Part shown: piece after piece, positions 1 to 64,000 of the stretch
Layout of the letters: the number at the start of each line of letters is the position of its first letter
How positions within the stretch are numbered: the first letter of the stretch is position 1
Origin: an uncultured virus (IMG/VR IMGVR_UViG_3300005680_000002)
Lineage: Duplodnaviria; Heunggongvirae; Uroviricota; Caudoviricetes
Direction: 5' to 3' (one strand)
Virus record (IMG/VR): IMGVR_UViG_3300005680_000002
DNA length: 64,000 nucleotides
The notes under the pieces: model-generated
Told to the model about the DNA's origin: nothing
What the model saw: the letters and a program-made list of their open reading frames with translations, nothing else
Database searches by the model: none
Program-made: the position numbers and the translations under genes

Positions 1-59
1 TGCAGAATGGCTGCCCTTGGATAGCGGCGAAGACACAAGGAGAGATTGAAAATGGCTGA
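1..59 (+). CDS. 3' end of small Cys-containing protein (partial; ...QNGCPWIAAKTQGEIENG*)
   Basis: Frame starting at nt 3 ends in TGA 57-59; closely paralogous to 63663-63839 (MHEGCPWMAAKTQGATE*). Confidence 0.5.
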   Translation, partial: QNGCPWIAAKTQGEIENG

Positions 60-291
60 ATGGAACCTGCTGCCTTTTGAAGAAGCGAGACTGAGGCGCA
101 TTGCGACTGACGAAGCGCTGCTCGCAAAAGACGATCATGGCTATTTGCCGAAAACTCCAGAAGAGGCAGAGCGATTCAGCCCACACGAATGGGTGCTTGA
201 AGCGATGCGTCACGCCTATTCGCTTGGGCGCGTTGCGGGCGGACACATGGCGCGCGAAGAGATCCGCAAAGCGCTCGGCGTGAAGTCATGA
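52..291 (+). CDS. Hypothetical phage protein
   Basis: ATG at 52 after AAGGAG; stop overlaps next start (ATGA). Confidence 0.7.
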   Translation: MAEWNLLPFEEARLRRIATDEALLAKDDHGYLPKTPEEAERFSPHEWVLEAMRHAYSLGRVAGGHMAREEIRKALGVKS

Positions 292-1370
292 CCACCCTCT
301 ACAAGAAAGTTGGCCGGCGCTACAAGCCGGTCGCCGAGCATGAGCACACGAGGCCGCACCGAGCCGATCAAGCAGCGGCCGTGCCGCTGCATCCACCCAC
401 TGAAGGAGTTCTCAAAATGACAATCGACATCAACAAGCTGCGCCGACTGACGCAAGCAGCAACGCCGGGGCCGTGGGTCAATTACGGACGCCAACCAAGT
501 GCGGCAGGGCTTCCGTATTCAGCGGTGGCTGCAAAGACGCTGCTAGTACGAGTGTACTCTGAGGCTTACGGCGATTTTGAACAAGAAACGGCAAACGCGG
601 AGTTTATCGCCGCAGCCAACCCCGCAGCAGTCTCCGAGCTGCTCGACCGGCTCGAAGCGGCTGAGAAGGAACGCGACGCCCTGCGTAACGAGATCGCATT
701 CGTCAAAGAGGTAGAGTTCCCCCGGAAAGCGCAAGCAGTCGCAGACGCCTGGAAAGGGAAGTGCAAACGACTCGAAGTGGAGCACGACGCCCTGCGCGCC
801 AAGATCACAGAAATGGAGCAGCAGGAGCCGGTTGCGTGGGCGGACGCTTTCGGCGAGCCGTTTAGACAAAAGAGCGAGATAGACGGAGTGGCTTCACCGC
901 TCTACGCCCTCCCCGGCGCACAAGCACAGAACGTGCCGAAAGCGGTCGCGTATCTCGACATAGGGGCGGGCGGCTACATGGACATCGGCACCGACCTTAC
1001 AGACGAAGAGCTCGCTACCCTCCCCAATGGCCGGCACATGCTGGGAATCGTCGGAACCTACGGCGTGGATGGGTACGTGCCGGCACAGCCGGCGCCGATC
1101 GAGATGAGCATCACCACCGGTGCTCTTTCTGAAATGTTTTTGAGACTGGACGGGCATGACAAGGCCCAGCCCGGATATGAGTGGCGCAAAGGGTGGAACG
1201 ATGCCATCCGGCAGGCTATGGATTATGCGCAGCCCACGCCGATCGTGCCTGATCTGCTGGAGGCACTGAAAGACATGGTCAATTTAGTGGAATTGATGTG
1301 CCCTTTTGATGGGCCGCAGCAGCGCAAGGCCCGCGCAGCAATCGCCCGCGTCACCGGAGAGCAGCCATGA
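288..1370 (+). CDS. Ead/Ea22-like mosaic accessory protein (alternative start ~418 MTIDINKLRRL)
   Basis: ATPGPW...NAEFIAAANP..V..LLDRLE motif typical of Ea22/ead family; EPVAW...PLY modules. Confidence 0.75.
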   Translation: MTTLYKKVGRRYKPVAEHEHTRPHRADQAAAVPLHPPTEGVLKMTIDINKLRRLTQAATPGPWVNYGRQPSAAGLPYSAVAAKTLLVRVYSEAYGDFEQETANAEFIAAANPAAVSELLDRLEAAEKERDALRNEIAFVKEVEFPRKAQAVADAWKGKCKRLEVEHDALRAKITEMEQQEPVAWADAFGEPFRQKSEIDGVASPLYALPGAQAQNVPKAVAYLDIGAGGYMDIGTDLTDEELATLPNGRHMLGIVGTYGVDGYVPAQPAPIEMSITTGALSEMFLRLDGHDKAQPGYEWRKGWNDAIRQAMDYAQPTPIVPDLLEALKDMVNLVELMCPFDGPQQRKARAAIARVTGEQP

Positions 1371-1750
1371 CCATCAAGATCGAGGCCGGTCAGACTCACA
1401 CAGTCGCCGGCTACCCGTTCGTGCGCTGCGTGGCGAATCTTGCCGACGATGAAGGCTGCGGATACCAGACGGAAGGCTGGCGCCCTGGCTGTACGCTCGA
1501 AACCGACGAAAACGCCGGAGGCTATTTCCCCGAGAAACATTACGTCGCCGATGGCGTTGGCTCAATGGTCCTCGATGTCGTTGCGACCTTCAAGCCCGGA
1601 CGCTTCCCCGAGCGGGTTTTCTATACGCGCCGCTGGGTCGATCCAGACGGGCGCGAGTTCGGGAAGCCCAACAAGTTGCGCGTCACCACTGCCGCGCATT
1701 TCCGCGGCCTGCTCAAAGGCTATCGGCATGATTTTGAGGTGAGCGAATGA
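1367..1750 (+). CDS. Hypothetical phage protein
   Basis: Translationally coupled (ATGA) ORF, 127 aa, good codon bias. Confidence 0.7.
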   Translation: MTIKIEAGQTHTVAGYPFVRCVANLADDEGCGYQTEGWRPGCTLETDENAGGYFPEKHYVADGVGSMVLDVVATFKPGRFPERVFYTRRWVDPDGREFGKPNKLRVTTAAHFRGLLKGYRHDFEVSE

Positions 1751-2202
1751 CTCCCGCCAAAGTAATCGCGCGCCTTCGCAGGCTGGCAGAGGACTGGCGC
1801 CGCGAAGAGGCGCGGCTCTGCGAGCAGTTTGGAGACGTGATCGCCTCGCAAAGCATGCGCGCACGACAGATCAAAGACACGCAGGCGATTGACGCGGCGA
1901 TCGAGATGATCGAGCGCCTTGAATCCGCCGAGAAAGAGCGCGACAACGCCAACGCTGCAGCCGTGAACATCGCGCTGGAAGCGGAAAGGCTGCAGTGCGA
2001 GAACGATGCCCTGCGCGCCAAGATCACAGAAATGGAGAAGCAGGAGCCGGTTGCTTGGCTAGATGATGGAACCTGTCGAGCAGGGAGCGATTCGACCGCG
2101 CTACGGATCGTCACGGAAGCGACCAAACAAGACATGCCGGCATCAGTAGCCGCGTCGTTTTCCGTCCCGCTCTACGCCCTCCCCGGCGCAAAAGGAGAAT
2201 GA
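1747..2202 (+). CDS. Ea22-like coiled-coil protein, partial paralog of 288-1370
   Basis: Shares ALRAKITEME.QEPVAW and PLYALPGA segments with 288-1370. Confidence 0.7.
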   Translation: MTPAKVIARLRRLAEDWRREEARLCEQFGDVIASQSMRARQIKDTQAIDAAIEMIERLESAEKERDNANAAAVNIALEAERLQCENDALRAKITEMEKQEPVAWLDDGTCRAGSDSTALRIVTEATKQDMPASVAASFSVPLYALPGAKGE

Positions 2203-2203
2203 A

Positions 2204-2551
2204 ATGGACCACCTGATTGACGACAACGACCGACTGAAACCGTGCCCGTTCTGCGGAGGGGAGGCCACCTTCGACCATGACGACAACGGATGGAACTGGA
2301 TTGAATGCTTGGCTTGTGGCGCCTCCACTAACGCACGAGTGAGCGCAATGGACGATTGCAAGCCGCTGCTGCTCGAACAATGGAACAAGCGCGTGCCTTC
2401 TGAAGTTCAGCCCGCGTCGAGCGTGCCAACTGGCTGGAAGCTAGTACCGATTGATCCCACACGAAACATGCTGGACATCATGGACCTCGGGAGCAATATG
2501 CTGTACCGCTACCGTGCACTGCTCGCAGCAGCACCGGAGGCCAAACTATGA
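2204..2551 (+). CDS. lar: Lar-family restriction alleviation protein
   Basis: LKPCPFCGGEA...C..CGA...WNKR signature. Confidence 0.8.
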   Translation: MDHLIDDNDRLKPCPFCGGEATFDHDDNGWNWIECLACGASTNARVSAMDDCKPLLLEQWNKRVPSEVQPASSVPTGWKLVPIDPTRNMLDIMDLGSNMLYRYRALLAAAPEAKL

Positions 2552-2829
2552 CATACCCACAACAATTACCCGAAAAGCCGGAAGGCTGGACGCGCAGCCT
2601 CATCTGCCACTTCAACTACGGAGCGGATGGCGGATCGGCCACCTACAGCGTCAAAGACGCAGACGGACAAGAGATGCCCTTCGTCTACGGGTACGACACC
2701 CGAAAGCCGCCCGCCAAAGGCTTCAAGCTCCCCGGAGATGAGGCGATTATGACTTGGGAGCAACTTCGCGCCAGGTGGCCTGAGTGGGTGCGCGAACAAG
2801 AGCAGACAGCACCGGAGGCCAAGCCATGA
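2548..2829 (+). CDS. Hypothetical phage protein
   Basis: GGAGG RBS, ATGA coupling, 93 aa. Confidence 0.7.
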   Translation: MTYPQQLPEKPEGWTRSLICHFNYGADGGSATYSVKDADGQEMPFVYGYDTRKPPAKGFKLPGDEAIMTWEQLRARWPEWVREQEQTAPEAKP

Positions 2830-3029
2830 CCAGAAGATCTCTCGCAGTCGCTGCCGCTATGGCGCTCGCCATGTCACAGCCCGTATTCCGACACTCAGCA
2901 CGGCGCGAGCCGAACGACTACTCGCCACCCCGCCACGCATCGCACGACGCCGAGCACATCGCCAAGGCCGAAGCCAAGCGGGCGCGGAAGGCGGCGAAGC
3001 GGGCGAAACAGATGGAGGTCAAGCCATGA
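2826..3029 (+). CDS. Small basic protein (AKAEAKRARKAAKR)
   Basis: ATG 2826 after GGAGG; coupled to both neighbours. Confidence 0.65.
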   Translation: MTRRSLAVAAAMALAMSQPVFRHSARREPNDYSPPRHASHDAEHIAKAEAKRARKAAKRAKQMEVKP

Positions 3030-3253
3030 ATCATCCCGACTTGATGACCGAGATTGCAGAGATCATCACCGACATGCGGCGCATCGAGTACGACAGAAAC
3101 GACCCCATGCGGCACTGCAAAAGCAGCGCGAAGCGACTTGCCGGAAAGATCCTTTCCGATGCCGCCCAGCAGGCCCGCGAGGCCCTCTTGGTCGTGAACG
3201 AAATCGGCTATGCGCAAGGACACGCAGAGTCGGACGCGGAAGCCAAGCCGTGA
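3026..3253 (+). CDS. Hypothetical phage protein
   Basis: GGAGG RBS, ATGA coupling. Confidence 0.65.
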   Translation: MNHPDLMTEIAEIITDMRRIEYDRNDPMRHCKSSAKRLAGKILSDAAQQAREALLVVNEIGYAQGHAESDAEAKP

Positions 3254-3537
3254 TCGACCACGCAAACGAACTGCGGCGCCATTGGAGAAGGTGATAGGCC
3301 CAGCCGTTCAATCTGACGGACCAGCGACTCCGGCAGCGGCGCGTCGCCGCGCAACTGGCTCTCCGTCAGGCCGTAGGCGCCCGCCAGCTTTCGCACGGTC
3401 GGCGGGCGCGGGTCTCCGTGCTTCCCGGTGAGGAAGCGGTTGATGGTCGCCTGGGGCACGCCGCTGCGGGACTCCAGCCCGTAGGCGTTCTCGTCGGCAA
3501 GTGCCATCAAGGCTTTTAGCAGGGTGCGCATGTCCAT
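3208..3537 (-). CDS. cI-like XRE HTH repressor, lacking a C-terminal S24 peptidase domain (possibly truncated)
   Basis: LESRSGVPQATINRFLTGKHGDPRPPTVRKLAGAYG HTH; divergent from cro across operator region; 3' end overlaps the convergent ORF 3026-3253. Confidence 0.7.
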   Translation of the reverse strand: MDMRTLLKALMALADENAYGLESRSGVPQATINRFLTGKHGDPRPPTVRKLAGAYGLTESQLRGDAPLPESLVRQIERLGLSPSPMAPQFVCVVDHGLASASDSACPCA

Positions 3538-3546
3538 AGGGTGACG

Positions 3547-3614
3547 ATACGACGACGTATAAGCGCCGGCAAACACGCGATCGTATTGACGCCGATGCGG
3601 TCGCGTATCACAAT
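3547..3614 (+). promoter_or_regulatory. OR-like region: three 14-bp operators (3547-3560, 3573-3586, 3595-3608) and PR (TTGACG 3586-3591, 17 bp, CACAAT 3609-3614)
   Basis: ATACGACGACGTAT, ACACGCGATCGTAT, ATGCGGTCGCGTAT fit the palindrome ATACG-N4-CGTAT between divergent HTH genes. Confidence 0.8.
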
Positions 3615-3619
3615 GGGGC

Positions 3620-3835
3620 ATGGAAATCAAAGCCGCCCTCCTCGAGATCTCCGCGCACGGCATGAGCGACGCGGAAATCGGCGCCGCCATCGGCGCTCCT
3701 CAATCGGTCGTTACGCGCCTGCGCAACGGCGTGCACAAGACAACGTTCTGGGAGCGCGGGCAGGCCATCGTCGCGCTCGCCGAGCGATTGCGACAGGCAG
3801 GACAGACCGAACCAGCAAAACAGGAGGCCGCGTGA
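3620..3835 (+). CDS. cro: Cro-like HTH protein
   Basis: GMSDAEIGAAIGAPQSVVTRLRNG HTH, 71 aa, divergent from cI-like gene. Confidence 0.75.
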   Translation: MEIKAALLEISAHGMSDAEIGAAIGAPQSVVTRLRNGVHKTTFWERGQAIVALAERLRQAGQTEPAKQEAA

Positions 3836-4074
3836 TGCGCGACGACGAAATCCACTTTTCAAGGCACGCCGTCGACTCAACCGACGAGGCCATGGACATG
3901 ACGTTCTCCATGCGCATCCCGCACGACCTGAGGATTCTGGCGGGGCGCAAGGCGCGTCTGATGGGGCTGTCGCTCTCGGAATACACGCGGCACCTCCTTT
4001 GGCGCGCAGTCGATGAGGACACGCTACCGGAGGCCGAAGAGGCAAAGGTATTGCGAAAGGGTGATGTCGCCTGA
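3835..4074 (+). CDS. Small DNA-binding protein in the cII position (ribbon-helix-helix-like)
   Basis: TFSMRIPHDLRILAGRKARLMGLSLSEYTRHLL; follows cro. Confidence 0.6.
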   Translation: MRDDEIHFSRHAVDSTDEAMDMTFSMRIPHDLRILAGRKARLMGLSLSEYTRHLLWRAVDEDTLPEAEEAKVLRKGDVA

Positions 4075-4155
4075 CCCGAATGGGGCGACAAAACAAAGCC
4101 CCGCTGTCATCGGCGCGGGAACGCCTCGGCGGGGCTGGAGCAAGCGGAGAAGATC

Positions 4156-4719
4156 ATGTCAAAAAAATCGCATGAAGTAAAGCAAAAGCGCGAATGGGTT
4201 TCGCGATCCGAGTTTTCGGAGCAGTACAGGAGCCCTGCCTGGCAGAAGCGGAGGCTTGAGCGTCTCGACGCCGCCGGATGGGAGTGCGGGAGCTGTGGTG
4301 ATAGCGAAAGCCAGCTTCACGTTCGCCACACGCGCTACGTCGCCGGACGGAAGGTCTGGGATTACAGCGACGAGGAGCTGCAGGTCCTGTGCGAAGCCTG
4401 CCACTCAGGCGCTCATGCACTCAAGGAGCGGCTTAACGAGGCGCTCGCGTCCATCCCTGGGTTTGACCTGGGGAAGGTGGTGGGCTATGCGCTTGCCGCT
4501 GCCGCTACTAACCGACTTGACTGCGCCGGAAACGAGGGGGCGCTGACTCTTTCTACCAACGAGGAAGTTTTTGGGGCCGCAGATTATTTCGGCGTCGATT
4601 GGCATGAGATTTTCAAGATCGGGGCGCAAGGAGGGCGGCCGACTGCGCGCCGGCTTATCGACTTAAGGATGCGCAATGCGATGGCCTGCAGTGACCCAAA
4701 AAACGCGGGGTCGCAATGA
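4156..4719 (+). CDS. HNH-like zinc-binding endonuclease-domain protein
   Basis: YRSPAWQKRR...ECGSCG....LHVRH..Y...LQVLCEACH pattern. Confidence 0.7.
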   Translation: MSKKSHEVKQKREWVSRSEFSEQYRSPAWQKRRLERLDAAGWECGSCGDSESQLHVRHTRYVAGRKVWDYSDEELQVLCEACHSGAHALKERLNEALASIPGFDLGKVVGYALAAAATNRLDCAGNEGALTLSTNEEVFGAADYFGVDWHEIFKIGAQGGRPTARRLIDLRMRNAMACSDPKNAGSQ

Positions 4720-5651
4720 GCATCAAGGTGATGTCATTCGTGTGGGACGGGTTCCCGGCATCAGGTAGCGAGATGCTTGTGATGCTCGCGCTTGCGGACT
4801 GGTGCAACGACGAAGGCGGAAGCCTGCACCCGTCGATGCGCGCGGTCGCCGAAAAGGTCCGTGTATCGGAAAAGCAGGCACGACGGATCGTCCACGGCCT
4901 CGAGGAGGCTGGATACATCAAGGTCGTTGGCAATGCGAACGGTGGCGCGCCCGGCTCGACGAAGCAGTACCAGCTAAATATTGCGAAGCTCAAAGCGCTG
5001 GCGGATCGCAAGGCGGCGCAAAAGACCCCTCCCGCCGATGTCACCCCTCCCGCCGATGTCACCCCTCCCGCCGGCGGGAGGGTAGGTCTCCCACCAGTGG
5101 GAGGGTACGGCTCCCATGGGTGTCCCGAGACGGCTCCCATGGGTGGGAGCCAAACCGTCAGTGAACCACCAGTGAACCACCAGTTAACCGTCAAGGGTGC
5201 GGCGACGGTTGCTGCAGACCCCGTTGCCGAAGTTATCGACGCCGCTGAAGCGGCATCGAGCCCGAAGAGGCGAAAGTCTTCGCTGACGCCGCAGATGCAA
5301 GAGGCGTGCAGGGCGACTTGGGAGTCGTACTGCGACTCCTACGCCGGCCGATATGGGGTGGCGCCGGTGAAGAACGCGAAGGTTGCCGGCATGGTGGTCT
5401 CGTTCGTCAAGCGCGTCCCCACGACGGAAGCGCCGGACATCGCAGCCTGGTACGTGCAGCACCCCGGGCGTTTCTACGTCGAGCGAGGGCACGTCTTCGA
5501 CCACCTCCTCAAGGACGCCGAGAAGTTGCGAACCGAATGGGCCACCGGCCGCGTCGTCACAACGACCGCCGCGCGCCAGTCCGACCGCCGCGGAGCGATG
5601 GCCTCTGCGGTGCAGAACCTGCTTGCCGAGTGCGAAGAGGGTGCGAAATGA
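4716..5651 (+). CDS. Replication initiator (lambda O-like, N-terminal winged HTH)
   Basis: LVMLALADWCNDEGG..PSMRAVAEK...SEKQARR N-terminus; internal iteron repeats. Confidence 0.8.
   Translation: MSIKVMSFVWDGFPASGSEMLVMLALADWCNDEGGSLHPSMRAVAEKVRVSEKQARRIVHGLEEAGYIKVVGNANGGAPGSTKQYQLNIAKLKALADRKAAQKTPPADVTPPADVTPPAGGRVGLPPVGGYGSHGCPETAPMGGSQTVSEPPVNHQLTVKGAATVAADPVAEVIDAAEAASSPKRRKSSLTPQMQEACRATWESYCDSYAGRYGVAPVKNAKVAGMVVSFVKRVPTTEAPDIAAWYVQHPGRFYVERGHVFDHLLKDAEKLRTEWATGRVVTTTAARQSDRRGAMASAVQNLLAECEEGAK
5025..5184. repeat. Putative replication origin: iterons within the initiator gene
   Basis: ACCCCTCCCGCCGATGTC at 5025, 5043 and partial at 5061; CTCCC-N6-GGGAG palindromes at 5065, 5088, 5134; GTGAACCACCA twice at 5161-5182. 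Confidence 0.7.
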
Positions 5652-6439
5652 AACCGAGCATCCTGAAGGCCATTGCGGTCACGGCCGAGCTCACCGGCAC
5701 CGAGTTGTCCGAGGCAGCGCTGCGCGTGATGGCGGGCGACCTGGACACCTACCCCGAGGCTGCCGTGCTGCGTGCGCTCGACCGCTGCCGCCGTGAGCTG
5801 AAAACTCGCCTGACGCTGGCCGCGGCGCTCGAGCGCATCGAAGGGCAGGACGGTCGGCCCGGCGCTGACGAGGCGTGGGCGATCGCGCTCGGCGCGCTGG
5901 ACGAGGCCGATACCGTCGTCTGGACGGAAGAGATCGCGCAAGCCTTCGACGTTGCGCGCCCGATCCTCGAGGCGCGCGACAAGGTGGGCGCCCGGGTCGC
6001 ATTCCGGGATGCCTACGAGCGGATGGTGCGCGAGGCGCGAGAGGCGGGCCAGCAAGGGCGGTGGGTGGCGTCAATCGGTCACGACGCCAGCCGGCGCGAT
6101 GCGGCGCTCACGCAAGCGGTGCAGCGCGGGCGCATTGCCGGCGAATCGGTGGCGCACCTGCTGACGGCCCCGCAGGGTGACGGCGCGGTGACGGCTGCGT
6201 TGCTGCAAGGACGGCCGCAAGCGCTGCTTGAGGCGCCGGACCTGACCGAGCGCGAGCGAGAAACCAACCTTCGCGGCTTGGCCGTTCTGCGCGCGCACCT
6301 GGCCGAGCTCGACCGCGCCGGAGAGGCGCAGCGGGTTGCACAGGAAGCCCTGGCGCGCGAACACAGCGAGCAGATGCGCCAGCGCAAGGCCGAGGTGATG
6401 GAGAAGGTCGACGCGCTGCTTCGGGAGCGCGGGCAATGA
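5648..6439 (+). CDS. Replication protein, P-like/helicase loader position
   Basis: ATG 5648 coupled to initiator; ...GRPGADEAWA motif common in this phage family. Confidence 0.65.
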   Translation: MKPSILKAIAVTAELTGTELSEAALRVMAGDLDTYPEAAVLRALDRCRRELKTRLTLAAALERIEGQDGRPGADEAWAIALGALDEADTVVWTEEIAQAFDVARPILEARDKVGARVAFRDAYERMVREAREAGQQGRWVASIGHDASRRDAALTQAVQRGRIAGESVAHLLTAPQGDGAVTAALLQGRPQALLEAPDLTERERETNLRGLAVLRAHLAELDRAGEAQRVAQEALAREHSEQMRQRKAEVMEKVDALLRERGQ

Positions 6440-6660
6440 GCATTCGCGCCGTTTCCGAGAAGCACCAGGACGGAACCGCCTGGGCCAAAACGCCACCGCC
6501 GGGCGGCGCCCGCGGCTCTCGCTGGGAGGCCGCCATCCTCGAACTCGCCGAGGCTGGCGAACCGCGCTTCGTGAAGATCCTCGCCGAGCACGTTGCGCGC
6601 GGGGTGATCGTGTCGCCGCGCGCTTCGGCCGCGCTGGAGCCCGGCAATGCTACTGCCTGA
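6436..6660 (+). CDS. Hypothetical protein
   Basis: Coupled ORF, 74 aa. Confidence 0.55.
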   Translation: MSIRAVSEKHQDGTAWAKTPPPGGARGSRWEAAILELAEAGEPRFVKILAEHVARGVIVSPRASAALEPGNATA

Positions 6661-6850
6661 CATTCCGCGCGGCCCGACCTGGACGCCCGACCACATGCGC
6701 GCTTGCCTCGCGCGCTGGGTCGCAGCCCAACCGCCCGCGCCGCGCCGGGCATTTTTCGAGACATGGGAGCGCCGGCACGGCCACGCATCGGCCGCAGCGC
6801 TCCACGCACGAGCCAAGGCCGCATTCACGGCCGCAAGGGGGCGCGCATGA
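6647..6850 (+). CDS. Hypothetical protein
   Basis: GGAG RBS; overlaps neighbours. Confidence 0.55.
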   Translation: MLLPDIPRGPTWTPDHMRACLARWVAAQPPAPRRAFFETWERRHGHASAAALHARAKAAFTAARGRA

Positions 6851-7059
6851 GCTTCAATTTCTTCGCCGACGAGGTTGCATTCCGCGAGCAGACCGACCGG
6901 CAGGCGCGGATGGCCGGCGTGACCGGCCCGTCGTTTCGGTGTGGGGAGTGCAGCCGGGTGTGTCGCACGCTCGGACGGAAAAAGACCGCGGCCGGTTGGC
7001 AGTGCGCGGGATGTCATCAGGCGCGCGAGCAGCGCAAGACAAGCAAGGGGGCAGCATGA
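6847..7059 (+). CDS. Small zinc-finger protein (CxxC...CxxC)
   Basis: FRCGECSR...WQCAGCH; ATG 6847. Confidence 0.65.
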   Translation: MSFNFFADEVAFREQTDRQARMAGVTGPSFRCGECSRVCRTLGRKKTAAGWQCAGCHQAREQRKTSKGAA

Positions 7060-7730
7060 GAAAGGAAATCATCGGAGCCGCAACGCTCTACCTGGGCGAC
7101 TGCATGGAGGTGCTGCCGACGCTGCCGACAGTGGATGCGGTGATTACTGATCCGCCGTATGGGATCGGCATTGCATCAAACCCAGTTCGGCAGATGCACG
7201 AAAAGCTTGATTGGGACGCAGCGACGCCGGATGAATCCGTTCTGAGCGCGGTTATACAAGCCGGCGCCGTTGCTGTTGTGTGGGGCGGCAACTACTTCGA
7301 CCTACCGCCTTCGCAATGCTTTCTCGTTTGGGACAAGGTGCAGCCGCAAGACTTCTCGCTTGCGATGTGCGAACAGGCATGGACCAACAAGAAAAGCCCG
7401 GCAAAGCTTTATCGGCAGTCGGTGCTTTCTTATCGGAAAGAACACCCAACGCAAAAGCCCGTTGAGCTGATGAAGTGGTGCATCGAGCAAGCCGCAGTCC
7501 CGCCGAACGGCACCATTCTTGACGCCTTCATGGGTAGCGGAACAACCGGCGTTGCCGCCGTCCAGATGGGCCGCCGCTTCATCGGCATCGAGCGCGAGCC
7601 GAAATACTTTGACATTGCGTGCCGCCGCATCGAGGACGCGCAGCGCGTGCAAGACATGTTCGCGCACGAGGTCCGCGACGCCCACGAGATGACCGCGCAG
7701 CAAGCGGATTTGCTGGAGGGCATGAAGTGA
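7056..7730 (+). CDS. Orphan DNA amino-methyltransferase (N6-A/N4-C, beta class)
   Basis: LGDC, TDPPYG (motif IV), HPTQKP, DAFMGSGTTG (motif I). Confidence 0.92.
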   Translation: MRKEIIGAATLYLGDCMEVLPTLPTVDAVITDPPYGIGIASNPVRQMHEKLDWDAATPDESVLSAVIQAGAVAVVWGGNYFDLPPSQCFLVWDKVQPQDFSLAMCEQAWTNKKSPAKLYRQSVLSYRKEHPTQKPVELMKWCIEQAAVPPNGTILDAFMGSGTTGVAAVQMGRRFIGIEREPKYFDIACRRIEDAQRVQDMFAHEVRDAHEMTAQQADLLEGMK

Positions 7731-8089
7731 GCATGGAGGAATGGCTGAAGCGCAAGGAGCTCGAGGCGGTCTTCGGCCGGCACGCCGAGCAGCCCGCCGA
7801 GACAGCCGAGTACACCGGCGGATCGGTGAGCTACTACAAAGCCCCTGTCACCGCGCCGCTGTCGGGGTGTGCGCCCTACGTCGCCGAGTGCAACGACATC
7901 ATTGAGGCGCTGGGCATGAGCTACGCCGAGGGCAACGCATTCAAAGCGATCTGGCGGCTGTGCGCTGCCCGAACGCTAGGGGCCGAGAAGCGCGGCTATA
8001 CGGATGGCCTGTATGACGCCGAGAAGGTCGCGTTCTTCGGAGCGCGGATGGTGGCGCAAGAGAAGGGCAGGCAAGGAGGCTCGGAGTGA
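7727..8089 (+). CDS. DUF3310-like protein
   Basis: YTGGSVSYY...ECNDIIEALGM...GNAFKAIWR...D..K pattern. Confidence 0.6.
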   Translation: MSMEEWLKRKELEAVFGRHAEQPAETAEYTGGSVSYYKAPVTAPLSGCAPYVAECNDIIEALGMSYAEGNAFKAIWRLCAARTLGAEKRGYTDGLYDAEKVAFFGARMVAQEKGRQGGSE

Positions 8090-8676
8090 TGCTCCAGTCC
8101 GTCCGCCGCGAGAAGAAATGCCGCGCATGCCCGACGCGGTTCGTGCCTACTCGCCCGCTGCAGGTCGCATGCTGCCCGGACTGCGCGCAGACGCTAGCGC
8201 GCCGCAATCGGGAGAAAGCCGAGAAGCGCGCCGCAACGATCGAGCGGCAGAAGACGCGCGCCGCGCTGGAAGCACTGAAGACGGCGCCGCAACTCATGGC
8301 CGAGGCGGATCGGGCATTTTGTGCGTACATCAGGGCAAGGGACAAAGCCGCAGGTCATCCCTGCATCTCGTCTGGCCTGCCGCTCGACTGGAGCGGCAAC
8401 AACGTCGATGCAGGCCACTACCGCAGCCGTGGCGCGGCATCGCATCTCCGCTACAACGAACTCAACTGTCATGCACAAGCGAAGCGCGAGAACCGCTACA
8501 AGGGCGGAAACGTTGTCGAGTATCGCGCCCACCTCATTCAGCGCATCGGCCTGGAGGCGGTCGAGGCGCTGGAGCAGGACAGCCGCACCCACAAATGGAC
8601 ACGCGACGAGCTGCGCGAGATCCGCGACACGTACCGGAAAAAGCTGCGCGAGCTCTTGAAGGCGAGGCGCCCATGA
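8086..8676 (+). CDS. ninG: NinG/Rap-family junction endonuclease
   Basis: KKCRAC...FCAYIRARD...CISSG...DAGHYRSRGAASHLRYNELNCHAQ. Confidence 0.9.
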   Translation: MMLQSVRREKKCRACPTRFVPTRPLQVACCPDCAQTLARRNREKAEKRAATIERQKTRAALEALKTAPQLMAEADRAFCAYIRARDKAAGHPCISSGLPLDWSGNNVDAGHYRSRGAASHLRYNELNCHAQAKRENRYKGGNVVEYRAHLIQRIGLEAVEALEQDSRTHKWTRDELREIRDTYRKKLRELLKARRP

Positions 8677-9140
8677 GCAAGCGGGAACGCATCCTGCTGC
8701 GCGTCGAGCGCGGCGCACTGGTCCCGGCCGATGCGCACAGCCAGCAGCGCCTGCGGGAGAAGGGCTACCGCGTCGGCGACATCCTCGCCGCGGAACTCAT
8801 CAAGCCGCGCCACCCCGGGTTCTGGAGGCTGGCGCATCGCATCGGGACGCTGTGCGTGCAGAACGTCGATTCGTTCAGCAGTCTCTCGCCTCACCAGGCA
8901 ATCAAGAAGCTGCAATTCGACACCGGCCTATGGTGTGACATCACCGAGACGGAAATTCCGGGCCTGGGCGTTCTGGTGAGCCGCCAGCCGCGCTCGCTCG
9001 CGTTCGATAGCATGGAGCAGGGCGAGTTCTACGAGCTGATGAAGAGCCTGTGCCGGCACATCGCCGAGACCTACTGGCCGCACATGACCGCAGAGCAGGT
9101 ACAGGAGATGGCCGAATCGTTCATCGAGGAGGGAGCGTGA
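8673..9140 (+). CDS. NinB/DUF1367-like protein
   Basis: PRSLAFDSMEQGEFYE C-terminal motif; coupled to ninG. Confidence 0.6.
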   Translation: MSKRERILLRVERGALVPADAHSQQRLREKGYRVGDILAAELIKPRHPGFWRLAHRIGTLCVQNVDSFSSLSPHQAIKKLQFDTGLWCDITETEIPGLGVLVSRQPRSLAFDSMEQGEFYELMKSLCRHIAETYWPHMTAEQVQEMAESFIEEGA

Positions 9141-9337
9141 TCTGCGCCCACTGCCGCCGGCCCCTCAAGCACCCCGCCGCCGAGGTCGGCCGCATGCGGT
9201 TCGGCCGCATCTGCGCGCAGCGGCTGGGCCTGATCCCAAGCCCCGAGCCGCGCGGCCTTTTCGCTGGCATGAACCCGCCCGTGAAACGGGACCCATTCAC
9301 GCAAGACCTTTTCGCCGACAAGGACCAAGCCCAATGA
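9137..9337 (+). CDS. Small zinc-finger protein
   Basis: CAHCRRPL...FGRICA; GTG after GAGGAGG. Confidence 0.6.
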   Translation: MICAHCRRPLKHPAAEVGRMRFGRICAQRLGLIPSPEPRGLFAGMNPPVKRDPFTQDLFADKDQAQ

Positions 9338-9804
9338 CCGACACCGCAACCAGGCCAACCAAGTCAAACGCCGACATCGTCTTCGAGGCGATTCAAGACC
9401 TTTTCGCCCGAGAGCAGATCGTGACCAGGGAGACACTAGCCGAGCTCACCGGGCTGAAGCTGACGACGATCGACGATCGCCTGGGCTACCTGCTGGACAA
9501 CGGCCGCATCCGACGCGTGCAGCGCGGTGTGTTTGTCCCCCTGGAGCAGCACAAGCCCGCCCGCCCGATCTCGCGCACGCTTTGCCCCGACGGCACGACC
9601 GTGCTCGAGGTAGGCGACACGGTGATGATCCTCTCCCCGCGCGAGTCCCGCATGATCGGCGAGCTGATGGCTGGCAGCAGCCAGCAGTACGCCGCGATCG
9701 AGATCGGGCACGAGGCCGCGCGGCGCAATGCGGTGCTGTCGGCGCAGATCAGCGAAGTCCGCCGCGAAGTGGCACGCATGGGGCTCAGGGCGGAAGACGA
9801 GTAA
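9334..9804 (+). CDS. Winged-HTH protein, candidate late-gene activator
   Basis: VTRETLAELTGLKLTTIDDRLGYLLDNGRIRRVQRGVF wHTH; last gene of delayed-early operon. Confidence 0.65.
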   Translation: MTDTATRPTKSNADIVFEAIQDLFAREQIVTRETLAELTGLKLTTIDDRLGYLLDNGRIRRVQRGVFVPLEQHKPARPISRTLCPDGTTVLEVGDTVMILSPRESRMIGELMAGSSQQYAAIEIGHEAARRNAVLSAQISEVRREVARMGLRAEDE

Positions 9805-9812
9805 AAAAAGGC

Positions 9813-9841
9813 TTGCACTCTCTCTATATAGTGTGTATTAT
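9813..9841 (+). promoter_or_regulatory. Strong sigma70-type promoter of radC moron
   Basis: TTGCAC(9813-9818)-17 bp-TATTAT(9836-9841) in an AT-rich patch. Confidence 0.75.
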
Positions 9842-9887
9842 GCAATCACGGTGATCGCAGGGCGACACCACAGACAGGAGAGAGATC

Positions 9888-10409
9888 ATGACCGACCACA
9901 ACACCCTGACCGCCAAAACCGAGACCCGCGCGCAGTATGCGGTCAAGCGCGAGATCAACGCCGCCGCCGCGAATGAGGACGCAATCATCGCCCAAGCGCT
10001 CGAAATCCTGGCCCGGCGCATGCGCAACACCGGCATGATGATGGACTCGCCCGAGGTCGTCCGCGACTGGCTCCGCTTGCGTGTGGGCGGGAAGCCGCAC
10101 GAGGAGTTCGGCTGCATCTGGCTCAACACCCGGCACGAAGTCATCGAGGCCGGCGAGATGTTCCGCGGCACGCTCACGCAGACCAGCGCCTACCCGCGTG
10201 AGGTCGTGAAAGAAGCACTGCACCACAACGCTGCTGCGGTGATCTTCTACCACAACCACCCGAGCGGTGCGGCCGATCCGAGCCCGGCGGACGACATGCT
10301 GACGCGCCAACTCAAGGACGCGCTCAACTTGGTTGATGTGCGCGTACTCGACCACTTCGTCGTGACCGCCGAGGAGACAACCAGCTTTGCGGAAAAGGGG
10401 CTGCTGTGA
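9888..10409 (+). CDS. radC: RadC-family JAB/MPN metalloprotein
   Basis: HEEF...[18 protein letters not shown]...FYHNHPSG...PSPAD...[10 protein letters not shown]. Confidence 0.92.
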
Positions 10410-10621
10410 TGAAGCAGACCAAGGGCCGGCAGACCCGCGACGGCGCCACCGTCCGGCGCGTCCAGGTGATGTTGGACGATGCGACGGTTGAGCGGGCAAG
10501 GGTTCTCGGCGACGGGAACCTGAGCCAAGGGATACGGCAGGCGATTGCAAGCTTGCCGAACGACACCGAGAAAGACGAACGCGGCATGATGGCCGCACAG
10601 GAAAAAGGAGAGGAATCATGA
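10406..10621 (+). CDS. Small ribbon-helix-helix-like DNA-binding protein
   Basis: [30 protein letters not shown]. Confidence 0.6.
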
Positions 10622-10818
10622 GCATCCCGACCGCCAAGCAGCGCAACGCTTTCCCCGGCGACCGCACGGTCGTTTTTCAGTCCCCCGCCACCGACGTGGA
10701 CGGCAGAGAATGGCCAGCCGGCACGGAATTGACCCCAGCCGCCGGCGGCTACGACAACACCACCGGCGGCAGCTACCAGTCCTACACAAACGGCGTCCGC
10801 TTCGAGGGCCCCCGATAA
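10618..10818 (+). CDS. Hypothetical protein
   Basis: GGAGAGG RBS, ATGA coupling. Confidence 0.6.
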   Translation: MSIPTAKQRNAFPGDRTVVFQSPATDVDGREWPAGTELTPAAGGYDNTTGGSYQSYTNGVRFEGPR

Positions 10819-10837
10819 GGCCTGGTAAAGACCACAA

Positions 10838-10867
10838 AAGACCCCGCTTCGGCGGGGTTTTGTTTTT
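10838..10867 (+). terminator. Rho-independent terminator
   Basis: ACCCCGC-TTCG-GCGGGGT followed by T-rich tract. Confidence 0.9.
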
Positions 10868-10870
10868 GCG

Positions 10871-10913
10871 CCCCTCTGTAGGGCTAGACTCCCATGCCGC
10901 GGCTGTTGAGCAT
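10871..10913 (+). promoter_or_regulatory. Late promoter element copy 1 (upstream of terS)
   Basis: CCCCTCTGTAGGGCTAG + GAGCAT at 10908-10913. Confidence 0.7.
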
Positions 10914-10920
10914 GCCGCGC

Positions 10921-11550
10921 ATGACACGCAAGACCACCGCCACGACGAAGAAGGCCGCAGCCACCCCGAAGGCTGCGCGCAAGCTCGCGCCCATGCAAAG
11001 CGTCTTCGTCCAGGAATACCTGATCGACCTCAACGCCACCCAGGCCGCCATCCGGGCCGGGTACAGTGCAAAGACCGCCGAGCAGCAGGGATACCAGCTC
11101 CTGCAGAAACCTTCAGTGCAGGCCGCGATCGCGGCGCGACAGAAAGAGCGCGAACAGCGAACCGCCGTCACCGCAGACCGCGTGCTGCTTGAGGCCGCGC
11201 GCCTTGCGCTGTTCGACCCGCGCAAGCTCTTCAACGACGACGGCAGCCCGAAAGGCATCACCGAACTGGATGACGACACCGCCGCGGCCGTGGCCGGCAT
11301 CGAGGTTGTGGAGCAGTTCGAGGGATCAGGAAAAGATCGCGTCTTTGTCGGCTACCTCAAGAAGTACCGCATCGCCGACAAGAACTCGGCTCTCGAAAAG
11401 CTATTCCGCCACCACGGCCTCTACGAGCGCGACAACGAGCAGAAGACCGACCCGCTCACCAGCCTGCTGCACGCGATCGCTGGCGGCAACGGGAGCGCAT
11501 TCAAGCCGGTTGCCGACGATCCGGAGCGCGAAGAACGGGGCGAGGACTGA
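10921..11550 (+). CDS. terS: Terminase small subunit (alternative ATGs at 10894/10912)
   Basis: FVQEYLIDLNATQAAIRAGYSAKTAEQQGYQLL signature. Confidence 0.92.
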   Translation: MTRKTTATTKKAAATPKAARKLAPMQSVFVQEYLIDLNATQAAIRAGYSAKTAEQQGYQLLQKPSVQAAIAARQKEREQRTAVTADRVLLEAARLALFDPRKLFNDDGSPKGITELDDDTAAAVAGIEVVEQFEGSGKDRVFVGYLKKYRIADKNSALEKLFRHHGLYERDNEQKTDPLTSLLHAIAGGNGSAFKPVADDPEREERGED

Positions 11551-11553
11551 CGC

Positions 11554-13179
11554 ATGGCGATCGTGCGCAACGAGCCACTGTTGCCGCTGCCGACCACGGC
11601 CGAGGAACTTGCGCACTGCCTCGCCGATCCGGAGTGGCGCCTGTTCTCGGGCTGCCTCTACAAGATCATGGTCAAGGGCGACGACAAGATCCGCCCGGAT
11701 GGCACGATCGAAGAGGCGGACTCGTTCGTCTTGCCGTTCAAGCCCAACCGCGCCCAGCGCCGGTTCATCCGCAGGCTGTGGCATCGGAACCTGATCCTCA
11801 AGGCGCGGCAGCTCGGTTTCACGACGCTGGTCGCCGTGCTGTGGCTGGATCACGCCCTGTTCAACGCAAACCAGCGCTGCGGCATCATTGCCCAGGACCG
11901 CGAGGCGGCCGAGGCCATCTTCCGCGACAAGGTGCGGTTCGCCTACGACAACCTGCCGGCCGAGATCCGCGAGCGCTTCCCGCTCGAACGCGATGCCGCA
12001 TCAGAGCTCCTGTTCGCCCACAACAACAGCAGCGTGCGCGTGGCGACATCCATGCGCTCGGGCACGATCCACAGGCTGCACGTTTCCGAGTTCGGCAAGA
12101 TCTGCGCGAAGTACCCGGACAAGGCCCAGGAAGTCGTCACCGGCTCTATCCCCGCGGTCCCCATGAATGGCGTGCTGGTGATCGAGAGTACCGCCGAGGG
12201 CCGCGATGGCGACTTCTTCAAGATGGTGCAGATCGCCGAGGCCAACGAGGCCAGCCGCAAGGCGCTCACGGCGCGCGACTACCGGCTGCACTTCTACGCC
12301 TGGTGGATGGAGCCGAAGTATCGCATCGACGCCTACACGGTCGATCTGACGCGCGAGGACCACGAGTATTTCGAAAAAGTCGAGATCGAGGTCAAGAAGG
12401 CGCTCGGCCTGGATCTTCGTCTGGATGCCGAGCAGAAGGCATGGTACGTCGCAACCAAGCGCGCGGACTTCAGCGGCGCCGAAGAACGGATGTGGCAGGA
12501 GTACCCCTCCTACCCTGCCGAAGCCTTCCAAGTGAGCACCGAGGGCAACTGGTACGCGAAGGACATGATCGAGCTGCGAAAGCGTGGCGGCATCACCCGC
12601 GTGCCTCGCCTGGACCTGCCCGTCAACACGTTCTGGGACATCGGCAACTCGGACGGCACCGCGATCTGGTTCCACCAGGACTTGCGCGGCGAGGATCGGT
12701 TCATCGACTACTACGAAGGGCACAACGAGGATCTGCGCCACTACGTCGCCGAGCTCCGCGCAAAGGGTTTCGTTTTCGACACCCACTACCTGCCGCACGA
12801 TGCCGACCACAAGCGCCTGTCCGACTACAACCGCAGCACGCGCGAGATGCTGCAAGACCTCATGCCCGGCGAGCGATTCGCCATCGTTCCGCTCATCACC
12901 GAGTTGGTGACCGGCATCCAGCAGACGCGCAAACACCTCAAGGGCGCGTACTTCGATGAGACCGGGTGCGACAAGGGCATCAAGCGCATCGAGGGCTACC
13001 GCAAACGCTTCAACCGCGCTGAAGGCCGCTACACGAGCGACCCGGACAAGTCCAACGGATGCAGCGAGGGCGCCGACGCCCTGCGCCAGTGGGCGCAAGC
13101 CAAAGAGCTGGGCATGGTGGGCAGCGCATCCAAGCAACAGACCTACGACGAACCCCCGCCGCCCGACTGGCGCACCTGA
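11554..13179 (+). CDS. terL: Terminase large subunit
   Basis: ILKARQLGFTT Walker A, LHVSE Walker B, IESTAEG, WDIG and LPHD nuclease motifs. Confidence 0.93.
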   Translation: MAIVRNEPLLPLPTTAEELAHCLADPEWRLFSGCLYKIMVKGDDKIRPDGTIEEADSFVLPFKPNRAQRRFIRRLWHRNLILKARQLGFTTLVAVLWLDHALFNANQRCGIIAQDREAAEAIFRDKVRFAYDNLPAEIRERFPLERDAASELLFAHNNSSVRVATSMRSGTIHRLHVSEFGKICAKYPDKAQEVVTGSIPAVPMNGVLVIESTAEGRDGDFFKMVQIAEANEASRKALTARDYRLHFYAWWMEPKYRIDAYTVDLTREDHEYFEKVEIEVKKALGLDLRLDAEQKAWYVATKRADFSGAEERMWQEYPSYPAEAFQVSTEGNWYAKDMIELRKRGGITRVPRLDLPVNTFWDIGNSDGTAIWFHQDLRGEDRFIDYYEGHNEDLRHYVAELRAKGFVFDTHYLPHDADHKRLSDYNRSTREMLQDLMPGERFAIVPLITELVTGIQQTRKHLKGAYFDETGCDKGIKRIEGYRKRFNRAEGRYTSDPDKSNGCSEGADALRQWAQAKELGMVGSASKQQTYDEPPPPDWRT

Positions 13180-13194
13180 CCACAACCGGAGCGC

Positions 13195-15459
13195 ATGATG
13201 CTCGCCGAACAGACCAACGCCACCGACCAGACCGAGCTACAAGACGCCGACGCGCCCATCACCGTTGACGAGTTCGCGCAGTTCGTCCGCGAGGCGATCA
13301 ACCAGCCGCCATGGCGCGCGAACGCGGACAAAGAGGCCGACTACGCCGACGGCAACCAGCTCGACTCCGACTTGCTGAAGAAGCAGGCGCAGCTTGGCAT
13401 CCCGCCCGCGAAGGAAAACATCATCGGCCCCGCGATCCGCGCAGTGTGCGGCTACGAAGCCAAGACCCGCACCGACTGGCGCGTGACGCCCGACGGCGAC
13501 CCAGGCGGGCAGGACGTGGCAGACGCGATGAACTACCGGCTCAACCAGGCCGAACGCCACTCGCACGCCGACCGCGCGCTGTCCGACGCATTCCGGCCGG
13601 CTGCCACTGTCGGCATCGGCTGGGTGGAAGTGACGCGCGCATCGAACGCCTTGCAGTTCCCGTACAAGTGCCGCGCCGTGCACCGCAATGAAATCTGGTG
13701 GGACATGCAGAGCGTCGAGCCGGACCTGTCGGATGCCCGCTGGCTCTTCCGCCGCCGCTGGGTGGATCGCCAGCGCGCCGCGCGCATGTTCCCCGAACAC
13801 ACCACGATCATCATGCACTCCGCGGACAAGTGGATCGCGGATCTGGCCGGCGAAATGCTCGAGGGTGGGCAATCGACCGGGCTTGCCCAGGCGATCGACG
13901 CCGAGCGCGCATGGACGGTGCAGGAGGATGCTTGGTACAACGACGAGAACCAGCAAGTCTGCCTGACCGAACTCTGGTACCGCCGATGGGCCGAAGTCAC
14001 AATTCTGCGCGCACACACCGGCCGCGCCGTCGAGTACGACCCAGCCAACCCGGCCCACGATGCGATGGTGCAGTCGCGCCGCGGCGTTCTCGAGCGCCAG
14101 ATCATCCCGAAGATGCGCCGCGCGTACTTCATGGGGCCGCATGTGCTGGATGACGGCCCGACGCCGCACCCGCATGAGAATTTCCCCTACGTGCCTGTGT
14201 GGGGCTCGCGTGAGGACATGACCGGCATCCCCTATGGCCTCGTGCGCGACATGCTCTTTCCGCAGGACAATCTCAACGCCAGCATTTCCAAGCTGCGCTG
14301 GGGAATGTCCGCTTCGCGCACCGAGCGCACCAAGGGCGCCGTAGCCATGCCCGACGAGGTATTCCGACGCATGGCTGCCCGCGTCGACGCCGACATCATC
14401 CTGGACGCCGATCACATGGCCCGGCCAGGCGCGCGGTTCGAGGTCAAGCGGGATTTCCAGCTCAATCAGCAGCAATTCGAGCTCATGAATGACAGCCGGC
14501 GCGCGATGGAGCGCGTTTCGGGCGTGACAGCCGCGTTCATGGGCCAGAAAGGAACGGCCGCATCGGGCATCCAGGAGCAGACGCAGCTTGAGCAGTCCCA
14601 GGTCTCCGTCGCTGACCTGATGGACAACTTCAAGGAGGCCCGCCGGCAAGTCGGCGAGCTGCTGATGGCACTCATCCTGCACGACATGGGCCGCGAGGAG
14701 CAGACGGTCGTGATCGAGGGCGACACGCTCAACCCGCCGCGCTCAGTCGTGCTCAACAAGCCCGAGATCGACCCGGCAACCGGCATTCAGTACCTGAGCA
14801 ACGACGTGCAGCGCACGCGTCTGATGGTCGCCATGGAGGACGTGCCAAGTTCGAGCAGCTTCCGCGCGCAGCAGCTTGCCGCGCTGTCCGAAGCGGTGAA
14901 GTCGCTCCCGCAGGATCTTCAGACCGTGGTGATGCCGTTCATGATCGACCTGATGGACTTGCCGCGCAAACAGCAGATCGTGGAAGCCATCCGGCAGGCA
15001 AGCGGACAGGCCAACCCTGAGCAACTGCGCGAGCAGATCAAGGAGGAGCTGATGTTCGAGCTCAAGGAGCGCGAGCTCGCGCTGCGCGAGCGCGAGATTG
15101 CCGCGAAAGAAGCGGAGTATCGTGCGCGCGCAGTCAATGTCGGCGTGACGAGCACGTTTGCAGCAATGCAGGCCGCAGAAAAGATCGCGCTGAATCCCGC
15201 CATCGCGCCGGTGGGCGACATCGTTCTCAAGCAGGCCGGGTGGCAGCCGCCTAATCCTGTCGGTCAAGACCCGAACATCCCAGCGCCAGAAGCTGCGATG
15301 CAAGTCGACGCGCCCGGAGGCCTGCCGGGCGACACGACGCCGACGACTCCGGACGTTCCGACGAGCGCAGACATTGGCGCGAATGAAGGAATCGAGACGC
15401 TGCGGATGGATCAAGGGATCGAGACGTCGGCCACGGCCGACAACCTACCGCCAGTCTGA
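13195..15459 (+). CDS. Portal protein (P22/N4-like)
   Basis: 754 aa after terL; DYADGNQ, GIGWVEV, PYGLVRDM..PQD, ASGI motifs. Confidence 0.85.
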   Translation: MMLAEQTNATDQTELQDADAPITVDEFAQFVREAINQPPWRANADKEADYADGNQLDSDLLKKQAQLGIPPAKENIIGPAIRAVCGYEAKTRTDWRVTPDGDPGGQDVADAMNYRLNQAERHSHADRALSDAFRPAATVGIGWVEVTRASNALQFPYKCRAVHRNEIWWDMQSVEPDLSDARWLFRRRWVDRQRAARMFPEHTTIIMHSADKWIADLAGEMLEGGQSTGLAQAIDAERAWTVQEDAWYNDENQQVCLTELWYRRWAEVTILRAHTGRAVEYDPANPAHDAMVQSRRGVLERQIIPKMRRAYFMGPHVLDDGPTPHPHENFPYVPVWGSREDMTGIPYGLVRDMLFPQDNLNASISKLRWGMSASRTERTKGAVAMPDEVFRRMAARVDADIILDADHMARPGARFEVKRDFQLNQQQFELMNDSRRAMERVSGVTAAFMGQKGTAASGIQEQTQLEQSQVSVADLMDNFKEARRQVGELLMALILHDMGREEQTVVIEGDTLNPPRSVVLNKPEIDPATGIQYLSNDVQRTRLMVAMEDVPSSSSFRAQQLAALSEAVKSLPQDLQTVVMPFMIDLMDLPRKQQIVEAIRQASGQANPEQLREQIKEELMFELKERELALREREIAAKEAEYRARAVNVGVTSTFAAMQAAEKIALNPAIAPVGDIVLKQAGWQPPNPVGQDPNIPAPEAAMQVDAPGGLPGDTTPTTPDVPTSADIGANEGIETLRMDQGIETSATADNLPPV

Positions 15460-15476
15460 GCGGCCCCCGCAACAAA

Positions 15477-15503
15477 GAGAGCCCGCCACGAGCGGGCTTT
15501 TTT
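15477..15503 (+). terminator. Rho-independent terminator
   Basis: AGCCCGC-CACGA-GCGGGCT + T tract. Confidence 0.85.
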
Positions 15504-15556
15504 GCGCCCGCGTTTTCTGCCAACTTTCCGCTATCCGTGCACATGCCCAATCCTTA

Positions 15557-15599
15557 CCCCCTGTAGGGCTGGAGCCTTGTGCATTCGCCCAACCAAACT
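15557..15599 (+). promoter_or_regulatory. Late promoter element copy 2 (upstream of scaffold/capsid)
   Basis: CCCCCTGTAGGGCTGG + CAAACT at 15594-15599. Confidence 0.75.
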
Positions 15600-15635
15600 G
15601 CCCGCGCAATGTTGCCCGCACTTGGATAAGCGCAA

Positions 15636-16607
15636 ATGAGCATGACCGCCGCCGAACTCCTCGAAGCCGCCCTGGACGGGACGCTTCAGGACGATGACGC
15701 ACCCACCGAGCAGCCGGACGCCAGCACCGATGACGTGCCCGCTGCCGCCGCACCCGAAGGTCAGGACGAGCAGGAGGCCGGCAGCGCAGAGACGGAAGTC
15801 GAGGGCGCGCCGATCCTGAGCAAGTCCGGCGCCTACACCATCCCCTACGAGAAGCTGGCCGAGGCCCGCGAAGCCCGCAAGGCCGCGCAGGACCGTATTG
15901 CGCAGCTTGAGCAGCAGGTCGCCGAGCTGACCGGAGCGCAGCGCCAGAACCTCGCCGCCGTGCAGGCCGATGCGCAGGACCGCGCGAACGCCGGCCAGGC
16001 GCAGACCGCCACCGATGCCAATCTTGCGGCTGCCACCCAGGCGATTGCCGAAGGCGTCGACCTGTCGATCTTCGGTGACTTCTCGGAAGAGGATCTTGCG
16101 AAGGGGGTCGCCGAGCTCAATCGGCGCGCCATGGTCCAGGTCGAGCAGCGGCTGATGGCTGCACTGGACGATCGACTCGCTCCCCTACGTGCGCAGGAAG
16201 CCAAGACGGCGACCAGCGCCCACTACGACGCCATCTACGCCGCCCACAAGGACGCGGACGAGATTGTCGAGTCGGCCGAGTTCGCCGCGTGGCGCGCCAA
16301 CCTGCCCGCGTTCGCCAAGGCCGGCGTCGAGCACGCGCTCACCAAGGGCAGCGCGCAGGACGTGATCGAGGTTTTCGACGAGTTCCGCGCCACCAAGCCG
16401 CCGCAACCCAACACCAGCACCGCACGCACCGCGCCGGAGGCGCCTGCCCGTCGTGTGCCGAACTCCCTGTCCGACGTGCCCGGAGCGGCGCCCATGGACG
16501 AAACGCAGCAGACCCTCGCCGCAGCCGGCAACACGTCCGCCTTGCTCGACCGCATGGCCGCGATGAGCCAGGAGCAGCGCGACGCCCTGCTGGACAACCT
16601 CATTTGA
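15636..16607 (+). CDS. Capsid scaffolding protein
   Basis: Acidic N-terminus, coiled coil, immediately upstream of capsid gene. Confidence 0.75.
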   Translation: MSMTAAELLEAALDGTLQDDDAPTEQPDASTDDVPAAAAPEGQDEQEAGSAETEVEGAPILSKSGAYTIPYEKLAEAREARKAAQDRIAQLEQQVAELTGAQRQNLAAVQADAQDRANAGQAQTATDANLAAATQAIAEGVDLSIFGDFSEEDLAKGVAELNRRAMVQVEQRLMAALDDRLAPLRAQEAKTATSAHYDAIYAAHKDADEIVESAEFAAWRANLPAFAKAGVEHALTKGSAQDVIEVFDEFRATKPPQPNTSTARTAPEAPARRVPNSLSDVPGAAPMDETQQTLAAAGNTSALLDRMAAMSQEQRDALLDNLI

Positions 16608-16627
16608 ACCCATAGGAGTCATCGACC

Positions 16628-17923
16628 ATGACCACCAAGACCAACGTCCCGGCTTCCGCCGCGGATAAGCAGCGCGTCCTCGCCGCGGGCCTCTTTGCCC
16701 AGGCGATGCAGCGCAACAGCACCATGGGCCGACTGTCCGGCCCCATGCCCAAGGGCGAGGCCGGCGCCGGGGAAGTCGTGCGCAAGCAGACCAGCACCGA
16801 TCTGCCGATCGTCAAAACCATGGACCTGTCGCGCGGCAAGGGCGACGAGGTCGAATTCCAGTTCCTGCAGCCCGTCGGCGCTTACCCGATCATGGGCAGC
16901 GAGACGGCCGAGGGCAAGGGCACCGGCCTGAGCTACGACACCGCCCGCGTGCGCGTCAATCAGGCGCGGTTCCCGGTCGATCTCGGCGACACCATGACGA
17001 CCATCCGGTCGGCCGTGGATTTCCGCCGCCTGGGCCGTCCGGTTGCGCAGTCGCTGATGGACAGCTACATGGACCAGTCCCTGCTGGTGCACATGGCTGG
17101 CGCGCGCGGCTTCCACGACAACATCGAGTGGCGCATCCCGGTCGCCGCCAACCCGAAGTTTGCCGCCATGGCGGTGAACCCGGTCAAGGCGCCGACCAAA
17201 AACCGCCACTTCATCGCCGACGGCACCAACGGCATCATCCCGTTCGCGCTCTCGGGTGCGGATGTGGACATTGCGACCACCGACCTTCTGAGCATGGACG
17301 TGGTGGATGCGATCCGCACGACCATGGAGTCGATCGCCCTGCCGCCGCCGGCCGTGAAAATCCCGGGTGACGTGGTGGCCGAGGATGATCCGCTGCGCGT
17401 CCTGCTGGTCTCCCCGGCGCAGTACCACTCGTTCGCCCAAGACCCGAACTTCCGCCAGTTCCAGGCCAACGCCCTGGCGCGCGCGAGCAAGGCCAAGCAG
17501 CACCCGCTGTTCCTGGGCGAGTGCGGGCTGTGGAACGGCGTCCTCATCATGAAGATGCCCAAGCCGATTCGCTTCTACGCGGGCGACGCCATCAGCTACT
17601 GCACCAGCCATACCGCCGAGACCGAGGCGACCGCGCTTGTGCCGGCCGGCTTCGGCACGACCCACGCGATCGATCGCGCCATCCTGCTGGGCGGCCAGGC
17701 GATCGCCCAGGCGTTCGCTGCGTCCGGTCACGGCGGCATGCCCTTCTTCTGGAAGGAGAAGGAGTTCGACCACGACGACAAGATGGAACTGCTGATCGGC
17801 GCCATCCAGGGCATCAGCAAGGTGCGCTGGCTGGTCGACCAGGGCAACGGCGTGAAGCACTACACCGACCACGGCATCGTCGCCATCGACACCGCCGTGC
17901 CCATCATCGCCGCGCGCCAGTAA
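16628..17923 (+). CDS. Major capsid protein (N4-gp56/DUF4043-like)
   Basis: 431 aa; DLSRGKGDEV, EGKG..LS, HPLF.G..GLWNGVLI, RAILLGGQA. Confidence 0.87.
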   Translation: MTTKTNVPASAADKQRVLAAGLFAQAMQRNSTMGRLSGPMPKGEAGAGEVVRKQTSTDLPIVKTMDLSRGKGDEVEFQFLQPVGAYPIMGSETAEGKGTGLSYDTARVRVNQARFPVDLGDTMTTIRSAVDFRRLGRPVAQSLMDSYMDQSLLVHMAGARGFHDNIEWRIPVAANPKFAAMAVNPVKAPTKNRHFIADGTNGIIPFALSGADVDIATTDLLSMDVVDAIRTTMESIALPPPAVKIPGDVVAEDDPLRVLLVSPAQYHSFAQDPNFRQFQANALARASKAKQHPLFLGECGLWNGVLIMKMPKPIRFYAGDAISYCTSHTAETEATALVPAGFGTTHAIDRAILLGGQAIAQAFAASGHGGMPFFWKEKEFDHDDKMELLIGAIQGISKVRWLVDQGNGVKHYTDHGIVAIDTAVPIIAARQ

Positions 17924-17988
17924 CGCGACCACCTGAGCAACAGGGCGCCGCCTGACCCGGTGGCGCCCGCCAAGGAGAACTGAACACC

Positions 17989-18471
17989 ATGGCTACCATC
18001 ACCAAGCTCGGCATCCCCGACCCGTCCAACCAACTCGGCGCGGCGCCCTACGGCAACCTGACCGCGTTCCGCTACACCCTGAAGACCATCGCTTCGGGAG
18101 CCGTGGAGGGTGGCGACTCCGCTGCCGCCGTGGCCGCTGGCGACGTCGTGAAGATCGGCCTTCTGCCGGCCGGCTTTCGCCTGATCGACAGCGAGATCGT
18201 CGTCAAGACCGGCCTCACCGCCACCATCACCGCCAAAGTGGGCTTTGCCTACGCCGACGGCGTGGATTCGACGGCCGTGCCGCAAGACGACGACTTCTTC
18301 GGCACCGGCATCACGGTTGCGACCGCCGGCCGCTACCGCAACGCGACCAGCAACCCCAGTGTGACCCTGCCGAAAGAGGCGTGGCTGACCCTGACCACTG
18401 CGGTCGCAGCCAACGCCAAGGCGGCGGAGCTGGAAATCATCGTCTTCGCCATCAACGAAGGCGTGGCGTAA
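17989..18471 (+). CDS. Virion protein, probable capsid decoration/cement
   Basis: beta-rich 160 aa after MCP, AAGGAG RBS. Confidence 0.65.
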   Translation: MATITKLGIPDPSNQLGAAPYGNLTAFRYTLKTIASGAVEGGDSAAAVAAGDVVKIGLLPAGFRLIDSEIVVKTGLTATITAKVGFAYADGVDSTAVPQDDDFFGTGITVATAGRYRNATSNPSVTLPKEAWLTLTTAVAANAKAAELEIIVFAINEGVA

Positions 18472-18529
18472 CTGCCATGAATCGGCCGGCTGGGCGATCC
18501 CCGGCTGGCCGATTGCACAAGAGGACAGC

Positions 18530-18916
18530 ATGCAACTCATCGCCGTGAAGTACCAGGGCAGGAAACGCTATCGGGACCGCACGCCGCTGCGCAACGAGTG
18601 GGAGCCCGGCGACGCCAAGCGCGTTCCCGAGCGCGACGCCAAGACACTCCTGCGCTTTGCCGAATTCACCCGCGCAGATGAAGCGGACATCACCGAGCAG
18701 CCCGGCGACGCCGAGGCCGTCATTGCCGCCCAAGCCCAGCGCGAGCAGGACGAACGCAACGAGACCGAATCCATGCTGATGCTGATCGACAGCATGGACA
18801 AGGACGCGCTCGAAGCCTACGCGCTCAAGTACGAGGTCCACCTCGACAAGCGCCGCGGCCTGGACAAGCTGCGCGGTGAGGTCGCGAGCCTGATCGAGCG
18901 GTTCGGAGCGCGCTGA
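18530..18916 (+). CDS. Hypothetical virion-associated protein
   Basis: GAGG RBS; C-terminal MDKDALEAYA...LDKRRGLDKLR helical motif. Confidence 0.65.
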   Translation: MQLIAVKYQGRKRYRDRTPLRNEWEPGDAKRVPERDAKTLLRFAEFTRADEADITEQPGDAEAVIAAQAQREQDERNETESMLMLIDSMDKDALEAYALKYEVHLDKRRGLDKLRGEVASLIERFGAR

Positions 18917-18917
18917 C

Positions 18918-19580
18918 GTGCGCCGCGAAGCCCTGCGCCGCCGCGTGCGCCTGCTGGCGCAAGACACCACTCTGCCGTATCTGTGGCAGGACGAGGACAT
19001 CGACGACTGGCTCAACGAGGCACAGCAAGAGGCTGCGATTCGAGCTCGGCTGCTGCGGGCGACGCCGACTTCGCACCCCGCGCTTTGCGAGTTCAGCCTG
19101 ACGGCCGGCGAGACCACCATCGCGCTCCCCGATCAACTCTACGAGATCAGCTATCAGGAGTGGCAGTCCGGCGGCGCGCGTCGTCCGCTCAAGCTGGTGA
19201 GCCGCGAATGGATGGACACCACGCTGCCCGGGTGGCGCGCGATGCCCGCAGCCGAGCCGGACTATCTGGTGCAGGACCGCCAGGCGCTCGAGGTCGTGCC
19301 GCCGCCGATCGCCGACGGCGCCGTGCTCATCGAAGGCTATCGACTCCCTGAGCCGATGGAGCTCGATGACGACGAGCCGCGCATCCCGCTCGCGCATCAC
19401 ATCCACCTCGTCCTGTGGGCTCTGCACATCGGCTACTCGCTGCCGGACGCCGAGACCCTCAATCCCGGCAAGTCGCAAGCCGCGGAAGCCGAGTTCACCC
19501 GCTACTTCGGCGCGCGACCGGACGCCGATCTCCGCGCCGACACGCGCAACGACGAAACGCACCGCATCGTCGCGTGGTAG
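18918..19580 (+). CDS. Head-tail adaptor-like protein
   Basis: PYLWQDEDIDDWLNEAQQEA N-terminus typical of podoviral adaptors. Confidence 0.65.
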   Translation: MRREALRRRVRLLAQDTTLPYLWQDEDIDDWLNEAQQEAAIRARLLRATPTSHPALCEFSLTAGETTIALPDQLYEISYQEWQSGGARRPLKLVSREWMDTTLPGWRAMPAAEPDYLVQDRQALEVVPPPIADGAVLIEGYRLPEPMELDDDEPRIPLAHHIHLVLWALHIGYSLPDAETLNPGKSQAAEAEFTRYFGARPDADLRADTRNDETHRIVAW

Positions 19581-19587
19581 AGATTCG

Positions 19588-19629
19588 CCCCCTGTAGGGC
19601 TGGATGATTGCCTGGCTGGCAGCAAGACT
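19588..19629 (+). promoter_or_regulatory. Late promoter element copy 3 (upstream of csrA-like/lysis/tail genes)
   Basis: CCCCCTGTAGGGCTGG + AAGACT at 19624-19629. Confidence 0.75.
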
Positions 19630-19657
19630 GCGCGCAATACGCACGACAGCCGACGCC

Positions 19658-19840
19658 ATGCCGAAACTCACCGCAGACATCAAGCCCAATCAAACCATCA
19701 CGATTGGCGACACCACCGTGCGGCTCGAGCGCAAGTCGGGCCAGATCGCCCGACTGGTAATCGACGCGCCGGAGCAAGTCCGGATCACGCTCCCAAGGCA
19801 AGCCGGTTCCGCAAAAACGGTGGGCCGCCACGATGCCTGA
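19658..19840 (+). CDS. csrA: CsrA/RsmA-like RNA-binding protein (60 aa)
   Basis: MPKLTADIKPNQTITIGDTTVRLERKSGQIARLVIDAPEQVRI aligns by eye with CsrA (L..L...GE...IGD..V......G...R.G..AP..V.V). Confidence 0.72.
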   Translation: MPKLTADIKPNQTITIGDTTVRLERKSGQIARLVIDAPEQVRITLPRQAGSAKTVGRHDA

Positions 19841-20168
19841 ATCCGATATCAACGTCGTCATCACGCGCCTGGGAATCCTCTCGGACGACGTAGGCGAGCT
19901 GAAAGAGACGCTGCGCCAGATCGCGACTGCCGTGACAAGGCTCGCGCTCGTCGAGGAACGTCAGAGCCAGACGAACGAGGCGCTGGGCCGCGCATTCAAG
20001 TCGATCGACAAGATCGACGGCAAACTGACCACGATCGAGCAGCGCGTTGCCACGATCGAGAAAGAGATACCGATGCAGCGCCAGGCCAGCGGATGGGTGC
20101 TCTCGGCGGTGTGGGCTGCGGCCGGGGCCGCAGTGTTGTTCGTCGCGAAAAAAGCGGGGATCGTATGA
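19833..20168 (+). CDS. Coiled-coil protein with C-terminal TM helix; putative holin/antiholin
   Basis: WVLSAVWAAAGAAVLFVAKK; directly upstream of endolysin. Confidence 0.6.
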   Translation: MPESDINVVITRLGILSDDVGELKETLRQIATAVTRLALVEERQSQTNEALGRAFKSIDKIDGKLTTIEQRVATIEKEIPMQRQASGWVLSAVWAAAGAAVLFVAKKAGIV

Positions 20169-20896
20169 AGCCCGACAGGTCACTGAACTGGCCCATCGCC
20201 TACGAGGCCGTGGAACTCATCGCCGAGGTCGAAGGCTGTCGGCTCACCGCATACCGCTGCCCTGCGGGCGTACCGACGATCGGATGGGGCCATACACGCG
20301 GGGTGCGTATGGGCGACACCTGCACACAAGAACAGGCCGACCGATGGCTCCTGGACGACGTAACGGAAATGGCCGACGGCGTTCGGAGCGTGCTCAAACG
20401 AGAAGCGTCCGGCGCTGAGCTTGGCGCAATGGTGTCGTTGGCGTTCAACATCGGGATGGGCAGCCGCGCTCGCAACATCGCGGGATTCGAGACATCGACC
20501 GTACTCCGCAAGCACAACGAGGGCGACCGCCAGGCCGCGGCGCGGGCCTTCGGGCTGTGGAACAAGGCCACGGTCAATGGCGTCAAGCAAGTCCTGCCAG
20601 GCCTGACCGCCCGCCGCGCCCGTGAGGCTGCGCTGTACCTCGCCGACCAAGGGCAGCCGATGGCGCAAGCGGTGTTGCCCGAGTCGTCCATGGCACAAAG
20701 CCCGATCGCGCAAGCCAGCGTCACCGCAGCAGCCACCGCTCTTGCGGGCGTGCTGACCGAATCCACCGACACCGGCAAAGCGATTGCCGCTGCGCTCGGG
20801 ATCGAGCCGATGTGGGGCGTGCTGCTGGCTGTGCTCTGGACCAGCGGAGTGGCGCTCTACCAGCGCATCAAACAGCGCCGGGAGGGCTGGGCATGA
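20165..20896 (+). CDS. GH24 lysozyme endolysin with hydrophobic C-terminal extension
   Basis: EGCRLTAYRCPAGVPTIGWGHT, SLAFNIG, WNKA...LPGLTARRARE. Confidence 0.9.
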   Translation: MKPDRSLNWPIAYEAVELIAEVEGCRLTAYRCPAGVPTIGWGHTRGVRMGDTCTQEQADRWLLDDVTEMADGVRSVLKREASGAELGAMVSLAFNIGMGSRARNIAGFETSTVLRKHNEGDRQAAARAFGLWNKATVNGVKQVLPGLTARRAREAALYLADQGQPMAQAVLPESSMAQSPIAQASVTAAATALAGVLTESTDTGKAIAAALGIEPMWGVLLAVLWTSGVALYQRIKQRREGWA

Positions 20897-21072
20897 GCTA
20901 CACCGAGCTGCCGATGGCCTGCCGCCAGTGCGCGCACCGGCACAGCCAGTACATCTACCCGGCCTGGAGCCACAAGTGCCTCAAGGTGAAACCTATGGTC
21001 GAGGGTTGCAACTGGAAGCAGGCCCGCCACCTGAATTTCGAGGAGAACGAACGTGCTCGCACCGGTGACTGA
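20893..21072 (+). CDS. Small Cys-rich protein (CxxC..C..GCxW)
   Basis: ACRQCAH...KC....PMVEGCNW; ATGA coupling. Confidence 0.6.
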   Translation: MSYTELPMACRQCAHRHSQYIYPAWSHKCLKVKPMVEGCNWKQARHLNFEENERARTGD

Positions 21073-21232
21073 CCTTGCCCGCTGGAAGGCGGCGCACTCC
21101 CGCCCGCTGGTGATCGACTACTGCCGGTGGCACCAGGCGGCCGAGGCTGCTATGCGCGCGAACGTCAACGCCTGGATCACGCTGACCTTCGTCTGGCCGC
21201 GCGTGATGCTGCGGACCTGCTTCGGGGTGTGA
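21053..21232 (+). CDS. Small hypothetical protein (59 aa, below ORF-track cutoff)
   Basis: GAGGAG RBS then GTG CTC GCA...; fills gap to 21234. Confidence 0.5.
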   Translation: MLAPVTDLARWKAAHSRPLVIDYCRWHQAAEAAMRANVNAWITLTFVWPRVMLRTCFGV

Positions 21233-21233
21233 C

Positions 21234-21797
21234 GTGGCCGACATCGCGATCGTCAAGGGTAGCACCTACCGCGACGTGCTCCGCTGGGCCACGGCGGAAT
21301 GCGTGTTTGTGCAGGCGACGCTCATTCCGGGCGCGCCCGTCCGACTGAGCGCGACCGCCCACGGCATCCCCGACGGCTGGCCACTCGTGCATGTGGAGGG
21401 CTCGACGAACATCGATCCCGCCCGCGCGCAGACCGTCCGTGTCGTGGATGCCGACACCCTGGAGATCCCCTGCCTGAACGGCACGAAGTTCAAGGCTGGG
21501 CCTATCGTCCTCCGCGTGTACAAACCGGTCGAGCTCGCTGGGTATCAGGCGCGCATGCAGATTCGCGATCGCGTCGGCGGCACGGTGTTGCTCGAGCTCT
21601 CCAGCTTCGCCATCCCCGGCGATCCGCGGATCATCCTGGACGAGGTCGCCAAGACCATCACGCGCGAGATTCCTGCGAGCGTGACGGCTGACCTGTCCTG
21701 GAGGCGCGGCGTGTTCGACTTGGAAATGGTCGTCGGTAACGACGTGACCAAGATCGAGTCGGGCGCGGTGACGACGCAGGACGAGGTAACGAAATGA
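21234..21797 (+). CDS. Virion/tail structural protein (BppU-like beta-sandwich)
   Basis: PVELAGYQARMQIRDRVGG...GVFDLEMV pattern. Confidence 0.65.
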   Translation: MADIAIVKGSTYRDVLRWATAECVFVQATLIPGAPVRLSATAHGIPDGWPLVHVEGSTNIDPARAQTVRVVDADTLEIPCLNGTKFKAGPIVLRVYKPVELAGYQARMQIRDRVGGTVLLELSSFAIPGDPRIILDEVAKTITREIPASVTADLSWRRGVFDLEMVVGNDVTKIESGAVTTQDEVTK

Positions 21798-22114
21798 CCA
21801 CCGCGAGGCAGCAGACGCTCGTCGTGACCGAGAAGCGCCTGCAGCACGAGGTAATCGTCGCCGAGCCGCCGCAGCGCGCGATCGTGGCGGCCGGCCAGCA
21901 AGGCCCCGCCGGCCCGGCGGCGCCCTACCACCGCCACAACCAGACCGCACCGGCTGACACCTGGACCGTGAATCACAACTTCGGCAGCCGTCCGCTGGTG
22001 AGCGTGTTCAGCATGGGCGGGCGCGAAATGTGGGCCGAGGTCGTCCATGCATCCGACAACCAAGCCCTGATCTACTTCGACGCCCCGACGGCGGGCTACG
22101 CCATCTGCACATAA
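21794..22114 (+). CDS. Short fiber/virion protein with collagen-like triplets
   Basis: GQQGPAGPA...WTVNHNFGSRP. Confidence 0.65.
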   Translation: MTTARQQTLVVTEKRLQHEVIVAEPPQRAIVAAGQQGPAGPAAPYHRHNQTAPADTWTVNHNFGSRPLVSVFSMGGREMWAEVVHASDNQALIYFDAPTAGYAICT

Positions 22115-22124
22115 GGAGCCTCGC

Positions 22125-22916
22125 ATGGCACTCGACGTTCAACGGTCACTCGATTTCGGCAACGCCCGCAAGATCCTCAACCTCCCCGACCCGGCGAACC
22201 CGCAGGACGCCGCAACCAAGTCCTACGTGGACTCGGCGGTCGAAGGGCTCGCATGGAAGGACTCGTGCCGCGTTTCGACGCAAGGCAACCTCAACCTGTC
22301 GTCTCCGGGCGCGAGCATCGACGGCGTGACCATGGCGGCCGGCGATCGCGTGCTGGTGCGCGCGCAAACCGCAGGCGCCGAGAACGGCATCTACGTGTGG
22401 AACGGCGCGGCCGTCCTCATGACACGCGCCCTGGACGCCAGCACCGCTGCCGAGCTCGAGCAAGCGATCACGACGATCGAGGAGGGCACTTCGGCCGGCG
22501 CCTCGTTCCGGCAGTCCGTCGTGAATGCGACGCTGGGCACCACAGCGCTCTCGTGGACGACCTTCGGCGCATCCGTGCCGCCGGCCACCACCAGCACCGC
22601 CGGCACGGTGACGCTCGCCACCCAAGCCGAGGTCGACGCCGGCGCAAACACCTCCAAGGTCGTGACGCCTGCGACCCTGGCCGCCTCGCCGTGGGCAACG
22701 AGGAAGTACAGCGCGAACATCGGCGATGGTGCGGCGACCAGCTACACCGTGACCCACAACCTGAACACCCGTGATGTGACCGTCGAGGTGTTCCGCAACA
22801 GCGGGAACTACGACTCGGTGCTGGTCGAGGTGCAGCGCACGAGCGTGAACGCCATCGCCATCCTCTTCGATACGGCACCCACGGCGAACGCCTACCGTGT
22901 GCTGGTGAGGGCGTAA
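22125..22916 (+). CDS. Tail/head fiber protein
   Basis: DPANPQDAATKSYVD, GDRVLVRAQT...ENGIYVW, ATQAEVDAG, VTHNLNT. Confidence 0.8.
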   Translation: MALDVQRSLDFGNARKILNLPDPANPQDAATKSYVDSAVEGLAWKDSCRVSTQGNLNLSSPGASIDGVTMAAGDRVLVRAQTAGAENGIYVWNGAAVLMTRALDASTAAELEQAITTIEEGTSAGASFRQSVVNATLGTTALSWTTFGASVPPATTSTAGTVTLATQAEVDAGANTSKVVTPATLAASPWATRKYSANIGDGAATSYTVTHNLNTRDVTVEVFRNSGNYDSVLVEVQRTSVNAIAILFDTAPTANAYRVLVRA

Positions 22917-22919
22917 GCG

Positions 22920-24470
22920 ATGGCGATCGAGGTTCTGAGGGATGTGCTTCGCGGCGGCAAGTCGGCGTTCGAGTTCGGCGATCCAGCAGTGCAGGGACCG
23001 AACGACTACAACGACGCGATCGTCCCAGGCATATGGGGAGGACCAGGGGCGTCCGCGGCCAATAGGCCGCCTGGGAGCGGCTCCTATCAACCGTACCTAG
23101 TGATGTCTAGTAGCGGCGGAAACCTTATTCAGATAGCTGCAGGCTCCAGCGAATTGTACTTTCGCAGCCGAATTACGGGCTCGTGGTCTTCTTGGCACAC
23201 CGTTTATCACAACGGGAACCTGACAACGAGCGCGCTGGTGGCGCTCCTCAACGGCTGCAACCTCACGGTCACAACCTTGCGGGCCAACTCGGTGATCCGT
23301 GGAGCTGTGCGTACTGGGGCGGAAGGCATGACCCTTCTATCCGAGGTTACGCACAACCTGCACCCGGAGGACGAGGGGACGTGCGTTTTGCCGTACTACT
23401 CGAACGACCTTGCCTATCTCTTGATGCGAGGCGGGAGTGTCGCCATTACCTCCGGGCACACACCGAACTCTGGGACCGCCGGCGACCTGAATAATCTGTT
23501 CGACTGCGGAACGTTAGCGCTGGGCTTCAGCGTTTCGACGCTCACAAATCCGCCGGTTGTCTTCGAGGTCACTCCGCATCGCGTGTTTAGGTATACGAAC
23601 GCAATCGGCTTCTCCGGCGGCAACGCTTTCAGGGCAAAAAACTTCACGATCGAGATCCGAGACGCCGTAACCGGGGTCTGGACGCAAATCGCCAGCAAGA
23701 CTGATTACCCCTACGGCACTTTCACGCGTGTCGTAAACTCGGGCATAAATGGACTTGACCGAATTCGGTATTCGTTTAGCAACTTCCAGGCATCGAGTAC
23801 GTTCCGCCTCAGTCAGTTCTTTGTCATGGAATACAAGTCTGCGCTCGGGCGCGACGTGTTCGTCACGCGGGACTACAGCTCCATTCTCGGATCGCTGACG
23901 GTCGGGCATGAGAACATCACTCCGACGACAATGCTTGCCGTCAATGGTGATGCCGGCCCGTACAACGACGACGGCGGCAACTGCGGCGTGGCCAGCAAGC
24001 GCTGGTCTCAGATCTATGCGGTTTCCGGGACCATCAACACCTCCGACGCCCGGCTCAAAACCCAGGTGCGACCGCTGGAGCAGGGCGAGCTGGCCGCCGC
24101 GATGGCGCTGTCGCGCGAGATCGGCATCTTTCAGTGGCTCAATGCGCTGGCCCACAAGGGCGATGCCGCACGTCTGCACACCGGCGTGACCGTGCAGCGC
24201 GTGATCGAGATCATGCATGCCCACGGCCTCGACCCGATGCGCTACGGCATGGTGTGCCACGACCAGTGGGATGCGCGCACGGTCGAGCACCCGGCCGAGA
24301 TCGGCGAGGACGCAGACGGACGCGAGATCGAGCTCGCGCCGGCGAGAACCGAAGTTGTGCAGGAGGCCGGCGACCGCTACAGCCTGCGCTACGACCAACT
24401 GCTGGCCTTCGCGGTGCGCGGGCTCGCCGAGCGCATTGCACGGCTGGAAGGACAGAAAGATTCGGCCTAA
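22920..24470 (+). CDS. Tail fiber/receptor-binding protein with C-terminal S74 intramolecular chaperone
   Basis: N-terminal knob-like YFRSR..GSWSSW; GTINTSDARLK...YSLRYDQLL autocleavage chaperone. Confidence 0.87.
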   Translation: MAIEVLRDVLRGGKSAFEFGDPAVQGPNDYNDAIVPGIWGGPGASAANRPPGSGSYQPYLVMSSSGGNLIQIAAGSSELYFRSRITGSWSSWHTVYHNGNLTTSALVALLNGCNLTVTTLRANSVIRGAVRTGAEGMTLLSEVTHNLHPEDEGTCVLPYYSNDLAYLLMRGGSVAITSGHTPNSGTAGDLNNLFDCGTLALGFSVSTLTNPPVVFEVTPHRVFRYTNAIGFSGGNAFRAKNFTIEIRDAVTGVWTQIASKTDYPYGTFTRVVNSGINGLDRIRYSFSNFQASSTFRLSQFFVMEYKSALGRDVFVTRDYSSILGSLTVGHENITPTTMLAVNGDAGPYNDDGGNCGVASKRWSQIYAVSGTINTSDARLKTQVRPLEQGELAAAMALSREIGIFQWLNALAHKGDAARLHTGVTVQRVIEIMHAHGLDPMRYGMVCHDQWDARTVEHPAEIGEDADGREIELAPARTEVVQEAGDRYSLRYDQLLAFAVRGLAERIARLEGQKDSA

Positions 24471-24481
24471 CGGCCACCCCC

Positions 24482-24499
24482 GGCGCGCAGGAGTGCGCC
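24482..24499 (+). promoter_or_regulatory. AGGA-loop RNA hairpin 1 (putative CsrA-type site)
   Basis: GGCGCGC-AGGA-GTGCGCC, followed by AGGAGCATC RBS. Confidence 0.6.
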
Positions 24500-24521
24500 A
24501 TGACACTAGGAGCATCAAGTC

Positions 24522-24929
24522 ATGGCCAACACTTTATACGACTTCGCCCGGCAGCGCTTTCTCGAGGCGCAGATCAACTGGATGACCGACACGATCAAAG
24601 TGATCCTGGTCGATACCAGCGCCTACACGCCGCAGACCTCGGTCCATCAGTATCTGTCGGACATTTCGAGCTCTGCGCGCATCGCCGGCCCGGTCACGCT
24701 GACCGCCAAGGCCACCGTTGGCGGTGCGGCTGACGGAGCGGACGTCACCTTCACGAGCGTCTCCGGGCCGTCGATCGAGGCGATCGTCATCTACGTCGAC
24801 ACAGGCACCGAGTCCACGAGCCCGCTGATTGCCTACATCGACACCGCGACCGGCTTGCCGATCACACCGAATGGTGGCGACATCATCGTTACCTGGGACA
24901 ACGGCGCCAACAAGATCTTCAAGGTCTAA
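24522..24929 (+). CDS. Tail/virion structural protein
   Basis: MANTLYD..R..FL...INW..DTIKV.LVD...GLPITPNGGDIIVTW. Confidence 0.75.
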   Translation: MANTLYDFARQRFLEAQINWMTDTIKVILVDTSAYTPQTSVHQYLSDISSSARIAGPVTLTAKATVGGAADGADVTFTSVSGPSIEAIVIYVDTGTESTSPLIAYIDTATGLPITPNGGDIIVTWDNGANKIFKV

Positions 24930-24933
24930 GGCG

Positions 24934-24949
24934 CGGCGCGCAGGAGTGC
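24934..24949 (+). promoter_or_regulatory. AGGA-loop RNA hairpin 2, containing the RBS of 24955
   Basis: CGGCGCGCAGGAGTGC, identical to 24481-24496. Confidence 0.55.
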
Positions 24950-24954
24950 ACGAC

Positions 24955-25272
24955 ATGGGTGTTCAGACCAACAAGCCGCCCCCCATCCGAGTTTCCGCCG
25001 AGGGGATCGCTCCGAAGCCGATCACGATGCACGAGGATCCGGCCCAGGCCGCCGCGGAGATCCAGCGGCTGCCCTTCCTGCCGCCGTTCCAAATGTTCGC
25101 TGCAGAGCGCATGCGCAACATGTCGCGCCACGACTCTGAGCAGCACGCCGCGAACTTTCTGCGCTCGCGCGGGACTGGCCTCGACGTGCTCGAAGAGTAC
25201 GTGCGCTGGCACGCGGAAAAGGGGTATTGGCCGAACGAAACGCCGTTCGGCGCGCTGAAAAACAAGGAGTAA
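24955..25272 (+). CDS. Hypothetical protein
   Basis: ATG 24955 after AGGAG; 105 aa. Confidence 0.65.
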   Translation: MGVQTNKPPPIRVSAEGIAPKPITMHEDPAQAAAEIQRLPFLPPFQMFAAERMRNMSRHDSEQHAANFLRSRGTGLDVLEEYVRWHAEKGYWPNETPFGALKNKE

Positions 25273-25275
25273 AGG

Positions 25276-26130
25276 ATGGCAACGTCGGTCATCGCCGGGG
25301 TGGTGTACGACGACGCCGGGCAGCCGGCGCCGGACCGGATTGTGCGGATCTACTCGCGTTCGACCGGAGCGATGCTGGGTGAAACCGTCACGCAAGGCGG
25401 GCCAGTCCAAACTACAGTTGATCCGTACTGGAATGACGTCATCCTCGCCATGCACATGAGCGGGCCAGATGGCGCGACGACGTTCGCAGATGAGAAAGGG
25501 GGAGCGAGTTCAAGTTCAGGCGTAGTGGCCAGCGGCGGGATGGCTTACTTCGACGGCTCGGCACAAATTGCTATTTCTACGCCGGATCTGAGCGGAGTAG
25601 ATTTCACCGTAGAGGCTTGGGTCGAATTTTCGTCCGGCGTTGGAACTAGGGCGATTATCACGCTGCCGGGCTACGAGTTTTACCGGCGAGGAGCTACCGG
25701 GTTTCTGTCGGTGTGGAATGGAACTGTTTACAGTGGCGGCGCCGTTGTGCCGCTAAATGAGCTCGTACATTGCGCATGGTCAAAAGAGGGAGACACGCAC
25801 CGACTGTTTGTCAGTGGAGTTTTGCAGCACACGTTCTCATTGATGGGCGGGCCGCCCGCGGGGTCGGCAATCATTGGCTCTTGGGTCGATGGATCGGAAA
25901 GGCTAGTCGGCTACATGAGCGACCTGAGAATCACAAGGGGCGTCGCGCGCTACACGGGCAATTTCACGCCGCCCGCGCGCCCATTTCCGGACGCAGACGA
26001 CTTGACTCCAACTGATCGCGGACGATACGAGATCGCCGTCGACTACGTCGGCGAGGTGCAGCGCATCGTCCTGGATGACGAGGCCGGGCTGCTGCACAAC
26101 GACCTGATCGACCGCATCGACTTGCCATGA
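25276..26130 (+). CDS. LamG/concanavalin-like domain virion protein
   Basis: DFTVEAWV...HCAW....HRLFVSG...GYMSDLRITRGVARYTGNFTPP. Confidence 0.82.
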   Translation: MATSVIAGVVYDDAGQPAPDRIVRIYSRSTGAMLGETVTQGGPVQTTVDPYWNDVILAMHMSGPDGATTFADEKGGASSSSGVVASGGMAYFDGSAQIAISTPDLSGVDFTVEAWVEFSSGVGTRAIITLPGYEFYRRGATGFLSVWNGTVYSGGAVVPLNELVHCAWSKEGDTHRLFVSGVLQHTFSLMGGPPAGSAIIGSWVDGSERLVGYMSDLRITRGVARYTGNFTPPARPFPDADDLTPTDRGRYEIAVDYVGEVQRIVLDDEAGLLHNDLIDRIDLP

Positions 26131-29100
26131 GCTACGCGAAGCCGAATCGGCTCTCGGCGGACGCAAGTTGGTTCGGTCGTGATCCCTACTCGCCGCCCGA
26201 AAGGTTGGCGGCCGATGCGACCTGGGCAGACCTCCCGGCTGTAACGGTGCAGGCCGTCGGCTTTGCCGCTGGTGCGTTCGGTGCGGCCAAGGTCGAGAAC
26301 TTCCGGCGCTACCTCCCCGTCACGATGGGCGTTCAGACCGCATTCACCGCGGCGTTCGTGCAGGGGGGGGTCAAGTACGTCACACCGAGCGGGATCTCCG
26401 CGCTCGACGCTCCGAAGCCGACGGTCATCAACACGACCGCGGACCAGACGGCGCGACCATCCGGCTTCAGCGCCCTGGGCATCGGTTCGCCCTGGCTCGA
26501 CCCGCGCTCCATCCGGCCGAGCGGCTACGTTGCCACCGCGTATGGCGACCAGCGGGCGCAGCGGCCGCCGCACCCCGTCGGCTTCGACGCGCTGCGCTTC
26601 GGCGCGGCCCAGATCCGGGACAAGGACAGTTATGCGCTGCCGGCAGGCGTGCCCACGCCAGAGGTCGGATTCCCGCGAGTACGCGATCGCGCCAGCAAGG
26701 TGCTGCACGCGGCCTCTCCGGTCTCCGCGGTCTTCGGCGACATCGGCGTCCGCCTGACGCGCAGGGCCGTTGCAGTACATGGCTTCGTGTCGCTCGAGGT
26801 CAGCGCCTGGGGCAGCGTGACCGCGCTGAACCGCCTTGTTCCGGTCACTGGCTTCATGGCGACTCGCCCCGGCGCTGCGACGATCGAGAACGCAGCGCTG
26901 GACCTTTCGCCGCCCGGGTTTGAGGCGCTGAGGGTCGGCGATGCGGCTGCGGGCTACCGGCACCGGGCGCTGATGACGACCGGCCTGCCGGCGCCATTCC
27001 CGCAGGTTTCGGCGCCGACGCTCACGAAGACGCCCAGCTTCGCGCCAACCGGATTCGATTCGCTCCTGATGCCGGGGCCGTGGATCGATTACGGGCTCCG
27101 CGAGCTCGGCACGCCCGGCCTGGATGCCGCGACCTTTGGAGACGGCGCCGTGGCACCCAAGCGCCGTCTCCTGTCGCTCGATGGGGGTGGCGCCAAGACG
27201 GACATCTATGGCGCGGCCCGGGTTGAGCACAGCGTCCGAGGAATGATCGGGAGTGGATTCGAGTCGGCGCTCTGCGGCGTCGGCCACGAAATCAGCCCAG
27301 CCGTTCGCTACGTGGTCCCGGAGTCGATCGGGCGTCCCGCCGCGTCCCGTCCGATGGTGGGCACGACCCGGCACCTTGGGCCGATCGGCTACGAGGCGAC
27401 CCGCTGGGGCGCGCGCATCATCCCTGAGTCGCAGTCGGCCTATCCTCATGGCTTCGGCACGCTGTTCGGATTGGCGACGACCTACAACCTCAAGCAGCAG
27501 GTGCGGCCGCAGGCGATCACGACCTTCCGGCAGCCGGAAGAGCGCTGGGGGCGCGCGCATGCCTTCAACCTGGTCCAGCACATTGAGCAGCGCCCGATCA
27601 CCGGCAGCGGGCTGGAGGCGCCTGAGTGGGCGCAGACCTGGACCGGAATCGCAAACCGCAACCGGCGCGCGCCGCTGCAGGGCTTCGTGGCGGCGCGCTT
27701 CGGTTACGCTCAGATCGACAACAACGCTCGCCAGATCCTCCCCAAAGGTGCGGCGCCGCAAGACCCAGCGCAGTTCTACAAGGCCGGGATGGTGTCGCAC
27801 CGGATCCGAAGCCTCTCGATCGAGGGCATGGAGCCGCCGTACATCTCATCGTGGGCCTGTGCGTTCAACAAGGCGTTTCCGCTTAAGCCGGCGGGCGCGA
27901 TCGCAACGCTCTTTGGCGCGGCCGGGGCAGAAAACCGATCGCGCGAGCTCAGGCGCATCGGGAATTTCACGACCGACGCTTACGGCACCCCGTTCATTGC
28001 CGATGCGGTGCGCAGGCTGTCGCTCGAGTCTCGGCACGCCATCCTGCCGCCGCGCATCGATCTACCCTATGTCGGGCTCTACACCCGCTACGTCGAGCCG
28101 CCTGGTGCGCCTGCAGCCGGGAGCGGGCTGGCGAGTCTTTCGATCGTCTTCCGCAAGATCACCCCGCGGTGGTTGCAGGTCGATCGGTTCGGCGAGCCTG
28201 TCGTGCGCAACCTGACGCCCGAACTGCGTGCCCGGGGCTACAACATGGAGGAGTACGGCAACACGCGCGTGCGGCTGCAATGGCGCCCGGTCAGCCCGAC
28301 AGGATCTAGCACGCAGATCTTCGGGCGGACGTCCATCGCGGACAGCCGCCGCAGCATCGTTGTGGCAGGGCGAAACAGCGTCGTCGTGAGCGACAAGCTC
28401 AGGGTCGAGAAGACGGGCACCCCGCCAATGGCAACGCAGTGGGTGTGGCTGTACGTGCCGGACTACAGCCTTGCGCCGGGAGCCGAGGATCCGAATGGCG
28501 AGCATTACGGCATCCGCCCACCAGGAACCAAGCAGTACGGCCAAGTTCCAGCTCCGGCGCTGAATCTGCAATTCCTGCTGGTCGAGCAACCCGACCCGAG
28601 CACGCTATTCGGATCAGCGAGGATCACGGCGAACAGCATCCGCGTGCCGTTCGGCTTCCACGACTACGAAGCGGTCTCGCAGCCGAACATTGAGCACAAG
28701 CACCGGCGCATCTACTGCGACACCAGCACCGACGGCGCGGATTTCATCGAGTTGATGCCGCAGCCCATGGGAAGGCCGCGCCTCTCCCCGCACACGGTCT
28801 ACGCCGGGATCGAGGCCCCCCCCCAGGCGCGGGTGAACCACCCCGTGCCCGGAGGTTCGCCGCCGCACATCATTGACGAGCGCCGCAGCGGCGGAGCAGA
28901 TATCCAGTGGGGGCGTGCGGTGGTGCAGAACCGCAATGCCACCATCTATGCGTCATCTGTGAGGTGGGTGCACGAAGATCTCGATTTTGTCCCGCCGAAG
29001 CCGCGCGTCGAGAACGCGCGCATCACTGTTGCGCCGCCTGGCATTCGGGCTCTGCGCATGGGCTACCCGCGGATCCCCGGGACTGCCTACGTGCGCTTTT

Positions 29101-29615
29101 TCGAGCCTTTCGCCGCCGCGCTGTATGGCAGGCCCGCGGTGACGATGCCTCCGGACAACAGGCTTGCGCCCGATGGGGTCGAGCGCCCCGATCTCGGAGA
29201 GCATCGCATCGAGCTCTTCAACCGGGAGATTCGCCCCGTCGGCAACCTGATGCAACGGCTTGGGAACCCGCGACAGAACGACTCGCCCTACATGTGGCAG
29301 GGCCTGCGCGTCGGGCCGCTGATGCCGACGATCCCCGACGGCATCGACTCCGAATTGCTGGGAGATTCGTGGATCTCGCACCGCGTGCGCGGGCTGGATC
29401 CCGAGGGCTTCGACGCCATGCGCGCAGAGTACGACGTCGAGGCATTCAGCCAGCGCATGCGCGTGACGCGCCGCACAATTGCGCCCGACCCGCTGCGGGT
29501 GTTCTCGCACAGCGCCGAGCCGGTGGCTGCGCTTGGGACGCCCGACATCCGCCCCGGCGTGCACTTCATCCGCCCCGACGGCAACGCCGACCAGTTCCGC
29601 AAAGGAGCCTTTTGA
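26127..29615 (+). CDS. Large repetitive tail/virion protein (1162 aa)
   Basis: Recurrent GF....FG motifs; coupled to neighbours. Confidence 0.75.
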   Translation: MSYAKPNRLSADASWFGRDPYSPPERLAADATWADLPAVTVQAVGFAAGAFGAAKVENFRRYLPVTMGVQTAFTAAFVQGGVKYVTPSGISALDAPKPTVINTTADQTARPSGFSALGIGSPWLDPRSIRPSGYVATAYGDQRAQRPPHPVGFDALRFGAAQIRDKDSYALPAGVPTPEVGFPRVRDRASKVLHAASPVSAVFGDIGVRLTRRAVAVHGFVSLEVSAWGSVTALNRLVPVTGFMATRPGAATIENAALDLSPPGFEALRVGDAAAGYRHRALMTTGLPAPFPQVSAPTLTKTPSFAPTGFDSLLMPGPWIDYGLRELGTPGLDAATFGDGAVAPKRRLLSLDGGGAKTDIYGAARVEHSVRGMIGSGFESALCGVGHEISPAVRYVVPESIGRPAASRPMVGTTRHLGPIGYEATRWGARIIPESQSAYPHGFGTLFGLATTYNLKQQVRPQAITTFRQPEERWGRAHAFNLVQHIEQRPITGSGLEAPEWAQTWTGIANRNRRAPLQGFVAARFGYAQIDNNARQILPKGAAPQDPAQFYKAGMVSHRIRSLSIEGMEPPYISSWACAFNKAFPLKPAGAIATLFGAAGAENRSRELRRIGNFTTDAYGTPFIADAVRRLSLESRHAILPPRIDLPYVGLYTRYVEPPGAPAAGSGLASLSIVFRKITPRWLQVDRFGEPVVRNLTPELRARGYNMEEYGNTRVRLQWRPVSPTGSSTQIFGRTSIADSRRSIVVAGRNSVVVSDKLRVEKTGTPPMATQWVWLYVPDYSLAPGAEDPNGEHYGIRPPGTKQYGQVPAPALNLQFLLVEQPDPSTLFGSARITANSIRVPFGFHDYEAVSQPNIEHKHRRIYCDTSTDGADFIELMPQPMGRPRLSPHTVYAGIEAPPQARVNHPVPGGSPPHIIDERRSGGADIQWGRAVVQNRNATIYASSVRWVHEDLDFVPPKPRVENARITVAPPGIRALRMGYPRIPGTAYVRFFEPFAAALYGRPAVTMPPDNRLAPDGVERPDLGEHRIELFNREIRPVGNLMQRLGNPRQNDSPYMWQGLRVGPLMPTIPDGIDSELLGDSWISHRVRGLDPEGFDAMRAEYDVEAFSQRMRVTRRTIAPDPLRVFSHSAEPVAALGTPDIRPGVHFIRPDGNADQFRKGAF

Positions 29616-30805
29616 TGGACATCCCTCTTCTGCCCATGGCGGGCATCAACAACGTGGCCGAGGACGCGGCGCTCCAGCGCGGCGGTGATACGCCGAAGCT
29701 CTATGTGCGAGACGCGGTCAACGTGGACATCACCGAATCCGGCCTGCCGCAGCTACGCTCAGGCGTGCGCCCGGTCACAACGGCCGCGTATCGCAACCTG
29801 TGGCAGAGCCCGCTCCATGGCGACGTGTTCGGCACCCTGGGCAATCAGTGGGCGCGGGTCGATCCGACCAGCTGGACGCATGAGGCGCTCGTCACGATCG
29901 GCGAAGGTGACGTGTCGCACGAGGTTCTGAACAACCGGGTGGTCGTGTCTGGCCCAGCCGGGCTCTTCGTCTTCGACGGCGGCAGCGCGCAGCGCCTGAC
30001 CTTCGACAGCGCGGCGCCGCCGCTGGTCGCCGCGCTGGGTGGCGGGTCGCTCGCCGCCGGAACATACGGAGCGGCCGTGGCGTGGCTGCGAGGTGATCTT
30101 GAGTCGCAGGCTTCCGAGGCGACCTTCGTAGAGGCGGGCGAGGGCGGGCTGCTGCGCGTGGCGTTCCCGCTGTGCATGGATCCGAGCGTTACCGGCGTGC
30201 GCCTATACCTGACCCGCCAGGACGGCGGCGAGCTCGCGCGTGCTGGCGACTACCCGGCCAACGCGGATCCGGTGGACGTGCCACTGCTGCCCGAGCTGGG
30301 GCGGCCGGCGCAGTTCCGCCACCTGTCGCCAATGCCGGCCGGGGCGTTCTTGCGCTACTGGCGCGGCCGGCTGCTGACCGTCCGGCTCAACGTGCTGCGC
30401 TGGTCCGAGGCGATGGGCTACCACCTGCATGACGAGCGTCACGGCTTCCTGCAGATGCCGCAGCGGATCACTTTCATCGAGCCGGTGGAGGGCGGGATCT
30501 GGATCGGGCAAGTCGATCATGTGGCGTTCCTCGAGGGCGCCACGCCTGAAGGGTTCTCGGTGCGCCGGCTGGCGTCGCGCGCGCCAGTCCCACGCTCCTC
30601 GATCCGATTGCCGGCCGAAGCCGTCGGCGCGGCGGCCGAGGGCGGGCGTGAAGTTGCGGTGTGGCTGGCCGAGAACGGCTATGTGCTGGGCACGGCCAGC
30701 GGCACGATGTTGGAGCTCCAGGCTGGAACCTTGAAGGGGATCACCTCCCTCTACGGCTCGTCCGTGCTGGCTGGCCGACGTATCATCACCGCCGTATCAA
30801 GCTGA
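29615..30805 (+). CDS. Tail structural protein (beta-rich)
   Basis: ATG 29615 after AAGGAG; MAGINNV...VRDAVNVDI N-terminus. Confidence 0.7.
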   Translation: MDIPLLPMAGINNVAEDAALQRGGDTPKLYVRDAVNVDITESGLPQLRSGVRPVTTAAYRNLWQSPLHGDVFGTLGNQWARVDPTSWTHEALVTIGEGDVSHEVLNNRVVVSGPAGLFVFDGGSAQRLTFDSAAPPLVAALGGGSLAAGTYGAAVAWLRGDLESQASEATFVEAGEGGLLRVAFPLCMDPSVTGVRLYLTRQDGGELARAGDYPANADPVDVPLLPELGRPAQFRHLSPMPAGAFLRYWRGRLLTVRLNVLRWSEAMGYHLHDERHGFLQMPQRITFIEPVEGGIWIGQVDHVAFLEGATPEGFSVRRLASRAPVPRSSIRLPAEAVGAAAEGGREVAVWLAENGYVLGTASGTMLELQAGTLKGITSLYGSSVLAGRRIITAVSS

Positions 30806-30815
30806 ATCCCCATCC

Positions 30816-30833
30816 GCTGCGCAGGAGTGCGGC
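30816..30833 (+). promoter_or_regulatory. AGGA-loop RNA hairpin 3
   Basis: GCTGCGC-AGGA-GTGCGGC, followed by ATAGGAC and AAGGAGCATC. Confidence 0.6.
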
Positions 30834-30854
30834 ATAGGACCGAAGGAGCATCCT

Positions 30855-31433
30855 ATGAGCAACCTCCGCAACGAACTCGCGCTCGCGCTTGATCGCGAGC
30901 AGTACGATCTCACCGACGAGGGCGTCTACTTCCCGCGCCAGGGCGTGCTGGCGGCCGGCGAATACTTCGACCGCATCAACGGCGGCGAGTGGCAGCGCAC
31001 CAAGAACCTGATCCCGACCGAAGGGCTCGCGCACATCCTGAACGTGGCAATGGGCTCGACCGCGAAGCCCGCGGGCTACTTCCTCGCGCTCTTCTCCGGC
31101 GCAGCAGCCCCGGCGGCGAACTGGACCGCTGCGAGCTTTGCCGCGGCGGCCAGCGAGATCGTAAGCCTGACCGAAGGCTACACAAACGCCACTCGCCCGG
31201 CCTGGACGCCGACAAACACGTCCACCGGGTCGATCGACAACATGGCGAGTGTCGCCACCGTCACGATCGCCACCAGTTCGCAATTGAACGTGACCGGCGC
31301 GGCGATGCTGACCAACAGCACGCGCGGCGGCACGACCGGCGTGCTCGTGTCGGCGACCAAGTACGCCGCGGCCCGCGTTTTCCAGAGCGGTGACACCTAC
31401 GAGGTGGGCTATCGCCTGAGCCTCACGGTATAA
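30855..31433 (+). CDS. Tail/virion structural protein
   Basis: NLIPTEGLAHIL...YFLALF...Y..ATRPAW; Thr/Ser-rich. Confidence 0.75.
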   Translation: MSNLRNELALALDREQYDLTDEGVYFPRQGVLAAGEYFDRINGGEWQRTKNLIPTEGLAHILNVAMGSTAKPAGYFLALFSGAAAPAANWTAASFAAAASEIVSLTEGYTNATRPAWTPTNTSTGSIDNMASVATVTIATSSQLNVTGAAMLTNSTRGGTTGVLVSATKYAAARVFQSGDTYEVGYRLSLTV

Positions 31434-31439
31434 GCAGCC

Positions 31440-34070
31440 ATGCACCAGCCGCGCCCCCACGGCAGGTTTTTCTATGGTGAGGGCGAGCTTGGCGCAGAGG
31501 ATGCCGCGGCTGCCGAGTTGCTGGTTCGTCGACTCACGAACCATAAGGGGCTCGGCGGACTCGATTCGCTGAAGATGGCTCGCACGCTTCCGAGTGGCGC
31601 CACCGCAGTTGCGGTGGACGCTGGCGGCGTGCTGCGCCTGCTGATCTACCAGCACCAGAAGCCGCAACCTGATGAAGGGCATGGAGTCACGCATGGCTTC
31701 ATCCCGATGTTGTTCTCCGGGACGATCGGGCCGCCGTGGCTCGCGCCTTCTGATGTGCCGATGAAGATCCGTCTGACCAATATGGCGCGGCGTCGTCTGA
31801 TGCGTTACGAGGATGAGGAGCTGAACACCCAGGCGAACCCGACGCCGAAGAAGATTCCTCCGGCGCTGATGCGCTTCAACTGCCGGCTGCCCGAGCAGTT
31901 CAACGACTTCGCCGAAAAGCAAATTGAGTACCTGGCCACGCAGGCGGCGTACATCCGCCCTGGCTGGTGGTCTGGCGCGATGGCCGAGGTCGTGCAGATC
32001 GCGGTCGGCTACGGCCGGCACGACTTCGACAAGCTGCCAGAAGATCCGGTCGAGCGGGCAACGATGGTCCTGCCCGACGTCGTAGCGCGGCGCATCAAGC
32101 TGGAACTGCAGCGAGACCGAGCGCGCCTGCCAGGCTACCTCGGCCTGCCACCCAAGGATGGCCGGCTCCGGTTCAACTTTCGACCCTACGAAACAAACGG
32201 CGTCACCTTCGACAGCAGCGGCGCGCCGTGGCTCACCCGGGTGGATGCTCGCGGCGTCTACGCCATGCCGCTACCCATTGTTCCGGCGACGACGACTGAA
32301 GCCTTCCGGGAGTACATGGAGGAAGTGGGCGATACCGAGATCCTGTGGGCGCTCGACCGCTTTGGCGGCCTACCGTCCGGAGAGGGATTCCCGGCGCTTG
32401 AGTCGGACGCTTCGGCCTGGGAGCGCGCCGGAGCCATCGTCAAAGTGTGCGACGACGGCGGCTTCTCCGACCTCGATCCGATGACGACGCTGTGCGGATG
32501 GTCGTTCAACTCCGACGGCACGGAGGGATTCAACACCGCGACAGGCTTCAACCCGGGCGACAAGGTTCCTCACTGCGCCGGATTCAAGATCCGGCTCAGG
32601 CTTGGCGCCGCGCCGCGCCGCGGGTGGGTTTCCGCGCAGAGCCTGGAACATCCGGACAAGACCAAGCAAGCAGAGGTCGATCGATACATCGCGGCGCTGC
32701 TGAGAGAAACATCGGGAAATCGCGATCGCGACCGGGCCATCAAGTACAAGCTCTACCGCGTGGCGCCAAGCATGATCTTCGGCCGGGCTGCGACGAACGA
32801 CGGCGGTGCCGACGTGGACTATTGGGACAATCTGAAGCTCGATCCCATTGCAGAGCACTCGGGCTCATGCTCTCGCGTCACGAAGGGCTGGATCTACCCG
32901 ACCAGGATTGGCGGGCTCAAGTTGCCCGAGGCCGCTTTCCAAGGCTGCATTTCGCACTCCATCGAAGGGCTGTACGACTTCGAGATCCCCGAGGAGTACC
33001 CGCGCTGCGACACGGTGGTCTATGGCTACTACATCGGCGACGACCTGAAGGTGGTCAAGTATTTCTACGAGCCGAAAGAGCTTGAAAAGGAAGTGGAGTC
33101 CGATTTCGAGGACTGCATGACCGTCGGCGGATGGACGGAGAAGCGGTATTCGGCGCCCGCAAGGATCATCGGGGAGCTCTACACGACCGACTTTGATGAT
33201 CGCGAAGAATCGGCGGAGAGCTACACGCTCACCACGATCAAGGGTGAGGATTTGGGCTATCCGTCCTACCCAACCCTGTCGTTCCACGCCTATTTCGGGC
33301 GGGATGCAACGATCTACAGGAGCCGCTATTACGGCCGCGTGACCAACGTCAAGCATTACCTTGGGAATGGAAAGTCCGTCTATTGCTACACCCCGTTTTT
33401 CATGCGCGACGCCATCGTCTATGGCGTGAGGGACTTCATCAACGAAATGCGCGAGAGCGAGAAGGCCGAGCGGCGGTCAATCCATGATCCCAACATATAC
33501 GACGCCTGGACCTACGACTCGTCTTGGCATTGGGCGGCGTTCGACATGGACACGAGCTGGATGGATACCCCGCAGCCTGGGACAGAAATCCCCCCCAACA
33601 GGCTGTGGGTGGAACGACATAACTACAACCCGACCGAGTGCTCGGATTGGGCGGACGAGGGCGATTGGATTTCAGGTCTCCCAGCGGATTTCACGTGGCT
33701 CATGTATGAGGGACTAAACGGGGCTAGAGCACTGCTTACGAACCCCGAGCCGAAGCCGCAATATCACGAATACGTCATCCCGGAGCAGATTACGGAGCCC
33801 GAAAAGAAATACAAGAATCAGGTCAGCATTCTGCAAAACCCCGCACTGCTTTCCACAAAAGACCCGGGCGATTTTCATTTTTCTCTATCGCCGGAGGTGT
33901 TTTTGGGCAACGTGTTCTACCAGGACGGCACGAAGGTGTTCGCCGGGCACACCTCCTACGCGAACATTTCCGACACAGGCGGCAATGGCAGCGGCCGCAC
34001 GCGATACGGGCACACGGGCCTTGTCGACCACAAGACGGTTCACTACTTCATAGGGATCATCAATGAGTAA
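31440..34070 (+). CDS. Large virion/tail protein (876 aa)
   Basis: Long ORF with strong codon bias in tail operon. Confidence 0.7.
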   Translation: MHQPRPHGRFFYGEGELGAEDAAAAELLVRRLTNHKGLGGLDSLKMARTLPSGATAVAVDAGGVLRLLIYQHQKPQPDEGHGVTHGFIPMLFSGTIGPPWLAPSDVPMKIRLTNMARRRLMRYEDEELNTQANPTPKKIPPALMRFNCRLPEQFNDFAEKQIEYLATQAAYIRPGWWSGAMAEVVQIAVGYGRHDFDKLPEDPVERATMVLPDVVARRIKLELQRDRARLPGYLGLPPKDGRLRFNFRPYETNGVTFDSSGAPWLTRVDARGVYAMPLPIVPATTTEAFREYMEEVGDTEILWALDRFGGLPSGEGFPALESDASAWERAGAIVKVCDDGGFSDLDPMTTLCGWSFNSDGTEGFNTATGFNPGDKVPHCAGFKIRLRLGAAPRRGWVSAQSLEHPDKTKQAEVDRYIAALLRETSGNRDRDRAIKYKLYRVAPSMIFGRAATNDGGADVDYWDNLKLDPIAEHSGSCSRVTKGWIYPTRIGGLKLPEAAFQGCISHSIEGLYDFEIPEEYPRCDTVVYGYYIGDDLKVVKYFYEPKELEKEVESDFEDCMTVGGWTEKRYSAPARIIGELYTTDFDDREESAESYTLTTIKGEDLGYPSYPTLSFHAYFGRDATIYRSRYYGRVTNVKHYLGNGKSVYCYTPFFMRDAIVYGVRDFINEMRESEKAERRSIHDPNIYDAWTYDSSWHWAAFDMDTSWMDTPQPGTEIPPNRLWVERHNYNPTECSDWADEGDWISGLPADFTWLMYEGLNGARALLTNPEPKPQYHEYVIPEQITEPEKKYKNQVSILQNPALLSTKDPGDFHFSLSPEVFLGNVFYQDGTKVFAGHTSYANISDTGGNGSGRTRYGHTGLVDHKTVHYFIGIINE

Positions 34071-35217
34071 CTACCGGGACGACTCCACCGACCTTGCCGT
34101 AGCGAGCGATTCGACGTGGCTGGGCCTGAGCGCCATCACCGAGAGCGCCGCCAGGATCGCCGCCGTGCTGTTGGTCGCGATCGGAGTGACGCACGTCGAC
34201 GCTGCGACCGCGGCGGACGAGGCAGCCGATCGGCGGATCTTCTTGGTCCAGGATGCCGCGCAAGTTGCTGATGCGGCGCCGGACCGGCTGCACGCTGCGG
34301 TACTTGTCGCCGACGGCGCGAGAATGACTGACGGCCTGAGCGAAGTTCGCTTGCTGCTGCACGAGGACGCAGCGCAGGCTGTCGAACACATCTCGCATGC
34401 GATCGGCGCGACGCTGGAAGACAGTGCGCGCGCGTCCGGGGCCGTCGAGGATGCGCGCACGAGCCGCGTGCGCGCTGAAGATGCTGCGCGGATCTCTGAC
34501 GACGCGGTATATCGCGTGCGCGAGAGCGCCGCGGAAACAGCAACGGCTGGCGATCACGCGCAGGACCGGCTGGCGGGACGCAGCCTGACATCCGACGCGG
34601 CGATGATCGCGGACTCAGTGGAGGACAGCCGAGACGCCGCGTCCGCTCTGGCGATCGACGGCGCCCGTGGTGCAAGTCTGGTGGTCGACCGCCTGCACGC
34701 CGCGGATCTAGTTGCGGACCTCGCGCTGGCCGATGCGCTCATGGTGGGCGAGGTGGGCATCGGGCAGGCATGGACCGCAGGCGTCGATGGCTGGGCGATG
34801 ACCCGGTATGCGCCCTTTGCATTCGAGCAACTCACCGTGATCGATGGCGTCGCCTATGGCGTGACCGAGGCAGGCGTATTTGCGCTCGACGGCGGCGCAG
34901 GAGAGATCGAGGCCATCATTACGACCGGGAAGCTCGACATCGGGCGCGGCGTACTCGCGCACCCGATCGCGCTCTACGCTCATGGCGAGCTCGATGGCAC
35001 TGCGGAGGTTGCGGTGACGACGACGCAGCGCGGCACGATCGAGCAGTACGACTACCCGCTCCAGATGCGCCCAGGACCGGAAATGACCGCGGGCCGCGCC
35101 GTATTCGGCCGTGGGCTGCGCGGGGCGCGCTTTGCGTTCGAACTTCGCATGGCCGGCGAGCGCGCCCTGTTCAACAACTTGCGCATCGAGGCGATGCCGA
35201 CACAGCGGAGGATGTGA
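34063..35217 (+). CDS. Tail protein with D-x-A-x3-D repeats
   Basis: Periodic DAA...D motifs; coupled. Confidence 0.7.
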   Translation: MSNYRDDSTDLAVASDSTWLGLSAITESAARIAAVLLVAIGVTHVDAATAADEAADRRIFLVQDAAQVADAAPDRLHAAVLVADGARMTDGLSEVRLLLHEDAAQAVEHISHAIGATLEDSARASGAVEDARTSRVRAEDAARISDDAVYRVRESAAETATAGDHAQDRLAGRSLTSDAAMIADSVEDSRDAASALAIDGARGASLVVDRLHAADLVADLALADALMVGEVGIGQAWTAGVDGWAMTRYAPFAFEQLTVIDGVAYGVTEAGVFALDGGAGEIEAIITTGKLDIGRGVLAHPIALYAHGELDGTAEVAVTTTQRGTIEQYDYPLQMRPGPEMTAGRAVFGRGLRGARFAFELRMAGERALFNNLRIEAMPTQRRM

Positions 35218-37097
35218 TGTACACCGAAGGCAGCATCATGCAGCAGGCGATTGGAGGCGTGTCCTCACAGATCGCGTCACTCAACGCGATGGCGGAGAGC
35301 TATGGAGGCCAGCTTTCAGCGGCGCTTGCAGGCATCGGCGCGGCAGCCGCAAGCCTGAATACCCCCAGCGGGCCAACGATTACCGCTCCGACGCTGGCCG
35401 CGCCCACGTTCAGCTCGCTTTCTGCGCCAACCCCTCTGCCAGGAGTGGAAATTGGCGAGCCGAACATCACGCTCCCGAGCGCGTCGATCCCTTCTGATGG
35501 CGGCCTTCCTTCAATCCCGTCGATGCCGACCGTTCCGTCGCTCAGCTCGCCAGCGCCTCCGACGATGGCGAGTATTTCGCCGCCGCAAAGCCCGGCGGTG
35601 GATATTGCCATTGCGATCCCGAGCGCTCCTGCCATTGCCATGCCGGAGTTGGAGTCGCTCGACAAGATCGCGCTGCCGACCTTCGCCTTTCGTGCGCTGC
35701 CGACCTTTGACGGCACTCCCCCGGACCCCGACTCGGTTACAACCCCTTCGGTCTTCATCAACTGGCGCGAGCCGGAATACGCTTCCGAGGTGCTCGACGA
35801 CCTTGCCGCCCAAGTGCGGACGATGCTTCAGGGCGGAACCGGCATTCCGCCTGTGGTCGAAGAGGCGCTTTTCGCGCGCACCCGAGAGCGTGAGCGCGCC
35901 GAGACCGAGCGCGAGATCCAGTCGGCCACCGACACCTGGGCGGCGCGGGGATTCTCGATGCCTCCGGGCATGCTTGCCAAGCAGGCCGCCGTAATTCGCG
36001 AGCAGGGCCGACTCAAATCGGCAGAGTTGAACCGCGACATCATGGTGCAGGCGGCGACATGGGAGATCGAGAACCTGCGATTTGCCGTCCAGCAGGGCAT
36101 CGCACTCGAGCAGCTCACGCAGAACCTGTTCGTCAACATGGTGCAGCGGCTATTCGAGGCGGCTCGCTTTCAGGTTGAGAGCGAGATCAGCGTGTTCAAT
36201 GCGCAGGTTGGGCTGTTCAACGCCAAGAATCAGGCATTCGCCACCTACGCCGACGCCTACCGGATCAAGCTGGAGCACGCACTTGGCGAACTGCAGGCGT
36301 ACAAGACCGCGGTGGATGCGCAAGTTGCCGTAGGTCAGCTCAACCAACAACGCGTCGAGGTTTTCAAGAGCAAGGTCGATGCCGTGATGGCGCACGTCGA
36401 GGTCTACAAGGCGATGGTCCAGGGCGAGACCGCAAAGACCGAGGTCATCAAGGGGCAGTTCGACGCATACCGCGCCGAGGTTGCCGCCTACGGGGAGCAA
36501 ATTGGGGCAGAGAAGGCGAAGTTCGACGCCTACGCGGCACAAGCCCAAGGCGTTTCCGCTCAGGCAAACACCTTCGAGGCGCAGGCGCGCGCCTACGCCG
36601 CTCAGGTGCAAGCCATTGCCGCGCAGGCCGATGTTCGGGTCAAGCAGTCGCAAATCAGCATTGAGGCAATCAAGGCGCAGGCACAGGTCGCCGAGGCGCA
36701 AGTCGGGGCGTACAAAGCGAAGGCCGACTTCGCGATGGTGAATATCTCGAAGCAGCTCGCCGCGATCCAGGCGCAGTCCGAGGCTACCCGGGCCCAAGCG
36801 AGCGCCGATGCGGCGATTGCCGAGGCGACGTCGCGCATTGCAGACATGAGCTCGCGCACGCAGATTGCTTACGGACAGGCATTGGTCGCAAAGTATCAGG
36901 TCGATTCCACCAACGCGATCCAGAAGGCAGGCATTGCCGTGGAGGCGGCAAAGGCGATTGGCCAGTACACCGCCCAGCTCGCGGCGGGCGCGATGTCGGC
37001 GGCACACGTTTCTGCGAGTATCAGCGCGAGCGGCAACGCGACCGATACCAACTCGAAGAGCGAGAGCACCTCGACCAACCACAACTACAACTACTGA
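35217..37097 (+). CDS. Virion protein, Pro-rich N-terminus and long coiled coil
   Basis: ATG 35217 after GGAGG; AARGFSMPPGML motif. Confidence 0.7.
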   Translation: MYTEGSIMQQAIGGVSSQIASLNAMAESYGGQLSAALAGIGAAAASLNTPSGPTITAPTLAAPTFSSLSAPTPLPGVEIGEPNITLPSASIPSDGGLPSIPSMPTVPSLSSPAPPTMASISPPQSPAVDIAIAIPSAPAIAMPELESLDKIALPTFAFRALPTFDGTPPDPDSVTTPSVFINWREPEYASEVLDDLAAQVRTMLQGGTGIPPVVEEALFARTRERERAETEREIQSATDTWAARGFSMPPGMLAKQAAVIREQGRLKSAELNRDIMVQAATWEIENLRFAVQQGIALEQLTQNLFVNMVQRLFEAARFQVESEISVFNAQVGLFNAKNQAFATYADAYRIKLEHALGELQAYKTAVDAQVAVGQLNQQRVEVFKSKVDAVMAHVEVYKAMVQGETAKTEVIKGQFDAYRAEVAAYGEQIGAEKAKFDAYAAQAQGVSAQANTFEAQARAYAAQVQAIAAQADVRVKQSQISIEAIKAQAQVAEAQVGAYKAKADFAMVNISKQLAAIQAQSEATRAQASADAAIAEATSRIADMSSRTQIAYGQALVAKYQVDSTNAIQKAGIAVEAAKAIGQYTAQLAAGAMSAAHVSASISASGNATDTNSKSESTSTNHNYNY

Positions 37098-37099
37098 CG

Positions 37100-37141
37100 C
37101 CCCCTGTAGGGCTGGCCCGCTCGCGGCTCGAACCGGAACAT
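37100..37141 (+). promoter_or_regulatory. Late promoter element copy 4 (upstream of ejection/DarB genes)
   Basis: CCCCCTGTAGGGCTGG + GAACAT at 37136-37141. Confidence 0.75.
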
Positions 37142-37163
37142 CCGTCCAGTTCGAGCCGTTTTT
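37124..37163 (+). terminator. Terminator-like hairpin overlapping promoter copy 4
   Basis: CGGCTCGAAC...GTTCGAGCCG followed by TTTTT. Confidence 0.6.
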
Positions 37164-37177
37164 CATCGAGGGCCACC

Positions 37178-38773
37178 ATGTACGGATTCAAGCCGGGCGC
37201 CAAGCCCCAGGAAAAGGCGCCGCAAGGCAAGAAGATCGAGGGTCCGGGCAACGGCACATCGGACAGCATCAAGACCGACATTCCGAAGGGCAGCTACATC
37301 ATGCCCGCGGACTCGACGCAGCAGATCGGCCAGAAGGCGTTGGGCGAGCTCGGCCAGCCGGTGCCGGTCAACGTGAGCAATGGCGAGTACCAGATGCCGC
37401 CCGAGCAGGTCCACGCCGTCGGCGTCCAGGCGCTCAACCAGATGCGCGACGCCACGCACACGCCCGCGCCCGCGGGCTTCAAGCCGCAAAATGACGGGCT
37501 CTACTTTGCCGACGGCGGATCGCCGGCCGAAGAAGAGCGCAAGCGCCTGGCCGGGGCAGGCCCAAGCCCGCAGATGGGCGCTGTCGCGCTGGGCAACGAG
37601 CGCAGGGCCGAACGCATGAGCGGCGAGGGCATGTACGGCAAGGCGAATGCGGATGTCGGCGGGGCGCTCAATTACCTGAACCGCGGCGACCCGGTGAAAG
37701 ATGCAGCAAGCGCCGTAGGCGGATTCTTCGCTCGCTCAAGCGATCAAGCGCGCCTGGCCGACTACGGCAACACCGGAACGCCTTCGCCCATTGCGGCGAC
37801 GCCTGCCGCTGTGCCGACTCCGCCGGCTGCTGTCGGCGCCACGGAGCTACCCTCCACGAAGGGGCGCACGGATTACGGCTTCACGCCCGACCCCGGGCAA
37901 GGCCCGGCCCCCGGTATGAGCATGCGCCCCACGTCTGCCGAGGGGATCAACCGCATCGACAACGCCCCGGGGCTCAAGAGCCCGCTCTTCACAAACCTGC
38001 CGACCGGCGAGGCGATCTCGGGCATGCAGGGCGGAACGGTCAATACCGTGCCTGCCCTCAAGGCGCCGGCAGCGACGCAGCAAGCTCCGCAGCCCGCTGG
38101 GTTCCAGCCTCCCCAGCAGCAAAGTCCTGCGGTAGGTATGATCGGCAATAGCGACGCGGCACGCCGAGAGCGCGAGGCGCTGGTTCGCGCTGCCAGTACG
38201 CCGTATCGAGGCGCGCAGAGCGGGCAGCTCACCGCGAACCAGCTACGCACCCTTGCCGGGCTTCAGGAAGGCGAACAGCGCGCCGCAACCGAGGCGGCAA
38301 ACCAGCAGGCCGCTACCGAGCGCGCAGCGATGCAAGAGGCAGGCGCGAACAGCCGTGCGTTGTCGCGCGACGAGATTGACCGTCGCCGCGCCGACACGGA
38401 ATCGGTGCTCAAAGGATTCGAGGCTCGCGGCATGGAGCGCGCGGAAAAGCTCTACGCCGCCTACGAGAGCGCCAAGACGCCGGAGGAGCGCGCAGCCGCG
38501 GCCGAACAACTCCGCGCACTGAGCGGCAAGGAAGCGCCGAACCGCTTCACCGTGGTGTCGGGCGGCCAGGAGATCGACCCGACGACCAACATGGCCGTGA
38601 CTCGCCCGGCGCGCGTGTTCAACAACCAATCCGGGCAGTTCGTGGATCAGCAACCGGGCGCGCAGGCGCTGCCGCCGATCGCCGAGAACCCGGCGGTGCA
38701 GAAGATCATGCAGAATACGGCGCTGTCGCGCGAAGAACGGGCCGCGCAGATCCGCGCCCTTGGGTACAAGTAA
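37178..38773 (+). CDS. Putative internal virion/ejection protein
   Basis: GPGNGTSDSI...VSNGEY motif; low-complexity Ala/Gln/Pro; precedes giant protein. Confidence 0.65.
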   Translation: MYGFKPGAKPQEKAPQGKKIEGPGNGTSDSIKTDIPKGSYIMPADSTQQIGQKALGELGQPVPVNVSNGEYQMPPEQVHAVGVQALNQMRDATHTPAPAGFKPQNDGLYFADGGSPAEEERKRLAGAGPSPQMGAVALGNERRAERMSGEGMYGKANADVGGALNYLNRGDPVKDAASAVGGFFARSSDQARLADYGNTGTPSPIAATPAAVPTPPAAVGATELPSTKGRTDYGFTPDPGQGPAPGMSMRPTSAEGINRIDNAPGLKSPLFTNLPTGEAISGMQGGTVNTVPALKAPAATQQAPQPAGFQPPQQQSPAVGMIGNSDAARREREALVRAASTPYRGAQSGQLTANQLRTLAGLQEGEQRAATEAANQQAATERAAMQEAGANSRALSRDEIDRRRADTESVLKGFEARGMERAEKLYAAYESAKTPEERAAAAEQLRALSGKEAPNRFTVVSGGQEIDPTTNMAVTRPARVFNNQSGQFVDQQPGAQALPPIAENPAVQKIMQNTALSREERAAQIRALGYK

Positions 38774-38786
38774 GGATTGAGGCCGC

Positions 38787-41700
38787 ATGAGCGAAGTTGA
38801 CAAGTTTCTGGACAGCTACGAATCCCCCAAGACCAGCGGCCAGAAACCCGCCGCGCCCGCAGCGAAGCCGGCGAGTGAAGTCGATTCGCTGATGGAGACG
38901 GCGCCCCCGCAGGACAAGGGGTTTCTCGGCCACGCGCGCGACCTTGGCCTCTCCGCAGTCAAGTCGGCGATCGCCGTTCCTGAGACGCTTGTCGGCCTCG
39001 CGGACATCCCGACCGGCGGCCGTGTTGGCAAGTTCCTCGAGAACGAGGGCGGCGCCATCGGTTTCCGGCCGAAGCAGGCCAAGGAGTTCCTGGGCGAGTT
39101 CAACACCGACGCCTACAAGGACCAGCAGCGCCAGTTCCAGGAGGCTGACGGCATCCTGGACAAGACCGCCGTTGCCATTCAGAACCCGTCCCTGATTGCG
39201 AACACCGTTGTCGAGTCGGCAGCGCCGATGCTGGCCGGCGGCGTCGCGGCACGCGGGCTGCTGGCCGGCACGCGATTGGGGCAGGCTGGCGCCATTGCGG
39301 CAGAGCGCGGGGCAACTGCCGCGCAACAAGCGCAAGCCGCAGGCAGGGCAGCTGCCGCGGCCGGTGCGATCGGCGAAGGCACGATGATGGCCGGCGCGCA
39401 GGCCGAAGCCATCCGGCAGGAAACCGATGACGGGCTACTCACCGCCGGCCAATCTGGCGCCGCCGTGGCAACTGGCCTCGCCGGTACTCTCTTCGGCTAC
39501 CTGGGCGGGCGCGTAGCGCAGCGCTTTGGCCTGGGCGACGTCGACACCATGCTCGCCCGCGGCGCGAACCCGCAGCAGGTCGCCAGCGAGATCGCTGCGC
39601 TGCCGGCCAAGAGCATCCCGCGCCAAGTGGTCGAAGGCGCAATCTCCGAGGGCTTCCTCGAGGAACTGCCGCAGTCGATCTCCGAGCAGATCATTCAGAA
39701 CCTCGCCCTGGGCAAGGATTGGTCCGAGGGCGTCGAAGACGCGGCCGTAATGGGCACGCTGGCCGGCATGGCGATGGGTGGCGGTGCGTCGCTCTACAGC
39801 GGCATGACGCGCCCCGAGCCGCAGGATGGCGGGCTGCCGCCGCCGGCTGCCGGCAACGAGCCACCCGCGGCGCCGCCGCAAGGCTTCGCGCCGACTTCCG
39901 AGCGCCCGGTTATTGACGAATCCGCGCTGGGCCGTGCCGGCATCTTCCCGCCCGCGCCCGCGCCGATCATCAACGAGCGCACACTCGAGCCCGCCGCCAC
40001 GCCGTCGCAGCAGATGGGCCTTGACCCCGCTGCCGGCCCGATGTCGGCCGCCGCTGCACTTGCGGTCGATACCGGCGCATCGGCGACGATGCAGCAGGCC
40101 GCGCAGGCCGTCGACCCCGAAACCGGCGAGATCCTGGAGACTGGCGCGCGCGTCCCGGAGCAGAAGCAGGCGACCGACACGCCCGAGCAGATGCGCGAAC
40201 GCCTGGGCTTCATCGAGCAGCAGGCGCGCGTGAATGGCGGCTGGGATCGGCGCACGATCGAAGAGCGCGACCGACTGCAGGCCGAGCTCGCCAAGATCGA
40301 GCCGACTGCCGACCAATCCGGTGCTGCTACCGAAATGGTCGAGCCCGCACCGGCAATCGACGTTTCGGGGCGCACCGACGAGCAGCTCCGCGTTCTGGAG
40401 AACGCTGGGCGCGATGGCTGGCGCGAGGCGGCCGTGGCCGAGATCAAACGCCGAGCGACGCAGCAGCCGGCAGAAACGCCCGTGCCCGCGGTCGAGCCGG
40501 CCGCGCAGGCCGACGTCGAGCAGCAAGCGCCAACCGACATCGCGCAAGCGCCGGCCGCGACCTCGCCCGCCATTGAACTACCGACTCAGACGCCCGCGCC
40601 GAGCCCGCGTAGCGAATCGGCGCAGCCATCCGAGGCCATCCCGCCGGCCACGTCCGAAGGCTGGGACGGCATGACCGCCGAGCAGCGCACCGCCATCCTG
40701 ACCAAGCCGGGCGGATGGGCGACCGCCAAGGGCGGCCTCAACGTCATCGGCAAGAAGATCGCCGGCCAGAACTGGACGAAGATCAACCCGACCACCCGGG
40801 CGACCATCGAGCGCCTGATGCAAGGAGAGCAGACCGCCAATGTGCCCCAGGCTCAACAAGTGGCTCCGCAAGCGCAAGAAGCGGGCGGACAGGAAGGCGA
40901 GGCGGCAGGCGGCGAGCGTGCCGCTCCTTTAGACGCCATTGAGCAGCAGCGCATTGAAAGCGCAACAATAAGCATTTCGTTGACGCCAGAGAGTGCCGCA
41001 GCGACAAGAATTAATAGGAAGATCAACGCAGCGTCGAACCCTGCTGAAAAGGCTCGCCTTCAGGGATATTACGACTTCCTTCTCGGGGCGCCGAACAAGG
41101 CGAAGGATCAAGGGGTGCGCCTAGAGGTTTCGTATCAACAGGGGTGGAGTAAAGGGAAGAGCCTGCGGGAAAACATCCTCAAGGGCAAGCCGTGGTATGA
41201 GACAGATAAACGCCGCGATGGCAACGTCTGGAAGTGGGACATGCAACGTGAAGGCGTGCATATCGCAAGCGGGGAAGCAAAGAGCGAGAAAGCCGCTGAC
41301 CAGGCCATTGAAGACGCCAAGCTTTCCGCGATGGAGTCGCGTGGTGATTTCCAGAAAAAGCAGACATCCAATACTGGATCGGCGCAGCCCAACAAGCCGC
41401 AATCCGCCCAGCCCGCCGCACCAAGGTTCGACAGCCAATCCGGCACGACCCGCACGCAGGCCGAGCGCGATCTATGGGAGAAGGGCGCCGACAGCGAGCG
41501 CACTGAATCCGATGTAGGCGTGACCGCCGGCACGCAAGTTCGCTTCGTGTCGCTGGCCGATGCCGTGGCGACCGTGCGCGAGGCGGAACAGGCTGGCGTG
41601 GCGATGACGCCCTTCCAGGTGCATCAGGCCACCGGGATCCGCGTCGGCGATGCAGAGCGCGTCATTCGCGAGGCACAGGCACCGGCGGCGGCCGCGGCGC

Positions 41701-44700
41701 TGGCGCAGCCCTCCGCTGATGTTGCCCGCCCCGACGAGGGCAAGACGGGCAGAGCCGAAAACCCCGAGTTCACCACGCTGAAGGACCGCGACGGCAAGAC
41801 CGTCACCGTGCGCACCGCCGACCTCTCGAGCACCCGCGAGCGCATGCCCACGTTCACGAAAGAGGGCAAGCGCAGGACGGCATGGATTCACCGCGACAAC
41901 CTGGATCCGACCGGCGAGAAGCAGGCCGAGGGCGCGAAGGAGATGGCGGGGAATCCGCTCTTCAACGTCATCACGACGAAGGACGGAGGGGCGTTTGCAT
42001 CCGAGGGCGCCGCTGAGCGCGAGCTCCGCCGCCTTGGTCTGCAGGATACACACGAGGTCGCCCCGGCAAGCGAGGTCTCGTCCGGCAGCAGCGGTTTCGT
42101 TGTGCGTCGCGCCGATACCGCGAAGAACATGAAGCCCTACGTCACGCAGTTCGTAAAGGACGTGCGAGACGGCAAGGTTCAAATGGAACAGGAGCAGGAA
42201 GGCAATGAACCCGCTGCAGATGGCGCTCAGGATCAAGGCCGAGCGGAAGCAGTACGAGGCGGAAGAGGTGATTCACAACCCGGATCTGCACCAGCAGATT
42301 CTGGAAGCGTGGCGCCGCGACAGTCCGAAGATGGTCGCCCGGCTGGAGAAGCAGGGGATCCTGGACGATCTGGCGTTCGTGTGCCAGGAGCGGATGTGGC
42401 GCGCAGCGAAGGACAACCGAAGGGCCGGGCTTCCGGTGACGGACGCGCGCGAGCAGGCGGAGCGGGATCACCTGATGCTGGAGCCGGAGGAGCCGGAAGC
42501 GCTGGAGACCTGGGCGGAGTAAGCTCGCCCGCCGCAACGTCGGCGCAGGCGCGGGATCTGCACGTCGACAACCCGCTTGAGATCGTCGGCGGCTCGCCGG
42601 TTCAGCGCTTCAACCGCAACCGCGCCGCGCTCGAGCTGCTTCAGACGCTGACCGAAGAAGGTCGTCAAGCTACGCCGGAAGAGCAAAAGGTGCTCGCCGG
42701 CTACATCGGATGGGGATCGTTCGGACAGGAACTGTTCCAAGGTTCGTGGGAGCGCCCCGTCTACAAGGACGAGGGCATCTGGAAGGAGCGCGGCCAGTGG
42801 CTGCGCGACACCTTGGGCGAGTCCGCCTGGAAGTCCGCCCAGCGCTCGATCACCAACGCCCACTACACCGACCCCCCGACCGTGCTTGCCATGTGGGACA
42901 TGGTGCGCCGCATGGGCTTTGATGGCGGCAAGGTGCTGGAGCCCTCCATGGGCACCGGCAACTTCTTCAGCATGATGCCGGCCGACCTGAAGGCTCGCAG
43001 CCAACTGACCGGCATCGAGCTGGACGAGACAACGGGCGCGATCGCAAAGCAGCTTTTCCCCCGCTCGAACGTGCGGATCATGGGCTATCAGGACTCGAAG
43101 ACGCCTGACGGCTTCTACGATCTGATTATCGGGAACTGGCCCTTCGAGAACACGCCTGTTGCCGATCGCCGCTACAACAAGCTGAACCCGATGCTTCATG
43201 ACTACTTCTTCCTGAAGACCATGGATCAGGTTCGCCCAGGCGGAATCGTGATCGGCATCACGTCCGCAGGCTCGATGGACAAGCAGAACACCACGATTCG
43301 CCGCGAGCTTGCCAAGCAGGCCGAGCTGGTGGCGGCAATCCGCCTGCCGTCCGGTGCATTCGAGGAGTACGCCGGCACGAAGGTGGTGACCGACATCGTG
43401 GTCCTGCGCAAGCGCCCGCAGCGCCTCGTCGCTACCCCGAGCGACGCGACTTGGGTGGAGACGGGCGACTACAAAACGCCAGCCGGCGAGACGATCAAGG
43501 TCAACCGCTACTACCTGGACAACCCGCAGAACATCATCGGCACGCTGGACTTTGGCAGCGGCACAAACACGTTCCGCGCCGGCATGATCGTGCGCCGCCC
43601 CGAGAACATGGCCGAGCAGTTGCAGAAGGCGATTGAACTCGTGCCGCAGGGCGCCATGCTGCCGCGCGGCAAGGTCGATCACCTGACCTACTACGCCAAC
43701 GAGACCGGCGAGCGCCACGGCGCGCTGGCGCTCGTGAACGATCGGCTGATGATCGCTGTCGGTGACCAGTTGGTCGAGGCCAACGAGGCGCGCAAATACG
43801 CGCTGAAGGACGCCAAGAAAACCGCCGTGCGCGAGCAGCAATTGCGCGCCGCAATCGACCTTCGCAAGAAGCACGCCGCGCTCGTGGATGCCGAGCGCGG
43901 AGGCCGGCCGGCCAACGATGCGCGCAAGGCGCTGCGGGGCGCATACGACGCCTTCGTGAAGGCGCACGGCGGACTGCGTGACTCGTTCGCGCTCGAGTAC
44001 CTGGAAAGGATCAACGACCCGTTCTTCGCTGAGCTCGCCGCCCTGGAGAACGACGACGGCACGCCGGCTGCGGTCATGGAGCGCAGCACTACGCGAGGGC
44101 GCCGCACGCTCGATAACCCGAGCGTGCGCGACGCCTACGTGCTCGCGCGCAACCAGTCGGTGAATCCGAGCGTGGCCGAGGTCGCGCGCCTCGCCGGCAA
44201 GTCCGAGCAAGCCGTCAAGGCCGAACTGCTGGGCAGCGGCGCCGTGTTCGAAGCGCCGAATGGCGACGTGGTGCCGTCCGACATCTACCTGTCGGGCAAC
44301 GTCCGCCAGAAGCTGCGCGAGGCTCAGGCCGCGCTGGACGATGGCAACGCCGCGATGAGTGCAAACATCGCCGCGCTCAAGGAGGTCATGCCCGAGGATG
44401 TGCCGTACTTCAACATCGAGACGCAGTTCGGCGCGACCTGGGTGCCGAATGAAGCCTACGCGCAGTACATCGCGCACATGCTGGGGCAATCCAGCCCGAA
44501 GGGCATTGAGGTCTCGTTCCGCGCCGGCCGCTGGAAGGTGAAGATGGAGCCGGGGCTGAGCCGAATCCCCGAGGCCGCCGCCAACTACGGCACGCCCGGG
44601 TATCCGTTCAGCCGGCTGGTGCAGGCAGCCATCAGCAATCAGGTGCTGCGCCTGACTTCGAAGGACGAGAACGGCAACGACGTTTACGACGCAGAGCGCA

Positions 44701-47700
44701 CCGAAGAGGCCAATGCGCGGATCGCCAAGATCCGCGAGGACTTCGGCGCGTGGCTGTGGAGCGACCCGGAGCGCCGACAGGATCTGGAGCGCGAATACAA
44801 TGAGGCGCGCAACGCCTGGGCGACGCCAACCTATGACGGCTCCTTCCTGACTTTCGAGGGCATGGCGCTCACGCTGGGCAACGGCGCTTTCCAGCTTCGT
44901 CAGCACCAAGTCAATGCGATCTGGCGCGCGATCGTGAACCGGCGCAGCATCAACGCGCACGAGGTCGGCACCGGCAAGACCTTCACGATGGGCGGCATCG
45001 CCGTCGAGTCGCGGCGCTACGGCATCGCCAAGAAACCGATGCTGCTGGCGCACAACGCCAACAGCGCGACCGTGGCGGCTGAGATTCGGATGATGTACCC
45101 GTCGGCGCGCGTGCTCTACGTCGACAACCTTCAGGGCGACAAGAAGGAAATTCGCCTGCGGCAGATCGCCAACGACGATTGGGACGTTATCGTCGTTCCG
45201 CACTCGCTCATCAGCAACCTTGCCTTGCGCGAGGAAACGATGATGCGGATGGCCGAGGACGACATCAAGGCGCTGGAGGCCGAGTTCTTCGATGCCGCCC
45301 GCGAGGACAACATCAACCCCGAAACGATCGACCTCGACGACGACGAGGACATCGCCAAGATTCGCTCCGTCACCGCCAAGGAGCTCGCCAAGGCCCGCAA
45401 GCGCATCATCGAGAACATCAAGAAGCAGGCGCAGAAGTCGAGCAAGGAAGGCGCGATCGCCTTTGAAGACCTGGGCGTCGACATGATCCTGGTGGATGAG
45501 GCGCACGAGTTCAAGAAGCCGCCCATCGTCACCCGCATGAAGATGAAGGGGCTCAATACGCAGGTCTCGAACCGCTCGATTGCGCTGCAGTTCCTGACCC
45601 GCTACGTGCGCCAGATGAACAACGGCGGCAACGTCCACACCTTCACCGGAACGCCGATCACAAACACGATCACCGAGATTTACCACCAGATGCGGTACGT
45701 GATGGAGGCCGAAATGGAGCAGGCAACCATCGCAGATTGGGATGGCTGGTTCGGCTCGTTCGCCGCCGAGGTCCAGGATGTCGAGCTCACGGCGGCCGGC
45801 GACTACGAAATGGTCTCGCGCCTTGCGGGCTTCGTGAACGTGCCTGAGTTGCGCGCGATGGTCGGGCAGTACATGGACACGGTGTTCGCCGAGGACATGC
45901 CGGAGATGCGCCCGCGCAAGGTCAATGGCAAGGAGCTCTCAGACTCCGCGCTGACCGAGGCCGAGCGCGCCGAGCTGTTGAACGGGCGCACCGAGGGCGC
46001 CAAGGACCGCCCCTACAAGAAGGTCATCAACGACTCGGCCGATATGACCGCCGAGCAGATGGGGATCTTCACCCGGCTCCAGCAGTACGCGCGCGAGTGG
46101 CGGGCGGCCACCGGCAAGCAGAAGAAGGAATGGATGCGGGCGGGCGATGTGCGCTCGCCGATCATCACCGAAGGGATCGCGAACAAGGCGAGCTTCGATG
46201 TGCGCTTGCTGGACGACGAGGGCTTTGCAGGGCAAGAGGGCAGGGTGCCCGACGAGCCGACGAGCAAGGCCAGCCGCGTCGTCAAGAACGTGCTCGAGAT
46301 CTACAACAGCCACGCGAACGCCAATCAAGTCATCTTCTCCGAGAACGGATTTGGCAAGAGGGCCACCCGCAGCGCGGGCGTTCATGACGGCGAGAAGCAG
46401 AAATTTACCGTGCCCGTCTTCGCCACGATGCACGACATCGTTGAGCGACTGGTTCAGGGCGGCATTCCGCGCGAGCAGATCGCTATCGTGGATGGCTCGA
46501 CCAGCAAGGAGCGTCGCAAGGAAATCGCCGAGGCGATGAACGCCAGCACGATCCGCGTCGTGATCGGCTCGACGGACACGCTGGGCGTGGGCGTGAACAT
46601 GCAGCGCAATCTGCGCGCCATGCACCACGTCGACGCGCCCTACATGCCGGGCGAACTGGAGCAGCGCAACGGCCGCGGGCTGCGCCAGGGCAACCAGTGG
46701 AACACGGTGCTCGAGTACCGCTACATGACCGATCGGCTGGACGGCAAGCGCTGGCAGATCCTCGCGGTCAAGCAGCGCTTCATCAACGCGTTCATGAAGG
46801 CTGCCGCCGGCACCCGGGTGATCGAAGGCGAGGCCGCAGCCGACGAGCAGAGCGACATCCTGGAGTCCTTCTCCGAGGCGGCCGGCGATCCGCGGATTCT
46901 GCAACGCGTCAAGATGCAGAAGAAGCTGGAGACCCTGAACCGCAAGGAGCGGATGTACACGCAGGGCATCGCCGACATGCGCCGCCAGGAGCGCAGCAGC
47001 GCGGAACTCGCCGATCGCCTGACTCGCGAGCTCAAGCAATTGGCCGACAGTCGCACGCAAGCGAACGTCGAGGCGCTGATCGCAAGCCAGCAGCAGGCGT
47101 TTGCGGCAACCATCGACGGCACGACCTACGACACCCGCAAGGATGCCGCCGATGCGCTGCAGGCGTTCATCGAGGCGAACGTTCGCATCGGCGACAGCCT
47201 GAAGACGGTCGGCGAGTATGCCGGCCATTCGCTGCGCATTGAGTGGCCGCGGCACATGGACGCCCCGGTCACGCAGATCGACGCCTTCGGGCAGGAGTTC
47301 GCCGGCAAGGGCATTGCGGGCGCCGAGGCGAAGATGCGCAACTTCCCGTCGGTCATCGAGAACAAGGCCAAGCGCCGGGACATGGAGCGCTCAACCGCCG
47401 AGAACATGCGCGCGGCGATGAATCAGCCCTTCGCCCAGGCGGCGGACCTGGAGCGAATCACCAAGCAGCTTCAGGATCTGGAAAAGGATCTCGAGATCAA
47501 CCCGGTCCCACCACCGGCATGGCTACGCCAGGGTGCGCCGATCGACTCCGAGGTCCACCGCAACAAGCGGCCGTACATCGTGACCGGCCACCGCTACAGC
47601 AAGGAGGGCTGGTTCGTCATCGCCGAGGACGACAAGGGCACAGTCCTGATCCCGTACATGGAGGCGACCGACGAGGTTGGCATGCCCATGTACGAAGAGC

Positions 47701-50700
47701 GCGAGTTTGTGCCGCCGGTCGTGATTGAGAAGGAGAAGGAGGGCGCCGCGCCCGCAGATGCGCCGGCCGATGTTGTTGTCGACCGCGCCGCGCAGTTCGC
47801 CCCCGCCAACCCGCTGCGCAACGCCGATGGCACCTTCGCGCGCCAGGATCCGGCTGGCGACTCGCTGGCTTTCTCGGCGACGTTGCCGCGCGATCGCAAC
47901 GCAGTGCGGATCGGCATCACCGAAAAGGGGCTGGTGCGCGCGATGCGCCTGCAGTTCGATGGCCTCGCCGACGTCACCAGCAAGCTGCTGGAGCGCGGCA
48001 GGGCCGGCAAGCGCGGGGGCGTGATCGTGGTCGGAACGGCCGACAATGCCGAGATCGGCCGCATTGTGGCCGAGCGGACCGGGCGCAAGCTGGATTCGAC
48101 CATGCGCAAGTTCTCGAGCGCTGGGCGGCTCAACGGTTTCTACGACCCCAAGACCGGCCTGACCTTCCTCGTGGCGCCGAACCTGAACCCGGTCACAGCC
48201 ACCGCGGTGATGCTGCACGAGATGATGCACGGCCAGCAGCGCCAGAAGATCGACGCGCGCGCGCTGGAAATGGTCCGCAACCGGCACGGCCTGAAAGACG
48301 AGGATCTGCGCGCCTTCCTCGATCGCGTGATGCTGCGCATGATCGGCGCGGGCGAAGTGGGCAATGCCGCAGAAGCCTCCGCCTACATCGTGGAGCAAGC
48401 GGTGATCGAAGGCCGTAGCGCCGGCTACACCTTCGCCGACGGCGCCTTCATGCAGTGGGTGGACGCGAAGATTGGCAAGCGCGTGGGCGACTTCCTGCGC
48501 TCGTTCGCCGGCATGATCCGCACCTGGATGCTGCGCAACGGGCTGGGCGCGAAGGCGATGACCGTGGATGACTTCGTGGGCTACGCCATGGCCGGGCTTG
48601 ACCGGGCGGCCGCGGGCGAGGTGCGCGGGCGGGCGAATGCTCAGGCGAGCATCGGATCGCGCGCCCCGCAATCCGAAGCCTTCCGCCGCTGGTTCGGTGA
48701 CTCGAAGGTCGTCGATGAGCGGGGGCAGCCGCTCGTGGTGTATCACGGCACCCAAGCGGACTTTTCTGTTTTCGATGCCAGTCGTTTAGGTGAAACAACA
48801 TCAGCAAAAAGCGCAAAAAATGGATTCTTTTTCGCAAGCAACCCCGACGTTGCAAGTACGTATGCGTTTCTTGATCGCGAAAATATTCGCAGAGCAAATG
48901 AAATAAAGCTGCTCATCAAGGAAAACATTGAGGCTGGTCTTGTCCTAAGAAGGAAGGATAAAGAAAAAGCCCTTGACGCCATCGAAGATAAAGATGGCTT
49001 CAGGAGAAATCTGCTCGCAAGGCAAGAAGAAATTGAAAGGCGTATATCAGAACTAAAAAAAGAGCAGCAAGACGCCGACAAAAAAGACCTCTATGAATGG
49101 GATTCTCTTGCTGAAGATAGCGATAGGGAGCGAAAATTTCTCGCCACGCGAATTAATGGAAGTGTTGTCTACCCGGTGTATCTGTCAATCCAAAACCCGC
49201 TATACCACGAGTTTTCTGGTGGTACGTATCGAGATGAGACATACGCATCTCTAGTTGAAAGGGCGATCAAAAACGGGAATGATGGGCTAGTGCTGCGCAA
49301 TACGACAGACTCTGCAACAGGTCATGCGCACTCATCTCCTACGACTGACATATTCGTTGCCTTCCGCCCAGAGCAGATCAAGTCCGCCGTGGGCAACAAT
49401 GGCGACTACGATCCGGACAACGACAACATCCTGTTCAGCCGCTCAGTCGGCGACGCGCCTGCACAAGAAGCGCAGCGCGTGCAGTCTGCCATCGAGGGCA
49501 AGACGCTGATCGAAGCGGCGCAGTTCTTGACGCGCTCGAAAGACGGCGCGAAAGCGGCCGTTGCGCAGAAGGTGCTGGAGAAGTTGCAGCGCCTGGAGAA
49601 AGCCGGCGTTACGCTCGACCTGAAGATTGTCCACCGCGGCGACATGGCCCCGGCGAGCATGGTGAATGCGCGCGGCTACACGGAGACCGGATTCGATGAG
49701 AAGGGCCGCGACATCGTTGTGTGGCTCAACGGCGCGGACGTGACCGGCAAGGTCGGCACGGAAGAAGAGGTGTTGCTGCATGAACTGGTGCATGCCGCCA
49801 CGGCCGGCATGGTGTTCCATGGCACGCAGACACCGGGCTCGCTGGCCGGCAAGCATGCGCGTGACCTGATGGCCGTGACCGATGCGATTGCCGAGCACAT
49901 CCGCAAGCGCTTCGACGCCGCAGACGCCGGCAAGGCAACGCTGACCGAGTTCGAGCAGGACATGCGCGAGGGCGCGAACAACGCCTTCCGCAGCGATGAC
50001 GAGGTGCTGGCCTGGGCGCTGTCGAGCGGCGAGGCGCAAGCCTACCTCGAGACGATCCCCTATCGCTCGGGCTCGATGTGGTCGAACTTCGTTCAGGCGG
50101 TGCGCAACCTGCTGGGCTTGAGCGCGCGCAACGACACTGCGCTGTCTGAGGTGCTGCGCGTGGCCGAGCGCATCCTGACCGACGACGCCCCGAATGCCGG
50201 GCGCGCGGCGTTCTGGCACAAGCGCAACATCAGGATGGCGCAGCAGCAGATACGCGGCAGCATTGTGCAGACTGCCGAGCGTGGCGCAGATGACTTGCAG
50301 TTCAGCCGATCCGGCCTCGAAAACGCACAGCAGGCCGCCAAAAACATCGGCGCTGGCCTGAAGGCGATCACGGTGCAGGACGTGAAGAGGGCCGGCAAGC
50401 ACAGGCTGACCGACTGGCTCAAGTTGGGCCTGCAGTTCCTTGGCCGTCGGCAGATCGTGGATGTATACGGCGACGTGCTGCCGCTGGCCGAGTACGATCG
50501 GCTCGCTGCGCAGATGGAAGCCGACAAGAACGATGTGGGTGCGGCTGCCGACGAGCTCGCCCGCCGCTGGGGAAAGCTGCCCGATGAGGGCAAGTTGGCC
50601 GACTTGATGCACGACGCCACCTTGGCGCAGATCGACGCAGATTCCGCCGTCGAGTACGTGCCAGGCGACGACCTTGCCAAGAGCCGAGCGCTCAAGGCGC

Positions 50701-53018
50701 AGTTCGGCCAGCTCTCGACCGAAGCGCAGAAGGTTTATCGCGAGGCGCGCGACCACTACCGCAAGCATCACGCTGCGGTGCGGCAGGCGATCATCGATCG
50801 CATCATGCGCAGCGAGTTGCGGGAAGAGCGCCGCGCCGAGCTGCTGAAGCGCATGGACGCCGACTTCTTCAAAGCCATCAAGGGCGTGTACTTCCCGCTG
50901 TCGCGCTTCGGTCAATACGTCGTGGTGACGAAGGACGATGCCGGCAAGGTGGTGAGCGTGTCGCGCGCCGAGACCATGGCCGAGGCCGAGGCCATGCGCG
51001 CGGAGATGGTGAAGGCGTTCCCGGCCAGGGATGGGTATCAGGTCGGGCGCGTGACACTGAGCAAGGAGTTCATCGCCGGCCGCGACATGGTGGGCCGCGG
51101 GTTCATGACCGAGCTCTACGAGGCGCTGGACGAGCAGGGGCTGGATCCGCGTGTGCAGGCCGAGCTCGAAGACACCCTGGGGCAGCTCTACCTGTCGTCG
51201 CTCCCCGATCTGTCGTGGGCGAAGCACGGCATCCACCGCAAGGGAACGCCGGGCTTCTCGAGCGATGCGCGGCGCGCGTTCGCGCAGAACACGTTCCACG
51301 GCGCGCGCTACCTCGCCAAGCTGAAGTACGGCGACCAGATGCAGACCGAACTGGATCGGATGCAGAAGCACGTCGATGAGATGGCACCGATCGAGGGGTT
51401 CGATCAGCCGGCGGCGCAGCGTGTCGTGGATGAGATGAACAAGCGCCACGAAGCGACGATGAACCCCAAGGGGAACCCGCTCTCGACTGCGCTCACGAGC
51501 TTCGGCTTTGTCTACTACCTGGGCATTTCGCCGGCCGCTGCGGTGGTGAACCTGTCGCAAACGCCGCTGGTTGCCTACCCGGTGATGGGCGCAAAGTGGG
51601 GGTTCAGGAAGGCGGGCGCCGCGCTGATGGCGGCTTCGGCTGAAGTGGTGGAAGGCAAGAACGACCTTCGCGCCGTCCTGGCTGACCGGCTGAAGAACGA
51701 GCAAGACCCGAAGGCGAAGCGCAAGCACCAGGACGAGATCGCCGCCTACGACGAGGCGGTGCGAACCGGCGTGATTGACGTGACGATGGCCCACGACCTT
51801 GCCGGCATCGCGCAGGGCGAGGACGCCAAGGTGATGTGGAAGATCCGCCCGGTGATGCGGCTGGCGAGCTACCTGTTCCACCACGCCGAGCGCTTCAACC
51901 GTCAAGCGACGTTCCTGGCTTCCTACCGGCTGGCGCGCGACGCTGGCGCCAAGCACGACACCGCCTATTCGCAGGCGGTGAAGGCGACTTACGACGGGCA
52001 CTTCGACTACTCGACCGGCAACCGGCCGCGGGTGATGCAGGGCAACGTCGCCAAGGTAGTGCTGCTGTTCAAGCAGTACGCGCAGAACATGATCTACACG
52101 CTCGCGCGCAACGCCTACCAGTCAGTCAAGGGCGAGTCGCCCGAGGTTCGGCGCGAGGCGCGCAAGGTGTTCGGGGCGCTGATGACCACGCACGCGGCCG
52201 CTGCGGGCGTGCTGGGCCTGCCGATGGTGGGAACGCTGCTGACGCTGGCATCCGCGCTGGGCGGCAGCGACGATGAGCCGTGGGCCGCTGAGGTTGCGCT
52301 ACGCAACATGCTGGCCGACACATTCGGGACGAAGCCGGCCGAGGTGATCGCGAAGGGCTTTTCGCGCCTGACGCCGTGGGACATTTCCGGCCGCGTCGGC
52401 CTGGACAAACTGCTGCTGCCGGACGTGAATGAGAGCCTGGAGGGGCAGCGCTGGGCCGAATCGTTCGCTACCGCCATGCTTGGCCCGGTGATCGGCATGG
52501 GGGTGAATGCCGCCAAGGGCGCGCAGAAGATGGCAGATGGAGACTACGGCCGCGGGCTGGAGGACATGCTGCCGATCTTCGCGCGCAACCCGATCAAGGC
52601 GTACCGCCAGTACAGCGAAGGCGAAGTCGATCGCACGGGCGTGGTCATCAAGGACGAAGTGAGCTTGGCTGGCGTGCTGGGGCAGGCGTCCGGTTTCTCG
52701 CCGTCCGAGATCCGCTTGGCCTTCGAGGGGCGCAGCGCAGTGATGAGCGCCGATCGACGACTCAACGAGCGCCGCCAGGATCTGATGACGCAGTTCGCTC
52801 GGGCTGCGATGGATCAGGACCAGGACGGCATGACCGAGGCGCGCAGCGCAATCGCCGAGTTCAACAAGGTCAATCCCGGGCGCCGGATCACGCCGCCGCA
52901 GATGTGGCAGAGCGTGCGCAACCGCGAGCGCCGGATACGCGATGCAGACCAAGGAGTCTATCTGCCGCGAACTCGGCGCGACGTGATGGACGAAGGGCGG
53001 TTTGCCGAGGTTGGTTGA
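38787..53018 (+). CDS. darB: Giant DarB-like polyvalent virion protein (4743 aa): N6-MTase, SNF2 helicase, two HExxH peptidase-like motifs, ART-like domain, PLxRFG domain
   Basis: EPSMGTGNF (~42939), GNWPF (~43131), HEVGTGKT (~44958), VDEAHEFK (~45492), HEMMH (~48216), WFGDSKVVD..GQPLVVYHGT (~48690), HELVH (~49779), YFPLSRFG (~50890). Confidence 0.9.
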   Translation: MSEVDKFLDSYESPKTSGQKPAAPAAKPASEVDSLMETAPPQDKGFLGHARDLGLSAVKSAIAVPETLVGLADIPTGGRVGKFLENEGGAIGFRPKQAKEFLGEFNTDAYKDQQRQFQEADGILDKTAVAIQNPSLIANTVVESAAPMLAGGVAARGLLAGTRLGQAGAIAAERGATAAQQAQAAGRAAAAAGAIGEGTMMAGAQAEAIRQETDDGLLTAGQSGAAVATGLAGTLFGYLGGRVAQRFGLGDVDTMLARGANPQQVASEIAALPAKSIPRQVVEGAISEGFLEELPQSISEQIIQNLALGKDWSEGVEDAAVMGTLAGMAMGGGASLYSGMTRPEPQDGGLPPPAAGNEPPAAPPQGFAPTSERPVIDESALGRAGIFPPAPAPIINERTLEPAATPSQQMGLDPAAGPMSAAAALAVDTGASATMQQAAQAVDPETGEILETGARVPEQKQATDTPEQMRERLGFIEQQARVNGGWDRRTIEERDRLQAELAKIEPTADQSGAATEMVEPAPAIDVSGRTDEQLRVLENAGRDGWREAAVAEIKRRATQQPAETPVPAVEPAAQADVEQQAPTDIAQAPAATSPAIELPTQTPAPSPRSESAQPSEAIPPATSEGWDGMTAEQRTAILTKPGGWATAKGGLNVIGKKIAGQNWTKINPTTRATIERLMQGEQTANVPQAQQVAPQAQEAGGQEGEAAGGERAAPLDAIEQQRIESATISISLTPESAAATRINRKINAASNPAEKARLQGYYDFLLGAPNKAKDQGVRLEVSYQQGWSKGKSLRENILKGKPWYETDKRRDGNVWKWDMQREGVHIASGEAKSEKAADQAIEDAKLSAMESRGDFQKKQTSNTGSAQPNKPQSAQPAAPRFDSQSGTTRTQAERDLWEKGADSERTESDVGVTAGTQVRFVSLADAVATVREAEQAGVAMTPFQVHQATGIRVGDAERVIREAQAPAAAAALAQPSADVARPDEGKTGRAENPEFTTLKDRDGKTVTVRTADLSSTRERMPTFTKEGKRRTAWIHRDNLDPTGEKQAEGAKEMAGNPLFNVITTKDGGAFASEGAAERELRRLGLQDTHEVAPASEVSSGSSGFVVRRADTAKNMKPYVTQFVKDVRDGKVQMEQEQEGNEPAADGAQDQGRAEAVRGGRGDSQPGSAPADSGSVAPRQSEDGRPAGEAGDPGRSGVRVPGADVARSEGQPKGRASGDGRARAGGAGSPDAGAGGAGSAGDLGGVSSPAATSAQARDLHVDNPLEIVGGSPVQRFNRNRAALELLQTLTEEGRQATPEEQKVLAGYIGWGSFGQELFQGSWERPVYKDEGIWKERGQWLRDTLGESAWKSAQRSITNAHYTDPPTVLAMWDMVRRMGFDGGKVLEPSMGTGNFFSMMPADLKARSQLTGIELDETTGAIAKQLFPRSNVRIMGYQDSKTPDGFYDLIIGNWPFENTPVADRRYNKLNPMLHDYFFLKTMDQVRPGGIVIGITSAGSMDKQNTTIRRELAKQAELVAAIRLPSGAFEEYAGTKVVTDIVVLRKRPQRLVATPSDATWVETGDYKTPAGETIKVNRYYLDNPQNIIGTLDFGSGTNTFRAGMIVRRPENMAEQLQKAIELVPQGAMLPRGKVDHLTYYANETGERHGALALVNDRLMIAVGDQLVEANEARKYALKDAKKTAVREQQLRAAIDLRKKHAALVDAERGGRPANDARKALRGAYDAFVKAHGGLRDSFALEYLERINDPFFAELAALENDDGTPAAVMERSTTRGRRTLDNPSVRDAYVLARNQSVNPSVAEVARLAGKSEQAVKAELLGSGAVFEAPNGDVVPSDIYLSGNVRQKLREAQAALDDGNAAMSANIAALKEVMPEDVPYFNIETQFGATWVPNEAYAQYIAHMLGQSSPKGIEVSFRAGRWKVKMEPGLSRIPEAAANYGTPGYPFSRLVQAAISNQVLRLTSKDENGNDVYDAERTEEANARIAKIREDFGAWLWSDPERRQDLEREYNEARNAWATPTYDGSFLTFEGMALTLGNGAFQLRQHQVNAIWRAIVNRRSINAHEVGTGKTFTMGGIAVESRRYGIAKKPMLLAHNANSATVAAEIRMMYPSARVLYVDNLQGDKKEIRLRQIANDDWDVIVVPHSLISNLALREETMMRMAEDDIKALEAEFFDAAREDNINPETIDLDDDEDIAKIRSVTAKELAKARKRIIENIKKQAQKSSKEGAIAFEDLGVDMILVDEAHEFKKPPIVTRMKMKGLNTQVSNRSIALQFLTRYVRQMNNGGNVHTFTGTPITNTITEIYHQMRYVMEAEMEQATIADWDGWFGSFAAEVQDVELTAAGDYEMVSRLAGFVNVPELRAMVGQYMDTVFAEDMPEMRPRKVNGKELSDSALTEAERAELLNGRTEGAKDRPYKKVINDSADMTAEQMGIFTRLQQYAREWRAATGKQKKEWMRAGDVRSPIITEGIANKASFDVRLLDDEGFAGQEGRVPDEPTSKASRVVKNVLEIYNSHANANQVIFSENGFGKRATRSAGVHDGEKQKFTVPVFATMHDIVERLVQGGIPREQIAIVDGSTSKERRKEIAEAMNASTIRVVIGSTDTLGVGVNMQRNLRAMHHVDAPYMPGELEQRNGRGLRQGNQWNTVLEYRYMTDRLDGKRWQILAVKQRFINAFMKAAAGTRVIEGEAAADEQSDILESFSEAAGDPRILQRVKMQKKLETLNRKERMYTQGIADMRRQERSSAELADRLTRELKQLADSRTQANVEALIASQQQAFAATIDGTTYDTRKDAADALQAFIEANVRIGDSLKTVGEYAGHSLRIEWPRHMDAPVTQIDAFGQEFAGKGIAGAEAKMRNFPSVIENKAKRRDMERSTAENMRAAMNQPFAQAADLERITKQLQDLEKDLEINPVPPPAWLRQGAPIDSEVHRNKRPYIVTGHRYSKEGWFVIAEDDKGTVLIPYMEATDEVGMPMYEEREFVPPVVIEKEKEGAAPADAPADVVVDRAAQFAPANPLRNADGTFARQDPAGDSLAFSATLPRDRNAVRIGITEKGLVRAMRLQFDGLADVTSKLLERGRAGKRGGVIVVGTADNAEIGRIVAERTGRKLDSTMRKFSSAGRLNGFYDPKTGLTFLVAPNLNPVTATAVMLHEMMHGQQRQKIDARALEMVRNRHGLKDEDLRAFLDRVMLRMIGAGEVGNAAEASAYIVEQAVIEGRSAGYTFADGAFMQWVDAKIGKRVGDFLRSFAGMIRTWMLRNGLGAKAMTVDDFVGYAMAGLDRAAAGEVRGRANAQASIGSRAPQSEAFRRWFGDSKVVDERGQPLVVYHGTQADFSVFDASRLGETTSAKSAKNGFFFASNPDVASTYAFLDRENIRRANEIKLLIKENIEAGLVLRRKDKEKALDAIEDKDGFRRNLLARQEEIERRISELKKEQQDADKKDLYEWDSLAEDSDRERKFLATRINGSVVYPVYLSIQNPLYHEFSGGTYRDETYASLVERAIKNGNDGLVLRNTTDSATGHAHSSPTTDIFVAFRPEQIKSAVGNNGDYDPDNDNILFSRSVGDAPAQEAQRVQSAIEGKTLIEAAQFLTRSKDGAKAAVAQKVLEKLQRLEKAGVTLDLKIVHRGDMAPASMVNARGYTETGFDEKGRDIVVWLNGADVTGKVGTEEEVLLHELVHAATAGMVFHGTQTPGSLAGKHARDLMAVTDAIAEHIRKRFDAADAGKATLTEFEQDMREGANNAFRSDDEVLAWALSSGEAQAYLETIPYRSGSMWSNFVQAVRNLLGLSARNDTALSEVLRVAERILTDDAPNAGRAAFWHKRNIRMAQQQIRGSIVQTAERGADDLQFSRSGLENAQQAAKNIGAGLKAITVQDVKRAGKHRLTDWLKLGLQFLGRRQIVDVYGDVLPLAEYDRLAAQMEADKNDVGAAADELARRWGKLPDEGKLADLMHDATLAQIDADSAVEYVPGDDLAKSRALKAQFGQLSTEAQKVYREARDHYRKHHAAVRQAIIDRIMRSELREERRAELLKRMDADFFKAIKGVYFPLSRFGQYVVVTKDDAGKVVSVSRAETMAEAEAMRAEMVKAFPARDGYQVGRVTLSKEFIAGRDMVGRGFMTELYEALDEQGLDPRVQAELEDTLGQLYLSSLPDLSWAKHGIHRKGTPGFSSDARRAFAQNTFHGARYLAKLKYGDQMQTELDRMQKHVDEMAPIEGFDQPAAQRVVDEMNKRHEATMNPKGNPLSTALTSFGFVYYLGISPAAAVVNLSQTPLVAYPVMGAKWGFRKAGAALMAASAEVVEGKNDLRAVLADRLKNEQDPKAKRKHQDEIAAYDEAVRTGVIDVTMAHDLAGIAQGEDAKVMWKIRPVMRLASYLFHHAERFNRQATFLASYRLARDAGAKHDTAYSQAVKATYDGHFDYSTGNRPRVMQGNVAKVVLLFKQYAQNMIYTLARNAYQSVKGESPEVRREARKVFGALMTTHAAAAGVLGLPMVGTLLTLASALGGSDDEPWAAEVALRNMLADTFGTKPAEVIAKGFSRLTPWDISGRVGLDKLLLPDVNESLEGQRWAESFATAMLGPVIGMGVNAAKGAQKMADGDYGRGLEDMLPIFARNPIKAYRQYSEGEVDRTGVVIKDEVSLAGVLGQASGFSPSEIRLAFEGRSAVMSADRRLNERRQDLMTQFARAAMDQDQDGMTEARSAIAEFNKVNPGRRITPPQMWQSVRNRERRIRDADQGVYLPRTRRDVMDEGRFAEVG
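42205..42522 (+). CDS. Nested out-of-frame gene (105 aa) inside the giant ORF
   Basis: AGGAG/AGGAAG upstream; third positions almost all G/C in this frame, whereas the giant frame here is A/T-ending and low-complexity. Confidence 0.7.
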   Translation: MNPLQMALRIKAERKQYEAEEVIHNPDLHQQILEAWRRDSPKMVARLEKQGILDDLAFVCQERMWRAAKDNRRAGLPVTDAREQAERDHLMLEPEEPEALETWAE

Positions 53019-54672
53019 TGCGCGGCCGGCGCAGGAAGTGGCGTAACCTGGCTGCGCCGGCTCTCCGAGAGGCTGGAGGAGCTGGCGCGGCCGGGGTGAG
53101 TAATTCGAGGCTCGCGGCAATGCGCTGCCCGATCCATGTCACGCAAGGATCGGCCCACGAGTTTCCAATCGCCTTGTACTTCGGCCCGTCCGCAGCGGGC
53201 TTGCCGCGATAGGTGATGTCCAGGTAGTCGTCTGGAAGTCCCTGGAGGCGTGCACATTCGGTGGGCGTTAATCGGCGCACCCTCATGTGCGCATCAGGCT
53301 GGCAATACCCGCTTTCCCAATCCTGCTGCCCCCATCCGAAACCATGCTTCCTCTCGGTCGCGCCGGATGCCGACATCGCGCCGGCCACCTGCGTCGTGGC
53401 AATCATCGGCACGCCCTGTCCCGGCTTGCCGCCTCCGGTGCTGATCGCCCCGCAGCGCTGGCCGTCGCCGCCTTCGAGGCGCACTTCATCGCGGCTGTTC
53501 TGTGCGAACGCGACCGCCTGCGTGCTGCCATCCGTATCAAGCGGCCCGGTGCGGTCGTGCCAGTGGTCGGGGTCTTGGCGGGCGTTGAAGGCGATGGCGA
53601 TTTGACCGCCTGCGTTCGCATGGCTCTTGTCGTGCCCCATGCTGCGCAACGTCGGCGCAACCTCGCCAGCATCCGCGCCGTAGTCTTTACACGAGAAGGC
53701 GACTGGAACCAGCGGCGTGCCGCGCCCCGTCCCGTCCTCGCTGGTGTCGAAGCCTTCGCCGCGTAGCGTGTGCGTGGTCGCTGGATAGGCCGCGATCGGC
53801 GCCTCGTGATTGCATGTCAGCGTCGGGCTACGGTCTAAGCCGATCTCGGCGCCGCCTTGGCCGTGGGCCATAGAGATGATCTTGTGGCCATTCACGTCGT
53901 CATTAGATTGGCCCATGTTGCGAACGCTGCGAGCGGTGAGCGCGCCGGTCACTTCAGGGGTGTAGCCACCGCTTGTAGCGCCTGCTTCAGCGCGGCCGGC
54001 AGATCCTTCCCTCGCTTCTCGGCTCGGCGCAGAATCCCGGCGCACGCCGTCCCACTCAAAAAGTACCGTTGCGGGATCGAACCCGTCTCGAGCACTTGCG
54101 ACAACGAACACACGGCGGCGGCGTTGGGCCAGTCCGAAGTATTGGGCGTCCAGGGTCCGCCAAGCGATTGCACGCGCGGGTCCATACACAGCACCAGCGT
54201 TCGCCCATTTTCCCCCTGGCGCTCGAAGCGGCTCATCTTCTCCGGCAAGGCCAGCCAGAAAGCACCCGAAAGCATTGTCCTTGGTCGAGAGGACGCCGGG
54301 GACGTTTTCCCAGAAGACGATTGCGGGGGGGCGTCCGTCTCGAACGCGAACAAAGTCGATTGCATCGGCAAGCTCCACGAATTTCAGGGTCAGGTTTCCG
54401 CGCTCGTCGGCGAGCGATTCGCGCAGGCCGGCGACGGAGAACGCCTGGCAAGGGGTGCCGCCCGCGAGCACGTCCGGGGCATCGACTTCGCCGGTCATCA
54501 CGCGCTTGGCGATGGTCGTCATGTCGCCGAGGTTCGGCACGGTCGGGTAGTGGTGCGCGAGGACGGCGCACGGGAACGGCTCGATCTCGGCAAACCATGC
54601 GGCCTGCCAGCCGAGCGGATGCCAAGCGACGGATGCGGCCTCGATGCCGCTGCAAACAGATCCGAATTTCAC
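52888..54672 (-). CDS. DNA cytosine-C5 methyltransferase (orphan), long variable region
   Basis: GTG 54672 after GGAGG; SVCSGIEA (I), GGTPCQAFS (IV), WENVPG (VI), QRRRRVF (VIII), RRLTPTECARLQG (IX), YKAIGNS (X). Confidence 0.92.
   Translation of the reverse strand: MKFGSVCSGIEAASVAWHPLGWQAAWFAEIEPFPCAVLAHHYPTVPNLGDMTTIAKRVMTGEVDAPDVLAGGTPCQAFSVAGLRESLADERGNLTLKFVELADAIDFVRVRDGRPPAIVFWENVPGVLSTKDNAFGCFLAGLAGEDEPLRAPGGKWANAGAVYGPARAIAWRTLDAQYFGLAQRRRRVFVVASARDGFDPATVLFEWDGVRRDSAPSREAREGSAGRAEAGATSGGYTPEVTGALTARSVRNMGQSNDDVNGHKIISMAHGQGGAEIGLDRSPTLTCNHEAPIAAYPATTHTLRGEGFDTSEDGTGRGTPLVPVAFSCKDYGADAGEVAPTLRSMGHDKSHANAGGQIAIAFNARQDPDHWHDRTGPLDTDGSTQAVAFAQNSRDEVRLEGGDGQRCGAISTGGGKPGQGVPMIATTQVAGAMSASGATERKHGFGWGQQDWESGYCQPDAHMRVRRLTPTECARLQGLPDDYLDITYRGKPAADGPKYKAIGNSWADPCVTWIGQRIAASLELLTPAAPAPPASRRAGAARLRHFLRRPRINQPRQTALRPSRRAEFAADRLLGLHRVSGARGCARSATSAAA
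53949..54371 (-). CDS. Overprinted alternative-frame ORF resembling M.EcoHK31I beta subunit
   Basis: SLSQVLETGSIPQRYFLSGTACAGILRRAEKRGKDLP..L..AL within the MTase gene. Confidence 0.7.
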   Translation of the reverse strand: MPMQSTLFAFETDAPPQSSSGKTSPASSRPRTMLSGAFWLALPEKMSRFERQGENGRTLVLCMDPRVQSLGGPWTPNTSDWPNAAAVCSLSQVLETGSIPQRYFLSGTACAGILRRAEKRGKDLPAALKQALQAVATPLK

Positions 54673-54860
54673 GCCGCCTCCTTCCGCTTCGACGCCCCGG
54701 TATTCGGCGGCGGCGGCAAGTTCGACACCGGCCGCGATTCGGCCCATTCCTGCACCTCGCGCTCCAGGCGCTCGATGGTTGCGGTAGACAGGGCGACAGC
54801 CTGGGCGACGGTGGGAAGGTCCAGGAAAACCGGGGTGATGGGGATCTTCTTCGCGCTCAT
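54669..54860 (-). pseudogene. AlpA-family excisionase/regulator with apparent internal deletion
   Basis: LDLPTVAQAVALSTATIERL joined directly to EREVQEW...LPPPPNTG; the usual FP.P..L....V.W wing is missing. Confidence 0.55.
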
Positions 54861-55387
54861 GCTGCACTCCCCGTGAGTCCCGCTTTCTCGACCTCGATCT
54901 TGATGCACGTCTCGTCCAGGTAGGCGCGGGCCTCCCGAAGAGTGAGCGAGCCGGCGAGCTTGCGGAGCACGATCGAGCACGCGCGCACGTCGTCGATGTC
55001 CTGCTGGGTGATCTCGTCGTCGAGCTCGAGCAGGCGCGCGAAGCGGGTGATGGGCTCGGTCTGAACGTCCGGCCAGCCCTTGCGCCGCGCGGCGACCTCG
55101 TAGAACTCGGCAATGCCGCGGATGGCCTGGGCGCTGTTGTGCCAGTCGTTCGTCCCAGGATCGTAGAGGACCGGCTCGCCGCCGGAATACTCGGCGGTGC
55201 CGTCGATCTCGAGCTTGGCGAGGATGCGATCGAGCGGCGCCCACACGCCGTGGATGTTCCATGGGATCAGGCGCAGCGGCAGATCGGCGCGGCTGGGCTT
55301 CTGGCGGGAAGCGCGCGGCGCGCGCCGCATCGCCTTCTCGAACTTGCGGCGGTCGGCGCGGGATAGCGATATTGGTTGGCTGTTCAT
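54857..55387 (-). CDS. Hypothetical phage protein (possible upstream GTG at 55489)
   Basis: ATG 55387 after CAGGA; good codon bias. Confidence 0.65.
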   Translation of the reverse strand: MNSQPISLSRADRRKFEKAMRRAPRASRQKPSRADLPLRLIPWNIHGVWAPLDRILAKLEIDGTAEYSGGEPVLYDPGTNDWHNSAQAIRGIAEFYEVAARRKGWPDVQTEPITRFARLLELDDEITQQDIDDVRACSIVLRKLAGSLTLREARAYLDETCIKIEVEKAGLTGSAA

Positions 55388-55485
55388 GTAGAAATCCTGT
55401 TGTCCATGTCCAAGGCTTGCGTGCTGCGGCGCGTTAAATGGCAAGCGCCGCCTGCCGCGCTCTTCGTTCCCATGCGTGGGCGCTG

Positions 55486-55752
55486 TCACGTCGTCGGCTC
55501 CTGAAGAGGCAGGGGTTGCTGCGGCGAGAGCAGCGCGAGGTGCGCCGCTTCCCCGCAAACGGAAAGGTGGTAGTCGAGCAGGCGCAGGCCGTCGTGGAAC
55601 TCGACGCTGCGCCCGATCTCTTCGCGCGCCATCTGGCCGAGCCAGCCGGCATGCTTGCCGAGCTTCCGCGATGCGGCCTGCAACTGGATGCCGTGCGAGC
55701 GCAGGTTGAGGGCGACGCGCTGCCAGTCGATGCGGATGCTCGGGGCAGGCAT
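55486..55752 (-). CDS. Small HTH-like protein
   Basis: IDWQRVALNLRSHG...ASRKLG...WLGQM...FHDGLRLL. Confidence 0.6.
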   Translation of the reverse strand: MPAPSIRIDWQRVALNLRSHGIQLQAASRKLGKHAGWLGQMAREEIGRSVEFHDGLRLLDYHLSVCGEAAHLALLSPQQPLPLQEPTT

Positions 55753-56219
55753 TACAGGGCTCTCCAGGCGGCGCCGTGGCCGTGGCGAAGGAACGGGATG
55801 TCGTCGTTTCCGAAGTCACCGAATCCGCCCTGGCTGCTGCCGGACTGCTGCGGCCGGGCGGGTGCGGCGGCCGAGCGCGGGGCTGGTGCGCGGGTTTCTT
55901 GCTGCTGCCCGTCGCTGGCGAACTCGATCGAGAGGACGCGGCCGACGAGTTTGTACCCGGTGCCGTTGCGACCCTCGAAGGTTTCGATATGCGGCTCCTC
56001 GAGCACGACGTCGACCTGTTTTCCCTTGAGCAAATGGGGGGCGAGTGATTCGGCGCGCTTCCCCCACATAGATGCCTCGATCCACTGCGTAGGGCGCTTG
56101 CCGTCGTCACCCTTGCGGCCGTAGTTGAAGGCCAGCGAGAGGTTGGCGACGGGTTCGTTGCTGGCGGTGTAGCGCAGCTCGGCGTCTTTGCCGATGCGGG
56201 CGAGTCCGGTGAGGATCAT
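55752..56219 (-). CDS. ssb: Single-stranded DNA-binding protein
   Basis: RIGKDAELRYT...VANLSLA...TQWI...WGKRAE...DDIPF (plus 12-aa tail after DDIPF). Confidence 0.92.
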   Translation of the reverse strand: MILTGLARIGKDAELRYTASNEPVANLSLAFNYGRKGDDGKRPTQWIEASMWGKRAESLAPHLLKGKQVDVVLEEPHIETFEGRNGTGYKLVGRVLSIEFASDGQQQETRAPAPRSAAAPARPQQSGSSQGGFGDFGNDDIPFLRHGHGAAWRAL

Positions 56220-56665
56220 TGCGTTGCTTCCTGAGTGGTTGATGCGGCGTTCTTCTTGACCCATCCGGCGCCGCGCCGGGTGTAGCCGAGCATGGCGGCG
56301 GCAATGGGATCGAGGATGGGGCTACGGCGGTTCTTGAAGGTCGTGCGCTTGCGGGCGATGGCGACCTTTTCAGGGTGGGCGGTGCGCCAGCGCTCGCACT
56401 TCTCGGCGTTGGTCATGTTCTGCGGGCGCGGCACATCCACGCCCGCGCCCCAGCGGTAGGTCGGCATCGCCGGTCCTTGCATGCTGCGGGTCCAGTCGGC
56501 GACGTGGATCTCGCCTTTCCGGTAGAGCTTGCGCAGCGTGTCGTGCGCCCAAGTGCGCGATGCGTCGGGGGCCATGGCCCACACGTCGCGCCATGTGAGA
56601 GCCTCGCCGGATTGCAGGCGGGCGCGCACCTGGGCGCTGATGCGCTTGAGATCGGGGCGGATCAT
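56216..56665 (-). CDS. Winged-HTH-like hypothetical protein
   Basis: LRKLYRKGEIHVADW...YRWG.G.D.PRP. Confidence 0.6.
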   Translation of the reverse strand: MIRPDLKRISAQVRARLQSGEALTWRDVWAMAPDASRTWAHDTLRKLYRKGEIHVADWTRSMQGPAMPTYRWGAGVDVPRPQNMTNAEKCERWRTAHPEKVAIARKRTTFKNRRSPILDPIAAAMLGYTRRGAGWVKKNAASTTQEATQ

Positions 56666-57624
56666 GCCGACCACCAATCCACGCCGCGGCGGGCGCAGCC
56701 GACCGGAACCAGCGCATAGACGGCCGCCCACGGTGCGCCGGTGCGGATCAAACTCATCGCGGCTTCTCGGGCCTTGTCTTCGGAAAGGAGCGTGCGCGGC
56801 TTGCGCTTGCTGGCGCGCACGAGGTAGCCGGCGGCCGTGTAGCGATCCTGGCCCGACAAGCAAGTGGCGCCGCGCATCGCTTCGCGTTGCAGGCCCTCGA
56901 GCTGGTTGCGCAGATCCACGACCACTGCGGCCTGCTTGAACAGCTCGGCGTCCTGCATGCTGACCTTGTGCTGCAGGTCGTCAATCTTCCCGACGACATC
57001 GTTGATGCCGTCTTCACCGACTGCGGCCATCATGGCCGCCTCCCACTTCAGGCATGCGCGTTTGTGGGCCTCGCCGAGGTCGTAGATGGCGCGGATGTGC
57101 TCGACCAGTTCGTCCTGCATCAGCCGGCCCTCGCTATCGCCCACTGCCGCGCGGATGTCGGCCAGCACGCCGATCAGGTGCAAGTGCGCGCGCTGCTGGT
57201 CCTGCTCGGCATCCGACGATTCGCTGAACGCCACGCTGCTCGGGTCGTACTTCGGCGGCGGGATCTGCGGCGGGACGGGCGGCAGGACGCGGAAGATCTT
57301 CGCGGCGCGCGTGCCCTGCCGCATGCCGGCCGGCAGAACGGATTCGCTGATGATGGATGGGGTGCGATCGTCGGGCGATTCCGGCGCAACGTTGCCAGCG
57401 GGGACCTCGAGCGGAACAGCAAGCCAGTACACGAGCTCCTTCTTTTTGCCGCGCTGCTCGCATTCGACTTGGCCGTCGGTGCGCATGGCGTTGAGTTCCC
57501 GGACGACCACGGAAGGGGTGTCGCCTTTACCGATGGCCTGAGCGATGCCTGCGGCCGTGTCTTCGCCAGCAGCGAGGCGATCGGCGATCCGTGTACGCAA
57601 GGGGGTGTTGTCGCGGGCGTTCAC
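56662..57624 (-). CDS. Hypothetical protein, N-terminal wHTH and coiled coil
   Basis: GTG 57624 after GAGGAGG; TAAGIAQAIG...VVRELNAMRTDGQVE. Confidence 0.6.
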   Translation of the reverse strand: MNARDNTPLRTRIADRLAAGEDTAAGIAQAIGKGDTPSVVVRELNAMRTDGQVECEQRGKKKELVYWLAVPLEVPAGNVAPESPDDRTPSIISESVLPAGMRQGTRAAKIFRVLPPVPPQIPPPKYDPSSVAFSESSDAEQDQQRAHLHLIGVLADIRAAVGDSEGRLMQDELVEHIRAIYDLGEAHKRACLKWEAAMMAAVGEDGINDVVGKIDDLQHKVSMQDAELFKQAAVVVDLRNQLEGLQREAMRGATCLSGQDRYTAAGYLVRASKRKPRTLLSEDKAREAAMSLIRTGAPWAAVYALVPVGCARRGVDWWSA

Positions 57625-57860
57625 GATGCGGCCTCCTCGCCATTCAGTAGGCGCTCGATGTCCTCGGCTTTCCACACCAGGAAGCGATTCCGCAGTTTGA
57701 TGGGGCGCACGCCAAAGTAGTGCCCATCGCGGCAAAGGGCGGAGCGCAGTGTTTGCGGGCGGATGTGCAGGGCGGCTGCGGCCTGCTCGGTTGAAAGGGT
57801 GAGGGGCTTGGTCTGCTCGGCGGCCCTGTCACGCGGCGCGGGTCTGTTGGGGGCGCTCAT
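57621..57860 (-). CDS. Excisionase/MerR-like HTH protein
   Basis: LSTEQAAAALHIRPQTLR...P.KL...LVW..EDIERLL. Confidence 0.7.
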   Translation of the reverse strand: MSAPNRPAPRDRAAEQTKPLTLSTEQAAAALHIRPQTLRSALCRDGHYFGVRPIKLRNRFLVWKAEDIERLLNGEEAAS

Positions 57861-58111
57861 TACACAGCCTCCCCGGCGCCCGGACGCAGGGCTTCAACCT
57901 GCTTGGCTGCCTGGGTCTTGGCGCCGTAGGCGATGCGCAGCAGCATTTGCACCGGGCGCGGGATGTTGCGGCCGGACTCGTAGCGACTGCCGGCGGACTG
58001 CCCGACGCCGACAACTGACCAGAACCGCGACTGGTTCAGGCCAGCCTTCTGGCGCATGGCGAGGGCGACTTCGCCGGTGATGGGGGTGAGCTTGGGGGCT
58101 TTGGTGGTCAT
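57860..58111 (-). CDS. XRE-family HTH protein (RsaL-like)
   Basis: RQKAGLNQSRFWSVVGVGQSAGSRYESGRNIPRPV. Confidence 0.75.
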   Translation of the reverse strand: MTTKAPKLTPITGEVALAMRQKAGLNQSRFWSVVGVGQSAGSRYESGRNIPRPVQMLLRIAYGAKTQAAKQVEALRPGAGEAV

Positions 58112-58734
58112 GCTGCGTTCCTCATGTCTTGAATGGCGAAGTAGACGTCGCGGCAGGCCTGCACATCGGCCATTGCGCTGTGGGCGTTCTCCAGGTCGCG
58201 GCCTGTGAAGTGGCGGTAGGCTTCCCCGAGGTTCGGTGTCTTGTGATGGAATCGACCGACGGCACGCATGCGGTCGGTGGGTGGGATTGCGCAGATCGGC
58301 GTAGCCAGGCGGGCGGTGCACTCGGCGCCACCTTCCTTCCAGACGTCAGGCATAGGCTTGGCCCATTCCTCGACGACGTGGTTCTGGTGTCGCATCAGCG
58401 CGATGCGGATGATCCGGGCATCGAACTGCTCGTTATGAGCGACGCGCGGCCGGTGGAACCAGAGCTCCATGAACATCTCGACGGCCAGCTTCTCCTGGAC
58501 GCCGACCGCCTCCGCACGCTCGGTTGTGATGCCATGCACCGCGGCAACCTCGCCGGGTATCGTCCATCCGGCCGGGCGAACGATCACGTCCATGCTGGCG
58601 ATGGTCTGGCGCGAATCGGGGTCGACCAGCAACGCGGCGAGCTGGACGATGTGGGGCTGGTGCGGCGCTTCGGACGGAGCCTTGAAGTCGGGCAGGCCGG
58701 TTGTCTCGGTGTCGTAGAATAGGATGGGCTTCAT
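58108..58734 (-). CDS. DEDDh 3'-5' exonuclease
   Basis: YDTETTG, VAHNEQFD, AHSAMADV. Confidence 0.9.
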   Translation of the reverse strand: MKPILFYDTETTGLPDFKAPSEAPHQPHIVQLAALLVDPDSRQTIASMDVIVRPAGWTIPGEVAAVHGITTERAEAVGVQEKLAVEMFMELWFHRPRVAHNEQFDARIIRIALMRHQNHVVEEWAKPMPDVWKEGGAECTARLATPICAIPPTDRMRAVGRFHHKTPNLGEAYRHFTGRDLENAHSAMADVQACRDVYFAIQDMRNAA

Positions 58735-60506
58735 GCTGCCTCCTTGATTTCTCCGCGCGCCACGGTCGTCAGGTGACGGATCAGCGCCGAGCAGATCCGC
58801 GCAACGTCGCTCTCGAGATACAGCACCGCGGCGCGCTCCTTGCCGGCCGGCTGGATGCCGAGCTGGGCGAGCCCGGCCACACTCAGGGCGATCGGCGACA
58901 GGCGCTGATTGATCTGGCCGAGCGTGATCCGCGCGCCGGTATCGGCCGGCTGTTCGGCTTGCTGCGGAGCCGGGGCGGACATCGCTTTGAGTTCCGCTGC
59001 ATGCTTTGCGGCATCGGCCTGCATCGCCTGTTCGCGCGCCTCGGCCTCAGTGCGTAGCCGGATGCGCTCGGCTGCCGACGCCTCAAGCGCCTTGGCTTGC
59101 TCTTCCGCGCGAATCCGCTCGCGCTCGGCTTGGGCGATGCGCTCGGCCTCACGCTGCGCCTTGGCTTCTTCCTCGCGGCGGATCTTCTCGCGCTCGGCCT
59201 CCAGGCGCTTCGCCTCGGCGTCTGCGCGCTGCTGCCTGCGCATCGCGTAGAGCGCGGCGAAGTCGTCGGGCGCCTTCGTGCAGATCGCGCCGAAGTCGGG
59301 CAGCAGACTCATGTCCTCGACCGTCTTGCGGTTGGCGTCGATGCGGTCGGCGATAGCGTTGGCTTCGATCTTGGCGTTGGCGAGTGCGGTCGATACCTTG
59401 TCGCGCATGCTGTCCAGGCTCTTGAGCCCTTTCACGGCGTCGGCGAAGTACGACACGCCCACGGCAGGAATCCACTCACCGCCGACGCGCCGGCACAGGG
59501 CGGACCAGTGATCGCCATACGCCTTGCGTGCCTGAGCGACGATCTCGGCCTTCCGATTCTCCTTCTCCGCCTTCACCAGCTTGTCGAGCGTGAGCCGCTT
59601 CTGCCGGGCCTCTTCCTTGATCGCGTCGATCGTGCGGAACAGCGATTCGATGCTGTCCGTCTGCGACAGCGCGTGCTGCTTCGCGGCATCAAGCCGGTCC
59701 TCGACTTCCTTGCACCACTTCACCGTCTTCTCGGCGTCGGCGAAGTCGGCATCGGTCTGGAGGTCGGTCTTGATCCCGCCGAAGACCGCCAGGGCGTGTT
59801 CGCGGAACGCGGCCAGGTTGCTTGCCGTCACCATGCCGGTGACTTCGATCCGCAGCGCAGGAAGTGCCTCGGGGGCCGCGCCTGCCGGTTTCACGGTCTC
59901 GGGCTCGGGCGCATATGCGGCCACGTCCTCGGCGAACTGCGCCCAGCCCGCGACGATGCGCTCGCGCAGCGCGGGATGCGACTCGTACCACACGCCGAAC
60001 GTGTTCTCCGGCGTGCCGTCGCTGGCCGTGAAGTAGATGCGATCAGCGCCCGACACCATCAGCTGCTGTTCCATCTGGACGGTGTAGTGCTCGTCCAGCG
60101 TGCCGGCCTCGACCGCGGCGCGCAGATCCTGGTTCAGCAGCTTGGTTTCCCAGCCCACATCGCCCATCATCGTCAGACCGTCCATCGAGGCCAGCAGCGG
60201 AAGGCCGTTGACGTCAGCGGTCATCGTGATCGGGTAGAGGTCATCTCCGAGATGGCTTTCCACGATCGGGCGCGCTGCGGCTTCTGCCTCGTGCCCGGCG
60301 TCGAAGCGGCGCTGCGTGCCGGCGTCGATCTCTTCGGCCAGGCCGGTCGCTTTGCGCTTGATGAGGTCGGCGCGCGTCTGGTACTTCGACACGCCGAGCA
60401 TCGCGCTCGCCTCAGAGGCGGTGTAGTGCTTGGCGCGCAGGGTATGCCACGCCTCGGAGCCCTGTGCGCACTCGTGCGTGATGCGGTTGGTGATGGTGAT
60501 GTTCAT
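58731..60506 (-). CDS. YqaJ/lambda-Exo-family exonuclease with coiled-coil C-terminus
   Basis: QGSEAW...TASEA, ASMDGL, WETK, QMEQQL. Confidence 0.88.
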   Translation of the reverse strand: MNITITNRITHECAQGSEAWHTLRAKHYTASEASAMLGVSKYQTRADLIKRKATGLAEEIDAGTQRRFDAGHEAEAAARPIVESHLGDDLYPITMTADVNGLPLLASMDGLTMMGDVGWETKLLNQDLRAAVEAGTLDEHYTVQMEQQLMVSGADRIYFTASDGTPENTFGVWYESHPALRERIVAGWAQFAEDVAAYAPEPETVKPAGAAPEALPALRIEVTGMVTASNLAAFREHALAVFGGIKTDLQTDADFADAEKTVKWCKEVEDRLDAAKQHALSQTDSIESLFRTIDAIKEEARQKRLTLDKLVKAEKENRKAEIVAQARKAYGDHWSALCRRVGGEWIPAVGVSYFADAVKGLKSLDSMRDKVSTALANAKIEANAIADRIDANRKTVEDMSLLPDFGAICTKAPDDFAALYAMRRQQRADAEAKRLEAEREKIRREEEAKAQREAERIAQAERERIRAEEQAKALEASAAERIRLRTEAEAREQAMQADAAKHAAELKAMSAPAPQQAEQPADTGARITLGQINQRLSPIALSVAGLAQLGIQPAGKERAAVLYLESDVARICSALIRHLTTVARGEIKEAA

Positions 60507-61405
60507 CGTGCGGCCTCCGTGCTTTCGTAGTCTTCAATCCAGCCGTCGTCATCGGCCTGGGCGTTCTGCTCGGGCGCGTCGATGATTTCGGGGGGCGTTT
60601 CCTGCTTGGGTTGCGCTGCGGCGCGAATCGCGGATTTCTGAGCGTCGGACAGCACGCCCTTGGTGCTGACGATCGCAATGATCTGGTCGGCCGTCTTGGC
60701 GCCGGACTGCATCAGGGCGGACCACTTCGGCAGGTTGTCGGCGAAAGCCGATTGCGAGTAGTCGGGCAGGGCGGCCGGCGCTGCGGCTTGTGCTTGGCGG
60801 CTGCTGACGACCTCGGCGGCGCCCATGTCCTTCTCAATGATGCGCTCGGCCTCGTCCTGGTCGTAGATGCCGCCATATCCAAAGGCCATCCGAGCGCACT
60901 GAATCATTGCTTTGTGCCGCAAGAACCGTTTCGGGTGTGTCTGCCACGGGCCGATAACAGGCCCGAACTTGCCTTTGAATGGCTCGCGGTATGTTTCGTC
61001 CAGGTACTCACGAATGATGACCGGGCGAGCCCGATCTTTCCGGTACATAGCACACTCAATCCATGCCGGCGCGTCGCTGTTGGCTCCAGGCATCCTCACC
61101 ATCTCGTCGGACTGTGAGAACTCCATGCCGTCGAATTGAGGGTTGTCGTTGATGATTCGCGCCCAGCCATCCACGCCAACAACCGGGACAATCCCGTTGT
61201 TTTTGTCGGGGAAGGCGTAAATCTCTTTCGTCCATGGGTTCAGGCCGTACTGGTTTGCGACAACCATCAGCGCAGTCATCTGCGCGTTGGTGACTTCGCC
61301 CTTGAAGGCAGTAGCCTTCAGCGTTTCAATCAAGTCGCTGCCGTCATCGCCCATGTCCAGCTTTGCCGCCAGCTTGCTGGTCAGCGTTGTCAGTGCGGTG
61401 CTCAT
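60503..61405 (-). CDS. bet: Bet/RecT-family single-strand annealing recombinase
   Basis: QYGLNPWTKEIYAFPDK..GIVPVVGVDGW...PWQTHPKRFLRHKA.IQCARMAFG..GIYDQDEAERI. Confidence 0.93.
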   Translation of the reverse strand: MSTALTTLTSKLAAKLDMGDDGSDLIETLKATAFKGEVTNAQMTALMVVANQYGLNPWTKEIYAFPDKNNGIVPVVGVDGWARIINDNPQFDGMEFSQSDEMVRMPGANSDAPAWIECAMYRKDRARPVIIREYLDETYREPFKGKFGPVIGPWQTHPKRFLRHKAMIQCARMAFGYGGIYDQDEAERIIEKDMGAAEVVSSRQAQAAAPAALPDYSQSAFADNLPKWSALMQSGAKTADQIIAIVSTKGVLSDAQKSAIRAAAQPKQETPPEIIDAPEQNAQADDDGWIEDYESTEAAR

Positions 61406-61608
61406 TTCAATTTCTCCAGCCATCGGTCAAATGCGATCCGGCTTTCGCCGTTCCGCTTCCTGTGCTCCGGGTGCGCCGCCTCAAACTGCCGGCGCTTCTG
61501 TTCGACCCACTCGGAGAGGGTCAGGTGACGGCCGTCGGTGCGGCGGTCATAGGCTACGATCCGCGTGATGTGCGGCGGCAGGACGGTGGCGTTGCGCTGG
61601 ACCGTCAT
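61402..61608 (-). CDS. Hypothetical protein
   Basis: Coupled ORF between neighbours. Confidence 0.5.
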   Translation of the reverse strand: MTVQRNATVLPPHITRIVAYDRRTDGRHLTLSEWVEQKRRQFEAAHPEHRKRNGESRIAFDRWLEKLK

Positions 61609-61841
61609 GAAAGCCACCACGGCATCGTTGCCAGTGCGCCGACGAAGGCCACGAAGACCGCGACGCCGATCACCGCGTCGCGCAACTCGACCCGCTCGCT
61701 CCGGTCGGCGACGAATGGGATGCGCCGTTGCTTGCGCGGCGTCTCGCGCGGAAAACGAAAGTGATCCGGGTTCGCGCGCTCGATGCGCTGCAACTGACGT
61801 TCGCGCCTGAGCTTCATTTGCTCACTGATGGTCTGACTCAT
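61605..61841 (-). CDS. Small protein with C-terminal TM helix
   Basis: AVIGVAVFVAFVGALATMPWW. Confidence 0.55.
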   Translation of the reverse strand: MSQTISEQMKLRRERQLQRIERANPDHFRFPRETPRKQRRIPFVADRSERVELRDAVIGVAVFVAFVGALATMPWWLS

Positions 61842-61948
61842 GACTCGTTGTCCTTGTCCTGCCGGTTGATCCGAAAGAGGCGCGCGACCAGGAGCCCGGC
61901 CCCGAGCCACACGACAAACACCACGCCGATCAGCGCTACGCCGTTCAT
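61838..61948 (-). CDS. 36-aa single-TM peptide
   Basis: MNGVALIGVVFVVWLGAGLLVARLFR; ATGA-coupled on both sides. Confidence 0.55.
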   Translation of the reverse strand: MNGVALIGVVFVVWLGAGLLVARLFRINRQDKDNES

Positions 61949-62391
61949 GCGAATGCCCGCCGAAACTCTGCGCGGTCGGCCGCGCGATCTTCTTCGTGCC
62001 GGCGGCGCTCCTCGCGCTGCTTCCGCTCCAGCTCTTGTTCGGCCTCGCGCTCTGCCAGCTCGGCGAGCACGCGACGGATCGCCTTGTCGGTCGCCTGAAA
62101 GTGAGCGATCGGATCGCCGCTGCAGTACGCAGCCGTGATCGCGGCGTATTCTTCGTCGTAGAGACACACCCCAGCCTCTCCGGCCCTGTTCGTTTCCTTG
62201 GCCCACTGATCGACCAAGCTCCGCGCCATTGCTTCCAGCGCAATCGCGTGAAGTTCGGGGTTGTTCTCGCTGCGGTGCATGTCCATCTCCTGGTGGATCC
62301 CTTCGAGAAAAAACCCGGGCGCGGTCTTCGCGGAGTCGCCCGGCAATCCAGCCGCGTCTGGCGCTTCTCTTGGGGAGGTGATCGGTGTCAT
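61945..62391 (-). CDS. Hypothetical protein (alternative start 62286)
   Basis: Coupled ORF; charged helical C-terminus. Confidence 0.55.
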   Translation of the reverse strand: MTPITSPREAPDAAGLPGDSAKTAPGFFLEGIHQEMDMHRSENNPELHAIALEAMARSLVDQWAKETNRAGEAGVCLYDEEYAAITAAYCSGDPIAHFQATDKAIRRVLAELAEREAEQELERKQREERRRHEEDRAADRAEFRRAFA

Positions 62392-63491
62392 CCCTGCGCC
62401 TCGACGAACTCGCCGGCATCGGTGACGCGGTAATTGACGTTCGGCTCGATCCCGCCCTCGCCGACGTAGGCAACAGCGATGCGGTAACGCTCTCCGTCGT
62501 GGTAGGTCAGGGCGATTGCCCCGCCGGCACCGGCTCGCGCAGTTGATCCAGGCGATGCGGCGACGCAGACGCAGTTTTCGCCCGAGGCGGCGAGCTGGCT
62601 GCAATAGCCCGAGGCGGCGAGCTTGCTGTAGTCGCCCGAGGCGGCGAGCTGGCTGCGGTAGCCCGATGCGGCGAGCTGGCTGCAATAGCCCGAGGCGGCG
62701 AGCTTGCTGTCGTTGCCCGAGGCGGCGAGCTTGCTGTAGTCGCCCGAGGCGGCGAGCTGGCTGCAACAGCCCGAGGCGGCGAGCTTGCTGTCGTTGCCCG
62801 AGGCGGCGAGCTTGCTGCCGTCGCCCGAGGCGGCGAGCTGGCTGCAACAGCCCGAGGCGGCGAGCTGGCTGCAATAGCCCGATGCGGCGAGCTTGCTGCC
62901 GTCGCCCGAGGCGGCGAGCTGGCTGCGGTAGCCCGATGCGGCGAGCTGGCTGTCGTTGCCCGAGGCGGCGAGCTTGCTGTCGTAGCCCGATGCGGCGAGC
63001 TGGCTGCGGTAGCCCGATGCGGCGAGCCGGCTGTCGTAGCCCGAGGCGGCGAGCTTGCTGCCGTCGCCCGAGGCGTCCACCCCTGGCTTGAGCGCAAAAG
63101 CGTCCTTGCACAGCCCCATCAGGTACGCGACGCCATCTCTGATGATCTGCGGCAGCGCGATTTCTGCGCTGATCGTGATGCGCGCCGCGGAGATCTTTGA
63201 GTCGTCGTCGTGACGGCTGAAATCCCCGCCCATCTCGACCACCGCATACCGGCTGTCGAGCGGGTAGTAGCTCCACACATCGAGCGGGTTTCCACAGGCG
63301 TGGAAGCCACTTTCGCACGCCTTGACCGGCCCGTCGTGCTCGTAGGTCTTGCCGACCTCGAACTGAAAACCGCGGCACTGCATGTTCTGGTCGAACGCCT
63401 TGTAGGCGCGGATCGGCCCTGCGGTGGTGGCGGTGGTGGCGGTGGTTTCGGTCGGCGCCTGGGTGGCGTCGTGCTGTTCGGCTTGCGTCAT
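62388..63491 (-). CDS. DUF7666-like protein with 9-aa tandem repeats
   Basis: AYKAFD....CRGFQFEVGKTY...CESGFHAC.NPLDV..YY N-terminal domain; ASGxxSxLA repeats. Confidence 0.85.
   Translation of the reverse strand: MTQAEQHDATQAPTETTATTATTAGPIRAYKAFDQNMQCRGFQFEVGKTYEHDGPVKACESGFHACGNPLDVWSYYPLDSRYAVVEMGGDFSRHDDDSKISAARITISAEIALPQIIRDGVAYLMGLCKDAFALKPGVDASGDGSKLAASGYDSRLAASGYRSQLAASGYDSKLAASGNDSQLAASGYRSQLAASGDGSKLAASGYCSQLAASGCCSQLAASGDGSKLAASGNDSKLAASGCCSQLAASGDYSKLAASGNDSKLAASGYCSQLAASGYRSQLAASGDYSKLAASGYCSQLAASGENCVCVAASPGSTARAGAGGAIALTYHDGERYRIAVAYVGEGGIEPNVNYRVTDAGEFVEAQG
62589..63074 (-). repeat. 18 x 27-bp coding tandem repeat
   Basis: Unit encodes ASG-xx-S-[KQR]-LA; counted directly from the translation. 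Confidence 0.92.
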
Positions 63492-63525
63492 CGTGGTCTC
63501 CCCTCGCGGTAGTGCGTTGGGATGG

Positions 63526-63567
63526 ATCTTGATACGCGATCACATCATTGTCAATACGCAAACGCAT
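63526..63567 (-). promoter_or_regulatory. PL-like promoter (TTGACA 63554-63549, 17 bp, CAAGAT 63531-63526) with two operators (63532-63545, 63554-63567)
   Basis: ATACGCGATCACAT and ATACGCAAACGCAT match the OR operator consensus with the same geometry as PR. Confidence 0.8.
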
Positions 63568-63658
63568 TTTTTGTGCGACACTTCACCTACTCGCTCATCC
63601 GAGCGGGATCAATCAACGAGAGGTGTCACATGGAGCAGAGAGAAGGAGGGCAGGCAGC

Positions 63659-63839
63659 ATGACCCCACAGAACACCGCCCCCGCCAACCTGCCGCGCCTG
63701 CGGTCACGTCGCCCTGGTGAGCATCACCCAGGGCCAGCGCGTCGAGCGTTACGACCGCTGCGAGCATCCGAGCGGGCCTCATCCGATGCACGAGGGCTGC
63801 CCATGGATGGCGGCGAAGACACAAGGAGCGACGGAATGA
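63659..63839 (+). pseudogene. Small Cys-rich gene whose ATG (63659) is out of frame with the conserved body (63663-63839)
   Basis: TCRACGH...DRC...PMHEGCPWMAAKTQGATE* has no in-frame start before its CxxC. Confidence 0.45.
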
Positions 63840-64000
63840 CCATGAAAGACAAGGATTACGTGTTCGGCCCGCTGCCGAAAAAGAAGCGCGCAGTGTTTCA
63901 TCATCCGCTCGGCTTTGAGCTGTACGACGGGCTTGCTATGGACCTGCATGCAATGACGTTCGCGGAGCAGTGCGTGAAGGCCGAGCGCGAAGCCTGCGCG
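63836..64000 (+). CDS. Hypothetical phage protein, partial (..AEREACA..)
   Basis: AAGGAG RBS, ATG 63836, open to window end. Confidence 0.6.
   Translation, partial: MTMKDKDYVFGPLPKKKRAVFHHPLGFELYDGLAMDLHAMTFAEQCVKAEREACA

Follow-up and report, generated by a model that had tools for sequence, protein, structure and literature searches.

On sequence evidence, the phage represented by the 64,000-nucleotide stretch of DNA analysed here (the window) probably carries its own translational control module. By comparison with relatives, short hairpins in the leaders of its virion genes are conserved, structured, sense-strand RNA elements, which in F116/8P-like phages appear to form one module with a small gene for a CsrA-fold protein, with a variant in Bcep22-like phages. 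The reading we favour, at a probability of roughly 55%, is that the hairpins are operators through which the CsrA-like protein controls virion-gene translation; we infer that the protein binds them, in which direction binding acts and that they still serve the window's own allele despite its atypical sequence.

The CsrA-like gene and its neighbourhood

The sole CsrA-like gene of the window lies behind a repeated intergenic motif and is followed by a block of genes that is an insertion with respect to most relatives:

19590..19606, plus strand: repeat motif CCCTGTAGGGCTGG, copy 2 of 3, intergenic, just upstream of the CsrA-like gene
19658..19840, plus strand: CsrA-fold gene, 60 aa, with residues 1-47 as core and a fast-evolving tail
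19833..24470, plus strand: insert block of about 4.6 kb between the CsrA-like core and hairpin 1, described from PHROG matches
19833-20168, plus strand: coiled-coil plus TM protein (PHROG matches)
20165-20896, plus strand: endolysin (PHROG matches)
22125-22916 and 22920-24470, plus strand: tail-fibre-like genes (PHROG matches)

The rest of the block holds two small ORFs and four further genes, counting the two tail-fibre-like ones. The copies of CCCTGTAGGGCTGG start at 15559, 19590 and 37102, all on the plus strand and all intergenic, and 0 of 100 shuffles reached three matches, so that what the preliminary description called a late promoter copy is real as a repeat. The motif is invariant in six close relatives, in which its flanks vary, and also stands upstream of the CsrA-like gene of phage 8P; it is a candidate late promoter or processing site, and a scan of 17800-31500 returned no sigma-70-like promoter.

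The stop codon of the CsrA-like gene overlaps the ATG of the next gene at 19833, and GC3 favours its reading frame. Most codon changes that separate its core from relatives are silent (8 synonymous to 1 non-synonymous in one comparison), which shows purifying selection on the core. The usual order in the family is the adaptor gene, the CsrA-like gene and the homologue of gene 24522, with the hairpin within the 3' end of the second of these. Phage 8P and 19 of 20 related loci with a detected CsrA-like ORF, all but L031, leave less than 45 nt between the end of this ORF and the start of the 24522 homologue, or have the two overlapping. In the window an adaptor gene (PF24175, E 2.8e-28) precedes the CsrA-like gene, but the order is then broken by the 4.6-kb lysis and fibre block, and hairpin 1 sits 4.8 kb downstream of the CsrA-like gene. 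The insert at the same place in a 17-kb relative is only 1.4 kb long.

The 19658-19840 product matches phrog_8397, 'CsrA-like regulator' (E 2.3e-17, residues 3-53 on profile positions 2-52 of 64), and Pfam CsrA (PF02599; E 4e-4, profile positions 6-42 of 53), the latter with 20.7 bits, which misses the Pfam gathering cut-off of 27 bits. A profile built from 16 phage alleles finds RsmE (2jpp, E 6.7e-7) and CsrA (1y00, E 2.1e-5); its nine best matches are all CsrA-family chains, with RsmN and RsmF lower in the list. The AF2 monomer model has a pLDDT of 81.6, with residues 1-45 at high confidence, and in a Foldseek comparison with the PDB its top 11 matches are all CsrA, RsmA or RsmE (TM 0.62-0.72, rmsd 0.6-1.5 Å, 40-46 columns), with E-values (0.015-0.08) that are weak because the protein is short. 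Profile and model agree with the CsrA likeness noticed earlier, and on the predicted structure the product has the five-strand β arrangement of a CsrA subunit. Homodimer prediction scored 0.38 against a mark of 0.42, with one control at 0.39, and so speaks neither for nor against a dimer.

According to excerpts from PMC7652899, L4 and R44 are critical RNA-binding residues of CsrA. Neither is present in the window allele, which has Ala6 in place of L4 and, in alignment with solved CsrA-family proteins, Leu45 in place of R44, the leucine already pointed out in the preliminary description. Among phage alleles the R44-equivalent is Arg in only 4 of 16 aligned, the L4-equivalent is Ile or Val in most, and G17, K26, G28, A31, R32 and A37 are invariant; by this comparison the window's copy is atypical.

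Three hairpins in virion-gene leaders

The 12-mer GCGCAGGAGTGC occurs exactly three times in the window, each time on the sense strand, ahead of genes 24522, 24955 and 30855. The hairpins and the genes behind them are as follows:

24482..24499, plus strand: hairpin 1 (P1), GGCGCGC-AGGA-GTGCGCC, 7-bp stem with one G-U pair, loop AGGA
24522..24929, plus strand: gene after hairpin 1, 135 aa, phrog_644, matching PDB 9d93 'Tail wing arm, gp31' (E 4.7e-13)
24938..24949, plus strand: hairpin 2, GCGC-AGGA-GTGC, 4-bp core only, loop AGGA(G) being the Shine-Dalgarno sequence of the next gene
24955..25272, plus strand: gene after hairpin 2, 105 aa, phrog_11163 (function unknown), frame from GC3
30816..30833, plus strand: hairpin 3 (P1), GCTGCGC-AGGA-GTGCGGC, 7-bp stem with two G-U pairs, loop AGGA
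30855..31433, plus strand: gene after hairpin 3, 192 aa, phrog_8123, matching PDB 26la, a solved phage 'structural protein' (E 9.3e-16)

The AGGA-loop hairpins of the preliminary description are thus all found in place, as is the second GGA that it had placed in an identical ribosome-binding site after hairpins 1 and 3, namely AGGAGCATC at 24508-24516 and 30844-30852. The loop GGA and the Shine-Dalgarno GGA are 19 and 21 nt apart at hairpins 1 and 3, a dual-site geometry that suits CsrA binding, as had been proposed: in the excerpted account of PMC7652899, CsrA bridges GGA sites 10-63 nt apart with an optimum above 18 nt. The loop of hairpin 2 is the sole Shine-Dalgarno sequence for the ATG at 24955; the extended stem is unpaired in this class and its folding z-score is not unusual (+0.46). 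The products of 24522 and 30855 are structural proteins by homology. The earlier designation of the targets as tail proteins fits 24522, whereas 30855 matches only a 'structural protein', and the product of 24955..25272 has no Pfam or PDB match.

At up to one mismatch the 12-mer has four matches against 1.66 expected, a number reached by 4 of 100 shuffles and a weak test alone, but three exact copies in leaders together with conservation in relatives make a chance origin untenable. A covariance model run on the window reports only the three hairpins (33.9, 32.8 and 25.4 bits) before dropping to 16.2 bits; the window hairpins are training rows of this model, so the information lies in the gap to noise. 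The model finds no hairpin motif in the window's lysis leaders. Rejected candidates comprise the 16.2-bit match itself (774-805, minus strand), the one-mismatch match at 18644-18655 (minus strand, antisense within a gene) and an ATG at 24500 behind hairpin 1, whose 78-codon frame has no coding support from GC3 and which is read as part of the strand pairing with the true start. The only Rfam match up to E 1 in 18000-33000 is an unrelated, weak BTH_s19 (21.5 bits against 153), away from the leaders.

Across 919 kb (the window and 52 loci), exact matches to GCGCA-N-GAGTGC lie on the gene strand in 50 of 50 cases. The conserved element consists of an invariant GCGC/GUGC stem, up to three more covarying pairs and an A-N-G-A tetraloop, in which N is G, U or A, giving AGGA, AUGA and AAGA loops among relatives. 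GGA is not kept in loops 1 and 3 of relatives, contrary to the initial view of GGA as the conserved determinant. Over 42 distinct instances, GC, CG, AU and GU forms all occur at the three outer pairs, with 90.8% of outer-stem cells paired against 79.2% in shuffles and a covariation score of 0.285 against 0.095, neither value being reached in 500 shuffles; the remark that the outer stems differ and yet pair is thereby confirmed, and hairpin 3 is kept in relatives with covariation. The G-U pairs of the stems fit RNA of the gene strand only. Furthermore, 18 of 21 CsrA-like ORFs contain the exact motif within their 3' end, 14 of them translating it in one frame and the other 4 in a different one, which indicates that the constraint acts on RNA. 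Fourth copies in H66 (547) and 8P (46903) are antisense in minus-strand genes and, at an estimated 0.08 or so chance matches per genome, were left uncounted as possible chance matches.

Co-occurrence with the gene and pairing around the start codons

A further search for related loci, with single proteins as queries because the family alignment is too little conserved, found only close relatives. The nearest record, G001, is a fragment of 36.9 kb that does not include this region; in public runs, contigs of the stretch or of close relatives come from sludge and wastewater.

Among 37 relatives covering both regions, none of the 16 without the CsrA-like gene carries any motif, while distal copy 3 is found in 13 and copy 2 in 7 of the 21 with the gene; for copy 1, which is physically inside the gene, co-occurrence is trivial. 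In the relatives compared, the hairpins are thus neither unconserved nor equally present without the gene, two of the observations that the preliminary description would have counted against itself. Neither the gene nor any of the three hairpins is present in L006, which groups as sister to the window (SH-aLRT 99%), and each of 17 motif-sampled contigs with at least 7.7 kb of upstream DNA encodes a CsrA-like ORF. In five phylogenetically independent pairs, gene and distal copies change the same way in 1-2, the opposite way in 0 and show no difference in 3-4 (p 0.5-1), which is the expected direction with too few independent contrasts for significance. The gene is present and copy 1 absent at locus L007, and copies 2 and 3 are missing from the AT-rich relatives that have the gene. 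The complete phage genome G002 (65.9 kb) carries an allele 95% identical to the CsrA-like gene of the window but contains neither an exact motif match (best covariance-model match 11.7 bits) nor any homologue of the three target genes. In Bcep22, GP4, Cimandef, PEp14, Parlo and Itty13 the CsrA-like gene stands before the capsid gene, whose leader carries a variant of the motif. The idea of an own Csr protein with cognate hairpins is supported at family level, where the two co-occur, and is weakened for the window by Ala6 and Leu45, by the 4.6-kb insert and by the hairpin-less G002.

Residue and loop also appear to be connected, since loop N is G in 10 of 11 alleles with Arg at the R44-equivalent and in 2 of 18 others (raw Fisher p 3e-5), the exceptions being non-Arg alleles with G in the window and in H66, and an Arg allele with U in PEp14. 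On the tree there are three independent contrasts, too few to reach significance, of which 2-3 go the same way and 0 the other way (p 0.25); the co-variation of Arg with GGA loops is suggestive.

Predicted helices additionally involve the start codons behind hairpins 1 and 3:

24497..24526, plus strand: P2 helix of the hairpin 1 leader (thermodynamic prediction), GCCAUGAC (24497-24504) pairing with GUCAUGGC (24519-24526)
30833..30857, plus strand: P2 helix of the hairpin 3 leader, CAUAGGA (30833-30839) pairing with UCCUAUG (30851-30857)

The first, which has 3 nt in common with P1 of hairpin 1, is predicted to bury the start codon at 24522-24524 and to leave the Shine-Dalgarno AGGAG in the loop, and the thermodynamic prediction leaves the AUG unpaired with a probability of 0.02. 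The second would bury the start codon at 30855-30857, with the Shine-Dalgarno AAGGAG in its loop, and the RNAalifold consensus of this leader in 10 relatives contains P1 and a 5-bp P2. As the hairpins take part in alternative, start-burying pairings, plain steric occlusion of the ribosome-binding site need not be how they work.

Competing readings and known systems

In the favoured reading, a CsrA-like dimer would attach to the loop of the hairpin and, probably, to the Shine-Dalgarno GGA some 20 nt further downstream as well, and would thereby set the frequency of ribosome starts on the next virion gene. Binding at hairpin 2, whose loop is the Shine-Dalgarno sequence, should repress; hairpins 1 and 3 compete with start-burying helices, so binding there could lower translation, through a dual-site clamp, or raise it, if the bound hairpin keeps the AUG free. 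More tentatively, the module may be a self-contained mobile cassette with co-evolving specificity, the protein acting as effector of an RNA switch and the window being a natural hybrid. Arg at the R44 position would then correspond to GGA loops and other residues to A-U/A-G-A loops, and the protein would hold the small hairpin so that fold-back helices do not bury virion start codons; the window's heterologous allele (Ala6, Leu45) would have come with the head and lysis module, and its hairpins would have evolved beside an Arg-type allele.

A purely cis-acting RNA switch or translational-coupling device, which we consider rather doubtful, would use the hairpin and the competing fold-back or P2 helices to bury the start codon and would open through folding kinetics or when ribosomes translate the upstream ORF; another job would fall to the CsrA-like protein, which would travel along only since copy 1 sits in its ORF. 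The unconstrained ensemble indeed leaves the start codon less than 10% unpaired in 22 of the 33 leaders of 24522 and 30855 homologues, and forcing the four core hairpin pairs costs 0-9.4 kcal/mol and gives an AUG accessibility of at least 0.25 in 19 of the 22. The CsrA-like ORF crosses hairpin 1 and ends 8 or 20 nt into the next gene at 17 of 20 loci (exceptions: L007, L031 and the window), compensatory fold-back pairs occur in the capsid leaders of Bcep22 (GGAUGUGC with GCACAUCC) and of GP4 and Cimandef (GGAGUGUG with CACACUCC), and G002 retains the protein and no hairpin. However, the spacers that hold copies 2 and 3 are untranslated and are thus not crossed by ribosomes coming from upstream. 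Covariation of the stand-alone hairpin implies that this structure forms although the fold-back has the higher predicted stability, so that some factor should stabilise it. Nor do any of the 16 gene-less relatives carry the distal copies, and the Arg-to-G co-variation is left unexplained.

Sites for a host factor, be it host CsrA/RsmA (in mRNA control or titration) or an RNase processing the late polycistronic mRNA, are an unlikely explanation. The window loops are all AGGA, their CAGGAG resembles the CsrB repeat CAGGA(U/A/C)G quoted in the excerpts from PMC7652899, the Bcep22 variant is exactly CAGGAUG, and the relatives infect Pseudomonas, which according to part of PMC7366521 has Rsm proteins. 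Many relatives, however, have AUGA or AAGA loops without the GGA that these excerpts give as 100% conserved in SELEX ligands (PMC7652899), the Burkholderia hosts of Bcep22-like phages reportedly have no chromosomal csrA (PMC7366521, in the part cited), and the absence of the motif whenever the phage gene is absent is left unexplained; intrinsic terminators were rejected because no U-run follows the stems. A DNA-level site, for a late transcription factor or as a promoter element, is highly improbable: although the motif keeps a strict orientation, between genes or close to their starts, and CCCTGTAGGGCTGG is an example of a repeated DNA signal in this phage, G-U pairs of the stem are A-C mismatches on the other strand, covariation preserves pairing and not sequence, the motif lies 5-40 nt from start codons, with hairpin 2 the ribosome-binding site itself, and 17800-31500 has no sigma-70-like promoter.

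The RNA-phage coat protein binds a hairpin at the replicase start, and T4 RegA is likewise a translational repressor. The binding proposed here would be similar in that a small phage protein acts at a short start-site hairpin on the translation of another phage gene, but the folds are unrelated, those repressors have one or many defined operators, and here the hairpin competes with alternative helices. The operators of CsrA, RsmA and RsmE (RsmE-hcnA, PDB 2jpp; CsrA-glgC) belong to proteins whose homologous fold the phage protein shares. Further likenesses, to judge from the excerpts of PMC7652899, are to short SELEX hairpins with about four core pairs displaying A-x-G-A and to dual-site operators with a hairpin and a Shine-Dalgarno GGA about 20 nt off (hairpins 1 and 3); as in CsrA operators, one phage site (hairpin 2) is the Shine-Dalgarno sequence itself. 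In contrast to these systems, the protein is phage-encoded, its putative operators lie on the phage's own virion genes, one of them within the regulator's ORF, the tetraloop is A-N-G-A with the first G free to vary rather than ANGGAN, the R44 and L4 equivalents are unconserved, a C-terminal helix is absent and no sponge RNA is known. CsrA activation of ymdA, which opens a structure sequestering the Shine-Dalgarno sequence (by the title of a paper cited in PMC7652899), resembles the activator version, in which the small hairpin would be held and the fold-back prevented, here a thermodynamic prediction only. CsrA also represses the ColE7 and ColE2 lysis gene, according to parts of PMC2896534 and PMC5916893, a Csr control of a mobile-element gene that recalls the window, where the CsrA-like gene directly precedes a lysis cassette; there, however, the host protein acts, and the window's lysis leaders are without the hairpin motif.

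Annotated phage 'CsrA-like regulator' genes (F116, H66, 8P, Bcep22, DC1, JC1, GP4; phrog_8397) are of the same family and have the same neighbourhoods. Excerpts of PMC7366521 (including Table 3), PMC9144972 and PMC8450108 regard the gene as a moron or as acting on host Rsm targets or CRISPR-Cas, report one peptide of the CsrA-like protein in JC1 virions and name no phage RNA target; Supplementary Table 7 of PMC7366521 gives phage csrA alleles. The openly accessible literature searched yielded no paper on RNA targets of such proteins. Phage csrA-like genes have been on record for some twenty years, with no other explanation than 'morons' or anti-host tools, and a covarying hairpin travelling with the gene offers a concrete candidate target, in the gene's own ORF and before tail, capsid and other virion genes. 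If the favoured reading is true, it would constitute a phage-owned layer of translational control over virion assembly, would provide a natural series of CsrA-fold proteins with shifted RNA specificity that informs how this fold reads RNA, and may supply a compact orthogonal protein-RNA pair for synthetic translational control.

The CsrA-like gene and its place in the late region

The window (65% G+C) covers the late region of a podophage resembling F116, 8P and Bcep22, with the following gene order.

Late region of the window, assigned from PHROG and Pfam matches; genes are named in the text by start coordinate
16628-17923: major head protein
between the major head protein and the adaptor: virion proteins
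18918-19580: SU10-type adaptor (PF24175, E 2.8e-28)
19658-19840: CsrA-like gene, 60 aa (phrog_8397 match)
19833-20168: coiled-coil and TM protein, hydrophobic stretch at the C-terminus, first gene of the lysis cassette
20165-20896: endolysin, 243 aa (phrog_7)
downstream of the endolysin: two small ORFs of 59 aa each; the lysis cassette spans 19833-21232
up to 24470: four genes, two of them fibre-like
24522-24929: gene behind hairpin 1
24955-25272: gene behind hairpin 2
between 24955-25272 and head-closure Hc3: lectin-fold protein, then a 1162-aa protein
29615-30805: head-closure Hc3
30855-31433: gene behind hairpin 3; the late region continues past it

The lysis cassette adjoins the CsrA-like gene, the stop codon of which overlaps the first ATG of the cassette (ATGCCTGA). 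Upstream of the CsrA-like gene lies one of three copies of CCCTGTAGGGCTGG (15559-15575, 19590-19606 and 37102-37118), all intergenic and on the + strand, a number that 0 of 100 shuffles reach. The copy before the CsrA-like gene is conserved in phage 8P and invariant across six close relatives, and AT-rich relatives have a similar GTGTAGGGTTGG in the leader of this gene; the repeat is a candidate late promoter or RNA processing signal. Elsewhere in the window, 38787-53018 (+) is an uninterrupted 4743-aa reading frame, its GC3 of the coding type, and presumably encodes the kind of giant virion protein that characterises Bcep22-like phages. A 27-nt unit is repeated about 18 times inside the minus-strand ORF 62388-63491 (62470-63171; copies 62-93% alike), which gives a 9-residue protein repeat. 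Bases 1-50 recur at 63787-63836 with 84% identity, and the 60-nt stretch 780-839 is repeated 1.2 kb away at 1999-2058 (93%).

The preliminary description had taken the 19658-19840 product for a CsrA-like protein, and profile searches and structure prediction bear this out. The protein matches phrog_8397 (‘CsrA-like regulator’) at E 2.3e-17 and stays under the curated cut-off of Pfam CsrA (20.7 versus 27 bits); a profile of 16 phage alleles matches RsmE (2jpp, E 6.7e-7) and E. coli CsrA (1y00, E 2.1e-5). The top 11 PDB matches of its AlphaFold2 model (pLDDT 81.6, residues 50-60 disordered) are CsrA, RsmA and RsmE chains, with TM of 0.62-0.72 and rmsd of 0.6-1.5 Å, and from these together with the profile matches we conclude that the fold is CsrA-like. 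The window contains no second CsrA-like gene.

Residues L4 and R44 are singled out in a review as critical in CsrA (PMC7652899). Their equivalents in the window protein are Ala6 and Leu45, the Leu at the R44 position agreeing with the preliminary description. Among the 16 aligned phage alleles, four have Arg in the R44 column, and G17, K26, G28, A31, R32 and A37 are invariant. The window's allele is present in seven contigs (88-100% identity), between which codons 1-47, the core, differ mostly by synonymous changes (synonymous to non-synonymous, for instance, 8 to 1, 4 to 1 and 3 to 1) and the last 13 codons vary freely. A search with the Bcep22 allele also met a viral contig (L082:853-1080) encoding a canonical-looking CsrA with an H-R-E-E motif and a C-terminal helix region; phages thus hold both canonical and divergent forms. 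Phage csrA-like genes are already in print (PMC7366521, PMC9144972, PMC8450108), and full-text literature searches gave no description of RNA targets of phage CsrA-like proteins.

A conserved hairpin in three gene leaders

The window has three exact copies of the 12-mer GCGCAGGAGTGC, all on the + strand and directly upstream of genes 24522, 24955 and 30855, and all coordinates of the preliminary description are correct. The AGGA loop described for these hairpins holds for the three window copies and not across relatives: in 51 loci that surround 30855-protein homologues, together with phage 8P and the window (919 kb), GCGCA-N-GAGTGC has 50 matches on the gene strand versus 0 on the opposite strand, with G, U or A as the loop base N. 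Phage 8P itself retains AGGA at a single site, copy 2, whose loop serves as the RBS; its copies 1 and 3 have AUGA loops.

Because the sample was drawn by motif, the four core pairs cannot vary in it; the three pairs outside them take GC, CG, AU and GU forms (42 distinct instances). In these instances 90.8% of outer-pair cells are paired, versus 79.2% in shuffles, and the covariation score of the outer pairs is 0.285 versus 0.095, values reached by 0 of 500 shuffles in either case; slid controls are 12-65% paired. Unpaired outer cells stem mainly from the copy-2 class, where the stem is the 4-bp core only, and hairpin 2 of the window, which displays the RBS in its loop, is weak (folding z-score +0.46). 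This comparative evidence marks the hairpin as a conserved element of the RNA. A model built from these instances, a check proposed at the outset, recovers the three known copies in the window and no others, and Rfam contains no family resembling the hairpin.

Fourth exact motif copies, in H66 (position 547, L062) and 8P (position 46903, L061), lie antisense inside minus-strand early genes and may be chance occurrences or an antisense element. In the depositors' annotation of H66 (L054), the neighbours gp48, gp52 and gp54 are marked as mass-spectrometry-verified in virions and the genes behind the hairpins (gp50, gp51 and gp55) have no virion mark, which low-copy or tightly limited products would fit.

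Hairpin, gene and allele across relatives

In relatives, the adaptor is followed by the CsrA-like gene and the 24522 homologue, and 18 of 21 CsrA-like ORFs contain the exact motif inside their 3' end. It is read as R-M/K-S-A in 14 ORFs and in another frame as A-Q/H-E-C in 4, which argues that the constraint acts on nucleotides and not on the peptide. The remaining three ORFs are those of the window, of L007 (no copy 1) and of L042 (a two-mismatch variant); at L027, a divergent CsrA-like ORF missed by tblastn is followed by the motif 12 nt past its stop.

The co-occurrence of gene and hairpin, which the preliminary description had proposed to examine, was scored in 37 loci spanning both regions: the motif is present in 0 of 16 loci without the gene, and copies 3 and 2 in 13 and 7 of 21 loci with it, evidence limited by copy 1 being physically part of the gene. 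In the reverse direction, a 20-mer of the copy-3 leader retrieved 26 loci, and a CsrA-like ORF is present in all 17 whose upstream DNA reaches 7.7 kb or more, the other nine (no match, at most 5.2 kb) being uninformative. The gene changes state at least seven times on a tree of three structural proteins; copy 3 changes with it in only one or two of five independent pairs and in the opposite direction in none (p 0.5-1). The clearest single case is L006, the window's sister (SH-aLRT branch support 99%), which has neither the gene nor any of the three hairpin leaders. The portal and capsid genes flank the CsrA-like gene in Bcep22, GP4, Cimandef, PEp14, Parlo and Itty13, and the capsid leader has a motif variant whose loop is one base longer or whose stem is altered.

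In the window, a 4.6-kb block (lysis cassette and fibres) stands between the CsrA-like core and hairpin 1, and the leader 24471-24521 has the place and local sequence of the relatives' CsrA-like ORF 3' end; in a 17-kb relative whose allele is 90% identical, the insert is 1.4 kb and all three hairpins are present. G002, a complete 65.9-kb relative with direct terminal repeats (locus L076, 1-18001), has an adaptor 54% identical to the window's, an allele 95% identical and the next gene in common. Its tail module differs (Hc3 31% identical), and the complete genome contains no homologues of the three hairpin-target genes and no hairpin (0 exact motif matches, best model match 11.7 bits). Judged from these alignments, G002 and the window are mosaics with a junction near the CsrA-like gene. 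Since G002 has the allele and no hairpin, the window-type allele is kept even without hairpins, and the window's copy may be a recent arrival beside hairpins that evolved with a different allele.

Candidate operators of translation

When the residue two positions past the conserved Ile (the R44 column) is compared with N of the gene-nearest copy, N is G for 10 of 11 Arg alleles versus 2 of 18 others (raw Fisher p 3e-5); the pattern is broken by the window and H66, which combine a non-Arg residue with G, and by PEp14, where Arg goes with U. On a tree of 26 type-A loci Arg changes three times, and G follows in two or three of the three contrasts and opposes in none, a number with which a sign test cannot fall below 0.25. 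This co-variation is suggestive, not proof, of direct loop recognition by the protein.

A conserved CAU lies 3' of hairpins 1 and 3, and the start codon is its predicted pairing partner. After hairpin 1 of the window, GCCAUGAC (24497-24504) would pair with GUCAUGGC (24519-24526), and after hairpin 3 CAUAGGA (30833-30839) with UCCUAUG (30851-30857), each with the Shine-Dalgarno in the loop; RNAalifold recovers the hairpin and this second helix (P2) from 10 copy-3 leaders. The predicted minimum-energy fold in many relatives is a fold-back in which the motif loop and 3' half pair around the AUG, which is predicted to be less than 10% unpaired in 22 of 33 leaders. Constraining the fold to contain the hairpin's four core pairs carries a penalty of 0-9.4 kcal/mol and brings predicted AUG accessibility to at least 0.25 in 19 of these 22 leaders, hairpin 1 of the window being among the three that stay low (0.12).

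We favour, with a probability of about 0.55, a reading in which the hairpin serves the phage CsrA-like protein as operator and governs translation initiation on the virion gene that follows. The predicted helices could also form a purely cis-acting switch, or the leaders could serve translational coupling; set beside the motif's absence from gene-less loci and the Arg-G pattern, this is a possible, distinctly less probable account. A site for a host factor, to be weighed against the motif's absence from gene-less loci, is improbable. The G-U pairs in the stem, by which the element fits the sense-strand RNA only, speak against a site acting at the DNA level, which is hardly credible.

If the hairpins are operators of the CsrA-like protein, its binding at the loop of hairpin 2 would occlude the RBS. 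For hairpins 1 and 3, the distance from loop to Shine-Dalgarno GGA (19 and 21 nt) fits a dual-site clamp on both, which would lead to repression; alternatively, the hairpin would compete with the AUG-burying helices, and activation would be equally allowed. We lean slightly towards repression at hairpins 1 and 3, as this is consistent with hairpin 2.

Follow-up and report, generated by a model that had tools for sequence, protein, structure and literature searches.

The giant gene and the ORF nested within it

The window analysed here, a stretch of 64,000 nucleotides from an uncultured virus of the Caudoviricetes (IMG/VR record IMGVR_UViG_3300005680_000002), contains phage structural genes for terminase, portal, major head protein and tail fibre, together with a giant polyvalent (DarB-like) gene on the plus strand (38787..53018). 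This 14-kb ORF encodes 4,743 aa and was characterized by Pfam searches. Matches above the cut-off were obtained for Helicase_C (residues 2542-2635, 37.6 bits), ART-PolyVal (residues 3310-3429, 77.5 bits) and LPD39 (residues 3863-4037, 125.9 bits), and matches below it for N6_Mtase (residues 1380-1546, 18.0 bits against 20.4) and ResIII (residues 2035-2245, 20.9 bits against 22.5). As judged from these domains, the giant is a typical polyvalent protein that combines several disparate conflict-related domains in a phage setting. By analogy with gp69 of phage JC1, its product is probably virion-associated, in a phage of about 62 kb.

A second ORF of 105 codons (42205..42522, plus strand), present as the initial annotation had described and running from an ATG to a TAA, is wholly embedded in the giant gene on the same strand and in frame +1. 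It encodes a protein of 105 aa (12.4 kDa, pI 5.1) with five predicted helices followed by an acidic disordered tail (residues 94-105). AF2 gives a confident five-helix bundle for it (pLDDT 79.3, pTM 0.66). The nested ORF sits just before the methyltransferase module, as had also been proposed. This module begins at 42555 with the conserved giant-frame motif DLHVDNPLEIVGG (42555..42593, plus strand; alignment and translation), 11 codons past the small gene's stop, and it is here that conservation of the giant resumes. Over the 150 aa downstream, 31 aligned sequences share a mean pairwise identity of 64%.

Base composition distinguishes the two readings. In the giant frame, GC at codon positions 1/2/3 is 0.67/0.46/0.82 over the entire giant and 0.87/0.73/0.37 over 42204-42522. 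The same interval read in the small frame gives 0.73/0.37/0.87, which is an ordinary coding signature. The G/C-rich third positions claimed for the small frame and the A/T-ending codons claimed for the giant frame are thus both present (0.87 versus 0.37). Scanning the giant with a 180-nt sliding window revealed a single strong GC-phase flip, at 42117-42626, and among the 16 stop-to-stop ORFs of at least 70 aa in the +1 frame of the giant a coding-type profile (0.66/0.41/0.88) was found in the nested one only. The small ORF is a real gene, which confirms the original observation. That 42205-42522 is a functional protein-coding gene belongs to a best explanation that we regard, taken whole, as likely.

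A Shine-Dalgarno (SD)-like purine run, AGGAGCAGGAAGG (42190..42202, plus strand), ends 2 nt 5’ of the ATG, and the ribosome binding site quoted in the initial annotation, ACAGGAGCAGGAAGGCA-ATG, is found at 42188-42207. The duplex energy of the upstream run with the anti-SD motif is -6.6 kcal/mol. Start codons of the nested loci were picked by eye from the alignment, which places an ATG at the N-terminus of the small protein in the window as well as in 29 distinct nested loci; in three loci (L006, L017 and L034) a small-frame stop lies one codon 5’ of it. In the window, the T of this ATG forms the third base of an Asn codon in the giant frame, so that loss of the start would be compatible with an unaltered giant. 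Energies of -5 or lower occur at 24 of 29 nested starts versus 448 of 2,317 (19%) other +1-frame ATGs in the same giants (Mann-Whitney p=5e-11, a value that overstates independence because the loci share a phylogeny). Among the matches listed, alternative upstream sequences in metagenome contigs join at 42202-42207, and two that join at 42204 both terminate in an AGGAG-type run. A conserved ATG and SD-like complementarity are predicted to provide the small gene with translation start signals of its own.

Conservation and selection across the overlap

The giant frame crosses the overlap (42204..42521, plus strand; residues 1140-1245) in 106 codons that read as a G/A/R/D/S/P-rich linker. The initial annotation had described a G/A/R/P/S-rich linker, and 82% of these residues are indeed G/A/R/P/S/D as compared to 46% giant-wide. 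The linker is a spacer joining the giant's N-terminal region to the methyltransferase module.

Of 42 related loci, 36 keep the giant frame free of stops across the small ORF, some of them with a G+C content of 42-48%. To assess this openness, the small protein was held fixed and its synonymous codons were redrawn from the giant's own codon usage in 5,000 draws. For the window, the giant frame stayed open in 0.6% of draws (P=0.006), and among 30 sequences the probability ranged from 0.000 to 0.19, with independence again overstated by the shared phylogeny of the loci. The frame is therefore open more than chance allows. The basis of this openness can be seen at the small gene's third positions, where T is absent ahead of codons beginning AA, AG or GA: in these giant-stop-prone contexts T occurs at 0 of 996 positions, versus 194 of 2,265 elsewhere.

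Substitution rates were compared in 11 sequence pairs. Changes that alter the small protein and are silent in the giant occur at 0.074 per site (67 changes at 909 sites), and changes that are silent in the small frame and alter the giant at 0.338 per site (222/657). Changes altering both frames occur at 0.098 per site (153/1,557) and those silent in both at 0.421 (8/19). The small protein is under purifying selection, with altering changes about 4-5 times slower than silent ones. The amino acid sequence of the giant across the overlap is nearly free to drift, since its rate of 0.338 approaches the 0.421 of changes silent in both frames, and is selected only for openness. Over the overlap, pairwise amino acid identity averages 45.7% for the small protein and 30.4% for the giant (465 pairs), and the small frame is the more conserved in 99.8% of these pairs.

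Natural variants show the same pattern. Among the metagenome matches listed, 12 of 19 variants within the ORF fall at small-frame third positions and 16 of 18 downstream of it at giant-frame third positions, and all five indels among these matches are frame-restoring (one +3 and two compensated +1/-1 pairs). The suggestion that both frames are under selection holds, although unequally: the small frame is selected for its sequence and the giant frame only for staying free of stops.

One alternative is that the ORF is an artefact, either a shadow ORF that arose by chance at high genomic G+C or the product of a frameshift introduced during sequencing or assembly. At 65% G+C, the window does carry long spurious ORFs, for example one of 1,072 aa in antisense (42468..45686). 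However, the same two-frame layout recurs in 36 of 42 loci that were assembled independently, with G+C as low as 42%, and also in the genome of a cultured phage; the small frame is under purifying selection; four further runs carry the ORF with only frame-restoring indels among the matches listed; and no other +1-frame ORF of the giant has the coding signature. We consider an artefact of either kind extremely improbable. The sequencing frameshift, and with it a split giant, that the initial annotation had raised against its own reading is ruled out by these loci together with the resampling, the substitution rates and the indels.

Relatives of the small gene and the upstream X module

Homologues of the small protein were found as 155 called proteins at E<=1e-3 among 156 candidates, one of them named as an NCBI hypothetical protein. 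The expectation that gene callers would miss the gene is only partly correct: it is contradicted by these 155 called homologues and borne out by one cultured relative, GenBank MT491208, in which the same nested arrangement is present and unannotated. Cultured relatives that infect Pseudomonas include the phages vB_PaeM_USP_25 and _18. The family comprises 294 clusters at 50% identity, the 150 listed all being 65-275 aa in length, and the motifs QERMW and TDAREQAE are invariant across 18 sequences. Conservation of the nested arrangement spans Alpha-, Beta- and Gammaproteobacteria, and genome bins labelled Opitutia and Geobacter contain it as well.

In relatives, the nested gene is preceded by a segment of the giant designated here as the X module. 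Among 82 related giant genes bearing this module, 56 carry a nested small ORF, of which 34 belong to this superfamily and 22 to a second, unrelated family. A comparison with hhalign shows types 1 and 2 of the superfamily to be homologous (probability 92.5%, E=4.7e-7). In all 56 cases the small ORF is in frame +1 and lies immediately 3’ of X, ahead of the next module. A nested ORF of the two modelled families was absent from 25 of the 82 X-bearing loci, some of which are truncated. Several of these 25 contain other +1 ORFs with a coding signature. The nested +1-frame arrangement is a general one, shared by many related phages. An unfused state, with gene A, the small gene and gene B separate, was not found in the loci examined. 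A free-standing copy of the small gene occurs at L026 with no giant gene, so the small protein is not strictly dependent on the giant. The ORF upstream of that copy had been considered as the C-terminal part of a type I R protein (subunit); this assignment was dropped, Pfam and NCBIfam giving no match.

Searches with the window's small protein (P0001) gave no match in Pfam (E<=10), PADLOC or NCBIfam, in the PDB by sequence profile (E<=10) or in the PDB by Foldseek (E<=0.001). PHROGs returned only phrog_35483 (E=0.0074), of unknown function, and the best match in BFVD was Q8W6J4_2, a piece of a long viral protein (E=0.15, TMq 0.62). A wide VIA-align search ranked 2apl_A (PG0816) highest, with Z 6.1 and an rmsd of 3.1 over 67 residues, which is below the level advised for helical bundles and was taken only as a lead. 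In Atlas no score reached 0.9; one neighbour cluster, at a score of 0.80, has TnpV on 11% of its members. Type-2 nested relatives matched TnpV (PF14198) weakly, at E=0.0077 and 0.049 (16.6 and 14 bits); with every match below the 27-bit gathering cut-off, membership was rejected and the similarity kept as a lead. A literature search found no description of genes nested in DarB-like or polyvalent genes, and the arrangement seems to be previously undescribed.

The window's own giant has no canonical X module detectable by the X-module HMM. A putative remnant, NMKPYVTQFVKDVRDGK (42126..42176, plus strand, giant frame), weakly resembles the last X helix (blastp E=0.34). Without a recognisable full X in this giant, the case for a partnership with X is drawn from relatives. 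Psychrobacter proteins of 374-390 aa (L027 and L030) have the small domain fused in frame to X and are encoded between an MmeI-type restriction-modification gene and Zorya genes. In proteins of the P0123 type (406-412 aa), one type-2 and one type-1 domain share a single frame with two segments of X, and at L083 such a gene lies directly 3’ of hsdR-hsdS-AAA_13-hsdM. A decayed copy (L035) adjoins hsdM, hsdS and hsdR. Fused forms are restricted to two lineages, outside phage giants. A complex prediction for X and the small protein (the L003 pair; alignments A3 and A4) scored 0.01, which has no bearing either way on binding. Taken together, these fusions and neighbourhoods point to a link between the small gene, the upstream giant module and restriction-modification, and not specifically to the methyltransferase-helicase part for which the initial annotation had proposed a chaperone, inhibitor or packaging partner.

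Proposed function and comparison with known systems

According to the proposed mechanism, 42205 would serve ribosomes as an internal start on the late mRNA of the giant, and the 12-kDa protein would be made when and where the giant is. Contigs from an RNA library (run X15) cover this stretch and are uninformative on transcription, strand or start. The small gene would be the older reading and the giant's linker the secondary one. The linker may have arisen when flanking genes fused across the small gene, or when an in-frame domain was shifted out of frame. The description of the small gene as overprinted inside the giant probably has the direction reversed: the native codon signature is that of the small frame, whose family counts 294 clusters, and the giant's reading is of low complexity. 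The exclusive use of frame +1 could be explained in that a synonymous change to the small gene would there suffice to remove any giant-frame stop.

We tentatively propose, at somewhat less than even confidence, that the small protein serves the giant anti-restriction protein as an accessory or partner and works with the upstream X module, since in two bacterial lineages X and the small domain form one polypeptide beside restriction-modification genes. The small protein might instead be independent, exchangeable cargo, for example a TnpV-like anti-defence or regulatory protein that does not serve the giant; the nesting would be no less real. Three small-ORF types fill one slot in different giants, and variant contigs switch at the ATG, one of them, read by eye, running on into the N-terminal part of a type-2 small ORF. 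Replacement of one small-gene family by another at a single position fits an independent cassette as well as it fits a partner. The free-standing copy at L026, the lack of a canonical X in the window's giant by HMM and the chromosomal copies in defence and restriction-modification neighbourhoods also agree with cargo. Two independent in-frame fusions to the giant's X module and the constant position of all 56 nested ORFs argue against it, and we regard cargo as rather unlikely. In that reading, the giant linker would be a tolerated insertion site giving late co-expression.

The same fusions bear on another possibility, a programmed +1 frameshift near 42205 that would yield, instead of or beside the product of internal initiation, a truncated giant N-terminus ending in the small domain at 42522. 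A single polypeptide does include both X and the small domain in Psychrobacter and in P0123/L083, and in prfB, +1 shifting is stimulated by an SD-like run located 5’ of the shift site. However, a frameshift product has no need of the ATG that is kept in the window and 29 other loci, and in L006, L017 and L034 the small frame is closed one codon before it. No zero-frame stop or slippery codon was seen when the junction was inspected by eye, and the fused forms are confined to the two lineages outside phage giants. Such a frameshift is quite improbable.

Returning to internal initiation and an accessory role, these observations can be combined into one broader reading, which we offer as a conjecture falling a little short of probable. 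Nested +1 small genes would be a general design of phage giant polyvalent (DarB-like) genes, with at least two unrelated families, one of several sub-types, serving as exchangeable linker cassettes. The giant would read through in the one frame where all stops are synonymously removable, the small proteins, once released, would partner the X module in anti-restriction, and bacteria would have captured fusions of X and small domain into restriction-modification and defence islands. If this is true, neighbouring genes could be welded into one injected polyprotein with the intervening small genes retained.

As an example of long same-strand gene overlap in a DNA phage, the locus is clear and statistically strong, with an unusual division of labour in which one frame specifies a protein and the other merely the lack of stops. 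It suggests a route by which giant polyvalent proteins could form from neighbours without deleting what lies between, and would account for the sole use of frame +1. It also alerts annotators to a gene class missing from at least one deposited phage record, and the X-module fusions beside restriction-modification systems may offer a handle on DarB-like accessory factors.

The closest structural parallel is Rz/Rz1 of lambda and many other phages, in which a small gene with its own start lies fully inside a larger one on the same strand and in another frame, and both products are made. Rz1 of lambda is likewise in the +1 frame. Unlike Rz/Rz1, where both readings are functional parts of one two-subunit machine, the host reading here is a variable spacer in a 4,743-aa multidomain protein, and the nested gene comes from a family of hundreds of clusters, its slot being filled by different families in different phages. 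In the overprinted genes of small viruses, as outlined in PMC8227390, two frames of one DNA stretch are also under asymmetric constraint. Classical overprinting yields a novel protein from the new frame; in the present case it is the host's linker that seems to be new and unconstrained, and the gene embedded in it seems to be older and is widely distributed.

In function, the nearest comparison is with the Dar system of P1. According to PMC9144972, a large virion protein of methyltransferase/helicase type shields phage DNA from type I restriction, P1 DarB requires the help of several small proteins whose genes lie close by (DdrA, DdrB, Hdf and others), and the DarB-like gp69 of phage JC1 was detected in virions by mass spectrometry. 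The giant has N6_Mtase and ResIII matches just below their cut-offs and a Helicase_C match that passes, and chromosomal relatives of the small gene adjoin type I restriction-modification genes. The Dar accessory genes of P1 are, as far as is known, separate genes, unlike the nested small gene. TnpV (PF14198), of unknown function, is similar to the small protein in size and helical character. Finally, the giant is a typical member of the polyvalent proteins of Iyer et al. 2017 (PMC5512222), combining ART-PolyVal, LPD39, methylase and helicase modules. It differs from that description, as far as a term search of its main text goes ('overlapping', 'frameshift', 'alternative frame' and 'TnpV' do not occur there), in carrying a gene nested within its linker.

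Composition and family of the nested frame

The window is a phage genome, with genes for a large terminase (11554–13179), a portal (13195–15459), a major head protein (16628–17923) and a tail fibre (22920–24470), and with RecE/RecT-like genes on the opposite strand. The giant ORF (38787–53018; 4,743 aa) has Pfam matches to N6_Mtase, ResIII, Helicase_C, ART-PolyVal and LPD39, and is therefore a DarB-like 'polyvalent protein'. The small gene nested within it is real. Exactly as the initial annotation had it, the ORF at 42205–42522 begins with ATG, ends with TAA, encodes 105 aa in the giant's frame +1 and is preceded by ACAGGAGCAGGAAGGCA. The compositional flip noticed there was confirmed by GC content per codon position, which in the giant frame is 0.67/0.46/0.82 over the whole giant and 0.87/0.73/0.37 over 42204–42522, a normal coding profile when read in the small frame. 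A sliding scan along the entire giant gave a single strong flip, at the small ORF, and only this one of the 16 +1-frame ORFs of at least 70 aa within the giant has a coding profile. Over the overlap, G/A/R/P/S/D make up 82% of the giant's 106 residues, compared to 46% in the entire giant protein.

Two other features of the giant were observed. At 48717–49376 the codon-position GC signal drifts weakly and broadly towards frame +1 (score ≤0.25), and no corresponding ORF with a coding profile was found there. The 1,072-aa antisense ORF at 42468–45686 (minus strand) showed no gene-like sign that we noticed and is the usual shadow ORF of 65% G+C sequence.

Searches of predicted proteins identified homologues of the small protein in 155 of 156 candidates (E≤1e-3), mostly of 97–136 aa and with identities down to about 56%. 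When a set of 1.84 billion cluster representatives was scanned in full with an HMM, 294 clusters matched, and the 150 matches listed are all 65–275 aa. The motifs QERMW and TDAREQAE are invariant across 18 diverse members. An AlphaFold2 model built from a 55-row alignment has five helices and a disordered acidic tail (pLDDT 79.3, pTM 0.66).

Selection on the two frames and the small gene's start

DNA was retrieved for 42 loci (25 viral and 17 genomic), and substitutions in 11 moderately diverged pairs were classed by what they do in each frame. Substitutions silent in the small frame but altering the giant occurred at 0.338 per site (222/657), those altering the small protein but silent in the giant at 0.074 (67/909), those altering both at 0.098 and those silent in both at 0.421 (8/19). 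The small protein is therefore under purifying selection, and the giant's sequence over the overlap drifts near the silent rate. Within the overlap the small-frame proteins have a mean pairwise identity of 45.7% and the giant-frame readings one of 30.4%; the giant's next 150 aa are 64% identical. When contigs of four public sequencing runs (coded X5, X8, X12 and X15) were aligned to 41900–42900, 12 of the 19 variants listed inside the small ORF fell at small-frame third positions and 16 of the 18 listed downstream at giant-frame third positions. The five indels listed comprise one +3 and two +1/-1 pairs, the members of each pair lying within 6 bases.

The giant frame is kept open. In 36 of the 42 loci no stop codon interrupts the frame one base upstream of the small one over the length of the small ORF; the enclosing ORFs span 1,500 to >4,000 codons, and these loci include some of only 42–48% G+C (L003, L004, L013 and L031). 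Synonymous codons were redrawn from each giant's usage, with the small protein fixed, for the window and 29 distinct nested loci; seven loci that duplicate or nearly duplicate others were excluded (L001, L002, L004, L018, L033, L034 and L037). An open giant frame resulted from 0.6% of the window's draws and from 0.00–19% over the set. The mechanism of this openness is visible in the sequence, because a T at a small-frame third position before a codon starting with AA, AG or GA would create a giant-frame TAA, TAG or TGA, and T occurs there in 0 of 996 cases compared to 194 of 2,265 elsewhere. Between the small stop codon and the conserved DLHVDNPLEIVGG motif, which opens the giant's methylase module, the window contains no giant-frame ATG, GTG or TTG, so that ribosomes must translate the overlap to get to the downstream modules. 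The proposal that both frames are under selection thus holds in that both are maintained, the giant frame as an open spacer only, and of the two readings the small frame is probably the original one.

An ATG is present at the aligned N-terminus in all 30 sequences, with starts picked by eye from the alignment. Predicted pairing of the 17 upstream bases with the anti-Shine-Dalgarno motif reaches ≤-5 kcal/mol in 24 of 29 nested starts and in 448 of 2,317 other +1-frame ATGs of the same giants (p=5e-11, a figure that overstates independence since the loci are related). A stop codon closes the small frame one codon ahead of the ATG in three loci. The conserved ATG, the Shine-Dalgarno pairing and the upstream stops make internal initiation more likely than a +1 frameshift product.

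Module X, exchange and possible function

In 18 of 28 nested loci (E≤1e-3) a segment of the giant frame, module X, precedes the nested gene by 10–300 codons; the window's own giant has only a short, weakly matching remnant. Through this module 82 further loci were fetched, some being one contig from two collections. A member of the same superfamily was found in 34, an unrelated third family in 22 (and in 12 of the 39 first loci), the in-frame fusion in one (L083) and none of these in 25. Nested type-2 ORFs occupy the slot after module X (L048:8323-8640, L059:8344-8577, L066:8383-8607, L068:5429-5758 and L078:8296-8580), carry the pattern HWKQFQP...LFPPEE and are homologous to the window's type-1 protein (hhalign probability 92.5%, E=4.7e-7); the HMMs of the two types also match each other. 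Third-family ORFs (among them L050:8278-8778, L052:881-1291, L065:4370-4756, L075:9880-10266, L080:9220-9597 and L046:8242-8682) encode apparently unrelated proteins of about 125–165 aa with an N-terminus like MHQVPASVWNQIA. Other giant polyvalent genes enclose them in frame +1, where they show a proper coding GC profile and occupy a G/R/D/S-rich linker ahead of a helicase module. The 56 nested ORFs all use frame +1, in agreement with the genetic code: in this phase, whether the giant frame meets a stop is decided by synonymous third positions of the small gene alone; in the other, we infer, Met and common Leu codons before A would make TGA unavoidable.

Giants without the two modelled families hold other +1-frame ORFs whose GC profiles are of the coding type (L047:9397-9729, L049:9499-9858, L070:3830-4183, L072:1274-1699 and L073:7398-7742); these may represent additional nested families.

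At two clusters of positions, 42109–42121 and 42202–42207, contigs from other samples end or change to a different sequence. These clusters suggest recombination boundaries around the last ~90 bases (42115–42204) of the giant's N-terminal region, one of which would fall exactly at the nested ATG. Among the alternative upstream sequences listed, both of those joining at 42204 finish with an AGGAG-type run ahead of the ATG, and one X5 contig departs just past the ATG into what is, by eye, the N-terminus of another small-ORF type (cf. L059). The contig switches at the ATG indicate that the small gene behaves as an exchangeable cassette bounded at its start codon. Such behaviour would suit an independent, exchangeable cargo gene, as would L026:1093-1494, a free-standing 133-aa copy with a C-terminal extension that adjoins umuC in a Pseudomonas genome bin; there the giant frame is closed and the upstream ORF has no family match. 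We consider this function for the small protein rather unlikely.

The remaining non-nested loci (six of 42 in all) point to restriction-modification. L035 holds a decayed fragment adjoining a complete type I R-M system. In four Psychrobacter loci the small domain forms the C-terminus of a larger protein, intact in two species (374–390 aa; L027:5149-6321 and L030) and split in two (L028 and L029), whose residues ~180–267 are homologous to module X, in one frame with the small domain. This gene is flanked by an MmeI-type R-M gene (L027:2211-4988, minus strand) and by Zorya-like MotB_plug/OmpA (L027:8942-9673) and EH_Signature (L027:9670-11100) genes. A search for longer proteins gave a second fused class (P0123–P0126, 323–412 aa) with a type-2 domain, two X segments and a type-1 domain, all in frame. 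On the metagenomic contig L083, hsdR-hsdS-AAA_13-hsdM directly precedes a co-oriented 428-aa fusion of this layout (6001–7284), after which comes a truncated polyvalent-gene piece (8356–9471) containing a family-3 ORF (8915–9301). Two lineages therefore have module X and the small domain in a single polypeptide, in both cases adjoining restriction-modification genes. The small protein could thus assist the giant anti-restriction protein as an accessory tied to its X module, a role to which we give slightly less than an even chance.

Comparison with known systems

A literature search returned nothing relevant on genes nested in DarB-like or polyvalent genes, and a term search of the polyvalent-protein paper (PMC5512222) did not find 'overlapping', 'frameshift' or 'TnpV'. 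Weak, sub-threshold matches of type-2 nested ORFs to Pfam TnpV, and an Atlas neighbour, may serve as leads only. Among 50,697 GenBank phages, the small gene occurs only in Pseudomonas phages vB_PaeM_USP_25 and USP_18, at 82% identity; record MT491208 labels the 14.7-kb giant 'hypothetical protein' and leaves the nested gene unannotated. In the portions consulted of a study of phage JC1, a 4,515-aa DarB-like virion protein is described without a nested gene, and DarB of P1 is stated to require small accessory proteins and to act against type I restriction (PMC9144972).
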